DNA of 64,000 nt, filler included, from Stramenopiles sp. TOSAG23-3 (taxonomy: Eukaryota), in assembly GCA_900128585.1 (NCBI GenBank). It is 8 parts of 8 records of this genome, joined end to end, with 100 filler letters (N's around TTAATTAATTAA, not from the genome) between each part and the next. Parts side by side here need not be neighbours in the genome. Positions count along the whole stretch, not along the records: positions 48,326 to 56,255 come from LT643086.1; 7 more parts are not named here. One strand, written 5' to 3'. Below, piece after piece: positions 1 to 64,000 of this stretch. The notes below the pieces were generated by a model. The model had not been told where the DNA came from. It was given only the letters and a program-made list of their open reading frames with translations, and did no database searches. The translations under genes and the position numbers were made by a program. Every line of letters starts with the position of its first letter. Positions within the stretch are counted from its first letter, which is position 1.

Positions 1-179
1 TTAAAAATAGTAATGAGTCCAATCAATGAATTAAAGATTACGTAAGAGTTTCATTAAACGATTGGAAAAGACAGAGAAAAAGACGAATTTACTTTTTGCT
101 ACCTATCTACACTTGCTAGCATTTCACAGACGCAATTGACGCACGCATCACGGAACACCAACGCCTTTACTTTGCATCA

Positions 180-1505
180 ATGAACAAGGACCTTTTTGTC
201 GACACTCCGGAAAGTCTGGTCCCTCGAGACATCCGGGGTCTTCCCGTAACGTTCGCCTCGCACTGCCCACGTCCCGGTATACAAGAGGCTTTGGCGAACA
301 AGGCACTCGGTGGTGCGAGCGTGCCGATTAGAAGAAACATTGCTATCTCGTGGGTGCTAGCTAATTTACCGATAAAGAATTTCATTCCCAGGGAATCTCC
401 TACCGTTCTACGCTTGCCCAAGCCAGTCCCCAAAAAGGTAAAACCGTACAGCGTGCTGGCAGCGCGCACACGGTACAGGAAACTGCTACACGTAGGGTCA
501 TTCCAAACGACGGCCGATGCCGTAGAACGGGTTGTGAGGCTACTAAAGCTCGCAAGTATAGCCGGGCAGAAGGAGATACTCAACATTGACGAACTAGTGG
601 ATTTAAAATCGGCAATTGTAAAGTATACGCCCCGCCAAGCGTACATTGCGGAGAGGATGGTGGTCGAATGGAAGGAACCGTCTGCTGCAGGGGGGGGGGG
701 GGGGGTATTGTATTTTTATTTTTATTACATAATTCCGGAGGAGATGTACTCTCGCCGCGCTGCCCTGATGGAGCTGGTCTCGTGGAAGGTCTGGGACGAA
801 GGCGCCACGCTGGACGTAAACGACGACCTCCAGATTGGCAACAAGCTTGACATTTACGACTTGGACAATTCGCGGTGGCACCAAGCCGTGGGGATTAAAG
901 AGACGCGGCGCGGAATGATGATGAAACTGTTGTTCCCAAAGAAGGAAGCGAACGATGTAATTTTATTGACCCACGAACTGGCCCAGACCATGATCGCCCC
1001 GATCTTCACCCACACCGAGCCTACCATGGACAACGTGACGACGATGCCAAACATCCCCAAATTCGAAAAGGAGTTGGAAGCTTCGCAAATGAATCATAGC
1101 AAATCGGATCAAAACCGGTTGCATAAGAAGAGGCATCACGTGTACGTCAGTGGGAGCAAGAATTCGATCATCTCGCCAAACAAAAACCGGCGGGTGCATG
1201 GGCCGAGGCCGAAAGCACGCCCTCCGAAGCCGTTCTCTAACGAAATGGTTGGAACCGAATGCGTGCTCGGGTACAGCTACAACGTGCAAAAACAGTACAT
1301 TGGTCGTCGGGCAATCGTTTTGGGGACTGGAATGTCGAGTGGGGGGTGGGTGGATATTCATTTGCTAAACAAAGACGGAACCGGAGACAAGCGCCTGCGC
1401 TGGAGGTTCCACGGTTTGACCAAGTTGGCTGGCAACCAAAAACCCACGGCGTCAAAATCTACTTTGGAGGCCTATTTGAAAGAATACAAGGACGGGTTGA
1501 AGTGA
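180..1505 (+). CDS. Hypothetical protein (441 aa), possible Tudor/Agenet-like segment
   Basis: Long ATG-initiated ORF with coding-like composition. The segment LQIGNKLDIYDLDNSRWHQAVG resembles the D..D...W..A pattern of Tudor/Agenet-like domains. A poly-G plus AT-rich patch at 690-740 may be a 36-nt intron or an artefact. Confidence 0.6.
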   Translation: MNKDLFVDTPESLVPRDIRGLPVTFASHCPRPGIQEALANKALGGASVPIRRNIAISWVLANLPIKNFIPRESPTVLRLPKPVPKKVKPYSVLAARTRYRKLLHVGSFQTTADAVERVVRLLKLASIAGQKEILNIDELVDLKSAIVKYTPRQAYIAERMVVEWKEPSAAGGGGGVLYFYFYYIIPEEMYSRRAALMELVSWKVWDEGATLDVNDDLQIGNKLDIYDLDNSRWHQAVGIKETRRGMMMKLLFPKKEANDVILLTHELAQTMIAPIFTHTEPTMDNVTTMPNIPKFEKELEASQMNHSKSDQNRLHKKRHHVYVSGSKNSIISPNKNRRVHGPRPKARPPKPFSNEMVGTECVLGYSYNVQKQYIGRRAIVLGTGMSSGGWVDIHLLNKDGTGDKRLRWRFHGLTKLAGNQKPTASKSTLEAYLKEYKDGLK

Positions 1506-1952
1506 AAAGGTAAGTTAAAATTACGCTCTCCTTCAAAACATTTGAGCGTTGTCCCAGAAAAGCTTGGCAGGCAGAGAGATCTTCTTTGTGCCCATGTACC
1601 GGTTTGTGCATTAAGTATATAATATTATAATAAAATTTTATCACCTGGTAATAATTCTTCTCATTGGAATAAAAATAATTCCTCTGTGATGACTGACAAT
1701 CATCCACGACGAAACAAAACTAAAAATCAAGATAGGATTAGGGTTGGATTAGCAATGCTTGCAAATGAACCGTAATCAACTTCCGTAATTGATTTAAAAT
1801 GAGAGTCTTAAAACATACTATATAATTTTGTTTTTTTGATGTTTTATTAATGGTTTTGAAATAAAAATTAGGTTTTGTTAAATCAATACTCGTAGTGTCT
1901 TGGCCTTGGCTAAAAATAAAAATGTCGGCTTGAGAGTGGGTGTGGTGAAACT

Positions 1953-2684
1953 TTACAAGTCAAAAAATGCAGCGTCCAATGCAACTTCAGTGACTATATC
2001 GTCGTAGTCGTACTCGACAACAAAAGACGTTTCTGCAACTTCAACCTCCTTAATCGCAATAGTGTCAATGGATATTGACGTTGGAAGAGTGTATTCTACC
2101 TCTGGCTCTACTGTTGAGGCGACATTCATCTTCTTTTTCATCTTCTTGCGTTTATTGCTAACAGCACGCATCTTCTTCTTCTTCTTCTTTATTTTGTTCG
2201 GGGTGGTGACTGCAGCCAAACGCTTGAACTCTTCGTCAACCACATCTTCCCAAGCGTCGTCGTCGCCTTCAAACGCTTCGTCGAGTTCTTCCTTCGTTGG
2301 TTTGTATTCTTCTTCTTCGTCATTTGTTATTGACGCGCATTTTCCTGGGGTCCTTCTGTTTGCTTTAATGGGCAGAGATTGTAGGACACGTTTGCGAAGT
2401 CTCGTTGGGAGCATGTTCTTCTTGCTGACTGGGGAGTCAAAGCCTGGAAGGTTCACAACAAACTTGTACACTCCAAGCTCTTTTTCAATGACTTCATTCT
2501 CCTTTTGCTCTACCATCTTCTTAATTGTAGATTGTACTCGCTTCGCGCCTAATGTCCACGCAGGGTTTGCGTTACGGATGGTCTTTGCGATCTGCCGGGC
2601 GCTGACCCCTTCATTGGAAGTGATATACACTTGCAATGCGGCTTCGACGGCGGTGTCGGAGGGAACGAATCTCTCTGTGTTCAT
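1953..2684 (-). CDS. Hypothetical protein (243 aa), basic/acidic low-complexity, possible N-terminal small helical domain
   Basis: ATG ORF flanked by AT-rich spacers; Lys-rich NLS-like runs and acidic tracts; no recognised family. Confidence 0.6.
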   Translation of the reverse strand: MNTERFVPSDTAVEAALQVYITSNEGVSARQIAKTIRNANPAWTLGAKRVQSTIKKMVEQKENEVIEKELGVYKFVVNLPGFDSPVSKKNMLPTRLRKRVLQSLPIKANRRTPGKCASITNDEEEEYKPTKEELDEAFEGDDDAWEDVVDEEFKRLAAVTTPNKIKKKKKKMRAVSNKRKKMKKKMNVASTVEPEVEYTLPTSISIDTIAIKEVEVAETSFVVEYDYDDIVTEVALDAAFFDL

Positions 2685-4008
2685 TTTGTTTTATATGTTT
2701 ATATGTTTTTTTATTTTTAATAACTGTTTTAGTGTAGTGATGAGATTTACTCTTTGCGTATGTATTGTGTGGTGGTGGACAACTTTGCTTTTGTCGCATA
2801 TTTTCTCAATAAACAATCTGTGTGGTATTTTATATATGTGTATGTGACTATAAACTATTATTTTATGAGAAGTGCATGCAAGGAGGAGCGATGACTGTGA
2901 TGATAGATTATTATTGATTGATGACGCCAACTGCTCTACTCCTTGTTGTGTATATGTATATGTATTACAATATGTGGATGATGATGGGTTAATAATTATG
3001 TAATAAAAATAAAAATACAATAATAATAATAAAAAAAAGAAAAAAAAAGAAGATTTTTACTATATTAACAACATTTTATTATTATAATAATTAATAATAA
3101 TATGTACGGTATTGATTCAATCATTTGATGAATTTGTTTTTGATGTTGTGTAGTGTTATTTAATTTTTTAATTGGCCTTCTTCTTCTTTTTTTTTTTTGA
3201 CAGTTTCATCAATTATTCACTAGACTAATAAAAAATGACGAAGAGAAGAAGAAAAAAGATACGAAGACAATATGGATGGATGGCACTATAATTAACGAAG
3301 GAGGTTGTTTGTTAAAATTAGAAACGACGTAAACACTATACAAGTCGTTCTATTTGAAATGACACTGTTCCTATAGTGTCTATTAGAACTAGTTTGCTCA
3401 TTATACTACTTTTAGTCTAGTCTGTCCTATTAAAATACAATTTAAAAACCGATTTATGACTTCCGAGCACTTTTTTATGACTTCAGGAAAGTAGGGTTTA
3501 TATTAGGTTATTTAGAACGCTGTGTATATGTTAAAATCCTACGTTTCTATATTTTTGCTCGATCAAAATCTCGTGTGTGGCCCCCATCATAATAAATAAC
3601 TAGAACGACTCTGATGTAGTATTAATTGGTTTTAATACGTACGTACGGTCTGGTCCACATATTAATACATGAAAACGTTCATAATTTACGAGGACAAATA
3701 AAAATAGACAACTTGGTAATTTTTTATTCTTTCTCTTCTTCTTCGCTCAGTCCCTCCCCTCCCCTCCTCCTTCCAACAACAAGATATTGCAGAGGAGCAC
3801 AGAAGAAAAAGAAGAAGAAGAAGAAAAAAGGAAGGATGATCGATAAGCTATAGACTACGGTAATAAATAGGAGAATATTTATTATATGTGGATACAATAT
3901 GAGACACGTGGTGGTGATGGTGATGGTGATTGTTCATACGAGGCGTTTATTATAAAATAAACTAAGTAGACTACGAGGACGTATACCTCGTATGGAAGCA
4001 CCTGACCA

Positions 4009-4102
4009 ATGAAGAAGAAGAAGAAGAAGAAGAAGGAAGAAGAAAGAAGAAGAAGAAGAAGAAGAAGAAGAAGAAGAAGAAGAAGAAGGGAAGAAGAAGA
4101 AG
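4009..4102 (+). repeat. (GAA)n microsatellite
   Basis: Long run of GAA triplets in intergenic DNA. Confidence 0.95.
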
Positions 4103-4321
4103 GACGACAACAATCTCTCTTCTTCTTCTATCTCTCCTTTATTTTTTTTTTTTTTTAGGCGATTTGATTTGTATGTATATAAAAAAATAGAAATACACAA
4201 ATGTTCTTTTCTATATATGATTATGTCTATCAATCCTACTGAAAAAAGGAAATTATTTCTTTGGGTGAGAAATTAGATTTTGACTGCGTAGAAAAGGAAA
4301 TTCTTCTATACTAAGCGCACC

Positions 4322-6088
4322 ATGGTGACCTTATTACGAACAAAAGCTCTGCTGGTTCTCGGCGTCGTCGCCGTCTGCTTCCTTGCCCTCGGGCCCAATG
4401 TTTTGGCTGACGCAAAGAAACGCGGGAGGAAGAAGAAGAAAGACCAGACGAATCATTTTTCTATGCAACTGAAAGTGCCAGAGTCGAAGATTGGGTTGAC
4501 CCTGGAAGACGCGAAGAAACTCTTGGAGTTCGGAAAGAAGGAAAAAATGGGTCAGCCGCTTCTCATATCTTTGCGTTCGGTGGTGCAAAAATTAGAAGGA
4601 AAGCACCGGACCCAAAAGAAGAAAGAGGCCAAGGCGGCCGAGGTGGAGAAGAACAGAAAACTAATCTACGGGGACAAAACTAGCGATGAGAGCGCCACGC
4701 CAGATGGCCACGAGCAAGATGAAGAGGCCGTCACTTTCTCCATTGGCGCAAGGCGGACGAAACCTTTGAAACGGTCCATGCAGGCGAAGAAGTGCAACTT
4801 TCCGACCTACACGGCCGAAGAGTTTGCCAACAAGTACCAGAACGGGGAGATCGACATTTACGCCCCGTTCAAAATTACCGACGCGGAGACTCAAGTGAAG
4901 AAATTGCGAGAAATTTGGACGATCTCAAAGCTCAGGACTAAGACGAATAGTACGATCAAGTACTTGTCGCCCATGATGGCAAAAATGATGCAAGAGGGGC
5001 AGCGTGATCCGACGCAAGGGCAAACCGTGGAAATGCTCCAACCGACGCTGGTCTCGCCCGCCGAGTACTTTGCCAATTGTTTCGGGGAGAAGAAAAAGAC
5101 GGGAACGGAGACCGAGTACTGCGAACAGACTGTCCCGGCGCTTCACTTTGGCGACGACAGCGCAATCAACGGTTTCAGCGTGGACGCTATTGCTGGCATT
5201 GCGCTGAAGCAAGTCATGGACGTCGCGACCAGATCCCTCATGAAAAAGATGCGAAATGCTGGGACAGGGTTCAAAAGCCTGGTGGAGACCGAGGACACGT
5301 TTATTAAAATGTTCAACGAAAAAGATTCCAGGCGAATTGTTCTAGGCCCGGCGGGGAGTGGGACCCAGATGAAGTATACGGGAGTCCCACTGTTCGACTC
5401 CCTCGTGCACGGTTCAAGGCGCTGGTTCGCCTTGTCTCCCAAGAAGCGATCCGAGCTTCTGAAAGCATCGGACGGCGGGTTTGGAACTGCGTTTAATTTT
5501 TTCGAGGACAAATACGCCGAGCTGCAGGACGATCACGACATGAAAGTGGACGCAAAAGACGGGATTTGGGAATGTTCCCAGGAGGCCGGTGAGTTTATTT
5601 ACATTCCCGTAGGAACTTATCGCACTTCCCTCAGTTTGCAAGATAGTATTTCGTACTCGCAGGAGTTGCTGATGCACAAATCGCACGTTACCAAGTACGT
5701 CGAGGCCACACTGTGGCAACCCCAGTCGCAGACGTGGACCGCGGGGGTATGTTTGACTGCCTCGCAGATGGAAAGGTTGCCAGGAATTGACGAGATTGGC
5801 ATTTCTCCGAACGGGCTCGTCGAAGCAATGCGAGAACAGCTCCATACCCCGAAGCAGCAAAACGGAATGCTGTTGCAGGCCGTTCTCATCTGCAAAGGGG
5901 TGCTGGAACTAGGCTTGCCAGCAGGCGAAACCTTGTGTGATTTCGTTTATCCAAGATGCGTCGACAAGCTGGCAAAGAACATCAAAAAATTGAAAATCAA
6001 AGACGAGTTGCCCTGGTTGAAGAAAGAGAAGAAACTTGCGAAGAAAATGAAAAAAAAGGAACGTGCAAACAGGAAAAGCGAATTGTAA
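4322..6088 (+). CDS. ER-luminal JmjC/cupin-fold protein (JMJD8-like), probably catalytically inactive
   Basis: N-terminal signal peptide; JmjC-like motifs LGPAGSGT, SLVHGSRRWF, CSQEAGEFIYIPVG; C-terminal KSEL. The expected Fe-binding His positions are replaced. Confidence 0.8.
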   Translation: MVTLLRTKALLVLGVVAVCFLALGPNVLADAKKRGRKKKKDQTNHFSMQLKVPESKIGLTLEDAKKLLEFGKKEKMGQPLLISLRSVVQKLEGKHRTQKKKEAKAAEVEKNRKLIYGDKTSDESATPDGHEQDEEAVTFSIGARRTKPLKRSMQAKKCNFPTYTAEEFANKYQNGEIDIYAPFKITDAETQVKKLREIWTISKLRTKTNSTIKYLSPMMAKMMQEGQRDPTQGQTVEMLQPTLVSPAEYFANCFGEKKKTGTETEYCEQTVPALHFGDDSAINGFSVDAIAGIALKQVMDVATRSLMKKMRNAGTGFKSLVETEDTFIKMFNEKDSRRIVLGPAGSGTQMKYTGVPLFDSLVHGSRRWFALSPKKRSELLKASDGGFGTAFNFFEDKYAELQDDHDMKVDAKDGIWECSQEAGEFIYIPVGTYRTSLSLQDSISYSQELLMHKSHVTKYVEATLWQPQSQTWTAGVCLTASQMERLPGIDEIGISPNGLVEAMREQLHTPKQQNGMLLQAVLICKGVLELGLPAGETLCDFVYPRCVDKLAKNIKKLKIKDELPWLKKEKKLAKKMKKKERANRKSEL

Positions 6089-6382
6089 GCGAAGGGAAGG
6101 GAAGCGAAGCGGAAAAGTAAGTTATGATAATTGTATTTTATAAAAATGAGATTGCTTTGATATACCCTTATTTAAATTGATACCCTCTTATACCAAGTAC
6201 CTCTAAATAATAAATAAAGAAGGAATTTTACAACACAAACACACAGCAGCATGTATTTTATATCTAAAATAAATAATAATACAGCAGTATTAATAATAAT
6301 AAATAAAAAATATTACTTTTATTATTTTTCTTCTTTTTTCTTTCTTTTCTTTCTTCTTCTTCGGTGGAATAAAATATAATAA

Positions 6383-6595
6383 TATTGTTGATTGCACGAT
6401 TAGTGCACAGGGGGGGGGGGGGTGTGTGTCGATAAAATTTCATTTTTTTACCATTTTTTAACCGATTGGTTTAATGCTGTATCTATATTATTAAGTGTAC
6501 NNNNNNNNNNNNNNNNNTAAACAAGTTGGTAAAAAAATGAAATTTTATCGACACACACACCCCCCCCCTGTGCACTAATCGTGCAATCAACAATA
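6383..6595. repeat. Inverted repeat (about 70-bp arms) flanking a small assembly gap; MITE-like
   Basis: 6383-6453 (TATTGTTGATTGCACGATTAGTGCACAGG..GATAAAATTTCATTTTTTTACCA) is the near-perfect reverse complement of 6527-6595. Confidence 0.85.
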
Positions 6596-6808
6596 ATAAA
6601 ATACACCACACCACCACCAAGTTGGTATTAATTAATACTAAAAAAACTAACAGCGTTATACTTTTTTTTGTACATGTTGTAAAATGTGATCGATCAAAGG
6701 TTAAGATGAAAAAAAGATCACTTTTATGAAGGACTTAAATTCAGTCTTTAAAAGCCACTAAAAACCAGATCAACGTGAAAGTATATACTTCATTTGACTG
6801 TGTACACA

Positions 6809-7555
6809 ATGAGGATTTTCCTTCTTGGTTTACTTTTGGTGTCGGTCGCCACAGCGTGCACGAAGGAGGAGTACCGCCAAAAGTTTGGGGCGATGCCGAC
6901 CTATGAACTCCACGGTACGAAACCGCACGATGCACCACGAATAGAGAATGGGGAAATTGTTGTTGGTGTAACGTACTCGTCCCACTGTCCTAACGGCGGC
7001 TCGAATTTTGTTGCGAATGCCATGGATAAAGAAAATGGTGTAAAAGTCTTTATTTTGGCCAGGGGTAACGCTTCGTGCCCTGGCAAAGAGCTCAGTTCCC
7101 CGCAGACGTTTACAGGGACTGTGTCTGCTGCGCTACCGAAGGGCTCCCTTGAGATCAACACGCAACGATTCATTGCGTTCCCGCCGGATGGAGATTTTGA
7201 GCTGTTTCTTTTGAAAGAAAAGATAAACACGTTCACAGTGAATGCTGCTGCATTTAGTAACAACGACCTTTCCGAGGTGAACATAGCGGATGAAGTAGTA
7301 GAGGCTTCCGAGGCCGTGGACAACGTTGCTGAGGCAGTGGAAGCAGAGACTGTGCCCGAGTTGCCTAAAACTGACAGCACTGCCCCAGAAGAAACCGTGC
7401 CAGAAGTAAAGGAACAAGTGGTAAAGCCTGCCGAACAAACTGAAAATGCAACGAAACCACCACATTCAACGTCTGGGAACATTTTTAGTCTTGTCTCCGC
7501 CGTGCTTCACTCCATGGACCCTTTCTTGATGGAAATTGTGAAAGTCCTGCAGTAA
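6809..7555 (+). CDS. Secreted/surface protein of unknown function with an acidic Ala/Glu/Pro-rich stalk
   Basis: First ATG at 6809 gives the signal peptide MRIFLLGLLLVSVATAC, followed by a Cys-containing globular domain and then a low-complexity EAV/PE tail. Confidence 0.75.
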   Translation: MRIFLLGLLLVSVATACTKEEYRQKFGAMPTYELHGTKPHDAPRIENGEIVVGVTYSSHCPNGGSNFVANAMDKENGVKVFILARGNASCPGKELSSPQTFTGTVSAALPKGSLEINTQRFIAFPPDGDFELFLLKEKINTFTVNAAAFSNNDLSEVNIADEVVEASEAVDNVAEAVEAETVPELPKTDSTAPEETVPEVKEQVVKPAEQTENATKPPHSTSGNIFSLVSAVLHSMDPFLMEIVKVLQ

Positions 7556-7977
7556 AATATTTGATTGCGTGGTTGTGATATATCAGTTACTATTGATCAT
7601 GTAACTGTGGGACAAGACAATCTTTTAACACCCGCTTTTATGTCCCCACTCCGTTGCTTCCTCTTCGTGTCCTTCCGCGTTTGTTATATGATATATATAT
7701 GATAATTTGTTTTTTTTAATATGATATTTGAAAGATAAGATAGTTTTATTAACTAAAAAACAAGAAAAATTGGCTGTTATTTTATAGTAATTAAAATTAA
7801 AGAACAAAGAAGGTGTCAAGGGTTCAAGAACAATATCTCCTCCTATTGCAGATCCTCCCCAAGTTCTGGTCAAGATTCCAATTGATTGGTCTTAGAATTA
7901 CACAGCGGCATAAATGTTTTAAAGGGGCTCGTTGTCTGTGGTACTGCTCAATGAAATAATGATCGGTATTGAGTTTG

Positions 7978-8077
7978 NNNNNNNNNNNNNNNNNNNNNNN
8001 NNNNNNNNNNNNNNNNNNNNNTTAATTAATTAANNNNNNNNNNNNNNNNNNNNNNNNNNNNNNNNNNNNNNNNNNNN
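7978..8077. other. Artificial contig-joining linker (44N-TTAATTAATTAA-44N)
   Basis: Six-frame stop spacer; identical copies at 16035, 24088, 32140, 40187, 48226 and 56256. Confidence 0.98.
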
Positions 8078-8264
8078 GAAGAAGAAGAAGGAGAAGAAGA
8101 ATTCATGCAGAGGAGATTATTAAAAGAATTAATGGATGATGTTTCCGTAGAAATTTGAAAATATAATTCATATGGGAAAAGCTGGGGTTTAAATTTCCAG
8201 AGCTATCAATTGATTTGCTGGATGAGATTGCTGTTTTTACATTGTGGTATTCCTGCATAGAAAA

Positions 8265-9398
8265 ATGTCTGTTCCTTCGTCCGACGTTCCGGAAACACAT
8301 AGCTGTGCGCACTACAGTCGCCACGGCCCGCCGTCGCTTGTCTCGGTGGATCCTATTCCGTCTCCCCCTTCCCCAGGATCAAAGCAGCTTCTTGTCAAAG
8401 TTTCCTTTGCCTCCTTGAATCCTGCAGATTACAAGTCGGCAGGGGGGGAGCAAGCGCTGCTGCTTAGTTTCAAGTGGCCCAGAGTCTATGGGTTTGATTT
8501 TAGTGGAGTCGTAGTGAGCGCAGCGTCCGACTGCAGCCTAGGATTTAAAGAAGGGGACGAAGTTTTTGGGATGATCGCGGGTTTGCCCCAGTTGCACCGT
8601 GGAACCCTGGCGGAGTATGTTCTGGTAGAAGAGTGGGTGTGTGCAAAGAAACCGGAGAATGTACCCCATAATGAAGCGGCCAGTGTTCCGCTGGTTGGGA
8701 TCACTGCTGTGAAAATGTTTCGTGCCTGCAACGCAGACGACCGTGCGAGCCCGCGGGTGCTCATTACTGGTGGCGCCGGTGGCGTCGGCACGGTCGCTAT
8801 CCAGCTGGCAAAATCGATGTATAAAGCGAGTTACGTCGCTACTACGGCATCTGCGGGGGTAAAGACAGAGTTGTGCAAGAGTCTAGGGGCCGACCGCGTC
8901 GTAAACTACAGGGAAGAAAAATTTTATGAGGTTTTGGATTCCGATGACGAAAGCGAGCTGTTCGACATTGTTCTGGATATCACCGGCGAAGCGAGTCGAG
9001 CGGTGCACTTGCTTAGAAAAAACGGTGGAATGTGTTCGATTGTGGTGGGGGCCACGTGCTCCGGGGTAAGAACATGGCTGGAAGAAGCCCGCATCAGCCC
9101 AAACGATATCACTACCGGTGTACGGCCGTTCTTGACAAGCGAATGGGGGGGTTCGCTGTTTAATTGTTTCGGCGGTGGCCGCTCGTTGATTCAAGCCTGC
9201 AAACGAAGGGATGCAAAGTATGCAATGGTCATAGGTACAGGAAATGGTGAAATCATGTTCATTCTTGCAAAGTTGCTGAAAGAGAAAAAAATTAAAGCCG
9301 TCATCGACAAGGAGTACCCACTTCAAGAGGCAAAGGATGCAATTGAATACTTGAAAAAGGGAAGAGCAGCTGGGAAGGTCGTCGTTCGTATCATTTAA
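8265..9398 (+). CDS. NADP-dependent medium-chain dehydrogenase/reductase (quinone oxidoreductase / RTN4IP1-like, Zn-independent)
   Basis: Motifs ASLNPADYK, GFDFSGVV, GTLAEY, VLITGGAGGVG (Rossmann fold) and C-terminal GRAAGKVVV. Confidence 0.93.
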   Translation: MSVPSSDVPETHSCAHYSRHGPPSLVSVDPIPSPPSPGSKQLLVKVSFASLNPADYKSAGGEQALLLSFKWPRVYGFDFSGVVVSAASDCSLGFKEGDEVFGMIAGLPQLHRGTLAEYVLVEEWVCAKKPENVPHNEAASVPLVGITAVKMFRACNADDRASPRVLITGGAGGVGTVAIQLAKSMYKASYVATTASAGVKTELCKSLGADRVVNYREEKFYEVLDSDDESELFDIVLDITGEASRAVHLLRKNGGMCSIVVGATCSGVRTWLEEARISPNDITTGVRPFLTSEWGGSLFNCFGGGRSLIQACKRRDAKYAMVIGTGNGEIMFILAKLLKEKKIKAVIDKEYPLQEAKDAIEYLKKGRAAGKVVVRII

Positions 9399-9899
9399 TA
9401 AATTTTATACTATTTTTTTTTTCGTGTTTTGTTTTCTTATCTGTTGTTTGTTTTGTTTTTACCCGTATTATCAATGACTGTTTGTTGTTGTTGTCATCGT
9501 CAGAAAGAGAAAAAAAAATAATTATTATTATAGGACGACTATTTTATTATAATACAAAAAAAACGAAATGGGTATGATGTTTCAGAAAAATTATCTGATA
9601 GATATTGATAGATAGATAGAAAACGTAATAAGAGCAAATGGTTTAAACAGTAGAGAAGTAGTAATCTGGTAGTAGTAGAACAATCTTCACCACTCTTTCT
9701 CTGCTGGATTTCTTCTGTTTTTTATTATTTTTTCTGCTGTTATATTTTTTGAAGCGAACGGTTTGTCTGTTGTATCTAGTAGAATTGGGTGGTTGGTGAG
9801 CGGGAAGCTTTATTGTGTCGTTGTTTGTTGTCTGGCTGGTCCATAGAGTAATAGTTTTGTTACCGTAGTGCGTGGATTTCTTCTTTTGTTTCTGGTAGG

Positions 9900-10946
9900 A
9901 TGGCAGGACAACCCCCTCCAAACATGCAGCAGTCTTTCTACTTCAACCAGGGACCTGGTGCGCAGCAGCCTTATCAGTCTAGACCACCGATGCTCTCGGC
10001 CAATATGGGATATTACCAAGCCCGGCACGTACCACCTCAGCAATACATGCACCCCCACCAACAGCACATGGGACGGCCAATGCACCCGCAGCAACAACGC
10101 TACGCGCCGTACCACTACCCCCGCGATATGCATAACGCTGCGCCCCCTCCCCTGATGCGACCAAACGTGCCCGGGGCTGGAAATTTTCACCAGGCGCGCG
10201 GACAAAATTATGCCGTCCAGGCTCCGCCGCCGTTGAACCAATATTACTCGCAGCCCGTGCAGCAATACGCCCAACGGCAGCCATCGCCAGCGAAATCGCC
10301 ACAGAAACGAGGGAATGGGGGGCAAGGTGCCGTGCGGGGCAATGCAAAAGGGAAGAAAATAGAAAAAACAGTTCGAAATAATAGTGTAGCTGCCACGTCC
10401 GCCAAGGGTGCTGGCGGAGCGAAACCGGAAAAGAAGAAGAAGGAGTCCACGGGCGATAACTCTGGAAAGCTACCGTACATCCCACCAAAATACCGACCCC
10501 CAACGTTAGAAACCGACGAAGAGATCGAGAAGTGGCGGGCCGAGCGACGCAAAAAATGGCCGAGCGATAGCGTCATTAAGCAAAAGATGGAGCTGAAACA
10601 AAAGATGGAAGACAGTGGGAAGCTTCGGGACGACGAGAAAGAAAAGGATGGTAGAATTCTCAACGATAAGAATAGAAAACGGTCTAAAAACAACAAACAG
10701 CAGCAACGACAGGATAAGCAAAACGCAAAACGAAGGAAGGGCGGCAGGACCAACAAAGACCCCAAAGGGGGCAAAAGTGAGCCTACTCTGCTGCAGAAAC
10801 TCCTGAAACAGACCATTGAAAATGAGCAGAGCTTGGTGCTTCAATGCTTGCGGCGGTTTGCGGAGAACGATTTTTACCGCCCCAAAGCAACTGCTGCTTC
10901 TAACGTTGGTGACAAGAAGGAGGACGGAGTTGAGAAGACGCGTTGA
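9900..10946 (+). CDS. NUFIP1: NUFIP1/Rsa1-family box C/D snoRNP assembly factor
   Basis: Signature LETDEEIEKWRAERRKKWPS and C-terminal PTLLQKLL..IENEQSLVLQCLRRFAENDF; P/Q/Y-rich N-terminus. Confidence 0.85.
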   Translation: MAGQPPPNMQQSFYFNQGPGAQQPYQSRPPMLSANMGYYQARHVPPQQYMHPHQQHMGRPMHPQQQRYAPYHYPRDMHNAAPPPLMRPNVPGAGNFHQARGQNYAVQAPPPLNQYYSQPVQQYAQRQPSPAKSPQKRGNGGQGAVRGNAKGKKIEKTVRNNSVAATSAKGAGGAKPEKKKKESTGDNSGKLPYIPPKYRPPTLETDEEIEKWRAERRKKWPSDSVIKQKMELKQKMEDSGKLRDDEKEKDGRILNDKNRKRSKNNKQQQRQDKQNAKRRKGGRTNKDPKGGKSEPTLLQKLLKQTIENEQSLVLQCLRRFAENDFYRPKATAASNVGDKKEDGVEKTR

Positions 10947-11156
10947 GAAGATGTTTTAATGGCGAGGGGAAATCAGGATTAAGAGTTTAAACTAAAAGCC
11001 AATCCTTCAAAATTGTAAAATCTACAGTACTAAACTTGTACTTCGTATGAACTTGTTTTTAGTAGAGTATTATTAGTGCAAAAGTTTAAAGTGTAATTCG
11101 TACGACGACTTGGAGGAGTGTTACACGATAAAGCCCTGCCGCACCTCGCGCGTCGC

Positions 11157-12902
11157 TCAAGCCTTTACGTACATGCCTTTCTGCAGCATCGTGTTGACAA
11201 ACTCCACATCGTTTCTAAGATCCCTGGCTAGTGCAATGCCCTCCCCGCTGCCGTCGGCGGGTCGATTGGGGATTGGTTGCCACCCTGCTTCGAGCTGTTT
11301 GTACGCCGTGTGCTTTGTCCGTTTGTAGTATTCGTTCCGCTTCGTTAACCGTTCCTTCAGCAGCCAGCCCACTATTTGCAGGGTACGCTGCAGCGGCCGG
11401 ATTCTGTCCCCATGATCTTTTAGGAACCGCAAGCATGCTGCTATCCCTCGATCTATAGTGCACCACATCTTTTCTAGCGCTTCAATATTAGGAAGCCAGT
11501 GCCCAGAATGGGACTGCGCATGAGTTGATCCTTGCAAGAAGAACATGCAAAGCCACTCAAACTCGATTTCCTCCCCGATGCTTCCAATTTCCCGCAACGC
11601 TTTCGGGTCCATCGCGTCCCGGGCTTCACGGGCAAGGGCGGGGTCCTGCCTCTCCGTCATTCTCCGCTCGCACTGTTCCAGCCTGGCCGCAATCTTCCGC
11701 GACATGTTGGCCGCGCGCTCGGCCCGAGTCCGGATGTAGTCCCATGTGTCTTTCACCACTACTGCTACGCGGTGAGTGCTCGAGTAGCGCCACGAGGAGC
11801 CCGCCAGAACTGCGTGCTGGTGGTGGTGGTTGAAATCATCGAGCATAAAGTAGCTGTCCTGCCTCTTCAGGGGGACGGCCACGGCAGGGGACGTGCTGTC
11901 GTTTGTCACGCGGGAAGCGATGACCCAGTCGTCGCGGGTCGACCCAGTCACATGATAAACCCCTATGGTGCTGAACTCCTGCAGACTGCTGTCGGCGTGC
12001 CACGAGACACTCATTTTTCCCATTCCAAACGCCGGTTCGTCGCGAAGGGGGAATTTTCGCCCATTGGGCTCCATGTAGTTTATCAACGCTACGTTGTAAT
12101 TGCAGCTTCCCATTTTTGCGTACTTCTTGGCGTGCCGGGTCAGCGCTTTGTTCATCTTCCTTATGGTGCCTATTGCCTTGGAAAGGGCGCTGTTGCCGCG
12201 CTGCTCCCACGGTATGGCAAAAATTCGAAGCTTTTGGTAGTGGTACGTCATCCCTGCATCTCCCAACAACGTCCGCTTGCACATTGTCCCGCTGACGGCA
12301 GCTTTACCTGCTGCGACAACGTCGTGGTGAAATATTACGCCACTCTCCCTCATACACTCTAATGACGCAAGGACTTCGCCATGCAAGTCGCCCGGCAGCG
12401 GCTGTGTCCCAGCATGGAGAAAACCTCGATAACTTTGCTTTACGCAGCCATCAAACTCAGGGTGGTTGGGGTAAAAGAATTTTGAGCCCTTGTCGTGCGG
12501 ATGGTAAGGTTTGGGTGGGCGCGTCTGCTTCAGGGTTGCAGCCCGGCCACGTGGACCTTCCTCGACCGACTTTCCCGCCTTTGAGCCCACTCGGTCCTTC
12601 TGCTTCTTCCTCTTCTTGGACTTTTGTAATACTTGCGACGGCAAAACATTGGGGACCCTCGTCCCTTCCGTCTGGCTGCCCTCCCCGGCGGGGACGACGT
12701 TGCTCTCCCTTTTCTTCTTCTTTTTCTTCTTCTTTTTCTTCTTGCTCTTCGAGGCCAAAGACTCCTGGTCGTTAGAAGCGGTCGCACTCGATGGTTCCGA
12801 ACTATTGCACCTGTGCTTCTTTTTTAACTTTCCCTTCAGGGCTTCCCAGTTGCTAGATCCACCCCCGCCCCCGGGAGCTCGCTTTCGCTTCGGCTTCCCC
12901 AT
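11157..12902 (-). CDS. FTO: FTO-family 2-oxoglutarate/Fe(II) nucleic-acid demethylase
   Basis: MGKMSVSWHAD (HxD), YFMLDDFNHHHQHAVLAG, RYSSTHRV and the C-terminal domain motif EIEFEWL..F..QG all match FTO; first ATG at 12902. Confidence 0.95.
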   Translation of the reverse strand: MGKPKRKRAPGGGGGSSNWEALKGKLKKKHRCNSSEPSSATASNDQESLASKSKKKKKKKKKKKRESNVVPAGEGSQTEGTRVPNVLPSQVLQKSKKRKKQKDRVGSKAGKSVEEGPRGRAATLKQTRPPKPYHPHDKGSKFFYPNHPEFDGCVKQSYRGFLHAGTQPLPGDLHGEVLASLECMRESGVIFHHDVVAAGKAAVSGTMCKRTLLGDAGMTYHYQKLRIFAIPWEQRGNSALSKAIGTIRKMNKALTRHAKKYAKMGSCNYNVALINYMEPNGRKFPLRDEPAFGMGKMSVSWHADSSLQEFSTIGVYHVTGSTRDDWVIASRVTNDSTSPAVAVPLKRQDSYFMLDDFNHHHQHAVLAGSSWRYSSTHRVAVVVKDTWDYIRTRAERAANMSRKIAARLEQCERRMTERQDPALAREARDAMDPKALREIGSIGEEIEFEWLCMFFLQGSTHAQSHSGHWLPNIEALEKMWCTIDRGIAACLRFLKDHGDRIRPLQRTLQIVGWLLKERLTKRNEYYKRTKHTAYKQLEAGWQPIPNRPADGSGEGIALARDLRNDVEFVNTMLQKGMYVKA

Positions 12903-14297
12903 AGAGGACACGAGCCGCGTCAGCTCGTTCGCAACGGTGAACGCGTCCGCTGCTTCGCCGGCGCTCCCGGGCGCGTTCAGTCTAAAATCAGGTTTCGTCC
13001 AAGTTTCCCGCTTTCCGCGGCACAGGTGCGCTTATTGAGTAAAAGTAAACTAGGAACCTACCCTGTAAAAAAAGGATGTAAATCTTTTACGCATGATATT
13101 TATTGCTCTTTTCGTTCAGAGGTGGACCATTATCTTGCAAAGACCGTTCTGCTGGCCCTCTCCTCTCTTTTTTTAATCATTACCCTTCCTTCCAAAGCAT
13201 CGGAACGGAGGAGGAATCGTTTTTTTGGGGAACATTTAATATATATATAGGTAAAAAAAATAAGTACAATTATTGGGATATTTATCCTATCCGCTGTTTT
13301 TGTGATTCGGCCTTTTTTGACATTCGACCCTTAAATAAAATAATGCTCTCCCTCTCTACACACGAATAATGGGTTTTTCCCATTAAAGGGTCTTTTTTTT
13401 GAAATAATCCCACTAAAGGGGGGTCTTTTTCCAAATTGTTGTAATTCTTTAAGAAAAATTATGTACTTACCGTTCTATTATAGAAAGTAATGGGATTAAA
13501 GCCATTGACGACGACGATGCCGACAATTTTATCCTGTCAGGAGAGACGGCAGCACCGATCGAAACCAAACTGACCAGAGCAAGTTTTCAAGAATTGGAAG
13601 AGGCCAACGCCGACAGCGACTACATATCGTATTTTAGAGTTCGCTGACATCCCGCTTCGCGAACGAAAATTGGTAGTTCTCGCAATGGCCATGATACCGA
13701 ACCAGCCCACAATGGTGCAGTACGACTTCAACAGTCTAAAGGCACAGGGCAAGAAGCATGCAGCCGAATCTTGCCGTAAAGCAAACAGGATGACTGGGCA
13801 ACACCTTGTGGGTAGGCAGAGGCACGAGGACAGATACCCGCAAGACGCATGGCCGGAGGGGGCGGGTAATCATCCGTCAAGTAGCCGACCCATGAGCAAC
13901 AGACCCCCATGGGACAATTGGCAGGGGGGACAGAACAGCAGAATGGAGGATATGTGGAACGGGAGAGAAAATGGGGTTAGGAATATAGACCAATGGAGGT
14001 ACGAGGGTAGCGGGCGGGGCGTCCCCGGAAACATGTTCGGTAAGTATGGCCCCACTCCCTCCCCTTCTCTTAACGCGAGTCCAGGCAGGATATGGTATAG
14101 AATCCTAGCAAAATGCAAATCGTACCAAGGCCAGTTGATTGTTAGAGTCGGTTTGGTTTGCTTTGGCTAGATCGTTTTGGTTTACTCTGCTGGGGTCAGT
14201 CGTTTCTGTAACTCATCATCGTATACCTTTTTCCCCTTGTCATCTGATATTTTATTATTATTATTTTACCAACAATATTTATTATTATTAGGAGTGA

Positions 14298-14354
14298 AAG
14301 GGACGGGACAAGGGACGGGATAAGGGACGGGACAAGGGACGGGACAAGGGACGG
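14298..14354 (+). repeat. 12-nt tandem repeat (AAGGGACGGGAC)x~4.7, G-quadruplex-capable
   Basis: Directly visible tandem units, with one C>T variant. Confidence 0.9.
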
Positions 14355-15611
14355 TAAACACTGATATAGACGGATATTGTTCCAGCAGCTGTGAAGGAAT
14401 GTTTCAAAGAATCTCCATACCTCCGGTGTATGTTTAATTTCAGTAACATATCTAAATGCAAATGGTGCAGTTGTAAGAACAGGAAGATATGACCATTCGA
14501 ATAGAATAGTCAGGATATTGAAGGCTATTAAACCAGAAGATATTGTAAACTGGTTTAATTATTTGGGATATTAAGCCCCCGGAAAGCCCAGATATTAAGT
14601 TAGTTGTTAAGTTAGCAGAAGCAAATGCTATGACTAATAGCTTGAAAGCAGAACTAAAAGCTACGACTAAATGCCTTGCTGCTACTGAGAAAACAAATCT
14701 TCATCTCGCAAAGGTACACACTGAGGCGAAAATCAAACTTGCAAACACACTTGCAAAACAAAAAGAAGGCTTGAATGAAATAAACAAGCAAAGGAAAGTC
14801 CTTGCAAAACGTGAAATTGAAATTGTGTTACTGAATGAACTGAAAGCAAAATTTAATTCCCTGGTCTGTTAATAGCAGTAATTATGACGTTATTACATAT
14901 ATTTTTTCTATACTGTGCTTTTATGTACTACAATGTAATCACGGATGAGTTGGATACAATAATAATCCACTCATTATGTATCGTGTGCCATCATGCATTC
15001 ATGCGTATCAAGTGGACCTTCGTGGGAGTCTGAGGCGCTTCATACGAGGGAATAGCACTAATATAATGGTATGTCTATAGTAGTAAAAATTTAGTATATT
15101 TTTAAGGGTCGAATGTCAAAAAAGGCCAATCACAAAAACAGCGGATGGGATAAATATGCCACAATTATTAGTGGTAGGTAGGTAGGTAGNNNNNNNNNNN
15201 NNNNNNNNNNNNNNNNNNNNNNNNNNNNNNNNNNNNNNTAAATCGCCCGTTTCACCAAAAATTATCCCTAGGAACCACATTTCCAAGTCATTTGAGGGCA
15301 AACAATTTATAAACGTTTGTTCACGCGCGGCCGTCGTGACAGGAGCGCTCGCCTGATCTAAACTTATGTAGTTAGGCGTCCCCCTTGCTCTCATTTGTCA
15401 TTTTCTGCCCGAAAGCTTCTATACTTTGAAAATCGAGTCGGATTTTTTTTCGCGCCAAGGACACTGAACACTTTATTAAACAGCTGTCTACCATGGAAAA
15501 AAAAACAACGACGGTCGTGTTTCTTCATTTTTTAAGAAAATGGGAATTTTGTTATTTTTTGTTGTAAGTTTGTGTTGAAATAAATTTCTTTCATTTTTAC
15601 ACCGAAAAGAA

Positions 15612-15935
15612 ATGTTAATTTATTTTAAGAGATCCTGTGTTAATGTAAAATACCGATTGCTAAAACAAAAAGAAGAAACAAAAAAATTGCAAAAGAACAA
15701 TTGTTGTTGGTACATTGAAACAAAAGTTGGTTCTTTTGTTTTATGCTGTGTATATGTATTTTGCTTTTACCAAAATATATTCTCTGTTGTAACTTTTGTG
15801 TTGGAATATATTTCTTTCATTTTAATGACGAAGAGGCATGTTAATTTATTTTAATGAATGCTGTGTAGATGTATAATACCGATTGCAAACACAAAAACAG
15901 AAAACAAACAAAATGCAAAGGAAGAATTGTTGTTG
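15612..15935 (+). repeat. Degenerate direct duplication (about 226-nt period)
   Basis: ATGTTAATTTATTTTAA...AATACCGATTGC...AATTGTTGTTG occurs at about 15612-15710 and about 15838-15935. Confidence 0.7.
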
Positions 15936-16034
15936 TAAGCGGAATTGTTATAATTAGAAACATACGAAGCGCACACATACACTCGTTTATCTTGTCTTCC
16001 CCTGTTATCTTTTCCATGTCATTGTTGTCGAAAG

Positions 16035-16134
16035 NNNNNNNNNNNNNNNNNNNNNNNNNNNNNNNNNNNNNNNNNNNNTTAATTAATTAANNNNNNNNNN
16101 NNNNNNNNNNNNNNNNNNNNNNNNNNNNNNNNNN
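16035..16134. other. Artificial contig-joining linker
   Basis: 44N-TTAATTAATTAA-44N. Confidence 0.98.
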
Positions 16135-16136
16135 CG

Positions 16137-17126
16137 AGCTTGAGCAACAACGACAACCTGTACGTGACCATGGACTCTTACAATGTGAAGATCACGGGGA
16201 GCGGGGGGGTGGAAACGGAAATCGACCAGAAGGCGTCGACCGTGTTCCACGTGATTAACAAGGGCAAAAAAACGGTCTATTTCGTGGTCAATCCACTCGT
16301 TGAGAAGGACGCAATGAACGATTCTTACGAAATCAATTTCGACGTGGAAGACAGCAGCGCCCTGGCGTTCGTTGGGGACGACGACGTCAACCATGGGAAA
16401 GGGTTTGTCTGCGTGAAGAAGCACGAAGCCGTGTCGCTGGTCGTCTCGTTCACCGCGCGGGACGGGGACTTGGACGTTTTTGTACCGTTCGAAGTCTCGG
16501 TCGTTTGCGGGCCGAAAATGCTCGGCGTGGTCTCTGCGCGAGTCGCGAAGTCGTACTTTGGAGTGAACCCCCAAAAGCTACCGGTTCAAACGTTGCCGAG
16601 CGGGCACCTTATACCGAAAGTGCTGGTGGACATGCGCCGCTACCTGGTGGAGAATGGCGGGTTGGACCAGGAAGGGATTTTCCGGCTGGCCGCCGACGAG
16701 GTGGAAATGGCAGAAGTGCGTCGCAAGCTGAACCAAAACCGCTTCGAGTCGTGCAAGGACATAAATTGCATTTCCACCCTGATAAAGGTATGGTTCCGAA
16801 AGCTGCCCAAGCAGCTGTTTGGCTCTATCGACCCCGAGCTCGTGTTGAAGTGCAAGTCCGAGGAAGATGCCTTGGGGATTTACAATCAAATAGACAGTCC
16901 GTACTACCGGGGCATAATTCTGTGGCTGCTCGATTTGATGGGGGAAGTTGCGGCTTGCCAAGACAAAAACAAAATGAGTGTACAGAACTGCGCGATTGTG
17001 ATGGGGCCCAACCTGTTTTCTACCGACCAAGTTTCAAACCCTATGCAGGCCCTTATGATTGCCCAAAAATCCGTAGGCCTGCTAAAATTTTTGATTGAGT
17101 GGCGGATGAAAGACACGGCGTCGTGA
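16137..17126 (+). CDS. RhoGAP domain protein, 5'-truncated by contig end
   Basis: FGV...IPKVL...GLDQEGIFRL (arginine finger), LIKVWFRKLP, NKMSVQNCAIVMGPNL; the frame is open to the linker. Confidence 0.93.
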   Translation, partial: SLSNNDNLYVTMDSYNVKITGSGGVETEIDQKASTVFHVINKGKKTVYFVVNPLVEKDAMNDSYEINFDVEDSSALAFVGDDDVNHGKGFVCVKKHEAVSLVVSFTARDGDLDVFVPFEVSVVCGPKMLGVVSARVAKSYFGVNPQKLPVQTLPSGHLIPKVLVDMRRYLVENGGLDQEGIFRLAADEVEMAEVRRKLNQNRFESCKDINCISTLIKVWFRKLPKQLFGSIDPELVLKCKSEEDALGIYNQIDSPYYRGIILWLLDLMGEVAACQDKNKMSVQNCAIVMGPNLFSTDQVSNPMQALMIAQKSVGLLKFLIEWRMKDTAS

Positions 17127-18685
17127 CGAGCGGAAAGGTCGTGCGGGGGTACCGTCGTGGTTGCATTGTTTTTTGACGTTTGTATATATATGTATTTTAT
17201 GAGCTCGGGGGGGACAACGATCTCGGTTCACTTCAAACGGGGTCGTCGTGGACACGTCTGGCGCAGTATTTAGCTCGCAAGAAATTCTTGAGGAAAAGAT
17301 CAAGATCGAAAAGTAAACGTTTTTGCTTTACAAAAGTTGTAAATTGATACCCTTAGTTGTAGATTGATTCTTGTTATTTCAGCTCTTCATTGTTTGTTGT
17401 ATTGCTTTTCCATAGTATTATTATTCTTCTACCAGGGAATTAGGTACCGGTACACCGGTACCGTACCGTAGTACGTGAATGAGAATTAGATGAAAGTGAT
17501 GTACTTGGTACGTACGGTAGTATTAATAGTAATAGAAGAAAAATATAATGGCCAAACCGACCACGACTTGAGCCTTGAGCCTTGAGCCAAGCCAAGCTGC
17601 CTCAGTCAAGTACCAGTAATGACTGGTAGGTAGACTACGAGGAGACTAACTCTGTTCAAGATCCAAGAATCAAATTAAATAGTCCATCCTGTCATCCTGT
17701 TATGTTATGTTAGACTTGCTTTAAATTATTTAACCATTTAGATAAACAATGATTGCTTCGTGAATACAATATATTAAATATCATACGTCCTCGTAGTCGT
17801 CCTCGTTGTTTTTTTTTTATTTTATTATTTTTTTTGTTCTTTTGTTCTTTCTTTCTTCTTTTAATTTATTTATTATACAAGTATATTATGCGTTTTAGTC
17901 GTCCATATGCTATTTGAAGGCGGTTTCAGAGAATAAAATGTCAGGATATCCTATTTAATTTAGTCTATATAAGTACAGTATAATAAATAATATTATTAAA
18001 TAAACTTTGCTGATCCTACTTTGCTGATCCTAGTCTAGGCTAGGTTTCCAGTTTATTTTTTTGTTTATTTATTCGTTTATTTATTTTCTTGTGCTAGTCT
18101 AGTCTATTCAATGTTAGTAAATAAAAAGCAAAAAATGAACTGTAACTATATATGTTCTTTTATACTTATAATAATTATTATATATACTATTGAATATGAA
18201 ATACCTATTTAATACAACAATACGTATCTTCCATCTCCACTTCATTAGTTCTCTCGGACTTCTTGTATATTAAGGATAATATATAAATACATTATATATT
18301 ATTTACATTTTATTCCTATTTGTTATATATATATCTTTATACTGTTAATACTTAATAAAGAAAAAAAATAAGTTACCTCTTATAACGCAATTTTATTAAC
18401 TAAAAAAAACTCGAAAAGAAAAAGAGAAGAAGCAAAAGATGATGAAGAACACGCAAGAAAGGAAGGAACGGAACAATGGAATGAACGATTTCGATGGATT
18501 ACTTAGATAGATATATACTTACATTTTACAACTTATTTGACAGCTAAGTCATTCTTACAGTGAAAGAGTTTAACATTGCATAGATACATATATATTAAGA
18601 ATTGCAAGGTATACAGTTGTATTATTGCATAGCAAGCTTTTGTTTGTGGAACAGTCAGTACTTTTTATTTTGTTAAAACTCGAGT

Positions 18686-21517
18686 ATGGCAGGTTTCACC
18701 AGTGACAGAAGCCTGGGGAATTACCCTTCGCCACCCAGTTACAACCCGTCGGTTGGCGGTTATGTAGAACAGGCAGTGTACGGGGGACAGGCAGAGTACA
18801 TGGGAGAAATGCACGATGGAGGGTACCATGGAGATGGTGGCATGGAATCCGACGCGATGCAGAAATCGGCGGAAGAGCACTTGGAAGATATGAGTAAAAA
18901 GCCCGCCCACCAGCGCCGGTTCTCGCAGTCGTCGTTTCCCCACGCGTACCAAGGCTCTCCGCAAAAGCAGGAATTGGACGGTTTTGGTGACCCCATCGAG
19001 AACCCCGACGAGGCAAGGTTCACAGAGTGGTCGAGCCGTTTGAGGGACGAGCTGAACGAAATGACCCACTCAATCAAGACCACCGCAGATACGCTGCAGC
19101 GTATCAAAGATGGCAGCCACGACGACGAGGGCGGCTTCGGCGGCCTCTCTGCCGACGGCCATATGTACGGCCCAAAGTACAACCATGATCTTATCAAAGA
19201 AGTTCTTGGCCCATTGTACGACGGGGGCGTCATGTGGAAAAAAGGCGGAGGGACCGGCCCTTTCAATAGAAGGAACTGGAAAGAGCGCTACTTCGTCTTA
19301 GACGTCGAAAGCCACCCGAACGAACCGAAAATTTCCTACTTCGCCTCCCGGAAGGCCCACCAAAACAACGAGAGACCGAAAGGGTCGCTTCACCTGAATA
19401 TAGAAAGCCACTGCGAGATCGACATGAACCCACGGGAAAGGAAGAACAAGGCCGTAAAGAACAAAACCGGGCTTCATATTTCCGCTAGCACGGACGATGG
19501 GCAAAAGCGGACGTTCATGCTGATGGTGGACTCACTCTCAGAGGCGAATGCGTGGAAGGATGTCGTCAAGCACATCGTCAAGCAGCTCCAACAGTACGAC
19601 GACTACAGCATGGGGATCCAGCGGCAGTCCATGTTTGGCGAGGGAGCGATGCCAGGGCACCTGAGTGGCCAGGAGTCCGAAAACGATGAGGAAAAGGAAG
19701 AGATGAAGCAAAGAGAAAAGGACCAGGCGCAGAACTGCACCGCTCGCGGCGGTGCGTTGTACGAGGCCACCGTTGGGGAACAGATGGACTTTTCCATTGA
19801 AGTAAACCACCCGCTGTCCCAAGAAAAGGTTCACACGGCAGAGGCGACCATGATGGACCAAAGTTTCTTCGTAACGCTGATGACTATTGACGAGGACGAA
19901 GTGGAAGCGGACCTAGACGGCGACGAGGAAGAGGACCCCGACAAAGTCGAAGAAAAGATGCGGCAAAAGTTCGATGAGATGGAGTTAGATTATTCGAAAG
20001 TTGGGAAGGGCCACCTCCACTACGACCTGCACCCGATATGGGACGACGACGAGGAGGTGTTCAAAGTGAAGTACACCGTCTCTCGCGTGGGCCACTACCG
20101 TCTCAAGATCCTGTACGAAGGCCATCACATTTACGGGAGCCCGTTTCACCTCGTGGCCTTGCCGGGGGAAACGTTCGCAAAGATGTCGATCGCCTCGGGG
20201 CCCGGCATTCTCTTTGCCAACCCTCGTGCCGTGAACACGTTTACCATCGAAGCCAGGGACAAAATGGGAAACCAGCGTGGCAAAGGTGGGGACGCGTTTT
20301 TCGTGGAGTACGTTGGCGCTGCCATTGGGAACGGTGAACAGGTGGGGGAGGAGAACCTCTTTCGCCCTACTGACAATGGGGATGGAACGTACACGTGCCA
20401 GTACAACGTTGACATCGAGAAGTCCCGCACCATGCTCCGCCCAAACATTGAAATCAACATCCGCATTGACGATGGGTCCCACTTCCAAACCAGCACGCTG
20501 GATACCCTGCAAGAGTGGCAGATGACGTATGGAGACGAGGAGTGGGATGAGAACCAAGAGGTAGACGAAAACGGGGATCCAGTGAGGAAAAGAATCGAAC
20601 GCCCGGCGTGGTACGTTCAGATTCAAGGCAGCCCGTACTTGCCCCCCATTCGCGCAAACATGCCGGACCACTTGCTAGACCACAGCAGCGCCGTTAACCC
20701 TGCTCAGCTGAGCAAGATTTACAAAGGGCACTCTCAGCTGGAAAAGGCGCAGATGGAGACGATGTGGAACTCGCAGCGAAGCAACACCTCGCCTTCGTCC
20801 AGGTTCGACGGGTTTCCAAAGGTCTCCTACGAACAGCAGCAGGCTCCCCCCTCGGAGGGGAACATGCAAGCCTTGCTGAGCGACCCAAGCGGCGGAAGGT
20901 TTCAGAGCTCTGTGCACGCCCAGCGCGAGGCTGCGCTGGCCGAGAGGGAATTGAAACTTCGCCAGCAGGAAGAAGTTTTGCGCACCCAAGCCCGCCAAGT
21001 GGACGAGCAGAAGGCTAGAATGGACGACCAAATGAGCCAAATTCAAATGATGGGGTCCCAAGTTAGCGAGTCTGCACTGAGTGCAAGGTCGCCGATGACT
21101 ACGCCAAGCGCGTCCCGGGTTGGTCGCTCCCAAGCTCCCCTAAATAGTGACTCCGAGTGCGACGCCCTCTTCGCTCGGTTTTCCCAGCCCCTTAATATAG
21201 TTTTCAAGCACTACGGAGCGGGTGGTAGTATGACGTTAGACCAATATGTGCGCCTTGGACTAGATTATGATTTGTATCCAACCTTCTTGAACAAAGCAGA
21301 GTTGAAGAAATTTTTTGTGCAAGCTTCTCAGGGAAGCCAAAGCTTGTCGTACGAAGGTTTCGTAGACGCCTTGCGAATTACGGCAGTCAACGCACTCTCG
21401 AAGAAAACGTTTAAAAACCTGTACCCAACGGATGCGTCCAAAGTACACGTTATGCTAAGTTTGTGGGGGCTCGGTGATCCATTAAAATTGGAACAATTAA
21501 AATCTAGACGCCGGTAA
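18686..21517 (+). CDS. PH domain + filamin/ABP280 Ig repeats + coiled coil + EF-hand-like C-terminus
   Basis: PH: GVMWKKGG..RNWKERYFVL...EANAWKDVV. Filamin: YTVSRVGHYRLKI..HIYGSPF, FTIEARDKMGN..GGD.F, DNGDGTYTCQY. Helical EF-like tail. Confidence 0.88.
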   Translation: MAGFTSDRSLGNYPSPPSYNPSVGGYVEQAVYGGQAEYMGEMHDGGYHGDGGMESDAMQKSAEEHLEDMSKKPAHQRRFSQSSFPHAYQGSPQKQELDGFGDPIENPDEARFTEWSSRLRDELNEMTHSIKTTADTLQRIKDGSHDDEGGFGGLSADGHMYGPKYNHDLIKEVLGPLYDGGVMWKKGGGTGPFNRRNWKERYFVLDVESHPNEPKISYFASRKAHQNNERPKGSLHLNIESHCEIDMNPRERKNKAVKNKTGLHISASTDDGQKRTFMLMVDSLSEANAWKDVVKHIVKQLQQYDDYSMGIQRQSMFGEGAMPGHLSGQESENDEEKEEMKQREKDQAQNCTARGGALYEATVGEQMDFSIEVNHPLSQEKVHTAEATMMDQSFFVTLMTIDEDEVEADLDGDEEEDPDKVEEKMRQKFDEMELDYSKVGKGHLHYDLHPIWDDDEEVFKVKYTVSRVGHYRLKILYEGHHIYGSPFHLVALPGETFAKMSIASGPGILFANPRAVNTFTIEARDKMGNQRGKGGDAFFVEYVGAAIGNGEQVGEENLFRPTDNGDGTYTCQYNVDIEKSRTMLRPNIEINIRIDDGSHFQTSTLDTLQEWQMTYGDEEWDENQEVDENGDPVRKRIERPAWYVQIQGSPYLPPIRANMPDHLLDHSSAVNPAQLSKIYKGHSQLEKAQMETMWNSQRSNTSPSSRFDGFPKVSYEQQQAPPSEGNMQALLSDPSGGRFQSSVHAQREAALAERELKLRQQEEVLRTQARQVDEQKARMDDQMSQIQMMGSQVSESALSARSPMTTPSASRVGRSQAPLNSDSECDALFARFSQPLNIVFKHYGAGGSMTLDQYVRLGLDYDLYPTFLNKAELKKFFVQASQGSQSLSYEGFVDALRITAVNALSKKTFKNLYPTDASKVHVMLSLWGLGDPLKLEQLKSRRR

Positions 21518-22196
21518 CGAACCAATTGAGTAGAAGGGGCGAGTGGTGGTTCAACAAAAATACTTTTTTTAGTTTTCCACGTCACACAACAAAATATATA
21601 TACACAATTTTTTAAAATTTATTTAAATTTTCGTAAAAGTTTTTAAATAATGATTATTCATAAAAAAAAAAGCAACTTGCTCTCTCCTCCTCCTCTTCGG
21701 TCGTGCTTGCTTGCTGTTCAAATGTTAGACGACTATCTATAAGTTATCCTTTTTTTTAAATCAAAGGGACACACTTTATATTTTAGACACACTTTTTACT
21801 TCTTTTTATTATTACTTTCTCCTACAAAAAAGTTATATTTTAATTATTTCTGTGATGCTGTGTCTATTATAAAATATTCAAAGGTAGGTTCGTGTTACCA
21901 ATTCTTGGGATCGGCTCTTCTATTGGACGACTGCTGCTATGCTGCTGCTGCTGGCTGGATTATTGGCCATCTTCTTTCTTCTCGCTCGTCGCGGGAGAGA
22001 GAGGCCGCCGTGGCAATTCTCTACGCTAATAGAATTACGAACCAAAAATTGTGTTTCATATACAATTATTTCTAATTTGTATTAAGAAATTTTACGTTGA
22101 ACCTGACAAGCAAGTGTATACTCATATATATAAATATACCTCACTCACAGTCTGTGCCCCGAATAGTAACTCTTGGATTTATTCGATAACTACCCA

Positions 22197-23807
22197 ATGA
22201 CAGACGTCGCGTCCGTTAACGTCTCCGTTGGCTCTTTCGAGACTTTGAAGGTCGGTATCACTACGTGGAATGTTGGAAACGCCCAGCCTTTGCAGTCTGA
22301 AGTTCCGCTGCTCCTTGGGGGCAAGGATGAGCTCAGTTCGCTTGATATGATTGTAGTGGGTGCACAAGAGGCCACGTACAAGCCTGTAGACGAGGCGAAA
22401 CTCGTTGAAAAGCTGGCGCAAAAGCGCGGAGACGGTGGTAGAGGCTCAGTTTTGGAGGACGGCAAGGCCCTGGAAGACCATCACCACCACGCCGCCCAAG
22501 AGCACTTTTACGACATCCTGATAGCGTACTGTTCAAAGCTCGGGTTCTCCGAAGTAAAGAGGCAGTCACTTGGTGAAATGCGACTCATCGTATTTGCGCA
22601 AGAAAAGCACGTCAAACACATTTCGAACGTGCAGACTGCGACAGCAGCCTGTGGAATTGCGCATATGCTGAAGAACAAGGGTGGTATTATCATTTCAATG
22701 GACTTCAAATCCAACTCCGTTGCTTTTGTATCGTCCCACCTTGCCGCGCACTTGAAGAATTTCGCTAGGCGCAATAGCGATGTGAAAGAAATTTTGGACG
22801 AAGCCCGCATCAACAACAAAAGGCTGGATGCTTCGACCCAGTTTGATTATGTGTTTTGGATCGGCGACCTCAACTACCGGGTGGACCTGTGGACCGCTCG
22901 TGGGCAAGACAAACCTGACGAAAAGGGAGAAACGCACGAAAAGCATTGGGGCGAAGTAAAAGCGCTCGTGGACGCAAAAAAGTGGGGGGAAATTATGCAG
23001 GGGGATCAGCTGCAGCGAGAGCAGAGGGCAGGGAACGTTTATATGGGATTTTCCGAGCCAGAGTACAACTTCTTGCCAACGTTTAAAGTCGAAAGGCTAG
23101 TGGACACTACCCACAAGAAACAGCGTTCCCCTGCGTATTGCGACCGTATCTTGTGGAAAACTCAGCCTTATTTAAAAAAGTACAATCCGATTGCGGTGGA
23201 ATCCTTCAAAGGCGTAGAGAAAGTGTCCACGAGTGACCACAAGCCTGTTAGAGGGGTATTTGGCATCAGCCTCGTTCCACCGATCGATTGCAACATATCT
23301 GACGAGGATACTACTGCGAAGATCACGATCACCAACGTCCGGGGAGAACACCTCGAACCTGCAGACGTCACTGGGGCGTCAGACCCGTACCTTGTCCTGA
23401 ATATGGTTCCTGCCAAAGCCATGATTCTGCCAAAGGGCGCAAGTGAGTTGAGAACGACGCACAAAAACCAAACGCTCCACCCGGTGTACGACAACAAAGA
23501 AATCCCGGCCGTTTTGACAAGGTGCAAAACCATCGAGGAGCTCAAGTCGACCGTGTTTATTTTGACATTCTTTGACTACGACATGGCTTCAGTAGACGAC
23601 GATCTAGGAAGCGCTGTGATATCGTTTGAAGATTCTCTGGGGGGTGCCAAAGAAGGAGAAACGTTTGAGTTTGATTTTAAGCACACTTTAACCTTGGGTA
23701 GTAAGAAATTGAAAGGTGAAATTACCGGGAAGATAACCATTGAATGGGGCAAAGACCATGCAGCAAAGGCCGTTACTAATGGTGAAGGATGTTGTTCCAT
23801 AAGCTAG
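22197..23807 (+). CDS. Inositol polyphosphate 5-phosphatase with C-terminal C2 domain and CaaX-like lipidation motif
   Basis: TWNVGN, VVGAQE, FWIGDLNYR, PAYCDRILW, SDHKPV; C2 motifs ADVTGASDPY and FDYD..DDDLG; ends GCCSIS. Confidence 0.95.
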   Translation: MTDVASVNVSVGSFETLKVGITTWNVGNAQPLQSEVPLLLGGKDELSSLDMIVVGAQEATYKPVDEAKLVEKLAQKRGDGGRGSVLEDGKALEDHHHHAAQEHFYDILIAYCSKLGFSEVKRQSLGEMRLIVFAQEKHVKHISNVQTATAACGIAHMLKNKGGIIISMDFKSNSVAFVSSHLAAHLKNFARRNSDVKEILDEARINNKRLDASTQFDYVFWIGDLNYRVDLWTARGQDKPDEKGETHEKHWGEVKALVDAKKWGEIMQGDQLQREQRAGNVYMGFSEPEYNFLPTFKVERLVDTTHKKQRSPAYCDRILWKTQPYLKKYNPIAVESFKGVEKVSTSDHKPVRGVFGISLVPPIDCNISDEDTTAKITITNVRGEHLEPADVTGASDPYLVLNMVPAKAMILPKGASELRTTHKNQTLHPVYDNKEIPAVLTRCKTIEELKSTVFILTFFDYDMASVDDDLGSAVISFEDSLGGAKEGETFEFDFKHTLTLGSKKLKGEITGKITIEWGKDHAAKAVTNGEGCCSIS

Positions 23808-24087
23808 CTGATGAATTGTGATTGAAGCTTTTTTTACTCTCCTCTTTCTTTTTGCAAGAGGGGGGGGTACAAACTCTTGTAATAATAATGATGGATGTTT
23901 TAACAACAAATTGCTATTATTAATTAAAATCTGAGATTGATAGCCAAGACTAAGTGGCAAGGGTATATCGATTAGTAAAACCACAAGAGCAAAGATAAGT
24001 TCGCAGTACATGAAGGAATGTAAACCTCGAATGTCTAAATTTAGAGTTCAGTTCGCAGTACATTAATTTTAATTACTTAAATAACAG

Positions 24088-24187
24088 NNNNNNNNNNNNN
24101 NNNNNNNNNNNNNNNNNNNNNNNNNNNNNNNTTAATTAATTAANNNNNNNNNNNNNNNNNNNNNNNNNNNNNNNNNNNNNNNNNNNN
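24088..24187. other. Artificial contig-joining linker
   Basis: 44N-TTAATTAATTAA-44N. Confidence 0.98.
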
Positions 24188-24521
24188 GTCCGTGTCTATC
24201 CCAAAACGTATTATGATGATCATAATGATGAATTTTTTTCAAGTCGTATACATAAACCTGCGTAAATGTATTTTCTAAAGATCCAATAAATAACAGACAA
24301 ATTTCGTTTATGTATATTGTAAACCTAGAATGTCTAAATCTAGATTTCAGTTCGCAGTACATTAATTTTAATTTTACTTTTTAAATAACACAGCCAATTT
24401 TCTTGATTATTTATTTATAGTTTTCCTAGCTGAAGAAAGTAATAATTTACAAACGTACTAAACTTTGAAAATGTTGAAAATCTCCCTGCTACGCATCCTC
24501 TGTTTGATCATAAACTGAACG

Positions 24522-25109
24522 TTAATTTTTGCCGTATGCCTCAGGTTTCAAGATACCTACAAAAGGCAAAGTCCTGTAATCCTCTGCAAAATCCATTCCA
24601 TACCCCACAACAAATTCATCAGGGCACTCCCAACCACAGTAGTCAATAGCAATGTCACTTGTGCGTCTTGCTGTCTTATTCAACAAGCAACAAATTCTCA
24701 GCGAGGCGACACCTTTACTCTCTAAATGTTGTTTAACCCAAGCTAAAGTAGTCCCAGTATCGATCAGGTCTTCGACAATGACAATATGACGCCCTGCAGG
24801 GTCTATCCCGATGTCTTTTTTCAAGTTCACAGATCCACTTGACGTTGTCTCTGCACCGTAGCTGCTTGCAACAATGAAATCGACTTGGTTTCTAACCGTC
24901 AAACGCCGGGACAAATCCGCAACAAGAAGAAACGCCCCCTTTAATAACCCACAGACTATTATACTTTTTCCAGCATAGTCCTGGGAAATTTGAGTTGCAA
25001 GAGCCAGGACCCTTTCTTGTATCTGCTTCTCAGTGAATAAAACTTTCTGAATGTTCCTTCCATATTTCTCTGGGATACCCAAGTTTCCCGCTGAAAATTC
25101 TTGCTCCAT
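24522..25109 (-). CDS. HPRT: Hypoxanthine(-guanine) phosphoribosyltransferase
   Basis: GLLKGA, SSYG, PRPP-binding IVEDLIDTGTTL and FVVGYGMD...YR.LP motifs. Confidence 0.97.
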   Translation of the reverse strand: MEQEFSAGNLGIPEKYGRNIQKVLFTEKQIQERVLALATQISQDYAGKSIIVCGLLKGAFLLVADLSRRLTVRNQVDFIVASSYGAETTSSGSVNLKKDIGIDPAGRHIVIVEDLIDTGTTLAWVKQHLESKGVASLRICCLLNKTARRTSDIAIDYCGWECPDEFVVGYGMDFAEDYRTLPFVGILKPEAYGKN

Positions 25110-26939
25110 TGCAACTTACAACTGCCGTATTGCACACAGAAAAACTGAAGTAGTGCTATAAGCTCAAAGAGAAGCACTACGGGATTTTGTAGCAATTGAA
25201 TATCGGCTCCTCTCTAATTTATGATGATATAATAGAAGATGAAGCTTACAATTAACCTAACTAGTAAGAATTCGTGCTGAATTATTAATGTGTATTTTTT
25301 ATAATAAAAATACCATACAGTATATACAGTATAAAAATATGTGTGGTGGTGGGAAATATTTTGTGTTGAGACGTTGTTGTTTTTTTCACACGTTATTCTC
25401 CCCCGATAGAGCTGTCCATATAGTGTTATAATTCCTATCAAAATACATTACAATACAAAACGAATAGAATGGTAGGTTCGTTCCCCAAAAAAATTATTTT
25501 TTTTACCACTTGGAATGTAGTCGGGGAAAGCTAGACTGACACAGGTAGGGTTATTATTTTATTTTACTATAACACTTTATATAGGTGATTATTACAAGTA
25601 CCATATAATTTTTTATATTTTGCGATAAAAGTCCAATGTGATTGAAACTTCCGACAGAAGTAATTGTAGTCGACACTCTGTGCCTGCATTTTTGTGCCCT
25701 AAAAATACAGGCAATAGCACAACATTATTTCCCCGTTTCGGATCTAATTGTAAAAAATGCAATGCGTACTTGTTTTATTATTTAATCATTAAGGTATCGA
25801 TAGCAAAAAGCTATGGTACTATAAGTGAAGACGACGACAGTGAATTGTTGATTCACTGACATTGAGAGAAAGCGATTGGATGAGAATCGACGAGATAAAA
25901 ACGACTTTATTCAATAAGAGTACGGCCGATACACTCAATACTAGGAATTATTGATTAAGGCCAGAAGTAGTTCTTCGACCAACAAAAGAATTAAATAAAA
26001 ACATTCGTTTGTTTGGAAGTTTTGTGAGTACGAGTACTCGAACGATACCCAAAGTGCTGCGAAACAGAAACGAAAAGTACGGTACTTTTGAGGTTTGGAC
26101 CTCTAGATTCTTTACCTTAATCTTAACTATATTATTATTCGAAATACTATACTATTGCTATTTGAAACATCCAATTTTTTTTCTTCTTTCCACTATCAGT
26201 TAGAGTATTTACAAGTACATACATTCGCGCATACATTTTAGCTATAGTGAAACAAAATTAAAAATGGCATTTTAAAATAAGTTTGGAGAGGAACCAATTT
26301 GATGTATCGGTAGTGTGAAGTATTTACAGTACATGTTCGTATTTTAAATTAGATGATATGGCTTTTACGGTTGGAGAAGAAAAACGTGGTCAATTAAAAA
26401 CTAACAAGGATTATTTGTTGTTTTGCGTTGTTGTTGTAGTTGTCCTGCCCTCGAAGTGTCAAAAGTAAGGGGTTTTATGAGCAGTAAGGATTTCATATTT
26501 CTTTCCATAATTATTAATTCTATAAATTTATTAGCGTTTTGTAACCTTTCCATAAATAGAAATACGATACGCGTTTTGTCACTTTTCCGTACATGATGCA
26601 TCACAGGAAATCTGGTGAATACGGTCACATAATCTCACCTTAAAAAAGGGAAGGGTCATCGCCGTCGATACGGCATACGGCAGCTGGCCGATCGGGTGAT
26701 AATCAATATTGAAATTAGTAGACGCCTGAATTCATTTTCAATTATGTATGTAGTTAGTACCCTCCCAAGTAGCCCAGTTTAATGACAATCCGAGATACAG
26801 AAAGAAGGCAGCCGCAAGACGCCCCGAAGATCAATTTCATTGGTAGCACATATAAGTGCGTTTTATCATTTATAACGTAGTAGCCACAAGCCTGAAGTAC
26901 CAACAGAGTAACCAAATCACGCACATCGCTATAGTCAAA

Positions 26940-28433
26940 ATGAGACAACGCCACAACTCGAGCAAGAAAATTTCCAGTGATTTACTCTCCCTAGTGAAAT
27001 GCGGTGAGTTAACTGAATTCCAAGCTAACAAAATGCACCAGGAGGGTTTGGCATTGAAGAAAATATTTGAAAATAATATCGATGTTGTTACACCAGTTAA
27101 CTCAAATGAAATTTCGCAGGCGCGGAAGCGGAAACGTGATGTACAACAAGTTTCAAGAACGAAACTAAAGTGCTCCTTCGCGCCGAAAAATACCGTTGGG
27201 CTGCTAAGAAAGTATTGGGCTGCGCAACCGAAAAAACTGTCAATTTTTGACACAAGAGAAGTTGAAACGACTGATTCATGTATAGCTCTACGCAGGAGTG
27301 GGGAACCATTCATTCTTGTCGGCCACTCTAGTTTTACTGATTTTGCCGACACTTGGAATGCTACAGCGTTGCTAGCTAAGAAAAAAGTGGATGGAAATTG
27401 TATTCCTTCTACCCTTCGTCCACTGCAAGTGCCATTAACACAGAAAGGGAAATCCAGTACATCTACCTTTCATCCTATATGCAAAAGTATGAAATTTGGC
27501 GAATTTTTATCAAAATATTGGTCTGTTGGAGACCCTGAATATTACTTGCACCAGTGGCAATTTCCAGTAGAATCACATCAAGCAAGGAAACTAATGGGAG
27601 CAAAATCATTCTTTCGTCTATCGGTTAGTCAGTCGGGTATCGGGGGCAATTGTCAAAAAGTATCAGGGGCAAGTCATTTGCCACTTTGCATGGGTTATGA
27701 TATGCTAGAAGATTGGAAAGATGATTTAGATAATGAAAATCCATTCCAATACATATTTGCTGGCGCCAAATCAACACATAGTAGTATGCACAAGGATTGT
27801 GGGGGAATGGGCATCTTCATCTCTCCAATATGTGGGCGAAAAGAGGTAATTTTAATTCATCGTGATGATGGGGAGTTTCTAAAAAACGGTATATGTACTG
27901 GAAATGCTGATATTAACTTTGAAACCTGCCCACTGCTGCCATTTGCAAGAGTGTGGAAGCATACCCTTGTCCCAGGAGATGTGATGTATCTCCCGGCTGG
28001 GACATATCATATGTGCCGTAATATCGAGGCATGCATATCATACCACAGGCTCCATCTAGACGAAATTAACTTACCGTACTTTTTAAGATCGATGTTCCAA
28101 GGAGATTCTGTTGAAATTGATCACGGCGATATTATTTGGAATACGACTCACTCCATTATGGAAAAATATTCTCGGATTTTAAAAAAAGAGTCTTCCAGTC
28201 TAAAAAAATTTCAAAACATGCTTCTCGTGTTACGCCAAGTGGCAGTTTACCTATCAAAGCGTTGCAAAAGCAAAGAATGGAGCGATCTTGCCAAAGATAT
28301 AGACTCTACTTTGCCATCTTCATTTGTGGATAAGCAACAAAATAATAATGGCCGTGGGACAACATGCAATACACAAAAAAATCAAAACGCACATTTTGAC
28401 TATTTAAAGAATATAGGGTTGAACTCATTATAG
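26940..28433 (+). CDS. JmjC-domain 2OG/Fe(II) hydroxylase (JMJD4/JMJD6-like), catalytic residues intact
   Basis: YYLHQWQF, YIFAG...SMHKD (HxD), GRKEV, LVPGDVMYLPAGTYH...N; first ATG at 26940. Confidence 0.85.
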   Translation: MRQRHNSSKKISSDLLSLVKCGELTEFQANKMHQEGLALKKIFENNIDVVTPVNSNEISQARKRKRDVQQVSRTKLKCSFAPKNTVGLLRKYWAAQPKKLSIFDTREVETTDSCIALRRSGEPFILVGHSSFTDFADTWNATALLAKKKVDGNCIPSTLRPLQVPLTQKGKSSTSTFHPICKSMKFGEFLSKYWSVGDPEYYLHQWQFPVESHQARKLMGAKSFFRLSVSQSGIGGNCQKVSGASHLPLCMGYDMLEDWKDDLDNENPFQYIFAGAKSTHSSMHKDCGGMGIFISPICGRKEVILIHRDDGEFLKNGICTGNADINFETCPLLPFARVWKHTLVPGDVMYLPAGTYHMCRNIEACISYHRLHLDEINLPYFLRSMFQGDSVEIDHGDIIWNTTHSIMEKYSRILKKESSSLKKFQNMLLVLRQVAVYLSKRCKSKEWSDLAKDIDSTLPSSFVDKQQNNNGRGTTCNTQKNQNAHFDYLKNIGLNSL

Positions 28434-28761
28434 TGTAATGAATGTAAAACTGACTCTGCGTTGCAATCTTGAGAATGACATAAAGGGAAAATTGCTTACA
28501 ACTTTCATCTATCGTTCCGTTCCGTTTCATAGATTTGTTGGCTATAATATTTGTGTAGCTGTCCTTGCGAAACAAGTTTCATTACAAGATGATATCTCCC
28601 CGTGTAACTAGGGCAATATAATAATACTGTACTGGCATAATTGTTAAATCAAAATTATCAACCTACGGTAAAAATAACGCAAAGCTAAAAATTACGACGG
28701 ACGCAATATAAACTACGGTACCAAAAATTCCAAACAGCAAAAAAAATGATGATGAAAAAAA

Positions 28762-28940
28762 CTTCATCGACACCGCATGCTTCGCAATGCTGTGCCTATC
28801 CGGCTGATATAAATACCTCTACACTCAGGCCAGAATAGTGTAGTGTATTTAATACAAAATTCAATCATTAACTATGGCCTGAGTGGGTGTGATCAGGCGA
28901 AAGGACACAGCATAGCAAATGATGCTGTGTCTATTCGAAG
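28762..28940. repeat. Imperfect long inverted repeat / hairpin
   Basis: The left arm CTTCATCGACACCGCATG..ATGCTGTGCCTATC..CACTCAGGCCA pairs with the right arm TGGCCTGAGTG..GGACACAGCAT..GCTGTGTCTATTCGAAG. Confidence 0.7.
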
Positions 28941-29791
28941 AATTAGCAGCACCCACGAGAGGCTCCTCCAATTCTATCGACAATTAGGTAAATAATAGAA
29001 ATGGCCCCTGCTGCAAGGCGTCCCGAAGGGTTATATTTTGATAGGATATAACTGTAATTGAAGAATACAAAAGTGGAAAGAGTTAATAATGTACTGTATT
29101 TACAATATCACAGGAGAATGTGGGACCTGCATAAACCGCTCAATTCTCAATTTCTCTTGTAATTACTTCACTAGTCTGTGGTGCCAGAATCGAAGATTTT
29201 AGCAGGGGACCTCTTATTTGAAATAAGAGCCTCTTATTCCTCTAATATTAGTGTTACAGTTGCTGTGTGGTGTAAAACGCAAAACTCTTATTTGACACAT
29301 GTACTAGTTTGTATACTAACAAATATTCATAGGAGTCCGAATATAAGGAGGAAATTAATCCGACCCCTAAAAAAAAGACCTTGGCCATATACCGACCGCG
29401 GTTTCTACTGTAGACAACACCTAATAATATTTCACAAAATGTAAAATAATGTATAATACAGTAGGAGGACTAATTAAAAAAATGATGATGACGATGACGA
29501 CGACGACTACTTCTTCTTCTCTTTCCTATCTTTTTTTCTTCTTCTCTTTCTTTTCTTCTCTTTCTTCTTCTTTCACAAATAATCAACAACAGTAAATATT
29601 TATGCGACCAAGAAGGCTTCAACACTTTAAAGTTAAGAAGTGTGCCAGGAATTTGGCGGGGTGAAACAACACGTCACTACATACATTATGCCCCAAGCGA
29701 ATCGGTTCCACACAGCTCTTCATGAAAAAGACGTGTAACCAAGTTTTTCAGATACTGTAACAAATAAATCATAAATCCCCAACGGCTAATT

Positions 29792-30901
29792 ATGTCAAAC
29801 TCGGTTTTGAAAAGTGTAGTCTTGGTGCTATTAGTGGTGCAGAACTGCGCACTAATTTTATTTATGAAATATTCTATCAGGGCAAATCTTCCTGAAGAAG
29901 AAAGGTTTTTACCCGTTGTTGCTGTTACGCTCAACGAGCTTCTAAAATTTGTAGCTTGCAGTGGTGTGCTGTTGTGCAAAGGAGAGTTTTCACGAGGTGT
30001 ACAAGAAGCGTTTGGAGACGTTCAGGACTACTTATTGACGTGTGTGCCAGCGTTGTTATACTTTGTTCAAAATAACTTACTTTATTTTGCCGTTGCTCGG
30101 CTGGATACTGTTGTATTTCAAGTTTCTTACCAGTTAAAAATTTTGACAACTGCATGTTTTTCTGTTATTATGCTTAAGCGCCGGCTGGGACGATTACAGT
30201 GGTTTGCACTGTTTCTTCTTATTCCTGGTGTTGCACTGGTACAGATTAGTTCAAATACAGCCCATGTTCCGATAACACCGTCGTCGGCACATATGGGTAA
30301 AATCTCATCGGACAGCGATAGGATTGTTGCTCAAAATATTAAATTCACAAAAAATCATATTAACCATGTTAATCTCGCACCAAACGATACTTCTTTGCGA
30401 AATTTAACAGGGCTTTTATCGGTATTAGCCGCGTGCATTACAAGTGGGTTCGCTGGAGTATATTTTGAATTGGTTTTGAAGAATAAAAAAGGTTCCATGT
30501 GGTCACGTAATTTACAGTTGAGTTCTGGGAGTTTTCTTATTGGGTGTTTATCTGCAGCATTTACCAAATATCAAACGATAGCAGAGAAAGGACTTTTCCA
30601 TGGTCTTGGGCCTGCAGCTTGGTGCACAATTGGTCTGCAAGCTGTCGGGGGCTTAGTTGTTGCAGCTGTTGTAAAATATGCTGACAATATAGTTAAAGCA
30701 TTTGCAACTTCGGTATCAATTCTCCTTTCCTGTTTTCTGTCGTATTTCCTTTTTGGCTGGAAACCAAACCGCCATTTTGTAACTGGTGCGCTGTTGGTAG
30801 GAATCTCTGTTTACTTCTACTCCAGCGAAGCTGGGAAGCAAAAAAAAGTATTTGATGCAAAAGCAATTAAGCATCCAACAGAAACATGTCGCAATGTTTA
30901 A
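29792..30901 (+). CDS. SLC35A nucleotide-sugar transporter (UDP-galactose/UDP-GlcNAc/CMP-sialic acid family)
   Basis: VPALLYFVQNNL, YQLKILTTA, SGFAGVYFE..LK, GGLVVAAVVKYADNIVKAFATS; multiple TM helices. Confidence 0.96.
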   Translation: MSNSVLKSVVLVLLVVQNCALILFMKYSIRANLPEEERFLPVVAVTLNELLKFVACSGVLLCKGEFSRGVQEAFGDVQDYLLTCVPALLYFVQNNLLYFAVARLDTVVFQVSYQLKILTTACFSVIMLKRRLGRLQWFALFLLIPGVALVQISSNTAHVPITPSSAHMGKISSDSDRIVAQNIKFTKNHINHVNLAPNDTSLRNLTGLLSVLAACITSGFAGVYFELVLKNKKGSMWSRNLQLSSGSFLIGCLSAAFTKYQTIAEKGLFHGLGPAAWCTIGLQAVGGLVVAAVVKYADNIVKAFATSVSILLSCFLSYFLFGWKPNRHFVTGALLVGISVYFYSSEAGKQKKVFDAKAIKHPTETCRNV

Positions 30902-31605
30902 GGTTGATAATTTGCTGCGTAGTGCACAATGTGCATCCTCAGATTAGACGATGGCTGCACTGTGATCTTTGCTGCCTACTGTAAACAAGTAGTGCCTTCA
31001 GAACAGTGGTGCGATAAGTCCCAAAGCCAGAATCCAGATATCATTGCCCCCATTCATTCTGCCTTAGTCTAGTATCCAGGTACTCTTTACCCAACGGCAC
31101 TACTTCTTAAAGGAGGAGTTTCCAACGACGTATTTTTAAAAGGGTGTGTGTCTAAATAGCTTTAACCTTCCAGTACAGTGCTAGACTTTTTTATTTGACG
31201 AGAAATATTTCAAACGAAAGAAAGGTAAAGCAAGTTTCCTTGGGCAAATAGTTGGAACAACGATTTTTTGCCTTTGCTTCGTTTGCACTTCTCTTAAATG
31301 GCACGATTAAAACGTGAGAAACAAAGTACATGGGCAAAGGGTGCTTGTATTATCTCTTAGGGGTAAATAAAAGCAACCTCGAAATCTTGTTTTTCTTCAC
31401 AATTGTAGTGTAGTGTGTTTTACAAGTACGTAAATAAGCTTATATTAGATAGGGAAATATATTCGGAAAAAACCTAAGTATTTTTTCAATTTTCTTGTTT
31501 TGGGTGGTATTACCTGTTTTTGTTGTTGAAATTTATAATGTTAAAAAATTAAATATTTTTTCAGAAAAAAACGTGAGAAAACAATTACATTGGCAATATG
31601 TACTT

Positions 31606-32066
31606 GTATTGTATTTTTTGCAGTTAGTGAACAGGGGTAGGGAAGCGTGTGTGTGAAAATTCACGAAAAAATAGATATTAATTTAATGCTGTTATCACGT
31701 TAAATATAATTAACATTGAAATAACACAAATTAATAATATTTAATACATAGTTCCTTAATTTAGGTTTTTTCTTCTTCGTTCTGAAAAACAATTATTTGC
31801 AGTAAATTGTGTTCCGACAATGCTAATTAGTATTCCAACAATGTTTTGAAAATCTGAAAATCGATGGTTTTGTTGTCGCCCATCAAACGTAAAGTAAGGA
31901 ATTAAATATATGTCTTTAATGTTCCTGGTTATTCCGATGTTAATTATATTTAACATAATAACTGCATCAAAATAAAATCTATTTTTTTCGTGAATTTTCA
32001 CACACATGCTCCCCTATAATACCCCCCCACCCCCTTACGTTCAGTAACTGCAAAAAGTACAATCCA
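31606..32066. repeat. Degenerate foldback/MITE-like element (about 120-bp inverted arms)
   Basis: 31606-31725 (..TGCAGTTA..GTGTGTGAAAATTCACGAAAAAATAGAT..GTTAAATATAATTAACAT) is reverse-complementary to 31928-32066. Confidence 0.75.
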
Positions 32067-32139
32067 AGTGATTCATGTCGCATTTTAAAATTATTTTGGA
32101 AACCAACCCAATGATATGCCTATGTAATAAATATCCCTA

Positions 32140-32239
32140 NNNNNNNNNNNNNNNNNNNNNNNNNNNNNNNNNNNNNNNNNNNNTTAATTAATTAANNNNN
32201 NNNNNNNNNNNNNNNNNNNNNNNNNNNNNNNNNNNNNNN
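32140..32239. other. Artificial contig-joining linker
   Basis: 44N-TTAATTAATTAA-44N. Confidence 0.98.
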
Positions 32240-32318
32240 GCTTTCTTCTTCTTCTCCCTTTTTTTATTAATATATTACCTCTCTCTCTCCTCCTCCTCCT
32301 ACTCCTCTCATCTTCTTT
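32240..32318. repeat. 79-bp sequence repeated in perfect inverted orientation at the other end of the same contig (40108-40186)
   Basis: Base-by-base reverse-complement match. Confidence 0.9.
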
Positions 32319-32805
32319 CATTTAGATTTATTTTGATGTACATATTATACATCTTCTATAAGAGTATATTTTCATTTGTAATAATATTTTAATTGAATAT
32401 TATTATTATTATTATTTGTTGTTGATGATGATGAGGAGAGAGAGAAGATTTTTTTAAAATTATTTTACTACTACTGAAATCTTATTATTTTTGTTTTTGT
32501 TTGTGCTGCTCTCTCCTCTTCCTTCCTTCCTTCCTTTCTTCCTTTATTTCTCTTCCTTTTCTCCTATTATTATTATTCCAAAGATACACCAAGGAAGGAA
32601 AAAATAATTATTATAACGTATTACTACTAGATATTGAAGCAATTAATTACGCTTTTCTATTATTTAGTCTAGTTATTAAAGCTTTGTGAGTAGATAGAAG
32701 TAAAAGGGAGGATTGAGAGAGAATCTAAATGACTTCGTAGTCTATATATAGTACTGTACGGTAATATTAATAGGAAAGGTAACATGAATAGACGACTACC
32801 GGTCC

Positions 32806-32962
32806 TCTTCTTCTTCTTCTTCTTCTTTTTTTTCTTCTTCTTCTTCTTCATCTTCTTCTTCTTCTTCTTCTTCTTCTTCTTCTTCTTCTTCTTCTTTTTT
32901 TAATTCTTCTTCTTCTTTTCTTCTTCTTCATCTTCTTCTTCTTCTTTCCTCTTCTTCTTCTT
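32806..32962 (+). repeat. (TTC)n microsatellite
   Basis: Long interrupted TTC run. Confidence 0.95.
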
Positions 32963-33389
32963 AATAAAAATAAAAAAGAACGACTGAAGGAGATGACTCC
33001 ATACTTATTTGTATTTTGTATATAAAGTAAGAGACAAATATCCCTATGAAATGATGGTTCGATTGATGATGGATGATTTTATCCAACCTATACGTATAAT
33101 AAATAATATATAAAAAATCGAATTCAAACCATTTCAAGAAATAATCAATATTTTATATGAGCTTTTGGCTTCATCGTACGTACCCTTGGTAATACCGTGG
33201 GTATTATACCAGGTACCTGTACCAAAAAAAAACAGCGAAGAAAGAAGAAGAGAGAAAAGAAGAAGAAGAGGAGAGCGCTCTTTTTTGTTTTGTTTTTTGG
33301 GTGGTGAANNNNNNNNNNNNNNNNNNNNNNNNNNNNNNNNNNNNNCGACGGTACACGGTTATTAATACGGACAGGTAGTATTTTACTTT

Positions 33390-36158
33390 ATGATTTATGT
33401 TGAGAAAAAGGAAGCTGTATCTAATCGACCAATTGGATATTCTGAAGCAGTACGTGAACATCCCCCCCCTCTTCCTTCTTGTACGGACAACATGGACAGC
33501 GCTTCGACGTCGTACACTGCCTTAGGTGGTGCAAAAAAAAATGCAAAAAAAATACCCGCAGAGGAAGCCGCTGCGAAACATAAATCCCTCTTTCGTCGGA
33601 ACGTCCTGCTGCTGATCGTTTCTATTGTCGACGTCGTCGTTTCTTTTGGAACTTTCTGCGAGTGGAACGGACTGTATTTTTGGAAAAGAGTTGTTGAACT
33701 GCCGTCTCAAAGCTTCTTTCTTGGCTGGTCCTCTGTAGATCTTTGGATCGTCACACTTGTGAAAGTGATTTTCATTTACTGGACGTTTCTGTTCCAAGCG
33801 ATGGGAAAGAGCGCTGGACTTTCAAATTCTCCCCCGAAGCTACGGAATTACGGGGCTGCGGCTTCGTTGTCGTCGTTTTCAATATATGCATATATTCTTG
33901 CAAAGTGCATCGCTCGGTTGATATCCTATTCTGCCCCAAGTCGAGGTTCTGTGCCAGCGCCAGCATGGTTTTGGTGTTTGGCCGCCAGCGTTGTGGCTTG
34001 TACCTTTGCAGAGTCCTACTGGCTTGGCAGCACAATTGTACCAATCTATTTGGGAATCTGCTTTGAAAATCAAGAAATGTCTCCAAAATTATCTCTCAGT
34101 AGAGATTTTTCCCGCATAAACAACAGTTCTGAAATGGTCCTGCTCGAGCCCGATGCAGAAGACAAGTCTCTGTTGAAAGGCAGAATAGATACACAGAAAA
34201 AGTATCGCAAGTTTATTTTTCCACGGATGGCTGCGTGGTTGGATGGGTTTGTTCCGCACGATACCGACGACGATGACGACGACGACGACGACGACAAAAC
34301 TGAAAGCAGCCAGAGCGCGGGGGCAACCGACGGGACAAATTCGAGGAAAAAGAAAAAAAAGAACGCTAGCATAATGCAGCTCATACAGATGAGTCGAAAT
34401 GACTGGTTCATCTTGTTGTGTGCCTTTGTTGCCTTGTTTGTTGCCGCCATCGGGCAAGCGTTCATACCACGGTTGACTGGTGACATAATCAACTCAGTTG
34501 CGCACACGCACGATTATGAGGCCTTGGAATCAAACTCAATAAAGCTGGTCGTAGCTGCAGGGATAACGGCAGTTTTTACAGCCTTTCGGGGCTCCTTGTT
34601 TACCTTGCAAATGACTCGCCTCAACATTCGCGTTCGAGAAGCGCTGTTTGCGTCACTTTTAAGTCAGGAATTGGCCTATTTTGACTGTACGAAAACGGGG
34701 AAAATTACGTCGCGGTTAAACGCCGACACCACCAAACTTTCAGACCAAATCTCATTGAACTTGAACGTTTTTTTGCGCTCGGTTGTCCAAGCAATTTTAG
34801 TATTGATATTTATGTTTCATGTCAACACCCAGCTCTCGTTTCTAACGTTCATTTCAGTCCCCTTGGTAGTTTACATATCGATCAAGTATGGAAATTACTA
34901 TCGGAAGCTTTCCAAAGCATGCCAGGCAAAGCTGGCAAACTCAAATGCAATTTCCGATGCAGCAATCTCAAGCATGAGTACCGTCAAATATTTTGCCAGC
35001 GAGGTCTCAGAAATGGAGCGGTACTCTTCGAAATTGCAGACGTTCTACATTGTGAACCAAAGGCAAGCACTGATTTATGGCATCTATGCGATATGTTACA
35101 CAGCACTCCCGACATTAGTTTCAGCGCTAGTCCTCTTCTATGGTGGTAGGCTAGTGATCCAAGGGTCCATAACTGCGGGAGATTTGGTGTCCTTCATGCT
35201 GTACCAGCAAAGCCTCAGCAGCGCATTTTCTACCATCGGAGCCATATATTCTGGTCTTGCGGGTGCTTTAGGTAGCGCGGATAAAGTGTTTGAATTGATC
35301 AATCGTGACCCCCGTATTGGGACGGACACCAACCCGATGCATGGCGAGCACGATGGTGCCCCAGTATTGGCATACGATCAAGTGCAAGAACAATTCAGGG
35401 GTAAAATTGAGTTCCGAAACATAGTGTTTCGCTATCCTTCCAGGGTAAAATCAGTAGTATTAAACGGGCTAAATTTGACTGTTGAGCCTGGAATGACACT
35501 TGCGCTTGTTGGTCCTAGTGGAGGTGGCAAGAGCTCTGTTTTGAATATTTTGGAGCGTTTGTATGAGCCAGAAAAGGGCAAAGTTCTTCTTGACGGGAGA
35601 CCAATCAATGATTACAGCCATCGGGCGTTCCATCGTTTGGTCGGAATCGTCGGCCAAGAGCCTGTACTCTTTGCCCGATCGATTGCAGATAACATAGCAT
35701 ACGGTTTTCCGTTTGACTCACGCCCGTCTCAAGGCGATATTGAGCATGCCGCAAAGCAAGCCAATGCCCACGATTTCATCACCGAGTTTCCTGACGGGTA
35801 TGATACCAAGTGCGGGGAAAAAGGCGTTATGCTGAGCGGTGGACAAAAGCAGCGCATTGCTATCGCGCGTGCACTGGTCCGGCGGCCGCATGTTCTTTTG
35901 CTAGACGAGGCAACAAGTGCTTTGGATGCGGAGTCCGAGAACATTGTTCAAAATGCGCTCGATAAGATAATGAAAACCAAGTCTCGTACTGTAATTGTAG
36001 TGGCCCATCGCTTAAGTACCATTCGCAACGCCAACTGCATTGCTGTTATAAAATCTGGGGCTGTCATTGAAAGGGGAACCCATGAAGAATTGCTGAAAGC
36101 GGGGAAAGACGGAGTGTACAGCAAGCTTGTTCGCAAGCAGTTTGAGTCTGCTGAATAA
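33390..36158 (+). CDS. ABCB half-transporter, TAP/ABCB9-like with N-terminal TMD0 (likely start 33492)
   Basis: Extra N-terminal TM domain, acidic linker, 6-TM core, Walker A GPSGGGKS, signature LSGGQKQRIAIARAL, LLLDEATSALD, VAHRLSTI. Confidence 0.96.
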   Translation: MIYVEKKEAVSNRPIGYSEAVREHPPPLPSCTDNMDSASTSYTALGGAKKNAKKIPAEEAAAKHKSLFRRNVLLLIVSIVDVVVSFGTFCEWNGLYFWKRVVELPSQSFFLGWSSVDLWIVTLVKVIFIYWTFLFQAMGKSAGLSNSPPKLRNYGAAASLSSFSIYAYILAKCIARLISYSAPSRGSVPAPAWFWCLAASVVACTFAESYWLGSTIVPIYLGICFENQEMSPKLSLSRDFSRINNSSEMVLLEPDAEDKSLLKGRIDTQKKYRKFIFPRMAAWLDGFVPHDTDDDDDDDDDDKTESSQSAGATDGTNSRKKKKKNASIMQLIQMSRNDWFILLCAFVALFVAAIGQAFIPRLTGDIINSVAHTHDYEALESNSIKLVVAAGITAVFTAFRGSLFTLQMTRLNIRVREALFASLLSQELAYFDCTKTGKITSRLNADTTKLSDQISLNLNVFLRSVVQAILVLIFMFHVNTQLSFLTFISVPLVVYISIKYGNYYRKLSKACQAKLANSNAISDAAISSMSTVKYFASEVSEMERYSSKLQTFYIVNQRQALIYGIYAICYTALPTLVSALVLFYGGRLVIQGSITAGDLVSFMLYQQSLSSAFSTIGAIYSGLAGALGSADKVFELINRDPRIGTDTNPMHGEHDGAPVLAYDQVQEQFRGKIEFRNIVFRYPSRVKSVVLNGLNLTVEPGMTLALVGPSGGGKSSVLNILERLYEPEKGKVLLDGRPINDYSHRAFHRLVGIVGQEPVLFARSIADNIAYGFPFDSRPSQGDIEHAAKQANAHDFITEFPDGYDTKCGEKGVMLSGGQKQRIAIARALVRRPHVLLLDEATSALDAESENIVQNALDKIMKTKSRTVIVVAHRLSTIRNANCIAVIKSGAVIERGTHEELLKAGKDGVYSKLVRKQFESAE

Positions 36159-36319
36159 AACTCTGTAATTTTGTTTTGTGCCATATTAAATATAATATTC
36201 AGAATATTAAGAAAAGGACTTAAAAAACAGCCAATTTTCTTGTTTTTAAGAAAAGGTACACGTAAATAACAGCCAATTTTCTTGTTTTTAACAATTATTG
36301 ACACTTTTTCACTCCCCAT

Positions 36320-38611
36320 TTAGACATCAAAATCTCTTCTAAATATAAAGGCTTTCATGTCGATCCCAGTGACCGAGATGATGGGGTCAATTAACGTCCA
36401 TGACAGTATGTGGAGCCCCGCCGCTTTCTCTACTTGCTCATTCCGCAAATACAAAATGAGAAAAGATCGACCCTTTGTGTAGCTTAGCCAAACTTCCATC
36501 GCTTCGATGTACTTTTCAATCGAAACCTGTTCTTCAATCTCGTTCCATATTCCAGTCAGATTCAAAACAATCACGTCGGCAGTCGACGGGTCGAATTGTT
36601 GCCAAAACTTCTGCTTGGGAACCAAATCCTGCTCGCGCCCATGGCTTTTTTTCTTTAGTGCCTTCTTCTTCCGTTCCATCCGCTTTTGCTGCTCGTACGC
36701 TTCTTTAGTCATGTTCATTTCCTTGTCGTCGTCCTCATCGTCGTAATTGTTCCCGATAACACTGTTTTCAATCTCCCGCTGCCTGTCCATTTTAAACGCT
36801 TTCTTTCGCGTTCGAATTTTTAATCTCAAATGGTCCCATTTGTCTGCAATTTGGTCAACGTGATCTATATTGTCTTCCAGTGAAACGGCCTCCCCGAACT
36901 CAAAAAAAGTCACCGCATGGAAGACCGTCCCGGAAAGCCCTGCTCCTAAAATATCGCAATATTCATGCAAATCGGAAAAGTGAAACGATTGCCCCACAAT
37001 TTTTTCAGCGCACCGAATGCTTTGCAGAAATAAGGGCAACGACACAGGCTCCATGTACGTCTTCAAATCGAGATTGGCAGCATTGTCCTCGTCAATGTCT
37101 TTTAATTCTTTGACACTTTCTGCAGGTCTGAAACACGAACAGATCATGCATTCTTCGTCTTCTAGAATATTTATGTAGTCGCAGGACGGGCAAACCCACT
37201 CTTTCACAACCAACGCCTCTGCGGCTTCCTTTTCCGCCAGCTCCTGCTCCTTTCTTTCAATCTCTTGCTGCTTCCTCTTATTTTCTAGAGCCAAAATCTT
37301 TCGTTTGTTTACTGCCTCTTCGTTTTCGTCGTCGGAGTCCCCGGGGAGAAAAAGGCGCTTTCCTTCCCCCAACCGGGTAGTCGCGTAGACGGTAAGGTTG
37401 TTTGGAGAATATGTGTCCAACAGCCCGATTCCAAACTTTAACTTTTTCACGCTTGTGTTTGATATATCGCCAAAATTTACGTGGGAAGGTGGAGGCGTTC
37501 GAAACGTAACGAAATCTGTCTTTTTGAACACCCTGACCTGGCTCAATTGCTTCTTGGGTGTTGGAGTTTTTGGGATTTTTTTCCGCTTAACAGTCGGCGA
37601 ATCCATGGTGTGAATTCTGGTTTCAAAGTGCTTTTCTAAAAGGTTCATCCGCTTGAAATAGCGTTTGTTATCCGTGGTATAAAAAAATGCCCGGTTTGGT
37701 TTTCCTTCCGTGAGGGCTGTATTCTCATCAAAAAGGTGTTTTACGATTCCAAAGCGATCGTTTTCAATTTGTTTTGTCTTGCCACCATCATGTACAGCAA
37801 TGGCAACCCCCCCCCTTTTTTTGAATGGTGAAGTTTGGTTGGTTCTGGCTACGGAACTTTCTGCTGCAAGCCTATTGGTTTTTGACTCCTGCGAAAGGAG
37901 CCCCACGTTGCAATGCTGACTCATACTTTTTGAGGAATCCTTTTGGCGATAGGAATATCGTTTTGTGTGCTTTTCCTTTTTTGATGCCACCACATCATCT
38001 TTATGCCGGTCGTCGTAATCTATTCGAGCGTTCATATTATTGAGGGTCTTTCGCCGCTCCTTTCCATGATCCATTTTGGCCGTTACGCGTTTCTTCTGTT
38101 TTGAACACGCCAAGGCGGCATTTTGTACATTTTCTTTGATTTCTTTGCTACGCACTCTAACTTTAGTATCGAGTTGATCTATCTTTCGGGTGATCTGTTC
38201 CACTATTCCGGGTTTGTCTTGCTTTTTGAAGTCCTCAATGCTTAGATCTTTTGGTTCGTTATGCACAAAAAAGAATAGCAGCCAGTTTGGACACGACGTT
38301 AAGAGTGAAACGGAGCAATTAATTTGGCATTTTGGGCATTGCGGAATTTTCTTGTAGGTCTTTTTCAAGCGCTGCATACAATCTTTTTCACATCTATCTA
38401 TTTGTTCCCTTCTGTGTTTCCGATATTGGTAAAGGGCGCTGGGCCCTTCTTCCTTTTCGTCCCCCACAGAAGCCATGCCTGGCCCAGAAGTTTCCTCAGC
38501 TGGTTTTTCCTGTTCACCCACCTTTCCGTAAATGTAAGAATCAGATGTATACGATTCCATCAGACCATTATTATTTTTTTCATTCCCATGACTCATTTGG
38601 TGCACACTCAT
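36320..38611 (-). CDS. Protein with RanBP2-type zinc finger and a possible degenerate DOT1-like SAM-methyltransferase C-terminus
   Basis: WVCPSCDYINILEDEECMICSCFRP (RanBP2 ZnF); YCDILGAGLSGTVF...ADVIVLN resembles class I MTase motifs (weak). Confidence 0.65.
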   Translation of the reverse strand: MSVHQMSHGNEKNNNGLMESYTSDSYIYGKVGEQEKPAEETSGPGMASVGDEKEEGPSALYQYRKHRREQIDRCEKDCMQRLKKTYKKIPQCPKCQINCSVSLLTSCPNWLLFFFVHNEPKDLSIEDFKKQDKPGIVEQITRKIDQLDTKVRVRSKEIKENVQNAALACSKQKKRVTAKMDHGKERRKTLNNMNARIDYDDRHKDDVVASKKEKHTKRYSYRQKDSSKSMSQHCNVGLLSQESKTNRLAAESSVARTNQTSPFKKRGGVAIAVHDGGKTKQIENDRFGIVKHLFDENTALTEGKPNRAFFYTTDNKRYFKRMNLLEKHFETRIHTMDSPTVKRKKIPKTPTPKKQLSQVRVFKKTDFVTFRTPPPSHVNFGDISNTSVKKLKFGIGLLDTYSPNNLTVYATTRLGEGKRLFLPGDSDDENEEAVNKRKILALENKRKQQEIERKEQELAEKEAAEALVVKEWVCPSCDYINILEDEECMICSCFRPAESVKELKDIDEDNAANLDLKTYMEPVSLPLFLQSIRCAEKIVGQSFHFSDLHEYCDILGAGLSGTVFHAVTFFEFGEAVSLEDNIDHVDQIADKWDHLRLKIRTRKKAFKMDRQREIENSVIGNNYDDEDDDKEMNMTKEAYEQQKRMERKKKALKKKSHGREQDLVPKQKFWQQFDPSTADVIVLNLTGIWNEIEEQVSIEKYIEAMEVWLSYTKGRSFLILYLRNEQVEKAAGLHILSWTLIDPIISVTGIDMKAFIFRRDFDV

Positions 38612-39132
38612 TCCCACTCGGTAATGGATGGAACGTTTTTCATACTACGAAGTTTCTGACTCGATTGTTCTAACTACAAAACAGAACGGCACAATTTCAA
38701 CGAATGTATTGATGGAGATTGAGCTTTTCCAAGTGTGAAAGAGGATTGCACACTGGCAATGCATCGACTACATTAGTGACTTGCTGCGTGCAATCAATCA
38801 CATTTTTTAACACATACAATTACATGCTTCTTTTGTGGATACTCGCCGCTGTAGTATTTATAGTATTGCTTCATTATTTTGTGTGTACGATCGATATAAA
38901 CAAATAACCCGAAACAAGTTAGTGGTGACAGCATGGGAGAAGAAGAGAAGGGAAAAGCCAATTTTCTTGTTAAAAAGTAACGTCTACATTCTACATCATC
39001 ATCTATTTATAAAGCATACTAGAATAACAAAAAGGAGGAACATAGTAGTTTATTAGAGAAAACGGAAACCCGAAATATATATACCCAAAACAAATAATAC
39101 CAACAAAACAATAACAACAACCCACCGACACC

Positions 39133-39876
39133 TTATTTTCCTTTTGCTCGCCTTGACCTTTGTTGCTTTTTCTCAGCCTCTTTGATAACCTGACCAACGA
39201 AGTTTCTACTACTTTTTGGATAAGTAGGACAGAGGTCAACCTTGTATTGGTTTGGTCCCGGCGTATCGTTCGCTCGAAGAATGGTTCTATCTAATTCTGA
39301 CATTGGAAATGCAGTGCTAAACTGGCCACCAGAGGGACCTGGCATTTTTATTAGCCCGTATGCATTAGGGGCAGGGATACTTTTCCCTCTGTATATAACC
39401 CAATCGATTTCAGACTTTGGGTTGGCGTCGCTTATTTTAATACCTCCAGTGCCCCACTCGTTTACTTTGATTTTATACTGATTTGGACCTGGTGTTTGTT
39501 TTGCTCGCGATACAACCCAATCAAACTCACCTTTTGGATTTGCATTACTAAATCGCCCACCTCCTGGGAGCAAGTATTTGCCAGTGGCAGAAGACCCTTC
39601 TTTAGAAAAGCCCACTGCATTTTTCGTTCGCGTCAGCCTGTCCAAAGTTTGTTCGTTCATCTTTCCAACGTTCGGGCGAACCCAATGCCCCGGCCCGTCC
39701 TTCGAAGAAGGCACCCAATGAACTTTAGGTCTTCGGAAATTAGGGTCAGCTTTCTTTTTTGGACTGTACAAGGAACTACTAGTGTTGATTTTCGAGCTTC
39801 TTTTCGGTCTCTTCTTTCGTTTCGACTTTCCAGCCTTTTCAACTTTCGCCATCGTTGCGAGGGCAGAAGAGCTCAT
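39133..39876 (-). CDS. Sperm-tail PG-rich repeat (STPG/ODF3/SHIPPO-like) ciliary protein
   Basis: Repeated GG.FS.ANPK(S/G)E.DW.....K.TPGPNQY / PAPNAY units; first in-frame ATG at 39876. Confidence 0.8.
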   Translation of the reverse strand: MSSSALATMAKVEKAGKSKRKKRPKRSSKINTSSSLYSPKKKADPNFRRPKVHWVPSSKDGPGHWVRPNVGKMNEQTLDRLTRTKNAVGFSKEGSSATGKYLLPGGGRFSNANPKGEFDWVVSRAKQTPGPNQYKIKVNEWGTGGIKISDANPKSEIDWVIYRGKSIPAPNAYGLIKMPGPSGGQFSTAFPMSELDRTILRANDTPGPNQYKVDLCPTYPKSSRNFVGQVIKEAEKKQQRSRRAKGK

Positions 39877-40186
39877 ACTTTTTGCAAGTGTTACTGCCAC
39901 GCGCAAACACTTCCTTATTTTCCAGCTCAACACTCTCTTTTTTTTGCCTGTCAAACTGCTTACTACAGCAATTCAATCTGAACCAAAGAAAAGAATTTAT
40001 CCAAGCGTGCGCGCAAACTCATCTCATGCAAAATTAACAACAACAACAACTATAAATTAAGAAGAAGAATGAATAATATAATGTATATATATATAGTAAT
40101 GAGAAAAAAAGAAGATGAGAGGAGTAGGAGGAGGAGGAGAGAGAGAGGTAATATATTAATAAAAAAAGGGAGAAGAAGAAGAAAGC

Positions 40187-40286
40187 NNNNNNNNNNNNNN
40201 NNNNNNNNNNNNNNNNNNNNNNNNNNNNNNTTAATTAATTAANNNNNNNNNNNNNNNNNNNNNNNNNNNNNNNNNNNNNNNNNNNN
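40187..40286. other. Artificial contig-joining linker
   Basis: 44N-TTAATTAATTAA-44N. Confidence 0.98.
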
Positions 40287-40437
40287 AAAAAAAACTAACT
40301 AAAATTCAGTTTTATGATGTATATGAAAAATTATAATAGTATGCCTTGAGACTCTCATATCATATCTAAAAAAAAAATTATATAGTATGCTTTAAGCACA
40401 AAACATTTTTGCTGTTAATTTTACCATTATTATATGG

Positions 40438-40592
40438 GATTAGGGTTGGAACTGAAATCGTAATTGATATAAAATGAGAGTCTTCGCATACTATATAAAC
40501 ACAAGAAAATTGGCTGCTATATAAATTTGTTTTTTCATATGGGTTGGAACAGAAATCGTAATTGATATAAAATGAGACTCTAAAAGCATACG
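40438..40592. repeat. Dispersed repeat family B (GGGTTGGA..CGTAATTGATWTAAAATGAGAGTCTTAAARCATACTATAT)
   Basis: Two tandem copies here, an inverted fragment at about 40330-40360, and related copies at 1736-1830 and 62497-62527. Confidence 0.75.
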
Positions 40593-40738
40593 TTACACTG
40601 ATATTAATTTGTTCTTTTCATATGATATGAAAAGATTCTGGTAAACTTACTCGCATGCAGTACTAAATAAATAACAGCCATTATTTTGTTTTAGTAAGAT
40701 AACATAATTGCTGATTTTTTGATTTTAACATAAGTTAT

Positions 40739-43700
40739 CTATAGTTCGCTTCCCCGTAATTTCAATTGCTTGCTTAAAACATTGAAACTGCTCACTAAGG
40801 AAGACAGACTCTCGTCAACACCGCTACTAGAATCGAGCTGATGGTGCGCATTGCGCCTCGTGGAAGTTTCCATCAAGTCGCCTAACTCCAAATTGCTCTC
40901 GCGGTAGCTTGGGGAAGGTTTTGAGCGCATTCCAAAATCGTGCCGGCTGTTCGAATTTTTATCTGGGGTAAAAAAGAATTGCCCATCATTTCTTGATCCA
41001 ATCTCCTTCATTAGCAAGGAGTTACGGACATGGCGCGCGGTTTTTGCTACTCTACTGTTGGTAGCATATTTCTTCTTTGGCCTTCCTCGGAATTGTTTTT
41101 GGGTCGGTGATTCATTGAGACGAAGCAAATATGCCTCAGTTGTCCCAACTTGAAATAGCCGCGACATGCTTTCTTGGCATTTTGAAATCATCTCTTGGTG
41201 ATTTTTTTGCCTGTCTACATACTCCATATTTAGTTGCTCAACCCGTTCCAAGTCCGAAGACTTTATTTTTAATAAAAATTTTGCATCCTCTATTTCTTTT
41301 TCCATAACGGCCGTTCTATTAGACATTGACAACAATGATTGGCGAAGTTTCTCGTTTGTGCTGTTGTCTTCTTCCCTGAGTTTTTCCAAAGATAGAATTT
41401 TGACATCCCTACGATTTAAAATATCTGCAATAGACGCATTGCTTTGTGATGATTTAGCTAACCTTGATTTGACTTCAATTAGATGATCTTGGACAATGTC
41501 TTTCTCCTTGATGGCATTGCGCAATGACGATGTCAACATTTCTACTTGCTCCTTCAGAGACCGCTTTTCTCGTGCAATCTGCGCGGAGTATCTTTCGGCA
41601 TTTTTTTTATTATCAGATATGGTATCTTCATATTGCTCTTGCAGCGATTTGAATTTTTCAACAGCCGTTTTCGCAGTCATTCGTAATGTAACCAATTCTG
41701 AATTCACTTCCGTTTTTGATTCCATTAGCGCCTCTTCTTTTGCGTTGACAAGTGCGCTTCTTAACCTGGTTTGCTCGTCTTGAAAAATATTATTCTTCAA
41801 CCTAGCTTCTGCTAATAGTGTCTTATATTCAATCAGCTGTTCTTCCGCGCCCAACGATCTTTCTTTCCAATGTTGAATCTCATGCGAATATATTGCTTTT
41901 TGTTGTAATTTAGAAGACACTAGTTCCTTTCGAAGCAATCGCTTTGCATCATCAAGCTCGCCTGATTTGTTCAGCAGCTCTTCGCATTTGTTCTGGAACA
42001 TGTTTTCAATCCTCTTTCTATCATTCGTTATTGCGTTTTCGGAAGTTCTTAATGTGTCGATAATCGTGTCTTTGGATAGCATGGAAGCACGAAGAGTATC
42101 TATTTCATGCAATTTCTCCATCAATTCTGCATTTTGAGTTCGAAGCTTCTTGACATTGTCGTTTGCAGTTTTGAGGTTCGATTTTAAAGTCGTGCAGGTG
42201 TTTCCAAGATTTGTTCTCACCTGTTTTTCTTTCATGATGATCTCCTCCTGGTTTCTTTTCAAACCTTGCATTTCTGATTGCTTGTCTTTCAATGTGGTTT
42301 TATGCTTGCGATTTACGGCAGAAATGAGCTCGTCTTTCTTATCCAGTAGAACATTTAAATTTTGAATTTTATTGGTTTGGTCCATGATTTCTTGCGAAAG
42401 GCTATGTTTTTCCTCTTTTAGTGCATCGGCCATATCAATTATTTCATAGTGATCTTTTCTCAGCTCTTGCAATTCAGCCCGCGTTTCTTTCAATGCCCGT
42501 TTGCGATCGCTTAGCTCAGCCTTCAAAAGGGAAATATCATTATGTTGCCCCCTGAGTGTTTCTCGCAACGCAGTTTCTTCACTCTCTTTCTCTTTAGTCA
42601 AACTTTCGATTCGCTCAGCGGAGTCTTCCTTCAGCTTTGCTACAACGATTTTTAAATTATCGAATCGACTTTTTTGAGATTGTAATTGGACAGAAACTTT
42701 CGCGTTTGATTCCGAGCATTTGCTTAATTCCTGTCTGCTTTTAGCCGTGTTTGTTTTGAGTTTCGCTTTTAACTGGATGATCTCAGCCTTCAGGTTATCG
42801 TTGTCTTTGTTACTGAGTTTTTTAAAGCTATCGAGATTTTCTTGGACTTCTTGGTTAATTTGGTGAAGCCTAGCACTGTCCCTCTGCGAAGCCGATAGTA
42901 AGTTTTGAAGTGAAGAATTTTCTTTTTCCAAGCTTATTCTCATTAGGCTTGCAGCTTCAAGGTCTTTCTGTTTCTCTGCTTCCATTTGTTTAAACGTAAT
43001 CATGTTTTCATTTGCTTTTCTGGCACAAATTTCTAACTCAGAATCTCTTCGGGCGTTGTCCAATTCTGTACGATTCAGTAATTCGGTTAATTTCTCTTGG
43101 ATTATTTTTGTCTCAGAGTCCTTTACGTTGCACTTGTCTTGGAATTCTTGTAAGCTTAATTCTAAATGTTTTACTTTCTCAATCATGATATCTTTGTTGG
43201 CATTGTGCGAATCGCGCTCTCCCAATAGTTTTGTTTCAAGAAGTTTATACTGCTGCCTTTTCTCGTTGCATTCTCGCTGAGAATCCAAAAGAGCACCTCT
43301 GGCTTGCTTCAGGTTTGATTTTATCGTCTCGTTTGTGTGTGTTAAACTTTTCACACTGGCTTGAAGCGCCATCAACTTCTTTTCACTCTTTTCGTCGTGT
43401 TCTTTTAATTTTTCGGCATTATCCTTTTTTGTTTTTAGTAAATGCGTTTTGTCGACCGCAGTCACACTGATCCTACGCATGAGATCCTTCGCCCTTTTCT
43501 TATGCTCTTGTTGTACCCGTGATTGCAATAGGTGAATTTCTTCGTGGGCGAGATCCTTTTGTTCTCTAAATTCTTCCAACTCTGTTTCCTTCGACTGCAC
43601 TGTGCGCTCAAGCTTCTTTTTCTCGCGAAGAAGACCTTCAATCTGTAATTTTAATTTCGATTTTTCCGCATTGAATTTTTTTATGCAGTCTAACAAAGCT

Positions 43701-45589
43701 TTTGATTCGTGTTGGTGGGCTTTTTCAAGGTCCAGATGCATTTTTTCGTTCATTGCGTTTGACGATTCTATACTGCTTTGAAGTTTTGAGATTCTTTCAG
43801 CAAAACCCTTTCCTTCTGATTTTCCTTCCCTTTTTATATGCTCAATAGTTTCTTCGGCGTGTTTTTTGTATTGCTCGTTGTCACGTTTCAGGTGGTTAAT
43901 GGTGACCAACTGCTTTGATGACAATTTACTGAGATCATAAACGTCCTTTTCGAGTTTTTCTACCGATTGGCTCTTCTCTTCTACCTCTAAATTCCAGTTG
44001 TTTGTCGCCACCACATAAGCGCTGTACATTTCCATTAGCCACTGTTTTAAAACGTTGTCATTAGGGCTCGGGACGCTACCTTTTTCATGTGAACCTGCGA
44101 GAAAATCAATAATTATTCTGTGTAAATCTTTGAAATTTACTGCTGCATTCAAAGCGTTTGTCGCAAACGTTTTCTGCTCGCCCGTGAACCGTAAGCCATT
44201 TGAAATCAATCGACGACAAAAATCCCGATCGTGTTCCACGATTGCAGTGTTTCCCTGCATCGCCTCCTGCATTTCGTTAACTTTTCGTTTCAGAGTTCCT
44301 ACTTCTTCTCTATGCCCCAAATTGGGGGTTTGGACATGAAACGTGCTATCTCGGCGCACCTTATTCATTTGCTTCGGGAGCAGCCTAACAAGAGACGCAT
44401 GCTTCGCAAAGTCTAGTGTGCTGCGTGTGTATGTTTGAAACAAGAGTTCTGGTCGCACTGCGGCAAACAAGTACGTATGCGCCTGCAATAAAGTGTGCTT
44501 TAAAAATTTACCCAAAAAGTAGTTGTTACAGCCCACAACAGTCTCGCCAGGCTTCAATTTGTTTTTGTGCCGTTTCATTTGAGATGCCATTTTCTTAAAA
44601 AACAAGGCCATTTCGCTAAGCGACAAATTTATTGTTTTCCCTTGCTCAACAAGCATTTTTGTTTTTTGTTTGTCAGGGTCCCGTCCTTTACTAATATATT
44701 CTACGTGGCCGTTCACAGTTTTTGTACCATAGTTTGCCCAATAAACATCTGATGCGGGTTCTGCGCCTGCTAGATCACAAACGTACATTCTTGCCACGGT
44801 TACTTTATTGTGATTATTTGGGTCGGGCATATCTACCTCAAAGAAAAGTATGCAATGGCCACGAGTGCTTGAGGGGTTAAACTGTGTTGGTGCAATGCTT
44901 TTCTTTTTGTTTGCCGTGGTTAAAGTTGCTATGAGCTCATCCCAGGATTCAATTTCTACCGTCTTGCACCAGCTCATATCCATGAAGCCGTGTGCGTCCT
45001 TGTGCATACCGTGGTGGTAATGTTTAGCTGCAGCATTTGGAGAGAGTAGATCCATGACTGTGTCAACTACATTTTGGTAGTATTTTAACCGCACTTTCCA
45101 CCCTTCGGACCCAGCTGCCATTTGGAGCAGCTTATATGCCAGTCGTGGAAATAGACCCCAGTGTTCGTGAGGTTTCGAAAATTTATACCATGCTATTGAA
45201 GATTTTGGATCATCCGCCCCGAAGACAGTATATGTTTTTCCAGCCCCGCTGAGTCCATATGCGAATAGCACCACAGATTGCCCATTCAGCAAGTTGTTTA
45301 GTATTTTTTCACCAACCATACCATATACGTCCTCTTGGGTTATTACTTTTAGCGTCTTACATTCTTCGAGGTGCCGATCGTCGTTGGTCAAGAATTTTTC
45401 GAAATTTGGCGCACTCCACCAAGTGTTGTTAAATGCATATCTTCCGACGGACATTTCTCGCTCTTGTTCGAGGTTTACCAGTTTCATTTCACCAGCATCT
45501 TTACGTGTACTAATAAGTACCCCAAGCTTATCTTTATGACCGAATGGTCTGCAGCGTATACAGACTTTCAGCTCAACGGCGTCCCCCAT
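40739..45589 (-). CDS. Divergent N-terminal kinesin motor with about 1100-aa coiled-coil tail
   Basis: VCIRCRP, FAYGLSGAGKTYT (P-loop), NPSSTRGH (switch I), DLAGAE (switch II), TLDFA; long heptad tail. Confidence 0.93.
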   Translation of the reverse strand: MGDAVELKVCIRCRPFGHKDKLGVLISTRKDAGEMKLVNLEQEREMSVGRYAFNNTWWSAPNFEKFLTNDDRHLEECKTLKVITQEDVYGMVGEKILNNLLNGQSVVLFAYGLSGAGKTYTVFGADDPKSSIAWYKFSKPHEHWGLFPRLAYKLLQMAAGSEGWKVRLKYYQNVVDTVMDLLSPNAAAKHYHHGMHKDAHGFMDMSWCKTVEIESWDELIATLTTANKKKSIAPTQFNPSSTRGHCILFFEVDMPDPNNHNKVTVARMYVCDLAGAEPASDVYWANYGTKTVNGHVEYISKGRDPDKQKTKMLVEQGKTINLSLSEMALFFKKMASQMKRHKNKLKPGETVVGCNNYFLGKFLKHTLLQAHTYLFAAVRPELLFQTYTRSTLDFAKHASLVRLLPKQMNKVRRDSTFHVQTPNLGHREEVGTLKRKVNEMQEAMQGNTAIVEHDRDFCRRLISNGLRFTGEQKTFATNALNAAVNFKDLHRIIIDFLAGSHEKGSVPSPNDNVLKQWLMEMYSAYVVATNNWNLEVEEKSQSVEKLEKDVYDLSKLSSKQLVTINHLKRDNEQYKKHAEETIEHIKREGKSEGKGFAERISKLQSSIESSNAMNEKMHLDLEKAHQHESKALLDCIKKFNAEKSKLKLQIEGLLREKKKLERTVQSKETELEEFREQKDLAHEEIHLLQSRVQQEHKKRAKDLMRRISVTAVDKTHLLKTKKDNAEKLKEHDEKSEKKLMALQASVKSLTHTNETIKSNLKQARGALLDSQRECNEKRQQYKLLETKLLGERDSHNANKDIMIEKVKHLELSLQEFQDKCNVKDSETKIIQEKLTELLNRTELDNARRDSELEICARKANENMITFKQMEAEKQKDLEAASLMRISLEKENSSLQNLLSASQRDSARLHQINQEVQENLDSFKKLSNKDNDNLKAEIIQLKAKLKTNTAKSRQELSKCSESNAKVSVQLQSQKSRFDNLKIVVAKLKEDSAERIESLTKEKESEETALRETLRGQHNDISLLKAELSDRKRALKETRAELQELRKDHYEIIDMADALKEEKHSLSQEIMDQTNKIQNLNVLLDKKDELISAVNRKHKTTLKDKQSEMQGLKRNQEEIIMKEKQVRTNLGNTCTTLKSNLKTANDNVKKLRTQNAELMEKLHEIDTLRASMLSKDTIIDTLRTSENAITNDRKRIENMFQNKCEELLNKSGELDDAKRLLRKELVSSKLQQKAIYSHEIQHWKERSLGAEEQLIEYKTLLAEARLKNNIFQDEQTRLRSALVNAKEEALMESKTEVNSELVTLRMTAKTAVEKFKSLQEQYEDTISDNKKNAERYSAQIAREKRSLKEQVEMLTSSLRNAIKEKDIVQDHLIEVKSRLAKSSQSNASIADILNRRDVKILSLEKLREEDNSTNEKLRQSLLSMSNRTAVMEKEIEDAKFLLKIKSSDLERVEQLNMEYVDRQKNHQEMISKCQESMSRLFQVGTTEAYLLRLNESPTQKQFRGRPKKKYATNSRVAKTARHVRNSLLMKEIGSRNDGQFFFTPDKNSNSRHDFGMRSKPSPSYRESNLELGDLMETSTRRNAHHQLDSSSGVDESLSSLVSSFNVLSKQLKLRGSEL

Positions 45590-46397
45590 CTTTAGCGCGT
45601 CCGGAGAAGAAATCTTGTACTAGAAATTCTTGGATACTTTCGTAATGCTTACAAGTTGGCATTAGAATTTAGCGGAGGGGTAGTAGGTACGTGGAGGCTT
45701 AGTGGGAAAATATTCATGGTTCCTTTTTCAATCATAAAGCTAAGTGGACAAGTTAGTCCGATTGATCCGACGCCGTTTAGAGTTATTATTACTACTACTA
45801 ACTACCCCAACACAATAATAATAAATTAAAAAAAAGTGATCCGATAGATGATGGTATGATGGTGATATGCTGCGCTATTAAAAATTAATTATATACCGGT
45901 TAATTTTATTCCTCTTGCTATGTCGGGTAGTCTATAATAAAGCTATAATAATAAATACCACGAACAGTCAGAGGAGTGTTCAGAAAAAAACGGAGAAGAA
46001 AAAAATAAGTTAGCAAGGGGAGATCTGGAATGTACGGTACCTGGTACCTGGTACCGGTACCAGGTACGGGTAATTATATTATACCGGTACGGTATAGTGA
46101 CTCTATGTATTTTATAATATTTTAAAAAACAAATTATATCTTCGAGCTAGTATTATACTGTATGATATTAATAATAATAATACTACGAGGACGAACTAAA
46201 TACAAAAACAGAAAAAGAGAAACCTAATTGAACTGTGTAGTATTAATAGTATTTAAACTAATTAATCATCAGTGGAAGAACTTCGTCGATTCATAGCTAA
46301 CATTCGATGATTTTAAAATTCTTGGCAGCAGTATTTTTTAGTATTGTTGCTAAATTTTAATTACTTACTCTAAATAACAGCCAATTTTTTGTTTTTA

Positions 46398-48036
46398 TTA
46401 ATAGCGATGATTCAACAATTCGCTTACCCTTCGTTGTTTTGTTGAATCTCTTGAAAGACTTTGATCCTTAATGAAGCTCCCGAATGCTTTAGCCCATCGA
46501 CCCCTCTCTAATTCACACAGGTTCATGCTCTCCTCTGAATTAAAATCTCCGTGCTGAACCTCAAGATCCAGGGTTCGGTCCGCAATCACCGAGAATGCGC
46601 AAAAATCTTTGACGGTCTTAGATCTTTGAAAAATCTCACTGGCAGCGCCCAATATTACTTCGGTGATTTCTGATACAGGTATTGAACGATTTTTCCCAAT
46701 GCCTCGAGAGTTGCCAGGTGGTCTCCACCGAATAAATTTTAGGTCTGATGTTAGCCACACAACTCTTGCTTTCGGTTTACCCCTCCTACGACGAAAAAAA
46801 AAAGTGTTAAAATGTTGGCCTAAGTAGAAACGATAGTAAATACAGAAGAGCGAATGATAAAACTTACCGTCCATGCTTGAGGAAAATGGTGCCTCTTTTG
46901 AGCAATGCCACATAATCGGTTGCCTTCTCTTGTTCTAATTTTGTTTGTCGATGCCTTAATTTTGACCCGAAAAGGTCTCGCTCAAGCGATGCTACGACAC
47001 CTCTTAAATGCTTGATTGTTTGGCGTTGTGTCTCAATCACTCTTTGTGCCACCGGACTGGTTGGAGAACCTTCATAATCTTCCTTTTCTTCAGAGACACA
47101 AGACTTGCCAGGAGAACTGTTAAAATTATTGCCGTCCGAAAATGCTGTGATGACGCTTTTCTCGCTTTCGGTGGGCGCGGTGGTATTGTAAGTTTCGATT
47201 TTTGATTTTTTCAATTCTTTGGTGCTTAGACAATCAGGTTTTACATTTGATGCAGAATCACTTTCGCTTGAAGCATCAAGAATTACGTGCTCAAGCGATT
47301 CGTCGACAAAAACGTCGATAGCATTTGCTACCATCGGAGAAAACTCTGCGCCACCTCCTGTCTGCGATGATACGCTCTTTTCCACTGGTGAAATGGGAGA
47401 GTCGGAGATAAAAACTATTTTTTCAGGAGCCACAGTTTTACTGTGTTTTTGTTTGTTTGTCGCAAAAATGTCATTTTCTGCCGTAACATTATTAGCTAAG
47501 ATGTGCTTCGCTGCAGCAGGAGGAGTGCTGGCCAGTCGACCGACTCCGCCAAGATCCCGTTTGTCATAATAGTCGCCACCCCTCCGAACTATGCCGACTT
47601 CGAATTTAAAACGGTGGCTTTTTTGACCCAAAGGGAGAAGAGGTCGGATATTGGAACTCTGTACATTATTCCGACTGCGTTGCTCTGGAGAAGTGCGTTG
47701 GATATCCAATGGCGTTTTGGGATTTGGTTCAGTGCCCACCACGTTGACCTCTTCAGCGGCGGAACCTTCGCCCTCCGCCGCGACCTTTTCTTCCGAAACT
47801 AGCAATTTCCTACTGACGGAACGAGAGCGGTTTGCACTATTTTTACGTTCATACCACGAAGTAGGGCCTATATTATAGCTGACTTTTTTTAGTGCAGAAA
47901 GCCCTTCGAGAACTGTGTGGGATGATTCGGAGCTGGTACCCAGCTTTGGGTCCTTTCCCGCACCATCTCTCATAGCGCGGTTCCTCCGGATTCGCTTTAG
48001 GTGCGCTTCATGCTCAGGAGTATATGAATTCGCCAT
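46398..48036 (-). CDS. Two-exon gene: disordered N-terminus, coiled coil and C-terminal PH (PLC/Mcp5-type) domain; intron 46786-46867
   Basis: An 82-nt GTAAGT...TTTTTTTTCGTCGTAG intron joins the two ORFs in frame to give LLKRGTIFLKHGR-RGKPKARVVWL...RTLDL...W, a typical PH start. Confidence 0.88.
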
Positions 48037-48225
48037 TTCCGACACCTATTGATCGAATCATAAGTATATTAAATATGGAATTCTTCGGAATATGTAACTT
48101 AAATATTTAAATTTCGCTAATGTTCACATGAAGGAAAATTGGCTCCATTGTTTATGCATTATGCTCAACAGAAAATTGGGCGACCACTTTCAACTTTTAT
48201 AAGAAGAAAAGAAGAAGAAAGTATA

Positions 48226-48325
48226 NNNNNNNNNNNNNNNNNNNNNNNNNNNNNNNNNNNNNNNNNNNNTTAATTAATTAANNNNNNNNNNNNNNNNNNN
48301 NNNNNNNNNNNNNNNNNNNNNNNNN
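48226..48325. other. Artificial contig-joining linker
   Basis: 44N-TTAATTAATTAA-44N. Confidence 0.98.
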
Positions 48326-48326
48326 G

Positions 48327-51300
48327 CTACGATGGGGCAAACCAGAACCGTGGCAAATGACCAGTCTACGGTTGGCACAAGAGAAAATCCTGTTGGCGCA
48401 TCGTCCCGGTTTTGGTAAGACCATTAATGCGTTGTTACTGGCCGAGAAAATGCGTAGACTATCGGGGAGAAAAGTTCTGCTGTTGGCCCCCAATAGAGAC
48501 TTGTTGTCGCAATGGGTAATTGAGTTGCATAAGTTGGGATTTGACAAACGTGATTACATTTGGTCTACGTACAACCATTTTCGGGATTCGCAAACCAAAT
48601 GGCTCTATCCAGAGTACAAGGATTTAAACGATTTTGAGAAGACGTACAAAGATTGGATTAAGAAAACAAAAGGAACGAAGGTTGGAGAATATCCGAAACA
48701 TAATCTTGACACTCCAATTAGAAATTTCCCGAAAGATACAGATAAAGATGTGAGTAACAAAATACGCCATTGTATGGTATGTGGAAGAGAAATAAAATAT
48801 TCTGAATTCGGTGCCGATGGAAAAGAGGACTTAGGTAAAGTGCTAAAGGGTATCGTCCACGAATTTGACCTTGGTAACAATACTATCCGAGTGGACCACC
48901 ATTGGCATCTTGTTGAAGACAAACTGTTTCTTGCGTGTGGTTGCAATGACATAGATGCACAGTTTTTGTGTGGGTTCAGTTTAAAGAAAGAGTCTACAAT
49001 ATCAGAATATCGGAAAATAGGGTATATGAAATGGAAAGCCTTCTACTTCAAGTTGAAACGGATCGCACAAGAGAAAGGTAAAGAGACAAAAGATAAAACA
49101 GTAAGCGAATTAAAGAAAGCCATTTGGGAAGGTGGAGTAACGCACGAGTACACGGTCCCCTATTATACGGACAGGAAAGGGAATTTTTACCATATGTATC
49201 GAGCACCGAAAGACTGTATCATTGTTTGCGACGAAATCCATAAATTTGTTCGTGATTCTAAGTCACTGATGTCCCAAGCGCTGTGGAAATACATTGCACA
49301 AAGCAAATATACCATTCTGTTGTCGGCCACTCCCATTGAATCGTCAAACGAAACAAAACAATTGTTTATCTTATCGGAGCTGTTAAAAGATAATTCGATG
49401 TACCCGTACAAGTCAGTGACTATCGATGGAAGCTTCAACGGTCTATCGCTTCCACCATGGCATCCATTGTATCCAAAGGAAAACGACGAAGATATGTATG
49501 ACTTGGCAGCACGTATTCGCGGTAAATTTTCTCGACACAACACGGTTCAAGATATTGACGCCGCAATAAAGATTATTTTTGACAAAAAAGGCGATGAAGA
49601 CGATCGTTTCAAAATGAACTACAAAAAATTGTTGAATTTTTATATGGGTACAAAGGACGAGTTTTTGTCAACAATTCAAAAGAAGGGCTTGGCTAAATTT
49701 CTAAAAGACGCATTGAAAAATTTATTCGTGGTTCAAAATAAGAATGAGTTGAGGATTTTTCCAGATCTCATTCCGTACAATAATGGGTACATAAACGTGA
49801 CTTGTGATCTGAATCGTGCGATAATGAAAGAAAGAACCCCACAATATGAAATACGGTATCAAATCATAAAAGATAGCCAGAAACGATTCCGTCTTGAAAA
49901 AAAGGAACATACCATCACAGTCATTAAGGCAAACAATGGTCTGTATAGTGGAAACGAAATCATCAAACTAGAGCAATGGATTCTACAAAGAAAAGATGGT
50001 TTAATTAACATTCGTTTAAAACCGGACGAAGGCACAGTACCATTGGAGTCTGCTATTGTGACAAACTACACCGTATCCACGAACACCGAATATAAGGTTA
50101 TTGAGGATTCAATGCAAGGAATGATAGCCGGCGTAACACCAAAACCAAATATACAATGGCTCCATGTGTGTCCCACCGTTGAGGTTACGGCTACATCTCG
50201 AGATCGCTTAGAAAAATGGTACGATAATATACCATACATTCCAGACTTATTGGGTTCAAAAGTATTGGAAATGGTGTATACCATTGAAGAACAAGTAAGC
50301 AAATCCAAGAATGTGATGGTGTATCACGACAAGGTTGAGATGTTACGGATGCTACAACGTGCACTTACGATGCGGAAGCACAAATACGTGAACCAACATA
50401 TATGGGACGATTCGCAGATGAAAAATCATGCGAAGGAACAAGCTAGCAAACGGTATCGTAAGCTGGTATGGCAAAACGATGAAGATATCGATTACGTCCA
50501 GATACAAGAGGACGCATACGAGTATGGTACATCTGTGTCCACTGAATTAGATTACGAAGAACTCGAAGACGTGTATAAATTTTACAACAACATTCTTCCA
50601 CAAGTCTGTTACCCCATCTTTTTCAAAACGATGGAATCGGAGTTAAAAAAAAATGGAATCGAATTAAGTGAAGCTGTCAATACGTTTGCATACTATACTG
50701 AGTATGCTTGGGGGAAGAGTAACAAAGATACGATTGCTAAAGACAAAGAAGAATGCGATAAATACATACAAGCAGCAAAAACAATAGAAAGGATGCATAC
50801 GGGTAAAATTAACAAGGCGCGAAAGCAAGAAATCATCAAAAGTGCAAAGACATTTAAGACCTTTGACACGACGAAGGAATTTAAAAGAATAATTGCAACA
50901 GCGTGTGAGAACGCCTTCTCCGAATTAAGGAAGACTTCCAAGAACAAAACGCTTCAACAACAACTAGAAGACCTAAATTTGCAAATACCAGTGTTTTCTG
51001 AAGTAAATGGATTGACAAAAGCCCAAGAAATGATGGCTGATTATTACAAAGTAAGCCGTATGTCTATGTCGGCAGGCGGGACAGGAACCTTTCATAGTAC
51101 ACTAAAAAAAACAAGAGGCAAGACAAACTTTCTCCAAACTTATTTTTATCAATCCCCAAAAAACCCACCCTTGTTAAGGGTAGACAGACGGTTTGATATG
51201 CCATTTGATGATTTTAACTCCATTAAGTCGTTTATAAATGAAAAGCACAAGGCATTTTTTGTCAAGGTGCAGAATACGAAAAAACGTGAAACGAAAATGA

Positions 51301-53951
51301 CCATTCTCAACTATGAATATGAGTTGAAAGAAGACGATGATTTTAAAGATGCTAGTGACTGCAAGCAAGCATTTATCAACTGCTTCTATACACAGCAATA
51401 CATAAACAGCATGTTTGACGAGGAGACGAAAACGTTGTTGTTCAAGGATGGAGAGACCGGTCAAACCATAGAAAACATAGATGATCTGTTAACCGTATTG
51501 GAACACATCAAGAAAAATCCATATTCAAAGCAAAAGAAGGGGAAAGCTGTAGTACATTTGAACAGTAAAAAATTATTGCGAGACGATAAAACGTTTCCAC
51601 GGACAGACTACGTAGAAGCAGTGTACCCTAGACTGAGTGGGATGAGCGAGAAAAACCGTATGTACTTTGCGTTGATTGGTGGTAGAGTCAACTACGACAA
51701 TGCAAAAATTAAAGGATGGTTTGAAAACGGGTCCATCGATTGTTTATTGGTCTCGGACAAAGGTATTGAAGGCATAGACTACAAATCGTGTTCATCCTCC
51801 TTTATGATCTGCATTGACCCCGTGAAATCCGCGGGCAAACAAGACCAGTTCAATGGACGTACCGTACGACGAAACTCCCATAAAAACCTCCCAAACAGCA
51901 TGCGAATCGTAGAATACGTTTCATTTGTCGGAACAGGAGTTTCCAAACATCAAAAGGGTGCAAAAGAAGACGAATTGAAAGAGGCAAAGCAATACAAAGA
52001 ATTGATCAAAGCCATAAGAAATCCTACAGGGTTAACTTCAGAACAAGTCATACAGTATAAAATACGTGTAAACCAACTCGAGCGTCGAGATATAGCTGAA
52101 AAACAATTGAAGAAACTCGATAAAGAGGAAAACGATTGGCTCGTTGCCAATAGAGACGCTGTAGAAAAGACAATTTATACGAAGAAGGTCACCATCGTTG
52201 ACGAAGAGGGAGAAGAAGAAATGGAGGTACGAGGTTACGTTGACAATGCAGTGACTTTGTTTAATGACTTAAACATCGACTACAATGCATACAAAACAAT
52301 ACGTATTGATCAGCAGAAGATGATGGTAGTCGATGAGTCACTTGTTCAGTTTATACCCGATTCTAAATACCAAGTAGATGAACAGGCTGACGGGATAACG
52401 TTTGATACGATAGAAAACAACACCATCAAATTGTGGATTTTACCGAACAGCATGGAAGTCATGAGCGACGATGAGAAACAAGCGATGTTGTACAGACAAA
52501 AAAACAAATACAACAAATTGACTGATAAGGCGTCGAAGGAAGCGCTCTTAACATACAAATACTCCGTCGAAGACTTTACAAAAGATCCGGGAATCAATGA
52601 ATTGGAACGCCAGTTGGGATTTCCACAGTCGGGTTATAGAGAGACATTCAATCTCAATATAAAAAGACGAAGAAAAGTGCAGGATGAGGAGATACCGGAC
52701 GCCAAGAAATGGTCTACCTATTTCGACAACTACGTCAATATTTCGCATGTGCCGGTATACAACAACTATGCATTTACATCCTTAGGCGACGTGAATACCG
52801 AAGGTAAACACTATTTTTGTTACGCATGCGACCAAGATAGAAATATGGAGAACGGTAAATGTAAATTTTGTAATTTACCACTGAAGGAAGGGGATAAATA
52901 CCTGTACTACCATTTGGTGCAACCCGATGGATTTAAGCAAGCGACGAAAGAGTTACTCAAGACAACAAGTAATATGAAGAAACAAAAACTCTCCATTGCT
53001 AACCGCATTCAAAGGGACCGACTGGAGATGATGATGTCCTTGAATTCCATTGAACATCGGATGCAGTTGAATGGGGACCGACGATACAAATTAGAATACA
53101 CAGAGAAAGGCGAAAAACGTACCTACTATCACCGAGTCAACGATCCGCCAACTACGGTGTCTCCATCGCTTCTAGAAAATGATTGGGATAAGCTGATCGC
53201 GGATCCGGAACTGATCGATGATCGCGGATCAGAACCCCTAACCAAAGAGATTGATACGAAGCCGACCTATGTCTCTTTGGCAAGAGGGCAAAACACTCAA
53301 AACGTTAGTGAGGATATCACATCAATAGAAGAGAAGATCAATGAAGCAAAAAATCGATTGGAACTAGGAATGGACATCATGTGGTTTGATGACGTCGGTA
53401 GTGAATCAAATTTAACAAAAAAATGGCGGCGTGAAAAGATAATTGAGGAATGCGAAGTCCTAGAAGATAAAGTGATTAGGAAACGTAAGAATGGTGCTGA
53501 AATAGAAAAACTGGAAGTTGTCGAGTACTTGGACGATTGGAAAGAGTATGACAGGGGTACTTACTGGTTGATTACCACATCTTCAATTCCCAAAACGCAG
53601 AGTCAAATTATAAAAACGTTATGGCCAAAGCCAACGAATGCTCTAACACCAACCAACGTCAAAGAATTTAAACGAATAACGAGTGACTTTTGGTTCAACG
53701 GAACCGATACACTGAAAGTGCGCAATGAAAGCTACGACATTGAAATGGATTGGGTTTGGATGAATAAAGACGAGCGAATGGATATGAAGAGGCGGATAGG
53801 ACCGAGGGGTGTAGATATTGAAGGATTGTACAAGGAGTTAGAAGATACGAAGAAAGCAGAAATAAAAGCCGGTCTCACGGATCCGGATTACGAGGAGGTA
53901 GAGAACAGACCGGACGATCGGTACGGGGTAGAGATACAAGAAGAATATTAA
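48327..53951 (+). CDS. Giant SF2 helicase, poxvirus D6/D11 (VETF-s/NPH-I)-like, 5'-truncated, >1870 aa
   Basis: The frame is open to the contig start (PEPWQ Q-motif). Motif I LAHRPGFGKT, Ia LLAP....QW, II CDEIH, III LLSATP, IV NVMVY, V SDKGIEGIDY, VI QFNGRTVRRNSH. Confidence 0.85.
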   Translation, partial: LRWGKPEPWQMTSLRLAQEKILLAHRPGFGKTINALLLAEKMRRLSGRKVLLLAPNRDLLSQWVIELHKLGFDKRDYIWSTYNHFRDSQTKWLYPEYKDLNDFEKTYKDWIKKTKGTKVGEYPKHNLDTPIRNFPKDTDKDVSNKIRHCMVCGREIKYSEFGADGKEDLGKVLKGIVHEFDLGNNTIRVDHHWHLVEDKLFLACGCNDIDAQFLCGFSLKKESTISEYRKIGYMKWKAFYFKLKRIAQEKGKETKDKTVSELKKAIWEGGVTHEYTVPYYTDRKGNFYHMYRAPKDCIIVCDEIHKFVRDSKSLMSQALWKYIAQSKYTILLSATPIESSNETKQLFILSELLKDNSMYPYKSVTIDGSFNGLSLPPWHPLYPKENDEDMYDLAARIRGKFSRHNTVQDIDAAIKIIFDKKGDEDDRFKMNYKKLLNFYMGTKDEFLSTIQKKGLAKFLKDALKNLFVVQNKNELRIFPDLIPYNNGYINVTCDLNRAIMKERTPQYEIRYQIIKDSQKRFRLEKKEHTITVIKANNGLYSGNEIIKLEQWILQRKDGLINIRLKPDEGTVPLESAIVTNYTVSTNTEYKVIEDSMQGMIAGVTPKPNIQWLHVCPTVEVTATSRDRLEKWYDNIPYIPDLLGSKVLEMVYTIEEQVSKSKNVMVYHDKVEMLRMLQRALTMRKHKYVNQHIWDDSQMKNHAKEQASKRYRKLVWQNDEDIDYVQIQEDAYEYGTSVSTELDYEELEDVYKFYNNILPQVCYPIFFKTMESELKKNGIELSEAVNTFAYYTEYAWGKSNKDTIAKDKEECDKYIQAAKTIERMHTGKINKARKQEIIKSAKTFKTFDTTKEFKRIIATACENAFSELRKTSKNKTLQQQLEDLNLQIPVFSEVNGLTKAQEMMADYYKVSRMSMSAGGTGTFHSTLKKTRGKTNFLQTYFYQSPKNPPLLRVDRRFDMPFDDFNSIKSFINEKHKAFFVKVQNTKKRETKMTILNYEYELKEDDDFKDASDCKQAFINCFYTQQYINSMFDEETKTLLFKDGETGQTIENIDDLLTVLEHIKKNPYSKQKKGKAVVHLNSKKLLRDDKTFPRTDYVEAVYPRLSGMSEKNRMYFALIGGRVNYDNAKIKGWFENGSIDCLLVSDKGIEGIDYKSCSSSFMICIDPVKSAGKQDQFNGRTVRRNSHKNLPNSMRIVEYVSFVGTGVSKHQKGAKEDELKEAKQYKELIKAIRNPTGLTSEQVIQYKIRVNQLERRDIAEKQLKKLDKEENDWLVANRDAVEKTIYTKKVTIVDEEGEEEMEVRGYVDNAVTLFNDLNIDYNAYKTIRIDQQKMMVVDESLVQFIPDSKYQVDEQADGITFDTIENNTIKLWILPNSMEVMSDDEKQAMLYRQKNKYNKLTDKASKEALLTYKYSVEDFTKDPGINELERQLGFPQSGYRETFNLNIKRRRKVQDEEIPDAKKWSTYFDNYVNISHVPVYNNYAFTSLGDVNTEGKHYFCYACDQDRNMENGKCKFCNLPLKEGDKYLYYHLVQPDGFKQATKELLKTTSNMKKQKLSIANRIQRDRLEMMMSLNSIEHRMQLNGDRRYKLEYTEKGEKRTYYHRVNDPPTTVSPSLLENDWDKLIADPELIDDRGSEPLTKEIDTKPTYVSLARGQNTQNVSEDITSIEEKINEAKNRLELGMDIMWFDDVGSESNLTKKWRREKIIEECEVLEDKVIRKRKNGAEIEKLEVVEYLDDWKEYDRGTYWLITTSSIPKTQSQIIKTLWPKPTNALTPTNVKEFKRITSDFWFNGTDTLKVRNESYDIEMDWVWMNKDERMDMKRRIGPRGVDIEGLYKELEDTKKAEIKAGLTDPDYEEVENRPDDRYGVEIQEEY

Positions 53952-54301
53952 GCTATAGTTCTACATAAGGGGCAAGTATTATTTACACGAAACCAACGCT
54001 CTATACAATGTTGGTGAAAGGTATGGTTACAGAGTAAGGTTTGTTTAATATTGAAGTCCTCTTCGTGGCATATGGAGCAGAATTCCATATTCTGTATGCT
54101 GTGCGCTTCAATGGTCAACACCTTTCTGTTCTGTAGTTCAAGTATGTACAATGCTTTTGGTATAGTGAAACTGGGGTACCTTGAATTGATTCGATCTTGG
54201 ACGATGCTTTTGTACGCATGGTAGCTGTAATCATCCAGCCATTGTTGAAGCTCCTGTTTTACATCGTCGGTCTGTATATTGACCGGTATCCATATTTCCA
54301 T
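53948..54301 (-). CDS. Small RING-H2 finger protein (putative E3 ubiquitin ligase)
   Basis: CSICHEEDF...LLCNHTFHQHCIERWF..NNTCPLCR. Confidence 0.92.
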   Translation of the reverse strand: MEIWIPVNIQTDDVKQELQQWLDDYSYHAYKSIVQDRINSRYPSFTIPKALYILELQNRKVLTIEAHSIQNMEFCSICHEEDFNIKQTLLCNHTFHQHCIERWFRVNNTCPLCRTIA

Positions 54302-54327
54302 TTAATATACCATAATGAATATTTATA

Positions 54328-54741
54328 CTATTTTTTCATATCCATTTTAAAATTTTGGTATTTGCGCACCAAGAAATCCTCTTCTACATGGTACACCCAA
54401 CTGTTCAAAAACGGTCGTTCCAGCCAGACCACATCCACATACACTTTGTCCATTTGCTCGTTGCATTCGTCCCATTCTTTCGCTGCTTCTTCCGAACAAA
54501 AAGTAATGACCAAATATTTTACATCGTCGCCTTCCACGATGGCCTTTGCCACTCTCGAATACCCATAGTACATGTACAGGGATTTGTCGTCTTTGTACTT
54601 CTTACTGAGTGCATAAGCATACACTTCGTGTTTGAACCTGCTCATTGGGTTTCCCTCCTTCAGTTCTTCGCGTAAAACGTACGTATCGTCTTCCAATAGT
54701 CTGGAATATATGTAAAAGTCAGAGGATAAATAATTTCCCAT
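54328..54741 (-). CDS. ORFan, 137 aa, N-myristoylation motif (MGNYLS)
   Basis: Tightly packed ORF preceded by TAAATG and a -26 TATTTAA; MGxxxS start. Confidence 0.75.
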   Translation of the reverse strand: MGNYLSSDFYIYSRLLEDDTYVLREELKEGNPMSRFKHEVYAYALSKKYKDDKSLYMYYGYSRVAKAIVEGDDVKYLVITFCSEEAAKEWDECNEQMDKVYVDVVWLERPFLNSWVYHVEEDFLVRKYQNFKMDMKK

Positions 54742-55455
54742 TTATATCATTTCATTTGACTTAAATACCTTCTTCGCCGTGTTGCATCTTGTCTTTGCAT
54801 CTTTAATGTTTAAAGGCAATGGGTAATCCTCTGGCACGACTTTTGGTATGTACCATTCCTCCGTCTCGTTTTCTACACTGTAGTACACCATTGCGTTGAA
54901 TATAATACATGAACCAATCATGGATACAATCGAGGATGTATTCATACTACTTACGGACCACTCTAGTAGAGCAAACACATAATTGTATGCCATTCGATAG
55001 AGAAAATATTCTTTTATTTTCGTCTTGCTCTCCCACACCAGAATAGGTTCCTTCATTTTGTGATAGATAGCGAGGCACACCATTGCTAATAAAAATTGCA
55101 GGTATCCGGCAGTAGAGCAAAAGCACAATACGCATGTCAGATGAATGGATTCCGAAGTACAACGATTCCATTTGACCATTTTAAAATTGAGACACAACAA
55201 TAAAATCCATATGCCCCCAGCGTACTCGTTGCGATAGGCCATTGTAATCCATAATACCAAACGTTGTACGTGTAGCCATCGGTTGAGGTCAATCATGTTC
55301 ATTTCTAGGATAGGATAATGGTGAATGACTAGAGCATGGGTAACAATATGACCTAATAAGATAGTATACATGGAACCATGAAGAAGGTAATGAAGACAGA
55401 GAATACACCATGGTAATAAACTAATAGGGAAAAGAGACTGTAGTCTGAGATTCAT
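54742..55455 (-). CDS. ORFan multi-pass membrane protein, 237 aa
   Basis: Several hydrophobic segments; its stop TAA abuts the next ATG; shared promoter motif upstream. Confidence 0.7.
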   Translation of the reverse strand: MNLRLQSLFPISLLPWCILCLHYLLHGSMYTILLGHIVTHALVIHHYPILEMNMIDLNRWLHVQRLVLWITMAYRNEYAGGIWILLLCLNFKMVKWNRCTSESIHLTCVLCFCSTAGYLQFLLAMVCLAIYHKMKEPILVWESKTKIKEYFLYRMAYNYVFALLEWSVSSMNTSSIVSMIGSCIIFNAMVYYSVENETEEWYIPKVVPEDYPLPLNIKDAKTRCNTAKKVFKSNEMI

Positions 55456-55493
55456 TTAAACAATATGTATCTGTATTTATATAGATATAAGCA

Positions 55494-56093
55494 TTAATCA
55501 CAAATAACGGTGTGTGGTCCTGAAGGAAAGGCTGCAAACAATTCTTTCAAACTTTGTTTGTTTGGATTCAATTCAGAGACCAGCATTTTTTTCCCATCGA
55601 ACATGCGAATCTCGGCACTTTGGTCTCCATCCGCGTACGCGCGCAAACTCTTTATGTAACGCTCTTTGCCTTTCATAAGCTGCATGTCATTTCCTTGAAA
55701 TCCTACCAAATGTTTTAGGGTGGTTGCGTCCTTAATATTTTTCTCCTTTGCTTTGTTACCAACACACGAGTTCGTATGGGACTTACCGCAATCGTCACAG
55801 GCCTGTTCGTACTCATTTTCTACTTCTTCCTCTTCCAACAAATCGTCCATGTTCACATCCATGGGTTCCACATTAATCAATTTTCTCACCTTTCTCGGTT
55901 CCGGCGCCAACGAAAAGGACTGGACCAAAACATCGTTAGGACCAATTTCTATACGAGCCTTTTTAATGGATTCTTCTAGGGCGGAATTGGGAGCAATATC
56001 GGTTTGAAATTTTGCGTTGAACTCGGAAATGGTCATAAATTTCATTCCCGGGGCTCTTAGGTAGGTTACGTAACGATTCACTTCGTTGATCAT
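55494..56093 (-). CDS. ORFan, 199 aa, with CxxC...H..C motif; N-terminus weakly resembles the TFIIE-beta winged helix
   Basis: ATG ORF with shared promoter motif; CDDCGKSHTNSC; the similarity to TFIIE-beta is by eye only. Confidence 0.7.
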   Translation of the reverse strand: MINEVNRYVTYLRAPGMKFMTISEFNAKFQTDIAPNSALEESIKKARIEIGPNDVLVQSFSLAPEPRKVRKLINVEPMDVNMDDLLEEEEVENEYEQACDDCGKSHTNSCVGNKAKEKNIKDATTLKHLVGFQGNDMQLMKGKERYIKSLRAYADGDQSAEIRMFDGKKMLVSELNPNKQSLKELFAAFPSGPHTVICD

Positions 56094-56139
56094 TTATTGA
56101 GTCATTCTACCGTATATATACGCAAAAAGATTTATTTAA
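56094..56139. promoter_or_regulatory. 46-nt bidirectional promoter with central palindromic CGTATATATACG and TAAATG starts on both strands
   Basis: TATATATA at 56113-56120 lies 27 nt from the ATG on each strand (56093 and 56140). Confidence 0.75.
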
Positions 56140-56255
56140 ATGAGATCCGAGCGTATTCGTAGAGAACAATTTTCAGCCATAACCATGTTAGACGGTGACG
56201 ACACTGACCCATGCGAAGAAGCTTTGGAACCTTTAGAAGCATTGGAATTTACTCC
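56140..56255 (+). CDS. Partial ORF (MRSERIRREQFSAITMLDGDD...), truncated by contig end
   Basis: TAAATG start 27 nt after the TATA box; frame open to the linker. Confidence 0.55.
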
Positions 56256-56355
56256 NNNNNNNNNNNNNNNNNNNNNNNNNNNNNNNNNNNNNNNNNNNNT
56301 TAATTAATTAANNNNNNNNNNNNNNNNNNNNNNNNNNNNNNNNNNNNNNNNNNNN
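56256..56355. other. Artificial contig-joining linker
   Basis: 44N-TTAATTAATTAA-44N. Confidence 0.98.
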
Positions 56356-56829
56356 GAAAATAAAAGAGAACTTTTTTTGGTTAAAATAATAAGTTTTTTC
56401 GCCATTTTATATGTTATTCAATGTTATTTTGTGTTACACTAACTCCCTGCTAGTTTTTTAATTAAAAAAAGTTCACACACATACCACATACACACCCCTC
56501 TGGACACAAAACCGGTTAAGTACAATACCATATAATAATATAGACTTAATAACAGGAGGATAGTATGGGGAGGGTGAAGAATAAATTAATAATAATAATA
56601 AATAATATAAAAAAAAAATAAAAGAAGAAGAAAGAAGAAGAATAATAATAAGAGGAGCGAGGAAGCGAGGAGGAGAAGATCGGCCATTGTATTTTTTGTG
56701 AAGACTTACTTCTTGGCCATTTCGACAAAAAGGATAACCATAAATATGTGAATCTTATTTTCACCATCCGCTCAAAAATTTATATCTCAATTGTCAGTTT
56801 AGAATCACTGCTGGGTTTTAAAGAAAGCA

Positions 56830-58359
56830 ATGGGCGGTCTTGCTTTTTTGTGGGTTGTGGTGTGCGTCGCGGTTCTCGGGGGCGTAGCGTGTTCGACAGG
56901 GGCGAGGCTGAGCAAGGCCAAAGGAAAGGTTTTATTTCCCGACCTTAGTGCACGGACTGATTTCATAGATTGTTCCATAGATTATGCCCACGTACATGCT
57001 GGAGAAGACATTGTATTTCGCTACTCCATCCCGTTGCATGTTTTGGAAAAGTTCGAAATCGAACGCGTGGTTGTCTACATGCAAAATGGCCAGTCTTCCG
57101 CCATAAAGTTGGACAAAAAGGTCTTGTTCTTTACACACTCGTCGCCAATTGACCATGCTTCGCAAACACTATACGGCGAAACAGTGTTTACTGCGCCTGG
57201 CGTCGGGTCGGCGGTGAAAATCGGGATGTACGAGACGGAGGATGACGTTACGCCGATAATAGAACTAGGATCCGTCAAAGTCTTGACTGACGAAGAAATG
57301 GCGCTCGTCAACAGCAACCGTGAACGGGCAGAGCGCACCGAACAAGAGGCTATTGACTGCAAATCTAAGTATCAATTTTTCACCAAAGGGGGCAGATTGG
57401 AAGACAAAGAAATGGCAGCAAAAGTTTTGAAAGAATGCGGCATGGTTGTCGTCCACAATCTTTTGCCCACTTCTCAAGTCGAATCGCTAAAATCAGACAT
57501 CATGTCTTACGTGTGTACCTACCAAGAAAAGTCGAAAGTTTCCTTGGCTCAAGATTGCAAAACGCGCCCGAAATGGCACGGGTCAATCATTCCTGTCATG
57601 TCGGTTAATCACGAAAAGCGGTTTGAGTTTGTGACACCTTTTGAAGGTGCGTTCGGGGAAAAGTATTCTTGGGCGAATCCGTCAGCCATGGATTTACTAA
57701 GCGAGGTCTTACTGCCATCCTACGTCATTGAGAGTATAGGTGGTTTTAACGCGATGCCCGGGGCGAGCAATCAGAACTGGCACGTTGACAACGAGCACCA
57801 GCTGTTTAGTGAAGTGCCGCAGCACCCACCGTACTGCTTGACAGTCTCCATTCCCCTCGTAGATTGTAACACCGTGTCGGGCTGCACGGAGTTCTCGTTT
57901 CGATCCCATCATTGTATGGATGTGGACTCCGATGGTGTTCGATTGCCGGGCTGCGATAACAACAAGGACATTTGGCCAGATGTAAAAGCTGGGTCCGCCA
58001 TTATTTACGATCCAAGGATCATTCACCGCGGGCGGGAAAACAAGGGGAAGACGGACCGGCCGATGATACACAACAGTTACTGCCACCCGTGGTACAAAGA
58101 CGAAGGCAACGGCCGCGGCGAGAGCGTTGTCGTGAAGAATATGTTGAAACTCGGACGGCCGACTGCTGAAAGCGAAGCACTCTACAATAAAAACGAAGAA
58201 GAGGCAGACAGGCTTGCCGTTGATGATTTGTTGCTGAAGATGTACTCAATGTACGCTCTAGAAAAAAACGGGGATCCCCCAATCACTGAATCCTACGAAG
58301 GTACCAGCACTGGCATAGAACTGGTCAAGAAGCGGATGGCGGATTCAAACGAATTGTAA
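56830..58359 (+). CDS. Secretory-pathway PhyH-family 2OG/Fe(II) dioxygenase
   Basis: Signal peptide; PGASNQNWHVD (HxD), IPLVD....GCTEF...SH, AGSAIIYD.RIIHRG..N...RP; C-terminal SNEL. Confidence 0.88.
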   Translation: MGGLAFLWVVVCVAVLGGVACSTGARLSKAKGKVLFPDLSARTDFIDCSIDYAHVHAGEDIVFRYSIPLHVLEKFEIERVVVYMQNGQSSAIKLDKKVLFFTHSSPIDHASQTLYGETVFTAPGVGSAVKIGMYETEDDVTPIIELGSVKVLTDEEMALVNSNRERAERTEQEAIDCKSKYQFFTKGGRLEDKEMAAKVLKECGMVVVHNLLPTSQVESLKSDIMSYVCTYQEKSKVSLAQDCKTRPKWHGSIIPVMSVNHEKRFEFVTPFEGAFGEKYSWANPSAMDLLSEVLLPSYVIESIGGFNAMPGASNQNWHVDNEHQLFSEVPQHPPYCLTVSIPLVDCNTVSGCTEFSFRSHHCMDVDSDGVRLPGCDNNKDIWPDVKAGSAIIYDPRIIHRGRENKGKTDRPMIHNSYCHPWYKDEGNGRGESVVVKNMLKLGRPTAESEALYNKNEEEADRLAVDDLLLKMYSMYALEKNGDPPITESYEGTSTGIELVKKRMADSNEL

Positions 58360-58697
58360 CTGGTCGAAGGCACCCACTGTCTTCCAGCTGGGTAATGTAA
58401 TTCGCCCTAAAAACGTGTATTGCCTTACTTATTTTTGTGACATATAAGAATGTTTTTTTTTTGTTAAATGTTAATTTTACTTAAAACACCTCAACAACTC
58501 ACAAATGACAATTCCATGACGACTGTTTCACAAGACAGACAACGAGCACCTTTAAAACATTCACGCCACTGCTTGGAAAACTAGGAATGATTTATCTCTG
58601 ATTGAGATATTGGACGAGGAAGTTGCTTATGGGTCTTGTGGCGTTAACGCGTTTTCACTTATCGATTCGGATCATGCATGGAGTACATATATGAAAA

Positions 58698-58823
58698 TGA
58701 TAGTCAAGACTAAGTGACAAGTATAATATCTTGATTACTAAAATCACACCAGTAGAGTTCAGTTCGCAGTGCACATTTTAATTTTAATTTTGCTTTACAA
58801 ATAACCAGCCAATTATCTTTTCT
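58698..58823. repeat. Dispersed repeat family A (ATAGYCAAGACTAAGTGRCAAG...GTTCAGTTCGCAGTRCA...AAATAACAGCCAAT)
   Basis: Related copies at 23938-24087 and 24321-24405 on different contigs. Confidence 0.8.
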
Positions 58824-58927
58824 TAAATAACTGACTCGCTTTAAATCACAGCCAGTTTGTTTTTGGTTTTATTTAATATAACAGACATTAATTGGAAAAA
58901 AGGTATATATACACCAAACACTAATTG

Positions 58928-60310
58928 TTAAATACGCACCCAGTTGGTAACTTTCTCTTCGTCCGTAATAAACCTGCACAGCCGCCTCATCCCCTCTTCC
59001 ACGGTGTCCTGGTCCTGCGCCAAACTAACGCGAATATGCTGCTCAGCGTTTGTCCCAAAGGTTTCCCCGGGTGACACTGCGACCTGGTGGTCTTGGAGTA
59101 ATTGGTGGCAAAATATTTCTGTGTGCGGGGTGTCCAGAGCGTTTGCACGCAGCCACTCCCCGTTGCGTTCCAGCCACGCTTTGATAGGTATCAAGCAGTA
59201 GAATGCTCCTGCAGGTGTATACTCCACGAGGGAATCATGTTCCGACATAATAGCAATTGCGGAGTCCCGCCTTTCCTTATACTGAGCAACACAGTCACGA
59301 ACAAATGTATCGTTGGGTTTCAAACACTCGTCGATAGCAGTGATGGCGGCCGCTTGGCTAAATGGAACCCCGCAACTGAGAAACGCTTCTTGTAGTTTGG
59401 TAGACAAGTCGACAAGTTTCTTTGATCCTAATAACCACCCCACACGAAAACCGGTCATGGAATACGCTTTGCTGACACCGCTCACCACAATGGTACTATC
59501 AAAATCTAATGTTTCGGCACAGTCCAGAATACTACAAGATTCTGCCCGTTGGTCTGCTTCCGAATCGTCGGACCCAAAGTAAACCTGCGAATAAATCTCG
59601 TCCGACACAATGAAGAGACTGTTCTCCTTGGCAATGCCGATCAATTCTGTCAATTCTAATTTCGTCAGACACGTTCCCGTGGGGTTAGACGGGGTACAAA
59701 GGATTATAACTTTTGTCTTTGGGGTGATCGCACGTCGTATACTGTCAATGTCCAGACGCCAACCGTTGTTTGGGTCCAAATCATAGTTTCGAGGAATTCC
59801 ACCGAATAGGTTGACTGCCATCTCATAGTTGGGCCAGCCAGGGTTGGGGCAAAGAACTTCGTCCCCGTGCTCTATCGTACTCATGAACGCTGTCGCAATG
59901 GCCCCGACGGCGCCGTGGCTAATGACAACATTGTCAGGACCAAACGATTCGTAGAGTTTGCCGAACCGCGTGTTGTAATAGTTTGCTACGGATTCCCTCA
60001 GCTGAATGAGTCCTCCGTTTGGTATGTACCGTTGGAACGGGACGTCGTTCACTGCCTCGGTGACTCTGTCCAGACTTAGTTGGGGAGGAGAGAACATAGG
60101 TTGCCCAACTTCCAAATGGAACACCCTTTTCCCTTGGCGTTCGATTGCCCATGCCATGTCCATAATGTCGCGTATTCCCGACCTCGGAATTGCTTCAGCC
60201 ACGGGAGAAAAATGTGGACCTGAGGACAACCGCCTACACGTTCGTGCCCCGACGAAGTTGAATTTAGAGCAGCAGTGGCGTGTCCAAACGGACATGACCT
60301 TCGATAGCAT
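58928..60310 (-). CDS. PLP-dependent class I/II aminotransferase (aspartate aminotransferase Ib-like) with probable mitochondrial transit peptide
   Basis: LEVGQP, PSNPTG, SDEIY, SGVSKAYSMTGFRVGW, VSPG..FG...IRVSLA; the Arg/Ser-rich leader from ATG 60310 (upstream ATG at 60403 is also in frame). Confidence 0.94.
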   Translation of the reverse strand: MLSKVMSVWTRHCCSKFNFVGARTCRRLSSGPHFSPVAEAIPRSGIRDIMDMAWAIERQGKRVFHLEVGQPMFSPPQLSLDRVTEAVNDVPFQRYIPNGGLIQLRESVANYYNTRFGKLYESFGPDNVVISHGAVGAIATAFMSTIEHGDEVLCPNPGWPNYEMAVNLFGGIPRNYDLDPNNGWRLDIDSIRRAITPKTKVIILCTPSNPTGTCLTKLELTELIGIAKENSLFIVSDEIYSQVYFGSDDSEADQRAESCSILDCAETLDFDSTIVVSGVSKAYSMTGFRVGWLLGSKKLVDLSTKLQEAFLSCGVPFSQAAAITAIDECLKPNDTFVRDCVAQYKERRDSAIAIMSEHDSLVEYTPAGAFYCLIPIKAWLERNGEWLRANALDTPHTEIFCHQLLQDHQVAVSPGETFGTNAEQHIRVSLAQDQDTVEEGMRRLCRFITDEEKVTNWVRI

Positions 60311-61646
60311 TTGGTTTACTAATAAAATTGAAGTGTGCAATGGTGGAGTAGACAACGCTATAATTGAACACTTTTCGTTCTTTGGATGTATTAAATCATA
60401 CACTTTTGCTTTTCAAGGTTGGAACGGCACGTTTGACATAAAGAGAAAAAAAGTACGCCGCAAAAATCAAGTAGTTGAATGTTGATTGAAAAAAAAGAGA
60501 AGAAGAATCAGTGTTGTTGACTTATATTAGTCGTCGTCTATTAATAATTATAAAAAATATAGGATATATATAATATAATAAATTCATTTTTGTTGTTTTG
60601 TTGGTTGTTGTGTTGTTTTGTTGTTGTTATTAATATTTTTATTATTAATAATATTTTTTTTGGTTTGAAATTTGAAAGTTTGATTATTGAAAAAGTTGAA
60701 GAATGAAAAAAGTTGAAGAAAGTTGAAAAAAAAAGAAGAAGAAGGAAGGAAGAAGAAGATGAAATGAAGCAAGAAGATAGAAGAAAAGATGATAGAAGAA
60801 AGAAGAAGAAGAAAGAAGAAGATGTAATTAATTATTTATATCAAAATCAAAGATAGGCAACAAAGGAAGAACAAAGAAGGAAGAAGAAGAAAAAGAAGAA
60901 CGCGAAATTTATTATTTATTTTTGTTGAATTTTGTTGTTGTTTTGTACTAGTTTCCTTAACAAATGGTACCATAGTAGATTTCCCCTTATTTTTTCATTT
61001 TCAACCCGAAAATCGACGCGTCGATTATTTTATCATTTTATAAATGGGCGCGTAGTGGGTTCTGTATATTATTACATATTCATAGCATTGATTTCTTCAG
61101 CTTCTCAATCAATCATTGATTATTTTGAAGAAGAAGAAGAAGAAAAAAGAAAATGAAAAGAAGAAATTAGAAAATGTTGTTGATCTCCATGAATATATTA
61201 ACCTTATTTATATAGTATAAATATGTTGTAACTTTACATGGTTTTCCGTGATCATCATAAAAATATTATTATTATAATAGAAATAATAACAAAAAAAACC
61301 CATTTTTTTTTTAATATTTTTTTGCTCCTTTTCTTCTCATTGTTTTGATGTTTTATTGTTGTAGTACCATCATCATGATGAAAGTAATAAAAAATACTAC
61401 GCAAGAAGATATTTTGGTAGTATAGGTATAATATGATGATGATGATGGACGACCGCCGCCGCTGAAAAAAGAAACGACAAAAGAAATGTACAAAAGGAAT
61501 CGGTGTCCATATGTCCATGTGATTGGAAGAAAAAAGAAATACAATCGACCAAGAAAGAAAAACGTAACGACAAACTCAATATAATAAAAATATTTAAATA
61601 TTTATTCATAATATAACGGTTGGGGTAGAAACTGTCACTTGCCACA

Positions 61647-62333
61647 ATGATGGCCGCAGTCTTCAGAAAGGAGGCCGCTGCGACCGAGGCGGGCACCGAC
61701 GCAGCGTTGAATCGGAAGAGCACATCTAAGAACGGTGGCATGCCTAGGAACCAGAGTTACACCTGTGTACAAGAGCCCTTTGTGGTTCAAAAATCATCGG
61801 AAAAACCAGAAAAAAACTACGTTACCCAGAGCTTGCGCAACGTCCAGAGAGAAGAGACGCTGGGGGAGAAGGTTAAAGTTTCGAACGTTGTTGGCAGCAT
61901 ATTGGCAAAGCTGTGCGAAAGCCAGTCCGTAGATGCGTTAGAGTCTGCATCGGCCCAGCAAGCAGTATTCCATGGGACCATCCTTCCAAAGATTAGCCTT
62001 GCAAACTACTGTTTCAGGATACTAAAATATGGTCGAATATCATCCTCGGTCATGGTCTGCGGCATTGTATATATTGATTCCCTTGTAAAAAATAAAGTGG
62101 TGAAGCTCTCCGAATTCTCGGTACACAGGCTTCTCCTCGCTGCTTGCGTCGTCTCCGCCAAAGTTGTAGACGACAAGCATTTGAGCAACAAGAACTTTTC
62201 TCTGGTCGGCGGTGTGTCACTGGAAGAACTGAACCATTTGGAAGTAACACTGTGTTTACTGATGGATTTCAAACTTAATGTTCCTCACAGTATTTATGAA
62301 AAGTATGTCACGACAATCGAAGCGCTGCTCTGA
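61647..62333 (+). CDS. Cyclin, PHO80/cyclin-U (P-type) family
   Basis: FHG...PKISLANY..RI.KY, VYID, SVHRLLLA...VSAK..DD..LSNK.FS.VGGVSLEELNHLE..L..LMDFKL. Confidence 0.93.
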   Translation: MMAAVFRKEAAATEAGTDAALNRKSTSKNGGMPRNQSYTCVQEPFVVQKSSEKPEKNYVTQSLRNVQREETLGEKVKVSNVVGSILAKLCESQSVDALESASAQQAVFHGTILPKISLANYCFRILKYGRISSSVMVCGIVYIDSLVKNKVVKLSEFSVHRLLLAACVVSAKVVDDKHLSNKNFSLVGGVSLEELNHLEVTLCLLMDFKLNVPHSIYEKYVTTIEALL

Positions 62334-62398
62334 AAATAACGGCGCCGTGGGTTGCCGTATACCGTAACTAGGACTAAAATGTACATAAAAATAATATA

Positions 62399-62425
62399 AA
62401 AACAAGAAAATTGGCTGTTATTTAA
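62399..62425 (+). promoter_or_regulatory. Representative copy of the recurrent gene-3' motif AAACAAGAAAATTGGCTGTTATTT
   Basis: Also at about 7757, 24383, 36226, 36263, 38956, 40501, 40668, 46371 and 58799; nearly always sense-oriented downstream of a stop codon. Confidence 0.65.
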
Positions 62426-62603
62426 GATATATTTTACAGTAATAGTTATTACTTGGAAAACAATCTTAGATTTCGAAGAATCAATGATTGGTATTTAGTG
62501 AGTGTCTTAAAGCATACTGCATAATCTGCTTTTTGTATCTAATACAAATGGGATACAACAAAACCGGTGAAACCAGCGTATGTTCTATGCAACCCACCGC
62601 GCT

Positions 62604-63998
62604 TTAACCAGTATGGATGTCGTGCTGTCTCATGTTGGCAATGATATGTTCTCGAAGTTTCCCTTGCTTCTTTGCGTCCAGGCTATACATAGCAGCAAAA
62701 TTGCTCGCCAAAACGCCAGCGTCGTCCCCCCGAAATATATTGATTACTCCAAACTTACCCTTCCCAATATTGACGTTCATCACAAGGTCTGGCTCCGCAT
62801 TGAATACGGCGGCAGCGCTGTCCTCTTTGCGTTCGGACATCAGTTTTGACAATGGCTCGTTCTCTTCGGGCTTTGCATCGGTTTGATCGTTGTGCAGGGC
62901 CATGTTGCGTTCGTTGTGCAATTCCTGGTGGATCTTCTGAAACGTGCGCAAGCTCTGTTCGTACCTCCCAGGTATCACCTTCCCCATCATCTCAAGCTGT
63001 TCGTCCCTCTGGCGTTTGTCCGACCGAGCCTTTCGGATGCGTTCTGCATGCTTTTGGTAGCCCCAAAGCTTCGACGTGTCCACTTTCGTAGGGGTCCCAA
63101 GGCTGTCCTTCGCCTTCTTTCCCCATGCGCGTTTCTTCGTCAATACTATTGAGGAGCGAACTGATTTCTTCATTTCCGCCAATACTTCTGGCGACGCGCT
63201 CCGGGTGCTGCGCGGCACTTTCTTCGTGGCGTGGGCCTCCGCTGCGCTCTCCCACGGCAACCGCCCCCCGAGGTCGTCAATCGCGTCCTCCAGCGCAGTG
63301 TCGACGAACTGGTTGCCTGCCTCTTCCTGATGCTCTGCAAGGGCGGCCTTCTCTTCCTCCACCTTGAGCTCGCTGCCCGAGAGCACTGGCTTGAAGGAGC
63401 AGTGGTCTTGGAACTCTTTTTCTTCCGACGTGAGATGTTGGGGGTGGCGGTTCTTGATCTGCTTCTCCAACGCATCTCGGTACAAATTGGCAAACACCAA
63501 CGTTTTTTTCCGCACCGGCATGCGCTGAAACATTTCGTCCTCCTCCGGAATGCTCCCCTCTGCCGCTTCGGCTGCCGCGCGCCGTGACTGGTTGAGGGTG
63601 CGAGAACTGTGGGAAATGCACGGTTGAAAGGTGCACTCTTCCAACTCTTCCACGACGCGCTGCTCTCGCTTGAACGCCATCCGCTTCCTCCGAATGTCCT
63701 CTTTGTACATCATCAAATCGTGTCGTTGAACTTTGGCACCCTTGTCCGGCAGTACTGATCTCGTGCGGTTCTGATCTAACTTTCGGGACAGTTTGTTGAT
63801 TTTTGGTTGAAACGTACACTCCTTCTCGTCCGAGTTGTGGTAGTGGCGGGGAGGCGGGATGTCTTTCGTCGAGACGAGGGAGCCACGGCGGGAGGGCGAG
63901 GCCGAGACGAGGGCGCCCTCCCTCCATCGCCTTCGGTCGTTCGAGGCCTGGTGGTGCCCGTGGGGCCCGTGGCCGCGCGACAGCCAGCCCAGCCACTC
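62604..63998 (-). CDS. Protist CTFQP-repeat coiled-coil protein, 5' end beyond window
   Basis: The frame stays open from 63716 to the window end (adds DEKECTFQPKIN); ECTFQP/CSFKP repeats; C-terminal VNIG.GK...I.IF.GDD...LA..FA..Y.L motif. Confidence 0.75.
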   Translation of the reverse strand, partial: EWLGWLSRGHGPHGHHQASNDRRRWREGALVSASPSRRGSLVSTKDIPPPRHYHNSDEKECTFQPKINKLSRKLDQNRTRSVLPDKGAKVQRHDLMMYKEDIRRKRMAFKREQRVVEELEECTFQPCISHSSRTLNQSRRAAAEAAEGSIPEEDEMFQRMPVRKKTLVFANLYRDALEKQIKNRHPQHLTSEEKEFQDHCSFKPVLSGSELKVEEEKAALAEHQEEAGNQFVDTALEDAIDDLGGRLPWESAAEAHATKKVPRSTRSASPEVLAEMKKSVRSSIVLTKKRAWGKKAKDSLGTPTKVDTSKLWGYQKHAERIRKARSDKRQRDEQLEMMGKVIPGRYEQSLRTFQKIHQELHNERNMALHNDQTDAKPEENEPLSKLMSERKEDSAAAVFNAEPDLVMNVNIGKGKFGVINIFRGDDAGVLASNFAAMYSLDAKKQGKLREHIIANMRQHDIHTG

Positions 63999-64000
63999 TG

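Follow-up and report, generated by a model that had tools for sequence, protein, structure and literature searches.

The genome assembly of Stramenopiles sp. TOSAG23-3 includes a 7,930-base contig on which the genes follow one another almost without interruption. This raises the question of what kind of genome the contig comes from and how it came to be part of a protist assembly. An earlier note had taken it for an entire contig of an unknown large DNA virus. Within the window (the whole 64,000-nucleotide stretch of DNA that was analysed, filler included), the contig is a separate unit bounded by runs of N with the TTAATTAATTAA linker, and the other contigs carry eukaryotic genes. Six ORFs do tile the contig as the note described, with gaps of -4, 26, 0, 38 and 46 nt, and arithmetic from the ORF coordinates gives a coding share of approximately 98.6% (approximately 7,819 of 7,930 bases). 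The reported overlap of the helicase and RING genes is also present, as both stop codons lie within the TTAA at 53948-53951, and so is the stop codon that abuts the next start: the 237-aa gene has its stop at 54742-54744, adjoining 54741, where the 137-aa gene begins. Microsatellites are absent from the contig, as had been noted, with one marginal entry here out of the 30 tandem-repeat rows of the window; GAA, TCT and AAG microsatellites are found in other contigs. The contig is not an entire molecule, as all of it lies at positions 1548-9477 of an 18,979-base Logan contig (depth 22) from the probable source run, X1; the longest Logan contig there has 24,388 bases. An Rfam search of the window gave no match and a PHROGs search gave nothing useful. 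The features discussed below are listed in Table 1.

Table 1. Features of the contig, in positions of the window
Feature	Position	Strand	Basis or remark
Whole contig, very probable mirusvirus genome fragment	48326..56255		Linker boundaries and five-gene synteny; both ends inside genes
Snf2-like SF2 ATPase/helicase (predicted), 5'-truncated	48327..53951	+	Pfam, 35 homologues, alignment, weak fold matches
Walker A (GFGKT)	48408..48422	+	Columns G28-T32 invariant in relatives; coordinates by arithmetic
Motif II (DEIH)	49230..49241	+	D302, E303 and H305 invariant (alignment)
Motif VI (QFNGRTVRRNSH)	51846..51881	+	Q1174, G1177, R1178, R1181, S1184 and H1185 invariant
RING-H2 protein, 117 aa	53948..54301	-	RING finger at approximately 53960-54079; zf-RING_2 8.6e-12, zf-rbx1 5e-11 (Pfam)
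TATAAA, RING gene	54322..54327	-	26 nt before ATG
137-aa protein, start MGNYLSS	54328..54741	-	Highly conserved; N-myristoylation-type start
Multi-pass membrane protein (predicted), 237 aa	54742..55455	-	Several hydrophobic 19-mers
TATTTAA, 137-aa gene	54761..54767	-	26 nt before ATG; within the end of the 237-aa coding region
TATAAA, 237-aa gene	55476..55481	-	26 nt before ATG; position kept in L001, L002 and G003
Conserved Cys/His protein, 199 aa	55494..56093	-	Invariant C99, C102, H194 and C198; ...FPSGPHxVxCD end (alignment)
TAAATG, start of 199-aa gene	56091..56096	-	RNA contig match ends at 56095, followed by 23 untemplated A's
Palindromic TATATATA, putative shared two-way TATA box	56113..56120		27 nt from the divergent starts 56093 and 56140; positions by count
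Heliorhodopsin-domain protein, first 38 codons of 362 aa	56140..56255	+	Cut by contig end

By tblastx against virus references (1e-5), this contig is the only part of the window with matches. Its lineage can be read from larger records, since the order of its five complete or near-complete genes is the same in all four IMG/VR virus loci compared, with helicase identities of 29-37%. These loci lie on virus contigs of 56-179 kb that are fragments (22-50% complete by CheckV), and so absences from them are soft. The domain Terminase_6N is over its cut-off in three of the four records, and a profile of the three terminases, searched against PDB, gave five matches, all to T4 gp17 or phage terminases and all weak (E-values 0.0065-0.18). 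Snf7 is encoded in two of the records and a TATA-binding protein (TBP) in one. The packaging ATPase Pox_A32 was found in none of the four fragments (its control matched in one genome). Capsid_NCLDV was likewise found in none, a weak negative because none of its controls matched.

The most informative relative for gene content is G003, a 179 kb record with direct terminal repeats. It encodes an RNA polymerase (Rpb2 domains, E-value: 8.5e-125), a DNA polymerase B with an intein (DNA_pol_B, E-value: 2.1e-100), enzymes of nucleotide metabolism (thymidylate synthase, thymidine kinase, DHFR and dUTPase), a heliorhodopsin, trypsin-like and M16 peptidases, Arf/Ras GTPases and six RING proteins. A 1,455-aa capsid candidate of G003, which has no Pfam match, did not match any PDB sequence. 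Closer relatives, which are metagenome contigs 95-99.9% identical to the contig, continue into heliorhodopsin, Ras-like, Arf and thymidylate synthase genes. Mirusviricota are plankton viruses related to herpesviruses that combine herpesvirus- or phage-type packaging genes with replication and transcription genes like those of giant viruses, and an HK97-fold major capsid protein, accompanied by a herpesvirus-like triplex, portal and protease, is their defining feature. The accessory set enriched in mirusviruses is present in the relatives, and the start of a heliorhodopsin gene is on the contig itself; the available portions of two reports (PMC10132985, PMC12768974) list trypsin-like and M16 peptidases, TBP, heliorhodopsin, RING fingers, Snf2 ATPases and Snf7 among the core or enriched functions. 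In gene content the syntenic relatives resemble the Mirusviricota (Gaia et al. 2023, PMC10132985; PMC12768974), and the marine plankton habitat and the presence in metatranscriptomes are shared as well. The contig differs from known mirusviruses in that it carries no virion hallmark gene of its own (no capsid, portal or terminase). The evidence supports its origin in a large dsDNA virus that infects eukaryotes, and judged by synteny with the larger records it is very probably a fragment of a marine mirusvirus genome. The lineage is not unsampled, as had been proposed: the same gene order and close homologues are already in public data.

The largest gene of the contig encodes a putative helicase of which 1,874 codons are present, compared with 2,092-2,420 in relatives, and which ends in ...IQEEY. 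A start at ATG 48357 had been proposed, but the frame is open to the first bases of the contig, and alignment with relatives indicates that approximately 520-560 N-terminal residues have been cut off by the contig edge. The protein has the conserved domains DEAD (E-value: 1.4e-9) and ResIII (E-value: 2.3e-7), both above the Pfam cut-offs, and Helicase_C (E-value: 0.0019) below it. The motif VI pattern QxxGRxxRxxSH that the earlier note had pointed out is real and invariant in relatives, but its assignment to a poxvirus D6/D11-type helicase is not supported. A helicase profile found no PDB sequence at 0.01, a phmmer search of PDB gave three matches (E-values 0.03-0.6), all to unrelated proteins, and no vaccinia chain is among the top 50 fold matches; chains of vaccinia D6 (VETF-s) and D11 (NPH-I) are presumably in the PDB copy that was searched. 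The best folds are instead the Snf2 remodellers SRCAP, INO80, ALC1 and CHD4, all weak (E-values all above 0.001, TM at most 0.33).

Walker A, DExH, motif VI, two RecA lobes and an Snf2-like fold (by these weak matches) are all found in this protein, and SNF2-rel_dom is a precomputed annotation of its relatives. From its motifs and predicted structure, the protein looks like an Snf2-like ATPase with zinc ribbons. It resembles SRCAP/INO80/SWR1 in these fold matches and in having two RecA-like lobes approximately 700 residues apart, and differs from them in its zinc ribbons, an N-terminal region of approximately 550 residues and a conserved C-terminus of the form hydrophobic-x-x-Glu-Tyr. No remodeller accessory domains were detected in the viral protein. 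Helicases 59-60% identical to that of the contig are already in public metagenome data. A single-sequence helicase scan of IMG/VR returned nothing, an alignment being needed as query to obtain matches.

The small genes had been described as ORFans but are conserved viral genes. The 117-aa RING-H2 protein (62-69% identity in the syntenic relatives) is a probable E3 ubiquitin ligase. The 137-aa protein is 82-85% identical in the same relatives, its search gave 80 clusters, and a 100% identical protein is already in public metagenome data. It begins with Met-Gly-x-x-x-Ser/Thr and is predicted to be myristoylated; of the 39 sequences in its alignment, at least 90% have kept G2. Its structural model (pLDDT 78.6) has no fold match in PDB or BFVD at E-values of 0.001 or below, the best being Top7-like (TM approximately 0.3), and the Atlas leads for this protein are unnamed phage clusters only. 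The 237-aa protein is 43-49% identical in the syntenic relatives and has no Pfam match; a weak Atlas lead (0.87) to DMT/EamA transporters was also seen. The 199-aa protein matched 12 clusters and is 48-56% identical in the syntenic relatives. The sixth ORF is identical to the start of a 362-aa ORF of L025 (DNA identity: 99.86%). This 362-aa ORF shares 341 of 362 residues with an ORF of L022 that has the conserved domain Heliorhodopsin (Pfam; E-value: 3.1e-31). The herpesvirus genes UL9, UL10 and UL11 encode a helicase, a multi-pass membrane protein and a myristoylated tegument protein; an analogy with this neighbourhood was dropped, as nothing tested supports homology. At the level of protein sequence and gene order, the block of helicase, RING, 137-aa, 237-aa and 199-aa genes is conserved across divergent mirusviruses.

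The TATA-N-TAAATG motif mentioned in the note is real. TAAATG is present at all five gene starts visible on the contig, and a TATA-type box lies 26-27 nt before the ATG at the visible starts. The TATTTAA of the 137-aa gene is kept in all four sequences compared. A TATWWA box at -32 to -19 precedes 106 of the 144 genes of G003, compared with 2-3% at control ATGs, and 17 of 21, 16 of 19, 11 of 14 and 8 of 8 genes at four other loci. TAAATG starts are found at 46 of the 144 G003 genes (2.6-3.1% at controls); the T of TAAATG is often missing in relatives. This layout suggests that a virus-encoded TBP and RNA polymerase would begin transcription at, or adjoining, the start codon.

One RNA contig bears on how such transcripts begin. 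The match of record 9 of metatranscriptome run X15 (529 letters, k-mer depth 29.4) with the contig ends at 56095, and directly before the AAATG of the 199-aa gene the record carries 23 untemplated A's (T's on the + strand). This is a single observation; the second RNA run stops short of that end. In poxvirus intermediate and late promoters, a TAAATG initiator overlaps the start codon, and the mRNAs carry 5' poly(A) leaders. The contig is similar in its TAAATG initiator at the start codon and in this one RNA contig, which suggests that mRNAs of the contig virus may have a leader like that of poxvirus late mRNAs. It differs from poxviruses in that a canonical TATA box is fixed at -26/-27 and that TBP and Pol II-like subunits are encoded in its lineage.

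A tentative model, whose chances we put somewhat short of even, is that mRNAs of this lineage are made as poxvirus late mRNAs are. The TATA box 26-27 nt upstream would set initiation on the AAA of TAAATG, and the polymerase would then slip on the template T's, as the one RNA contig suggests, to produce an untemplated 5' poly(A) leader. An otherwise leaderless mRNA would in this way gain a short leader of A's only, and its translation may depend little on the cap-binding machinery. An ORF left open at its 5' end on an A-led transcript would begin with a run of Lys; none is found at the protein start in any of 16 sequences of the 199-aa family, where gene callers may start at the ATG. A search of IMG/VR, a DNA collection, for 13 A's followed by a degenerate 137-aa gene start found no such stretch. 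A scan of metagenome contigs with a 32-base anchor found no A-tract in four loci, which look like DNA.

The other lineage considered would make the contig a fragment of an NCLDV whose transcription helicase is of the D6/D11 type and whose late promoters are of the poxvirus type. TAAATG at five of five starts, motif VI and the A-tract at the 5' end of one RNA contig would all fit such a virus, and RING, myristoylation-motif and heliorhodopsin genes occur in NCLDVs too. Against it are the relatives, which encode a terminase (three of four) and Snf7 or TBP and show neither A32 nor an NCLDV capsid (each in none of four), and the helicase, which has no PDB sequence match and finds Snf2 remodellers, with vaccinia absent from the top 50, as its best folds. 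Relatives with a terminase, RNA polymerase, PolB, TBP, Snf7 and heliorhodopsin and lacking A32 bear the signature of a mirusvirus and not of an NCLDV. Of the note's two-sided "NCLDV- or mirusvirus-like" reading, the mirusvirus half fits and the NCLDV half, which we regard as highly improbable, is not supported.

If the contig is mirusvirus DNA, it would be present in the assembly because the cell or cells sampled had virus DNA in or on them, be it from an active infection, an episome, an integrated copy or a co-sampled particle. DNA at least 99% alike was confirmed in three compared runs beyond the source, with 7 of 15 pieces from a marine metagenome and 6 of 12 and 9 of 14 from two metatranscriptomes. 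Shares of k-mers suggest that nine further studies contain near-identical DNA. In both RNA runs, the stretch 54951-55480 of the 237-aa gene is almost uncovered, which is not evidence on expression.

Two accounts of how mirusvirus DNA entered the assembly have to be weighed. It could be an endogenous virus integrated in the host chromosome rather than free or episomal DNA. Both integrated and episomal mirusviruses are described from protist assemblies in the available text of PMC10827195 and PMC12606086; in the latter, AurliV-2 is an integrant and AurliV-1 an episome, both of Aurantiochytrium. One relative (G004) is labelled a provirus in IMG/VR, and one homologue of the 137-aa protein (P0148) comes from a eukaryote proteome set. 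Integration nevertheless seems unlikely: the ORFs are all intact and compact, and near-identical copies occur in two marine RNA runs from two studies, with k-mer shares suggesting two more RNA studies. No junction is visible, because both contig ends fall inside viral genes. The copies in RNA runs fit integration no better than they fit an active virus in circulation, and neither side is decisive. Alternatively, the DNA could come from a co-sampled seawater particle or a fragment of infected prey, unrelated to the sequenced organism. The runs that are the probable source hold very little sequence (contigs of 16 and 11 million letters), and k-mer shares place the same virus in seawater metagenomes from eight studies, with confirmation for one of them (X4). 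Nothing direct speaks against co-sampling, which we consider somewhat unlikely. As mirusvirus sequence present as a contig of a eukaryote assembly, the case resembles AurliV-1 and AurliV-2 and those found in the screen of 1,901 assemblies, as described in the accessible parts of PMC12606086 and PMC10827195. In the available portion of PMC12606086, the annotation of the Aurantiochytrium elements likewise includes an SF2 helicase and a RING E3. In contrast to the AurliV elements, 7.9 kb is seen here (18,979 bases in the Logan contig), and a near-identical virus is found in open-ocean metagenomes.

The available text of PMC10827195 describes the hosts of mirusviruses as still mostly unknown, and this contig provides one more candidate link, a weak one, by which a particular eukaryote is connected with a mirusvirus that is widespread in the sea. 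As genes labelled "unknown" in its block are conserved across divergent mirusviruses, they are good targets for functional work, in particular the Snf2-like ATPase, with its ...x-x-Glu-Tyr end, and the Met-Gly, membrane and Cys/His proteins (137, 237 and 199 aa). The lead of greatest value is the A-tract of the RNA contig, as it turns the production and translation of near-leaderless mRNAs into a question that public metatranscriptome reads can test directly. To our knowledge, the 5' poly(A) leader has so far been associated with poxviruses and with a small number of cytoplasmic elements. If the proposed model is true, a virus phylum related to herpesviruses would share this poxvirus-tied transcription trick.

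The 7,930-base contig at 48326-56255 is a genuine virus contig within a protist assembly, as the earlier note correctly spotted. Its layout was also well described: six ORFs tile the contig, with intergenic gaps of -4, 26, 0, 38 and 46 nt and a coding share of approximately 98.6% (calculated from the ORF coordinates). The convergent stops of the helicase and RING genes are both provided by TTAA at 53948-53951, and the stop at 54742-54744 directly abuts the ATG at 54741. It has been cut from something longer: Logan assembled X1, the probable source run, into contigs of which one, of 18,979 bases, holds all of it at 1548-9477, and there is viral sequence at both ends of 48326-56255.

ORFs tiling the virus contig (window positions)
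ORF	From	To	Strand	Basis
Long ORF (helicase)		53951	+	ORF tiling
RING ORF	53948	54301	-	ORF tiling
137-aa ORF	54328	54741	-	ORF tiling
237-aa ORF	54742	55455	-	ORF tiling
199-aa ORF	55494	56093	-	ORF tiling
Sixth ORF	56140	open at contig end	+	ORF tiling

The window is a row of contigs of approximately 7.9 kb with N44-TTAATTAATTAA-N44 spacers between them. Only one of 30 tandem-repeat rows, a marginal one, falls in the virus contig, in keeping with its reported lack of microsatellites; GAA, TCT and AAG repeats are found elsewhere. Of nine long ORFs examined on the other contigs, seven have Pfam matches at 1e-5 (among them kinesin, filamin/PH, ABC transporter, FTO, cupin, PhyH and an inositol-phosphatase-type domain with C2). 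These neighbours are therefore eukaryotic, and their tblastx comparison with virus references gave no match at 1e-5. One neighbour encodes a full FTO-type dioxygenase (11157-13031, minus strand; FTO_NTD E-value: 5.1e-74, FTO_CTD E-value: 7.9e-25). The FTO family is patchily distributed outside animals.

An IMG/VR profile scan with the helicase identified four loci; the contigs that carry them are 56-179 kb long. The gene order helicase, RING, 137-aa, 237-aa and 199-aa is kept in all four, with identities of 29-37%, 62-69%, 82-85%, 43-49% and 48-56%, respectively. The small genes, previously regarded as ORFans, are therefore conserved virus genes. Terminase_6N scores above the Pfam cut-off in three of the four records, Snf7 is present in two and TBP in one. 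A profile of three terminases searched against the PDB has five matches, all to T4 gp17 and phage large terminases and all weak (E-values: 0.0065-0.18). Pox_A32 was found in none of the four records, which are fragments. Capsid_NCLDV was also found in none, in a search that matched no control genome either, and a capsid candidate of the 179 kb record G003, searched against PDB sequences for an HK97-fold capsid, had no match. The contig had been called NCLDV- or mirusvirus-like; the terminase and Snf7 matches favor the second half of this description, and the Pox_A32 result speaks against the first.

G003 has direct terminal repeats. Its ORFs (122 of 144 scanned in one pass, plus 18 large ORFs, 10 of which are among the 122) encode, among others, RNA polymerase Rpb2, PolB with an intein, thymidylate synthase, thymidine kinase, DHFR and dUTPase, as well as heliorhodopsin, trypsin-like and M16 peptidases, a PI-kinase with FYVE, Arf/Ras GTPases and six RING proteins. 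Passages of two mirusvirus papers (PMC10132985, PMC12768974) list trypsin-like and M16 peptidases, TBP, heliorhodopsin, RING fingers, Snf2 ATPases and Snf7 as core to mirusviruses or enriched in them relative to Nucleocytoviricota, and describe nucleocytoviruses as lacking Snf7. With the Snf7 and TBP of the relatives and the G003 gene set fitting these published functions, and with the phage-type terminase, the contig is placed in Mirusviricota by the gene content of its syntenic relatives.

Several features of these relatives can be added. The intein in G003 PolB (L014:109-4284) matches Intein_splicing (E-value: 1.2e-8) and LAGLIDADG_3 (E-value: 6.8e-6). A 4,070-aa G003 ORF (L015:30-12239) has only EGF-like matches (Teneurin-type EGF, E-value: 2.3e-8) and may encode a giant surface or adhesion protein. 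The terminases of G001-G003 (L019-L021) are 85-94% identical to one another, and the giant helicases of these records are 29-37% identical to that of the window; either evolutionary rates in such genomes would be very uneven or modules would have been exchanged. G004 (56 kb) is classed as a provirus by IMG/VR, and the 25 kb fetched from it gives the same matches as L001, a locus of the 134-kb G001.

The virus can be found in other data. By sampled 31-mers, 20 of the 24 listed runs, from 13 studies including the probable source, contain part of the contig, and 11 contain at least half of its words; six are metatranscriptomes. These k-mer shares suggest a virus widespread in the sea. A single piece aligned from X1, and it is identical; pieces at least 99% alike number seven of 15 in X4 (a metagenome), six of 12 in X15 (RNA) and nine of 14 in X16 (RNA), which confirms the same virus in these last three runs, two of them RNA libraries. 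The lineage is thus not unsampled, as had been proposed, since this near-identical sequence was already public. In X4 and X16, 17 other letters stand in place of 53895-53954 (approximately 58 bases, where the helicase 3' end overlaps the RING stop); as aligned, this is a strain-variable spot exactly at the helicase/RING overlap.

The helicase does not start at the ATG at 48357, as had been thought. Its reading frame extends without a stop to the very edge of the contig, and full-length relatives (2,092-2,420 aa) have approximately 520-560 extra N-terminal residues. A metagenome contig with 87% identity has the gene complete (2,379 aa) and preceded by a TATAAA of its own, 26 nt ahead of the ATG. 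Among 7,330 candidates there are 35 homologues; the best three, all from marine metagenome sources, show 59-60% identity over the full length of the window's helicase. Walker A (GFGKT), DEIH, SATP and motif VI (QFNGRTVRRNSH) are invariant in the relatives, as are two Cys clusters (C149...C204/C206 and C1498/C1501/C1512/C1515) that are probably zinc ribbons. The first lobe matches DEAD (E-value: 1.4e-9) and ResIII (E-value: 2.3e-7). Because Helicase_C, a weaker match (E-value: 0.0019), falls at residues 1057-1172, the two lobes are approximately 700 residues apart. A model of residues 1-1200 (pLDDT 71.4, pTM 0.62) matches no PDB fold at E≤0.001. Its best, weak matches are Snf2 ATPases (SRCAP, INO80, ZorD, ALC1, CHD4, SMARCAD1, Rad5, SWR1, RapA and CSB), and no vaccinia protein is among the top 50, so the D6/D11-type label of the earlier note is unsupported. 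The best description of the protein is that of a putative Snf2-like DNA translocase whose motor is split.

A C-terminal hydrophobic-x-x-Glu-Tyr, at most three residues from the end, is found in 33 of the 35 relatives; the other two are apparently truncated gene calls. This conserved end has the look of a docking tail, similar to the EEY termini of alpha-tubulin and EB1. In the window the C-terminus is IQEEY (53937-53951), and the approximately 200 residues before it are not conserved in relatives. Close to their C-terminus, three relatives of 2,750-2,900 aa (P0024, P0026 and P0034) contain an OTU deubiquitinase domain (PF02338), and a ...SEY or ...EEY end still comes after it.

The RING protein has a C-terminal RING-H2 finger (zf-RING_2, E-value: 8.6e-12). 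A search with the 137-aa protein finds 80 clusters, nearly all of 135-141 aa; in an alignment of 39 sequences, at least 90% keep Gly2, and there are long invariant motifs. Modelling gives a confident alpha/beta fold (pLDDT 78.6), for which neither the PDB nor BFVD contains a match at E≤0.001. P0148, a homologue with 55% identity from a eukaryote proteome collection (EukProt), suggests a related virus or insert in another protist data set. The 237-aa protein has several hydrophobic spans, and Atlas gives only a weak lead, to DMT/EamA transporters. The 199-aa protein (12 clusters found) has invariant C99, C102, H194 and C198 and ends in FPSGPHxVxCD. The sixth ORF is the beginning (38 residues) of a heliorhodopsin-domain protein of 362 aa. 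Those residues match without a difference the start of an ORF on L025, a piece of relative DNA that is 99.86% identical over 712 shared bases. That ORF matches one on L022 at 341 of 362 residues, and the L022 ORF matches Pfam Heliorhodopsin (E-value: 3.1e-31).

The TATA/TAAATG start motif was rightly recognized. TAAATG is found at all five visible gene starts; 26-27 nt ahead of each ATG stands a TATA-type box, whose place is the same in relatives. The palindrome TATATATA at 56113-56120 is 27 nt away from each of the two divergent starts. Counted as TATWWA at -32 to -19, the box precedes 106 of 144 genes in G003 (74%), 17 of 21 in L001, 16 of 19 in L002, 11 of 14 in L022 and all eight in L023, versus 2.0-3.2% of control ATGs; TAAATG is present at 46 of 144 G003 starts versus 2.6-3.1% of control ATGs. 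The usual distance from a TATA box to the start site is 25-31 nt, and at the spacing seen here this would put the first transcribed base at the start codon. In four mirusvirus papers (PMC10132985, PMC12768974, PMC12606086, PMC10827195) the main text never uses the word "promoter", and literature searches listed no paper on a mirusvirus promoter, TATA box, TAAATG or leader; one report goes only as far as pairing the promoter of a virophage with a mirusvirus (PMC11502894).

An X15 metatranscriptome contig, 529 letters long and with a k-mer depth of 29.4, aligns to 55590-56095 and continues into 23 T's (plus strand). Read in the sense direction of the 199-aa gene, this is a run of 23 A's immediately upstream of AAATG, at a place where the genome has T. 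The orientation excludes both a 3' tail and internal priming by oligo(dT), because either would place the A's 3' of the sense sequence. Untemplated A's before AAATG are the pattern of poxvirus late mRNAs. The tract is observed in one contig, and a second RNA run ends 12 nt short of the site. A Lys run at the N-terminus, expected from an A-led ORF open at its 5' end, is found in none of 16 sequences of the 199-aa family, for which gene callers may have taken the ATG as the start, and IMG/VR, a DNA collection, contains no stretch of 13 A's followed by a degenerate 137-aa gene start. The contig is a piece of a mirusvirus with near-identical sequence already public; what it adds is a conserved mirusvirus gene block and a testable hint that the virus mRNAs carry 5' poly(A) leaders.

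Follow-up and report, generated by a model that had tools for sequence, protein, structure and literature searches.

A TATA box at a fixed distance from an initiator that overlaps the start codon precedes every gene start in view on a 7.9-kb viral contig, and the box recurs at most ORF starts of related viral loci. Together with one RNA contig that carries a run of non-templated A's at its 5' end, this arrangement points to a two-element promoter, from which initiation nucleated by a TATA-binding protein (TBP) would begin on AAA and slippage would produce a 5' poly(A) leader. We put the probability of this reading at about 60%.

Results and discussion

Gene content of the viral contig

The window, the whole 64-kb stretch of DNA analysed here, is not one molecule. 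It consists of eight contigs of ~8 kb joined by N44-TTAATTAATTAA-N44 spacers, and its viral part is confined to the contig at 48326-56255 (LT643086.1, 7.9 kb), the features of which are listed in Table 1. As the ORF of the giant helicase is open to the contig edge, its start and promoter are out of view; homologues of this helicase have 2092-2420 aa, and in locus L007 (93% identical) the full ORF has 2226 aa, with TATAAAT ~27 nt before its AAAATG start. The heliorhodopsin fragment at the other end is identical in 38/38 residues to L007:17784-18872, which itself matches PF18761 at 5.1e-32.

Table 1 Genes, promoters and the A-run RNA contig on the viral contig (positions count along the window)
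Feature	Position	Strand	Details
Giant DEAD/ResIII helicase gene	48326..53951	+	5'-truncated; 1864 aa visible
RING-finger gene, 117 aa	53948..54301	-	zf-RING_2, 8.6e-12
RING promoter	54299..54327	-	TATAAATA 54320-54327; 15-nt spacer; TAAATG 54299-54304; first T 26 nt upstream of ATG 54299-54301
137-aa gene	54328..54741	-	no family match
137-aa gene promoter	54739..54767	-	TATTTAAG 54760-54767; TAAATG 54739-54744; box 26 nt upstream of ATG 54739-54741
237-aa gene	54742..55455	-	hydrophobic by eye; no family match
237-aa gene promoter	55453..55481	-	TATAAATA 55474-55481; 15-nt spacer; TAAATG 55453-55458; box 26 nt upstream of ATG 55453-55455
199-aa gene	55494..56093	-	no family match
RNA contig X1 record 8	55590..56095	-	beyond 56095, 23 non-templated A's (mRNA sense)
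Bidirectional promoter	56091..56142	.	CATTTA 56091-56096; 16 nt; TATATATA 56113-56120; 16 nt; TAAATG 56137-56142; ATG 56091-56093 (199-aa gene, -) and ATG 56140-56142 (divergent ORF, +)
Heliorhodopsin-domain gene	56140..56255	+	first 38 codons of 362 aa; cut by contig end

Promoter pattern at the visible gene starts

At all five visible starts on the contig (5/5), the ATG lies within TAAATG and is preceded at 26-27 nt by a TATA-like box, as the sequence-only reading had described. The 199-aa gene and the divergent heliorhodopsin-domain ORF have one palindromic box in common, TATATATA, which is 27 nt from each ATG within a 46-nt spacer (19+8+19). The box of the RING gene comes straight after the stop codon of the 137-aa gene, and that of the 137-aa gene lies inside the 237-aa CDS. 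In the 64-kb window, the pattern TATAWAN{16,19}AAATG has 8 matches versus 0.50 expected; in 100 dinucleotide shuffles, the highest count was 3. The 7.9-kb viral contig contains five of the 8, which represent four starts, one of them in two registers.

Stop-start overlap was considered as the cause of TAAATG and rejected: the TAA of the 137-aa gene's TAAATG is the stop codon of the upstream 237-aa gene, and an upstream stop codon supplies the TAA at this one of the five sites only.

Recurrence and conservation in relatives

The relatives compared comprise 34 metagenome/IMG-VR loci and two viral contigs of 134 and 179 kb. They were recovered by alignment-based scans of viral contigs; a single-protein scan gave none. 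Motif and spacing recur in these related contigs, with TATAWA at about -26/-27 in 61-85% of ORF starts. In four groups of relatives, TATAWA starts at -32 to -22 in 35/55, 61/99, 71/84 and 78/116 ORF starts, and the same survey found TAAATG as the ORF start in 24/55, 29/99, 19/84 and 33/116, respectively. The proposed rule for every gene thus stands on the window's contig and fails as a general statement: with TAAATG at 23-44% and NAAATG at about half of the relatives' ORFs, it is only local.

The two elements were further analysed along the two large contigs, G001 and G003, each of them a partial genome. TATWWAW starting at -29 to -24 precedes 69/114 and 96/154 of their starts, respectively, compared with 2/114 and 2/154 in the coding control. 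AAATG stands at 53/114 and 83/154 ORF starts (46-54%), while AA precedes 33/315 and 49/418 internal ATGs (~11%). Among 388 unique ORF starts in the related loci, 301 are preceded by a match scoring 8 bits or higher to a position weight matrix (PWM), A-(G/C)-T-A-T-(A/t)-(T/a)-A-W, which was derived from 327 sites; the coding control gave 27/388. The first T of the match lies at -26, -27 or -28 in 219 of the 301. A occupies -2 in 77% and -1 in 70% of the 388 starts. TATA box and AAATG occur together in the relatives' starts (both, 180; TATA only, 71; AAATG only, 50; neither, 87), and AAA most often lies 24 or 25 nt from the first T of the box (125 and 121 of 315 starts, respectively).

The share of relatives' starts without a box ranges from 22% (87/388, PWM at 8 bits or more) to ~38% (TATWWAW, G001 and G003). 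Of the 268 G001/G003 starts, 92 have no well-placed box; searched for another promoter word, they yielded only TATA-like words at other distances, and many of these box-less "starts" are probably not true starts.

Conservation of the bidirectional promoter follows the same elements. In 10/10 related loci, with helicase identities to the window's protein of 27% to 93% (best segment), CATTT, TATATATA and AAATG of the spacer between the 199-aa and heliorhodopsin genes are invariant, and the bases of the left spacer diverge. Anchoring on the box for more distant ATGs was blurred by the two registers of TATATATA, and one gene family was clean: in its five loci, TAAAT departs by no more than 1-3 nt from the usual box offset and the ATG lies 4 nt beyond TAAAT.

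RNA evidence for the start site

The RNA data are assembled metatranscriptome contigs from four runs (X1-X4), and assembled contigs cannot show an RNA start. One of them, X1 record 8 (529 nt, depth 29.4, 0 mismatches), continues after 56095 with 23 T's on the + strand. The resulting A-run abuts the AAA in the TAAATG of the 199-aa gene and replaces the T of that hexamer (break at -3/-2), which suggests a poxvirus-like 5' poly(A) leader as far as one contig from one run goes. A jump of the reverse transcriptase from an AAAUG 5' end onto the poly(A) tail of another mRNA could mimic such a leader; even then, the 5' end would still be at AAA. In related genomic loci, no A-run of at least 9 precedes a long ORF, and all 7 such runs precede ORFs of at most 21 aa. 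The sole RNA 5' end seen is on the initiator rather than far upstream, and the earlier proposal of leaderless or 5'-poly(A)-leader mRNAs gains support from the 23 A's on this contig.

The A-run was present in one of the four runs. In the other three, contigs of the 199-aa gene end at 56081, 56068 and 56084, 9-25 nt before the ATG, with no loose end. The spacer at 56096-56139 is covered by none among the 31 of 45 RNA contig pieces listed. Across the four runs, the 199-aa gene has the highest contig depths among the window genes. The 137-aa gene has RNA contigs in three of the four, which end 4-24 nt short of its ATG. The 237-aa gene is nearly without RNA in all four runs (bins 54951-55480 at depth 0 to 0.23), and its neighbours are at depths 5-29, indicating that the signal is RNA rather than DNA. 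The near absence of RNA contrasts with the perfect promoter of this gene.

RING-gene contigs in two runs reach 54336 and 54337, which is 35-36 nt upstream of the ATG and past the TATA box. We take this extension either for the 3' UTR belonging to the 137-aa gene or for a break in the assembly where strains vary, as L005 does, although transcription may also begin upstream here. The contigs that end just before the 137-aa, 199-aa and heliorhodopsin ATGs, and the uncovered stretches of the contig, are weak hints at most.

Transcription factors and viral affiliation

The contig derives from an uncultured large DNA virus of marine waters, most probably a mirusvirus of the type that retains its own replication and transcription genes. 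The available part of PMC12768974 gives TBP, heliorhodopsin, a C3HC4 RING protein and a Snf2-type ATPase as the core accessory set of mirusviruses. This set was recovered here as RING and helicase in the window, heliorhodopsin, TBP in G001 and an SNF2+RING protein in G003. According to PMC10132985, TBP is present in 59% of mirusvirus genomes versus 0% of Nucleocytoviricota, and heliorhodopsin in 64% versus 5%; there and in PMC12768974, TBP counts among the core genes of mirusviruses and is missing from Nucleocytoviricota. The relatives also have NCLDV-like informational genes, as in the intron-poor order, namely Rpb1 (G001), PolB (G003) and, for nucleotide synthesis, RNR small subunit and thymidylate synthase (L007 and L006). 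Heliorhodopsin, RING and the giant helicase, the TBP, Rpb1 and PolB of relatives and the lack of an NCLDV capsid hit thus suggest a mirusvirus with its own RNA polymerase.

The sequence-only reading had proposed a search for TBP and TFIIB homologues, which succeeded for the former in one relative. G001 encodes a TBP of 229 aa with two repeats (86.5 and 71.6 bits) that matches yeast TBP at 3.9e-49, and its gene is itself behind a TATAWA-N-AAATG promoter. TFIIB (PF00382) was not found in the three partial relatives G001-G003 (397 kb, estimated 26-50% complete), nor was TBP in partial G002 and G003, and the 7.9 kb sequenced of the window's own virus show no TBP gene. VLTF3 (PF04947) and a capping enzyme were likewise not found in partial G001-G003. 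The NCLDV capsid (PF04451) was not found in them either, and control genomes were equally silent; the herpes terminase (PF02499) and protease (PF00716) gave no hit in the relatives, with controls silent too. In a search for a virion module among the relatives' large ORFs, Pfam on seven left four without a family, and the Atlas gave no usable match. The family-less large ORFs of G001 and G003, two of these four capsid candidates, are unrelated to each other.

Proposed mechanism and alternatives

In the proposed mechanism, the core promoter would consist of a TATA box, (A)(G/C)TATAWAW, with its first T 26-27 nt before the ATG, and an initiator, (T/A)AAAT, 15-16 nt downstream of the box, whose last A is the A of the start codon. 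TBP, which is virus-encoded in relatives, would nucleate initiation. The polymerase, probably a viral multisubunit RNAP, would start on AAA, and slippage on the three template T's would add 23 or more A's that the DNA does not encode, forming a 5' poly(A) leader that abuts the AUG and may have a role in translation. The palindromic TATATATA, 27 nt from two divergent ATGs, may serve both genes. A wider form of this mechanism is offered tentatively and may well prove wrong: in mirusviruses with their own polymerase, most genes might be expressed by a hybrid system, in which a cellular-type TBP on a canonical TATA box places a viral RNAP that reiterates on TAAAT at the start codon, giving mRNAs that are 5' polyadenylated, perhaps uncapped, and translated independently of a cap.

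The same TATA box and initiator might instead direct a start on AAA without slippage, so that mRNAs would be leaderless or have a leader of 1-2 nt and the A-run would be an artefact of cDNA synthesis or assembly. The restriction of the A-run to one of four runs and the lack of a loose end at the 199-aa gene in the others would fit this, and a cDNA ending in ...CATTT might anneal to any poly(A) tail and template-switch. We nevertheless regard it as unlikely, because the A-run contig is deep and free of mismatches and its junction is exactly where the poxvirus rule predicts it. Leaderless translation is, moreover, unusual in the eukaryotic cytoplasm. The selected element is also three A's, which form the slippage tract in poxviruses and in pGKL plasmids according to the available parts of PMC12722222 and PMC6831550. 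It is highly improbable that AAATG is a favourable translation context only, with transcription starting between box and ATG or upstream of the box and short templated leaders resulting. In AT-rich eukaryotes, start codons are commonly preceded by A-rich bases, and the RING-gene contigs do extend beyond the box in two runs. A translation context, however, needs no fixed distance to a box, yet the offset of AAA peaks sharply; TAAAT stays near the box distance in the gene family whose ATG is 4 nt further on, and the sole mapped 5' end breaks at -3/-2.

It is also possible, but quite improbable in our view, that TBP does not bind the octamer, which would then be an A/T core element peculiar to the virus and recognised by viral factors, like the poxvirus core or the ASFV late motif, with TBP otherwise employed or kept for genes of the host polymerase. 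The box lies nearer to the start than it does in canonical TBP-TFIIB complexes, TFIIB was not found in the 397 kb of relatives, and the ASFV authors, in the part of PMC7163114 available, take unusual spacing as the mark of a non-canonical complex. Against this, the consensus is the textbook TATAWAW and not merely AT-rich, and the TBP of G001 is close to that of yeast. TBP binds near-symmetrically, which fits a palindromic box used in two directions. The status of TBP as core in mirusviruses and absent from Nucleocytoviricota, cited above, likewise favours a TBP-bound box.

Mirusviruses, which were recognised as a phylum only recently, are abundant viruses of plankton. No description of a mirusvirus promoter was found in the literature, and the word "promoter" is absent from the available parts of the mirusvirus papers checked, including PMC10132985 and PMC12768974. 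A strict TATA-N(15-16)-TAAATG rule would offer a practical means of locating true starts and nested genes and of spotting viral contigs in bins; it would explain TBP as a core gene of the phylum and predicts poxvirus-like 5' poly(A) leaders on its messages. Such leaders, if confirmed, would link the expression strategy of a herpes-related capsid lineage to those of poxviruses and yeast killer plasmids, and would suggest how mirusviruses keep translating during host shut-off. If the hybrid system is real, a poxvirus/yeast-plasmid strategy would operate genome-wide in another viral realm, and reiterative poly(A) initiation would have long belonged to the NCLDV-type transcription module and would not be special to poxviruses.

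Comparison with known systems

One of the closest likenesses is to poxvirus post-replicative promoters. In vaccinia, as described in the available part of PMC12722222, a TAAAT initiator overlaps the ATG with an 8-nt A/T element at a fixed spacer upstream, as here, and post-replicative mRNAs have non-templated poly(A) leaders of ~35 nt that are ascribed to a sliding of RNAP on the initiator. Here, 15-16 nt separate the two elements, compared with ~11 nt (intermediate) and 6 nt (late) in the same account of vaccinia. As in poxviruses, an A-run absent from the DNA is joined at AAA, here on one RNA contig. Unlike in poxviruses, a canonical TATA box serves as the upstream element, and the rule seems to span most genes and not a single temporal class. 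The virus itself is no poxvirus; the NCLDV capsid and VLTF3 were not found in the partial relatives.

With Pol II and archaeal TBP/TATA promoters, the system shares the TATAWAW consensus, a fixed start distance, a eukaryote-type TBP (in a relative's genome) and a symmetric box for two directions. The first T of Pol II TATA boxes lies at -31/-30, whereas it is 24-27 nt from the presumed start AAA here, a distance that is fixed but shorter. Further differences from canonical TATA promoters are the fusion of the initiator AAA(TG) to the start codon, the failure to find TFIIB in partial G001-G003 and the probably viral polymerase.

The yeast cytoplasmic linear plasmids pGKL1/2 have mRNAs with a poly(A) leader from slippage, as stated in the available part of PMC6831550 and as proposed here; however, their conserved upstream sequence is different and not TATA, their RNAP is non-canonical with two subunits, and they have no TBP. 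ASFV is similar according to the available part of PMC7163114: its own RNAP works with factors resembling TBP and TFIIB, the motif upstream is AT-rich, 5' UTRs are short, and slippage occurs on initiation. It differs in adding AU/AUAU rather than poly(A), and its motif is 4-12 nt from the start, with a weak resemblance to TATA.

The viral contig and its relatives

The eight contigs of ~8 kb that compose the window are separated by artificial spacers and do not form one molecule. The ten long ORFs checked came from the non-viral contigs (six of seven), and seven of these ORFs matched eukaryotic cell-type families, those found being FTO dioxygenase, kinesin, ABC transporter, filamin/PH, inositol-phosphatase-like with C2, and aminotransferase. 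The viral contig (48326-56255) is therefore a passenger in, or binned with, a protist-like assembly, which hints at a possible host. Its helicase had 35 matches, all metagenomic, the three closest sharing 59-60% identity across 100% of the query; since these three measure 2092-2420 aa, the helicase in the window is truly 5'-truncated.

Alignment-based scans yielded 4 IMG/VR loci and 35 metagenome loci. By best segment, identity is 93% for L007 and ~60% for L005 and L006. Neighbouring genes in L007 and L006 encode ubiquitin hydrolase, ribonucleotide reductase small subunit, LicD, thymidylate synthase and heliorhodopsin. A divergent pair, the 199-aa gene and the heliorhodopsin gene, lies downstream of the giant helicase gene and is present in 10 related loci aligned, from 39 fetched; its heliorhodopsin bears a 135-aa N-terminal extension.

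Three IMG/VR viral records behind related loci, G001 (134 kb), G002 (84 kb) and G003 (179 kb), are estimated to be 26-50% complete. A search of these records found a two-repeat TBP (3.9e-49 to yeast TBP), as well as Rpb1, family B DNA polymerase and a SNF2+RING protein. No NCLDV capsid was found in these partial records, nor was an HK97 capsid module among the relatives. In the text consulted of PMC10132985, TBP is reported from 59% of mirusvirus genomes versus 0% of Nucleocytoviricota, and heliorhodopsin from 64% versus 5%. The consulted part of PMC12768974 counts TBP, heliorhodopsin, C3HC4 RING and Snf2 ATPases among the core mirusvirus functions, with RNAP, PolB and nucleotide-synthesis genes kept by only one major order. 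By gene content alone, the virus is most probably a mirusvirus of the kind that keeps RNAP, PolB and nucleotide-synthesis genes. In G003, a C3HC4 RING lies between the lobes of a SNF2-type helicase, comparable to Rad5/HLTF-like remodellers. A long G001 ORF without any Pfam family has repeated Cys-rich segments (...C..C..G...AGDDA.G..T.C...), a composition suggestive of a large repeat protein of secreted or surface type.

Features of the viral contig and of related loci
Feature	Location	Description
Spacers between contigs	7978-8077, 16035-16134, 24088-24187, 32140-32239, 40187-40286, 48226-48325, 56256-56355	N44-TTAATTAATTAA-N44
DEAD/ResIII helicase ORF	viral contig	1864 aa visible, open at contig edge
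RING gene	viral contig	117 aa; promoter TATAAATA-N15-TAAATG
137-aa gene	viral contig	no family match; promoter TATTTAAG-N15-TAAATG
237-aa gene	54742-55455	no family match; promoter TATAAATA-N15-TAAATG
199-aa gene	viral contig	no family match
Divergent heliorhodopsin gene, first 38 codons	from 56140 (+)	38 residues identical to start of 362-aa heliorhodopsin-domain protein of L007
Promoter of 199-aa and heliorhodopsin genes	viral contig	single palindromic TATATATA-N16-TAAATG each side; 46-nt spacer
Divergent gene pair	window 55494-56255; L007:17138-18872	199-aa gene / heliorhodopsin
Pattern matches in cellular contigs	4176-4203, 18306-18333, 33130-33157	TATAWAN{16,19}AAATG
Displaced-ATG family	L002:16532, L016:16556, L019:16642, L024:16556, L027:5150	ATG downstream of TAAAT
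SNF2-type helicase with RING (G003)	L055:8884-11988	1034 aa
Cys-rich repeat ORF (G001)	L046:9039-13607	1522 aa

A TATA box and TAAATG at all five visible starts

When the five visible starts were aligned, each displayed a TATA-like octamer, a spacer and TAAATG in this order, with 26, 26, 26, 27 and 27 nt from the first T to the A of ATG (RING, 137-aa, 237-aa, 199-aa and heliorhodopsin genes). This alignment confirmed the TATA distances and the TAAATG that the sequence-only reading had claimed for all five. The window contains the pattern TATAWAN{16,19}AAATG 8 times (0.50 expected), a count reached in 0 of 100 shuffles, and five of the eight matches sit in the 7.9-kb viral contig. The three matches in cellular contigs are probably due to chance in AT-rich spacers. 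The 137-aa promoter lies inside the 237-aa CDS, and the TAA of its TAAATG is the 237-aa stop codon; stop-start overlap as the cause of TAAATG accounts for this site only.

The spacer between the 199-aa and heliorhodopsin genes was footprinted in 10 loci; the best-segment identity of their helicases to that of the window ranges from 27% to 93%. All ten keep CATTT, TATATATA, an AAAA block and AAATG unchanged. The sequence of the left spacer drifts, and spacer length differs by no more than 2 nt. A palindromic TATATATA that lies 27 nt from each of the two ATGs and is kept in all ten lineages would fit one box serving two divergent genes.

Recurrence in related viruses

ORFs of 100 aa or more that did not overlap were collected from four groups of related loci, with the first ATG taken as the start. 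TATAWA began at -32 to -22 in 35/55, 61/99, 71/84 and 78/116 starts, with a peak at -26/-27, so that the recurrence and spacing peak sought on related contigs were both found. TAAATG was the commonest start context in the same groups (24/55, 29/99, 19/84 and 33/116). Across 388 unique upstream regions, only positions -26 to -21 (alternating T/A, TATAAA), -2 and -1 were informative, with A at -2 in 77% and at -1 in 70%; position -3 held T in 38% of regions and A in 36%. The refined PWM, A-(G/C)-T-A-T-(A/t)-(T/a)-A-W, scored at least 8 bits upstream of 301 of the 388 starts versus 27 of 388 coding windows of equal size, and the first T fell at -26, -27 or -28 in 219 of the 301. Box and AAATG occurred together at 180 starts, the box only at 71, AAATG only at 50 and neither at 87.

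All these loci surround the helicase, and many of the promoters are thus orthologous; the whole G001 and G003 contigs were therefore counted as well. The box was in place at 69/114 (G001) and 96/154 (G003) starts, with 2/114 and 2/154 in coding controls. AAATG was found at 53/114 and 83/154 ORF starts, and AA before 33/315 and 49/418 internal ATGs. TAAATG starts 26 ORFs on G001 and 45 on G003, and a TATAWA-N-AAATG site precedes the TBP gene of G001 itself. The grammar is lineage-wide, not universal. The rigidity proposed for every gene start thus holds for the window contig (5/5) and not for its relatives, the five TAAATG being a local maximum (p ~0.016 at the 44% rate of the closest relatives).

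Among 315 well-placed promoters, the AAA begins 24 nt from the box's first T in 125 and 25 nt from it in 121. One orthologous family of a related clade, in L002, L016, L019, L024 and L027, reads TATATATA-N15-TAAATAAC(G/C/T)ATG, with TAAAT within 1-3 nt of the usual box offset and the ATG 4 nt further (TAAATAACGATG). Here TAAAT appears to behave as an initiator would, though as a single evolutionary event this is an anecdote; a short templated stretch is predicted after any A-leader. Judged from these sequences, the AAA is part of the promoter, beyond its role at the start codon.

RNA evidence for a 5' poly(A) leader

Parts of the viral contig are contained in 17 public runs from 11 studies, 15 of them recorded as RNA. 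The runs are marine or seawater metatranscriptomes as assembled contigs, and four (X1-X4, four studies) were placed on the contig. The 199-aa gene had the highest depths of the window's genes (29, 10, 5.5 and 21.5), whereas the adjoining 237-aa gene was almost uncovered (0-0.23 in all four runs); given this contrast, the signal is RNA. The 237-aa gene, whose product looks hydrophobic, follows a textbook promoter yet has almost no RNA, with its neighbours covered; expression is not determined by the core promoter alone.

Record 8 of X1 (529 nt, depth 29.4, no mismatch) matches 55590-56095 and continues with 23 T's (+ strand). In mRNA sense it reads A(23)-AAAUGAUC..., the extra A's starting at the genomic T of TAAATG. 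The orientation excludes a 3' poly(A) tail as the source, and had oligo-dT primed on the three encoded A's, the copied sequence would be upstream, not downstream. The 23 extra and three encoded A's make 26 and, with five further bases, one 31-letter word; 31 letters is the word length of the index and presumably that of the assembler too, and the true leader may be longer. The sequence-only reading had proposed leaderless or poly(A)-leader mRNAs. The A-run at the AAA supports this interpretation, the leader itself coming from one assembled contig of one run, and contigs cannot establish an RNA start; elsewhere, 199-aa contigs end without loose ends at 56081 (X2), 56068 (X3) and 56084 (X4). The promoter arrangement is thus confirmed as an observation, its interpretation is supported, and the rigidity is local.

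None of the 31 listed contig pieces (of 45) covers the spacer 56096-56139. Among the pieces listed, 137-aa contigs end 24, 4 and 10 nt before the ATG and heliorhodopsin contigs have their first base at 56152, 12 nt past the ATG, or at 56200, which are at most weak hints. RING contigs extend past the TATA box to 54336 (X2) and 54337 (X3), as they would if RING transcription began upstream of the box, a tenable reading. With the end of the 137-aa gene only 26 nt upstream of the RING ATG, the 3' UTR of that gene necessarily overlaps this region, and the L005 sequence differs exactly where these contigs pass the box; we read them as read-through or an assembly break. At 53895-53954, where helicase and RING genes converge, X2 and X4 contigs (two studies) carry 17 other letters in place of 58 nt; strain variation in the overlapping 3' ends is the probable cause.

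Proposed mechanism and comparison with known systems

In the best reading, a TBP-type factor on the TATA box would set the site, the polymerase would begin on the AAA (the A of AUG being one of these three), and slippage would add the 5' poly(A) leader. Slippage would speak for the viral RNAP rather than for host Pol II. The start is 24-27 nt away from the first T, according to which A is used, whereas the Pol II rule places the first T at -31/-30; with a distance several bases shorter, the initiation complex is probably not canonical. The proposed search for TBP and TFIIB homologues returned TBP (G001), whereas TFIIB, along with VLTF3 and capping enzyme, was not found in the three partial relatives.

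In vaccinia, according to the text consulted, A/T cores of 8-11 nt lie ~11 nt (intermediate) or 6 nt (late) upstream of the initiator, RNAP sliding adds ~35-nt non-templated poly(A) leaders, and most late mRNAs lack a cap (PMC12722222). In the present virus, by contrast, a true TATA box forms the core, with a spacer of 15-16 nt. The parts consulted of two further sources describe the same poly(A)-leader behaviour for yeast pGKL plasmids (PMC6831550) and AU slippage for ASFV (PMC7163114). In the literature searched, no description of a mirusvirus promoter was found, nor any work combining slippage, leader and Nucleocytoviricota; the word "promoter" is absent from the queried text of the three main mirusvirus papers. 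The TATA box, the TAAAT initiator and reiterative initiation are each of a known kind; their combination, and the lineage in which it occurs, would be new.
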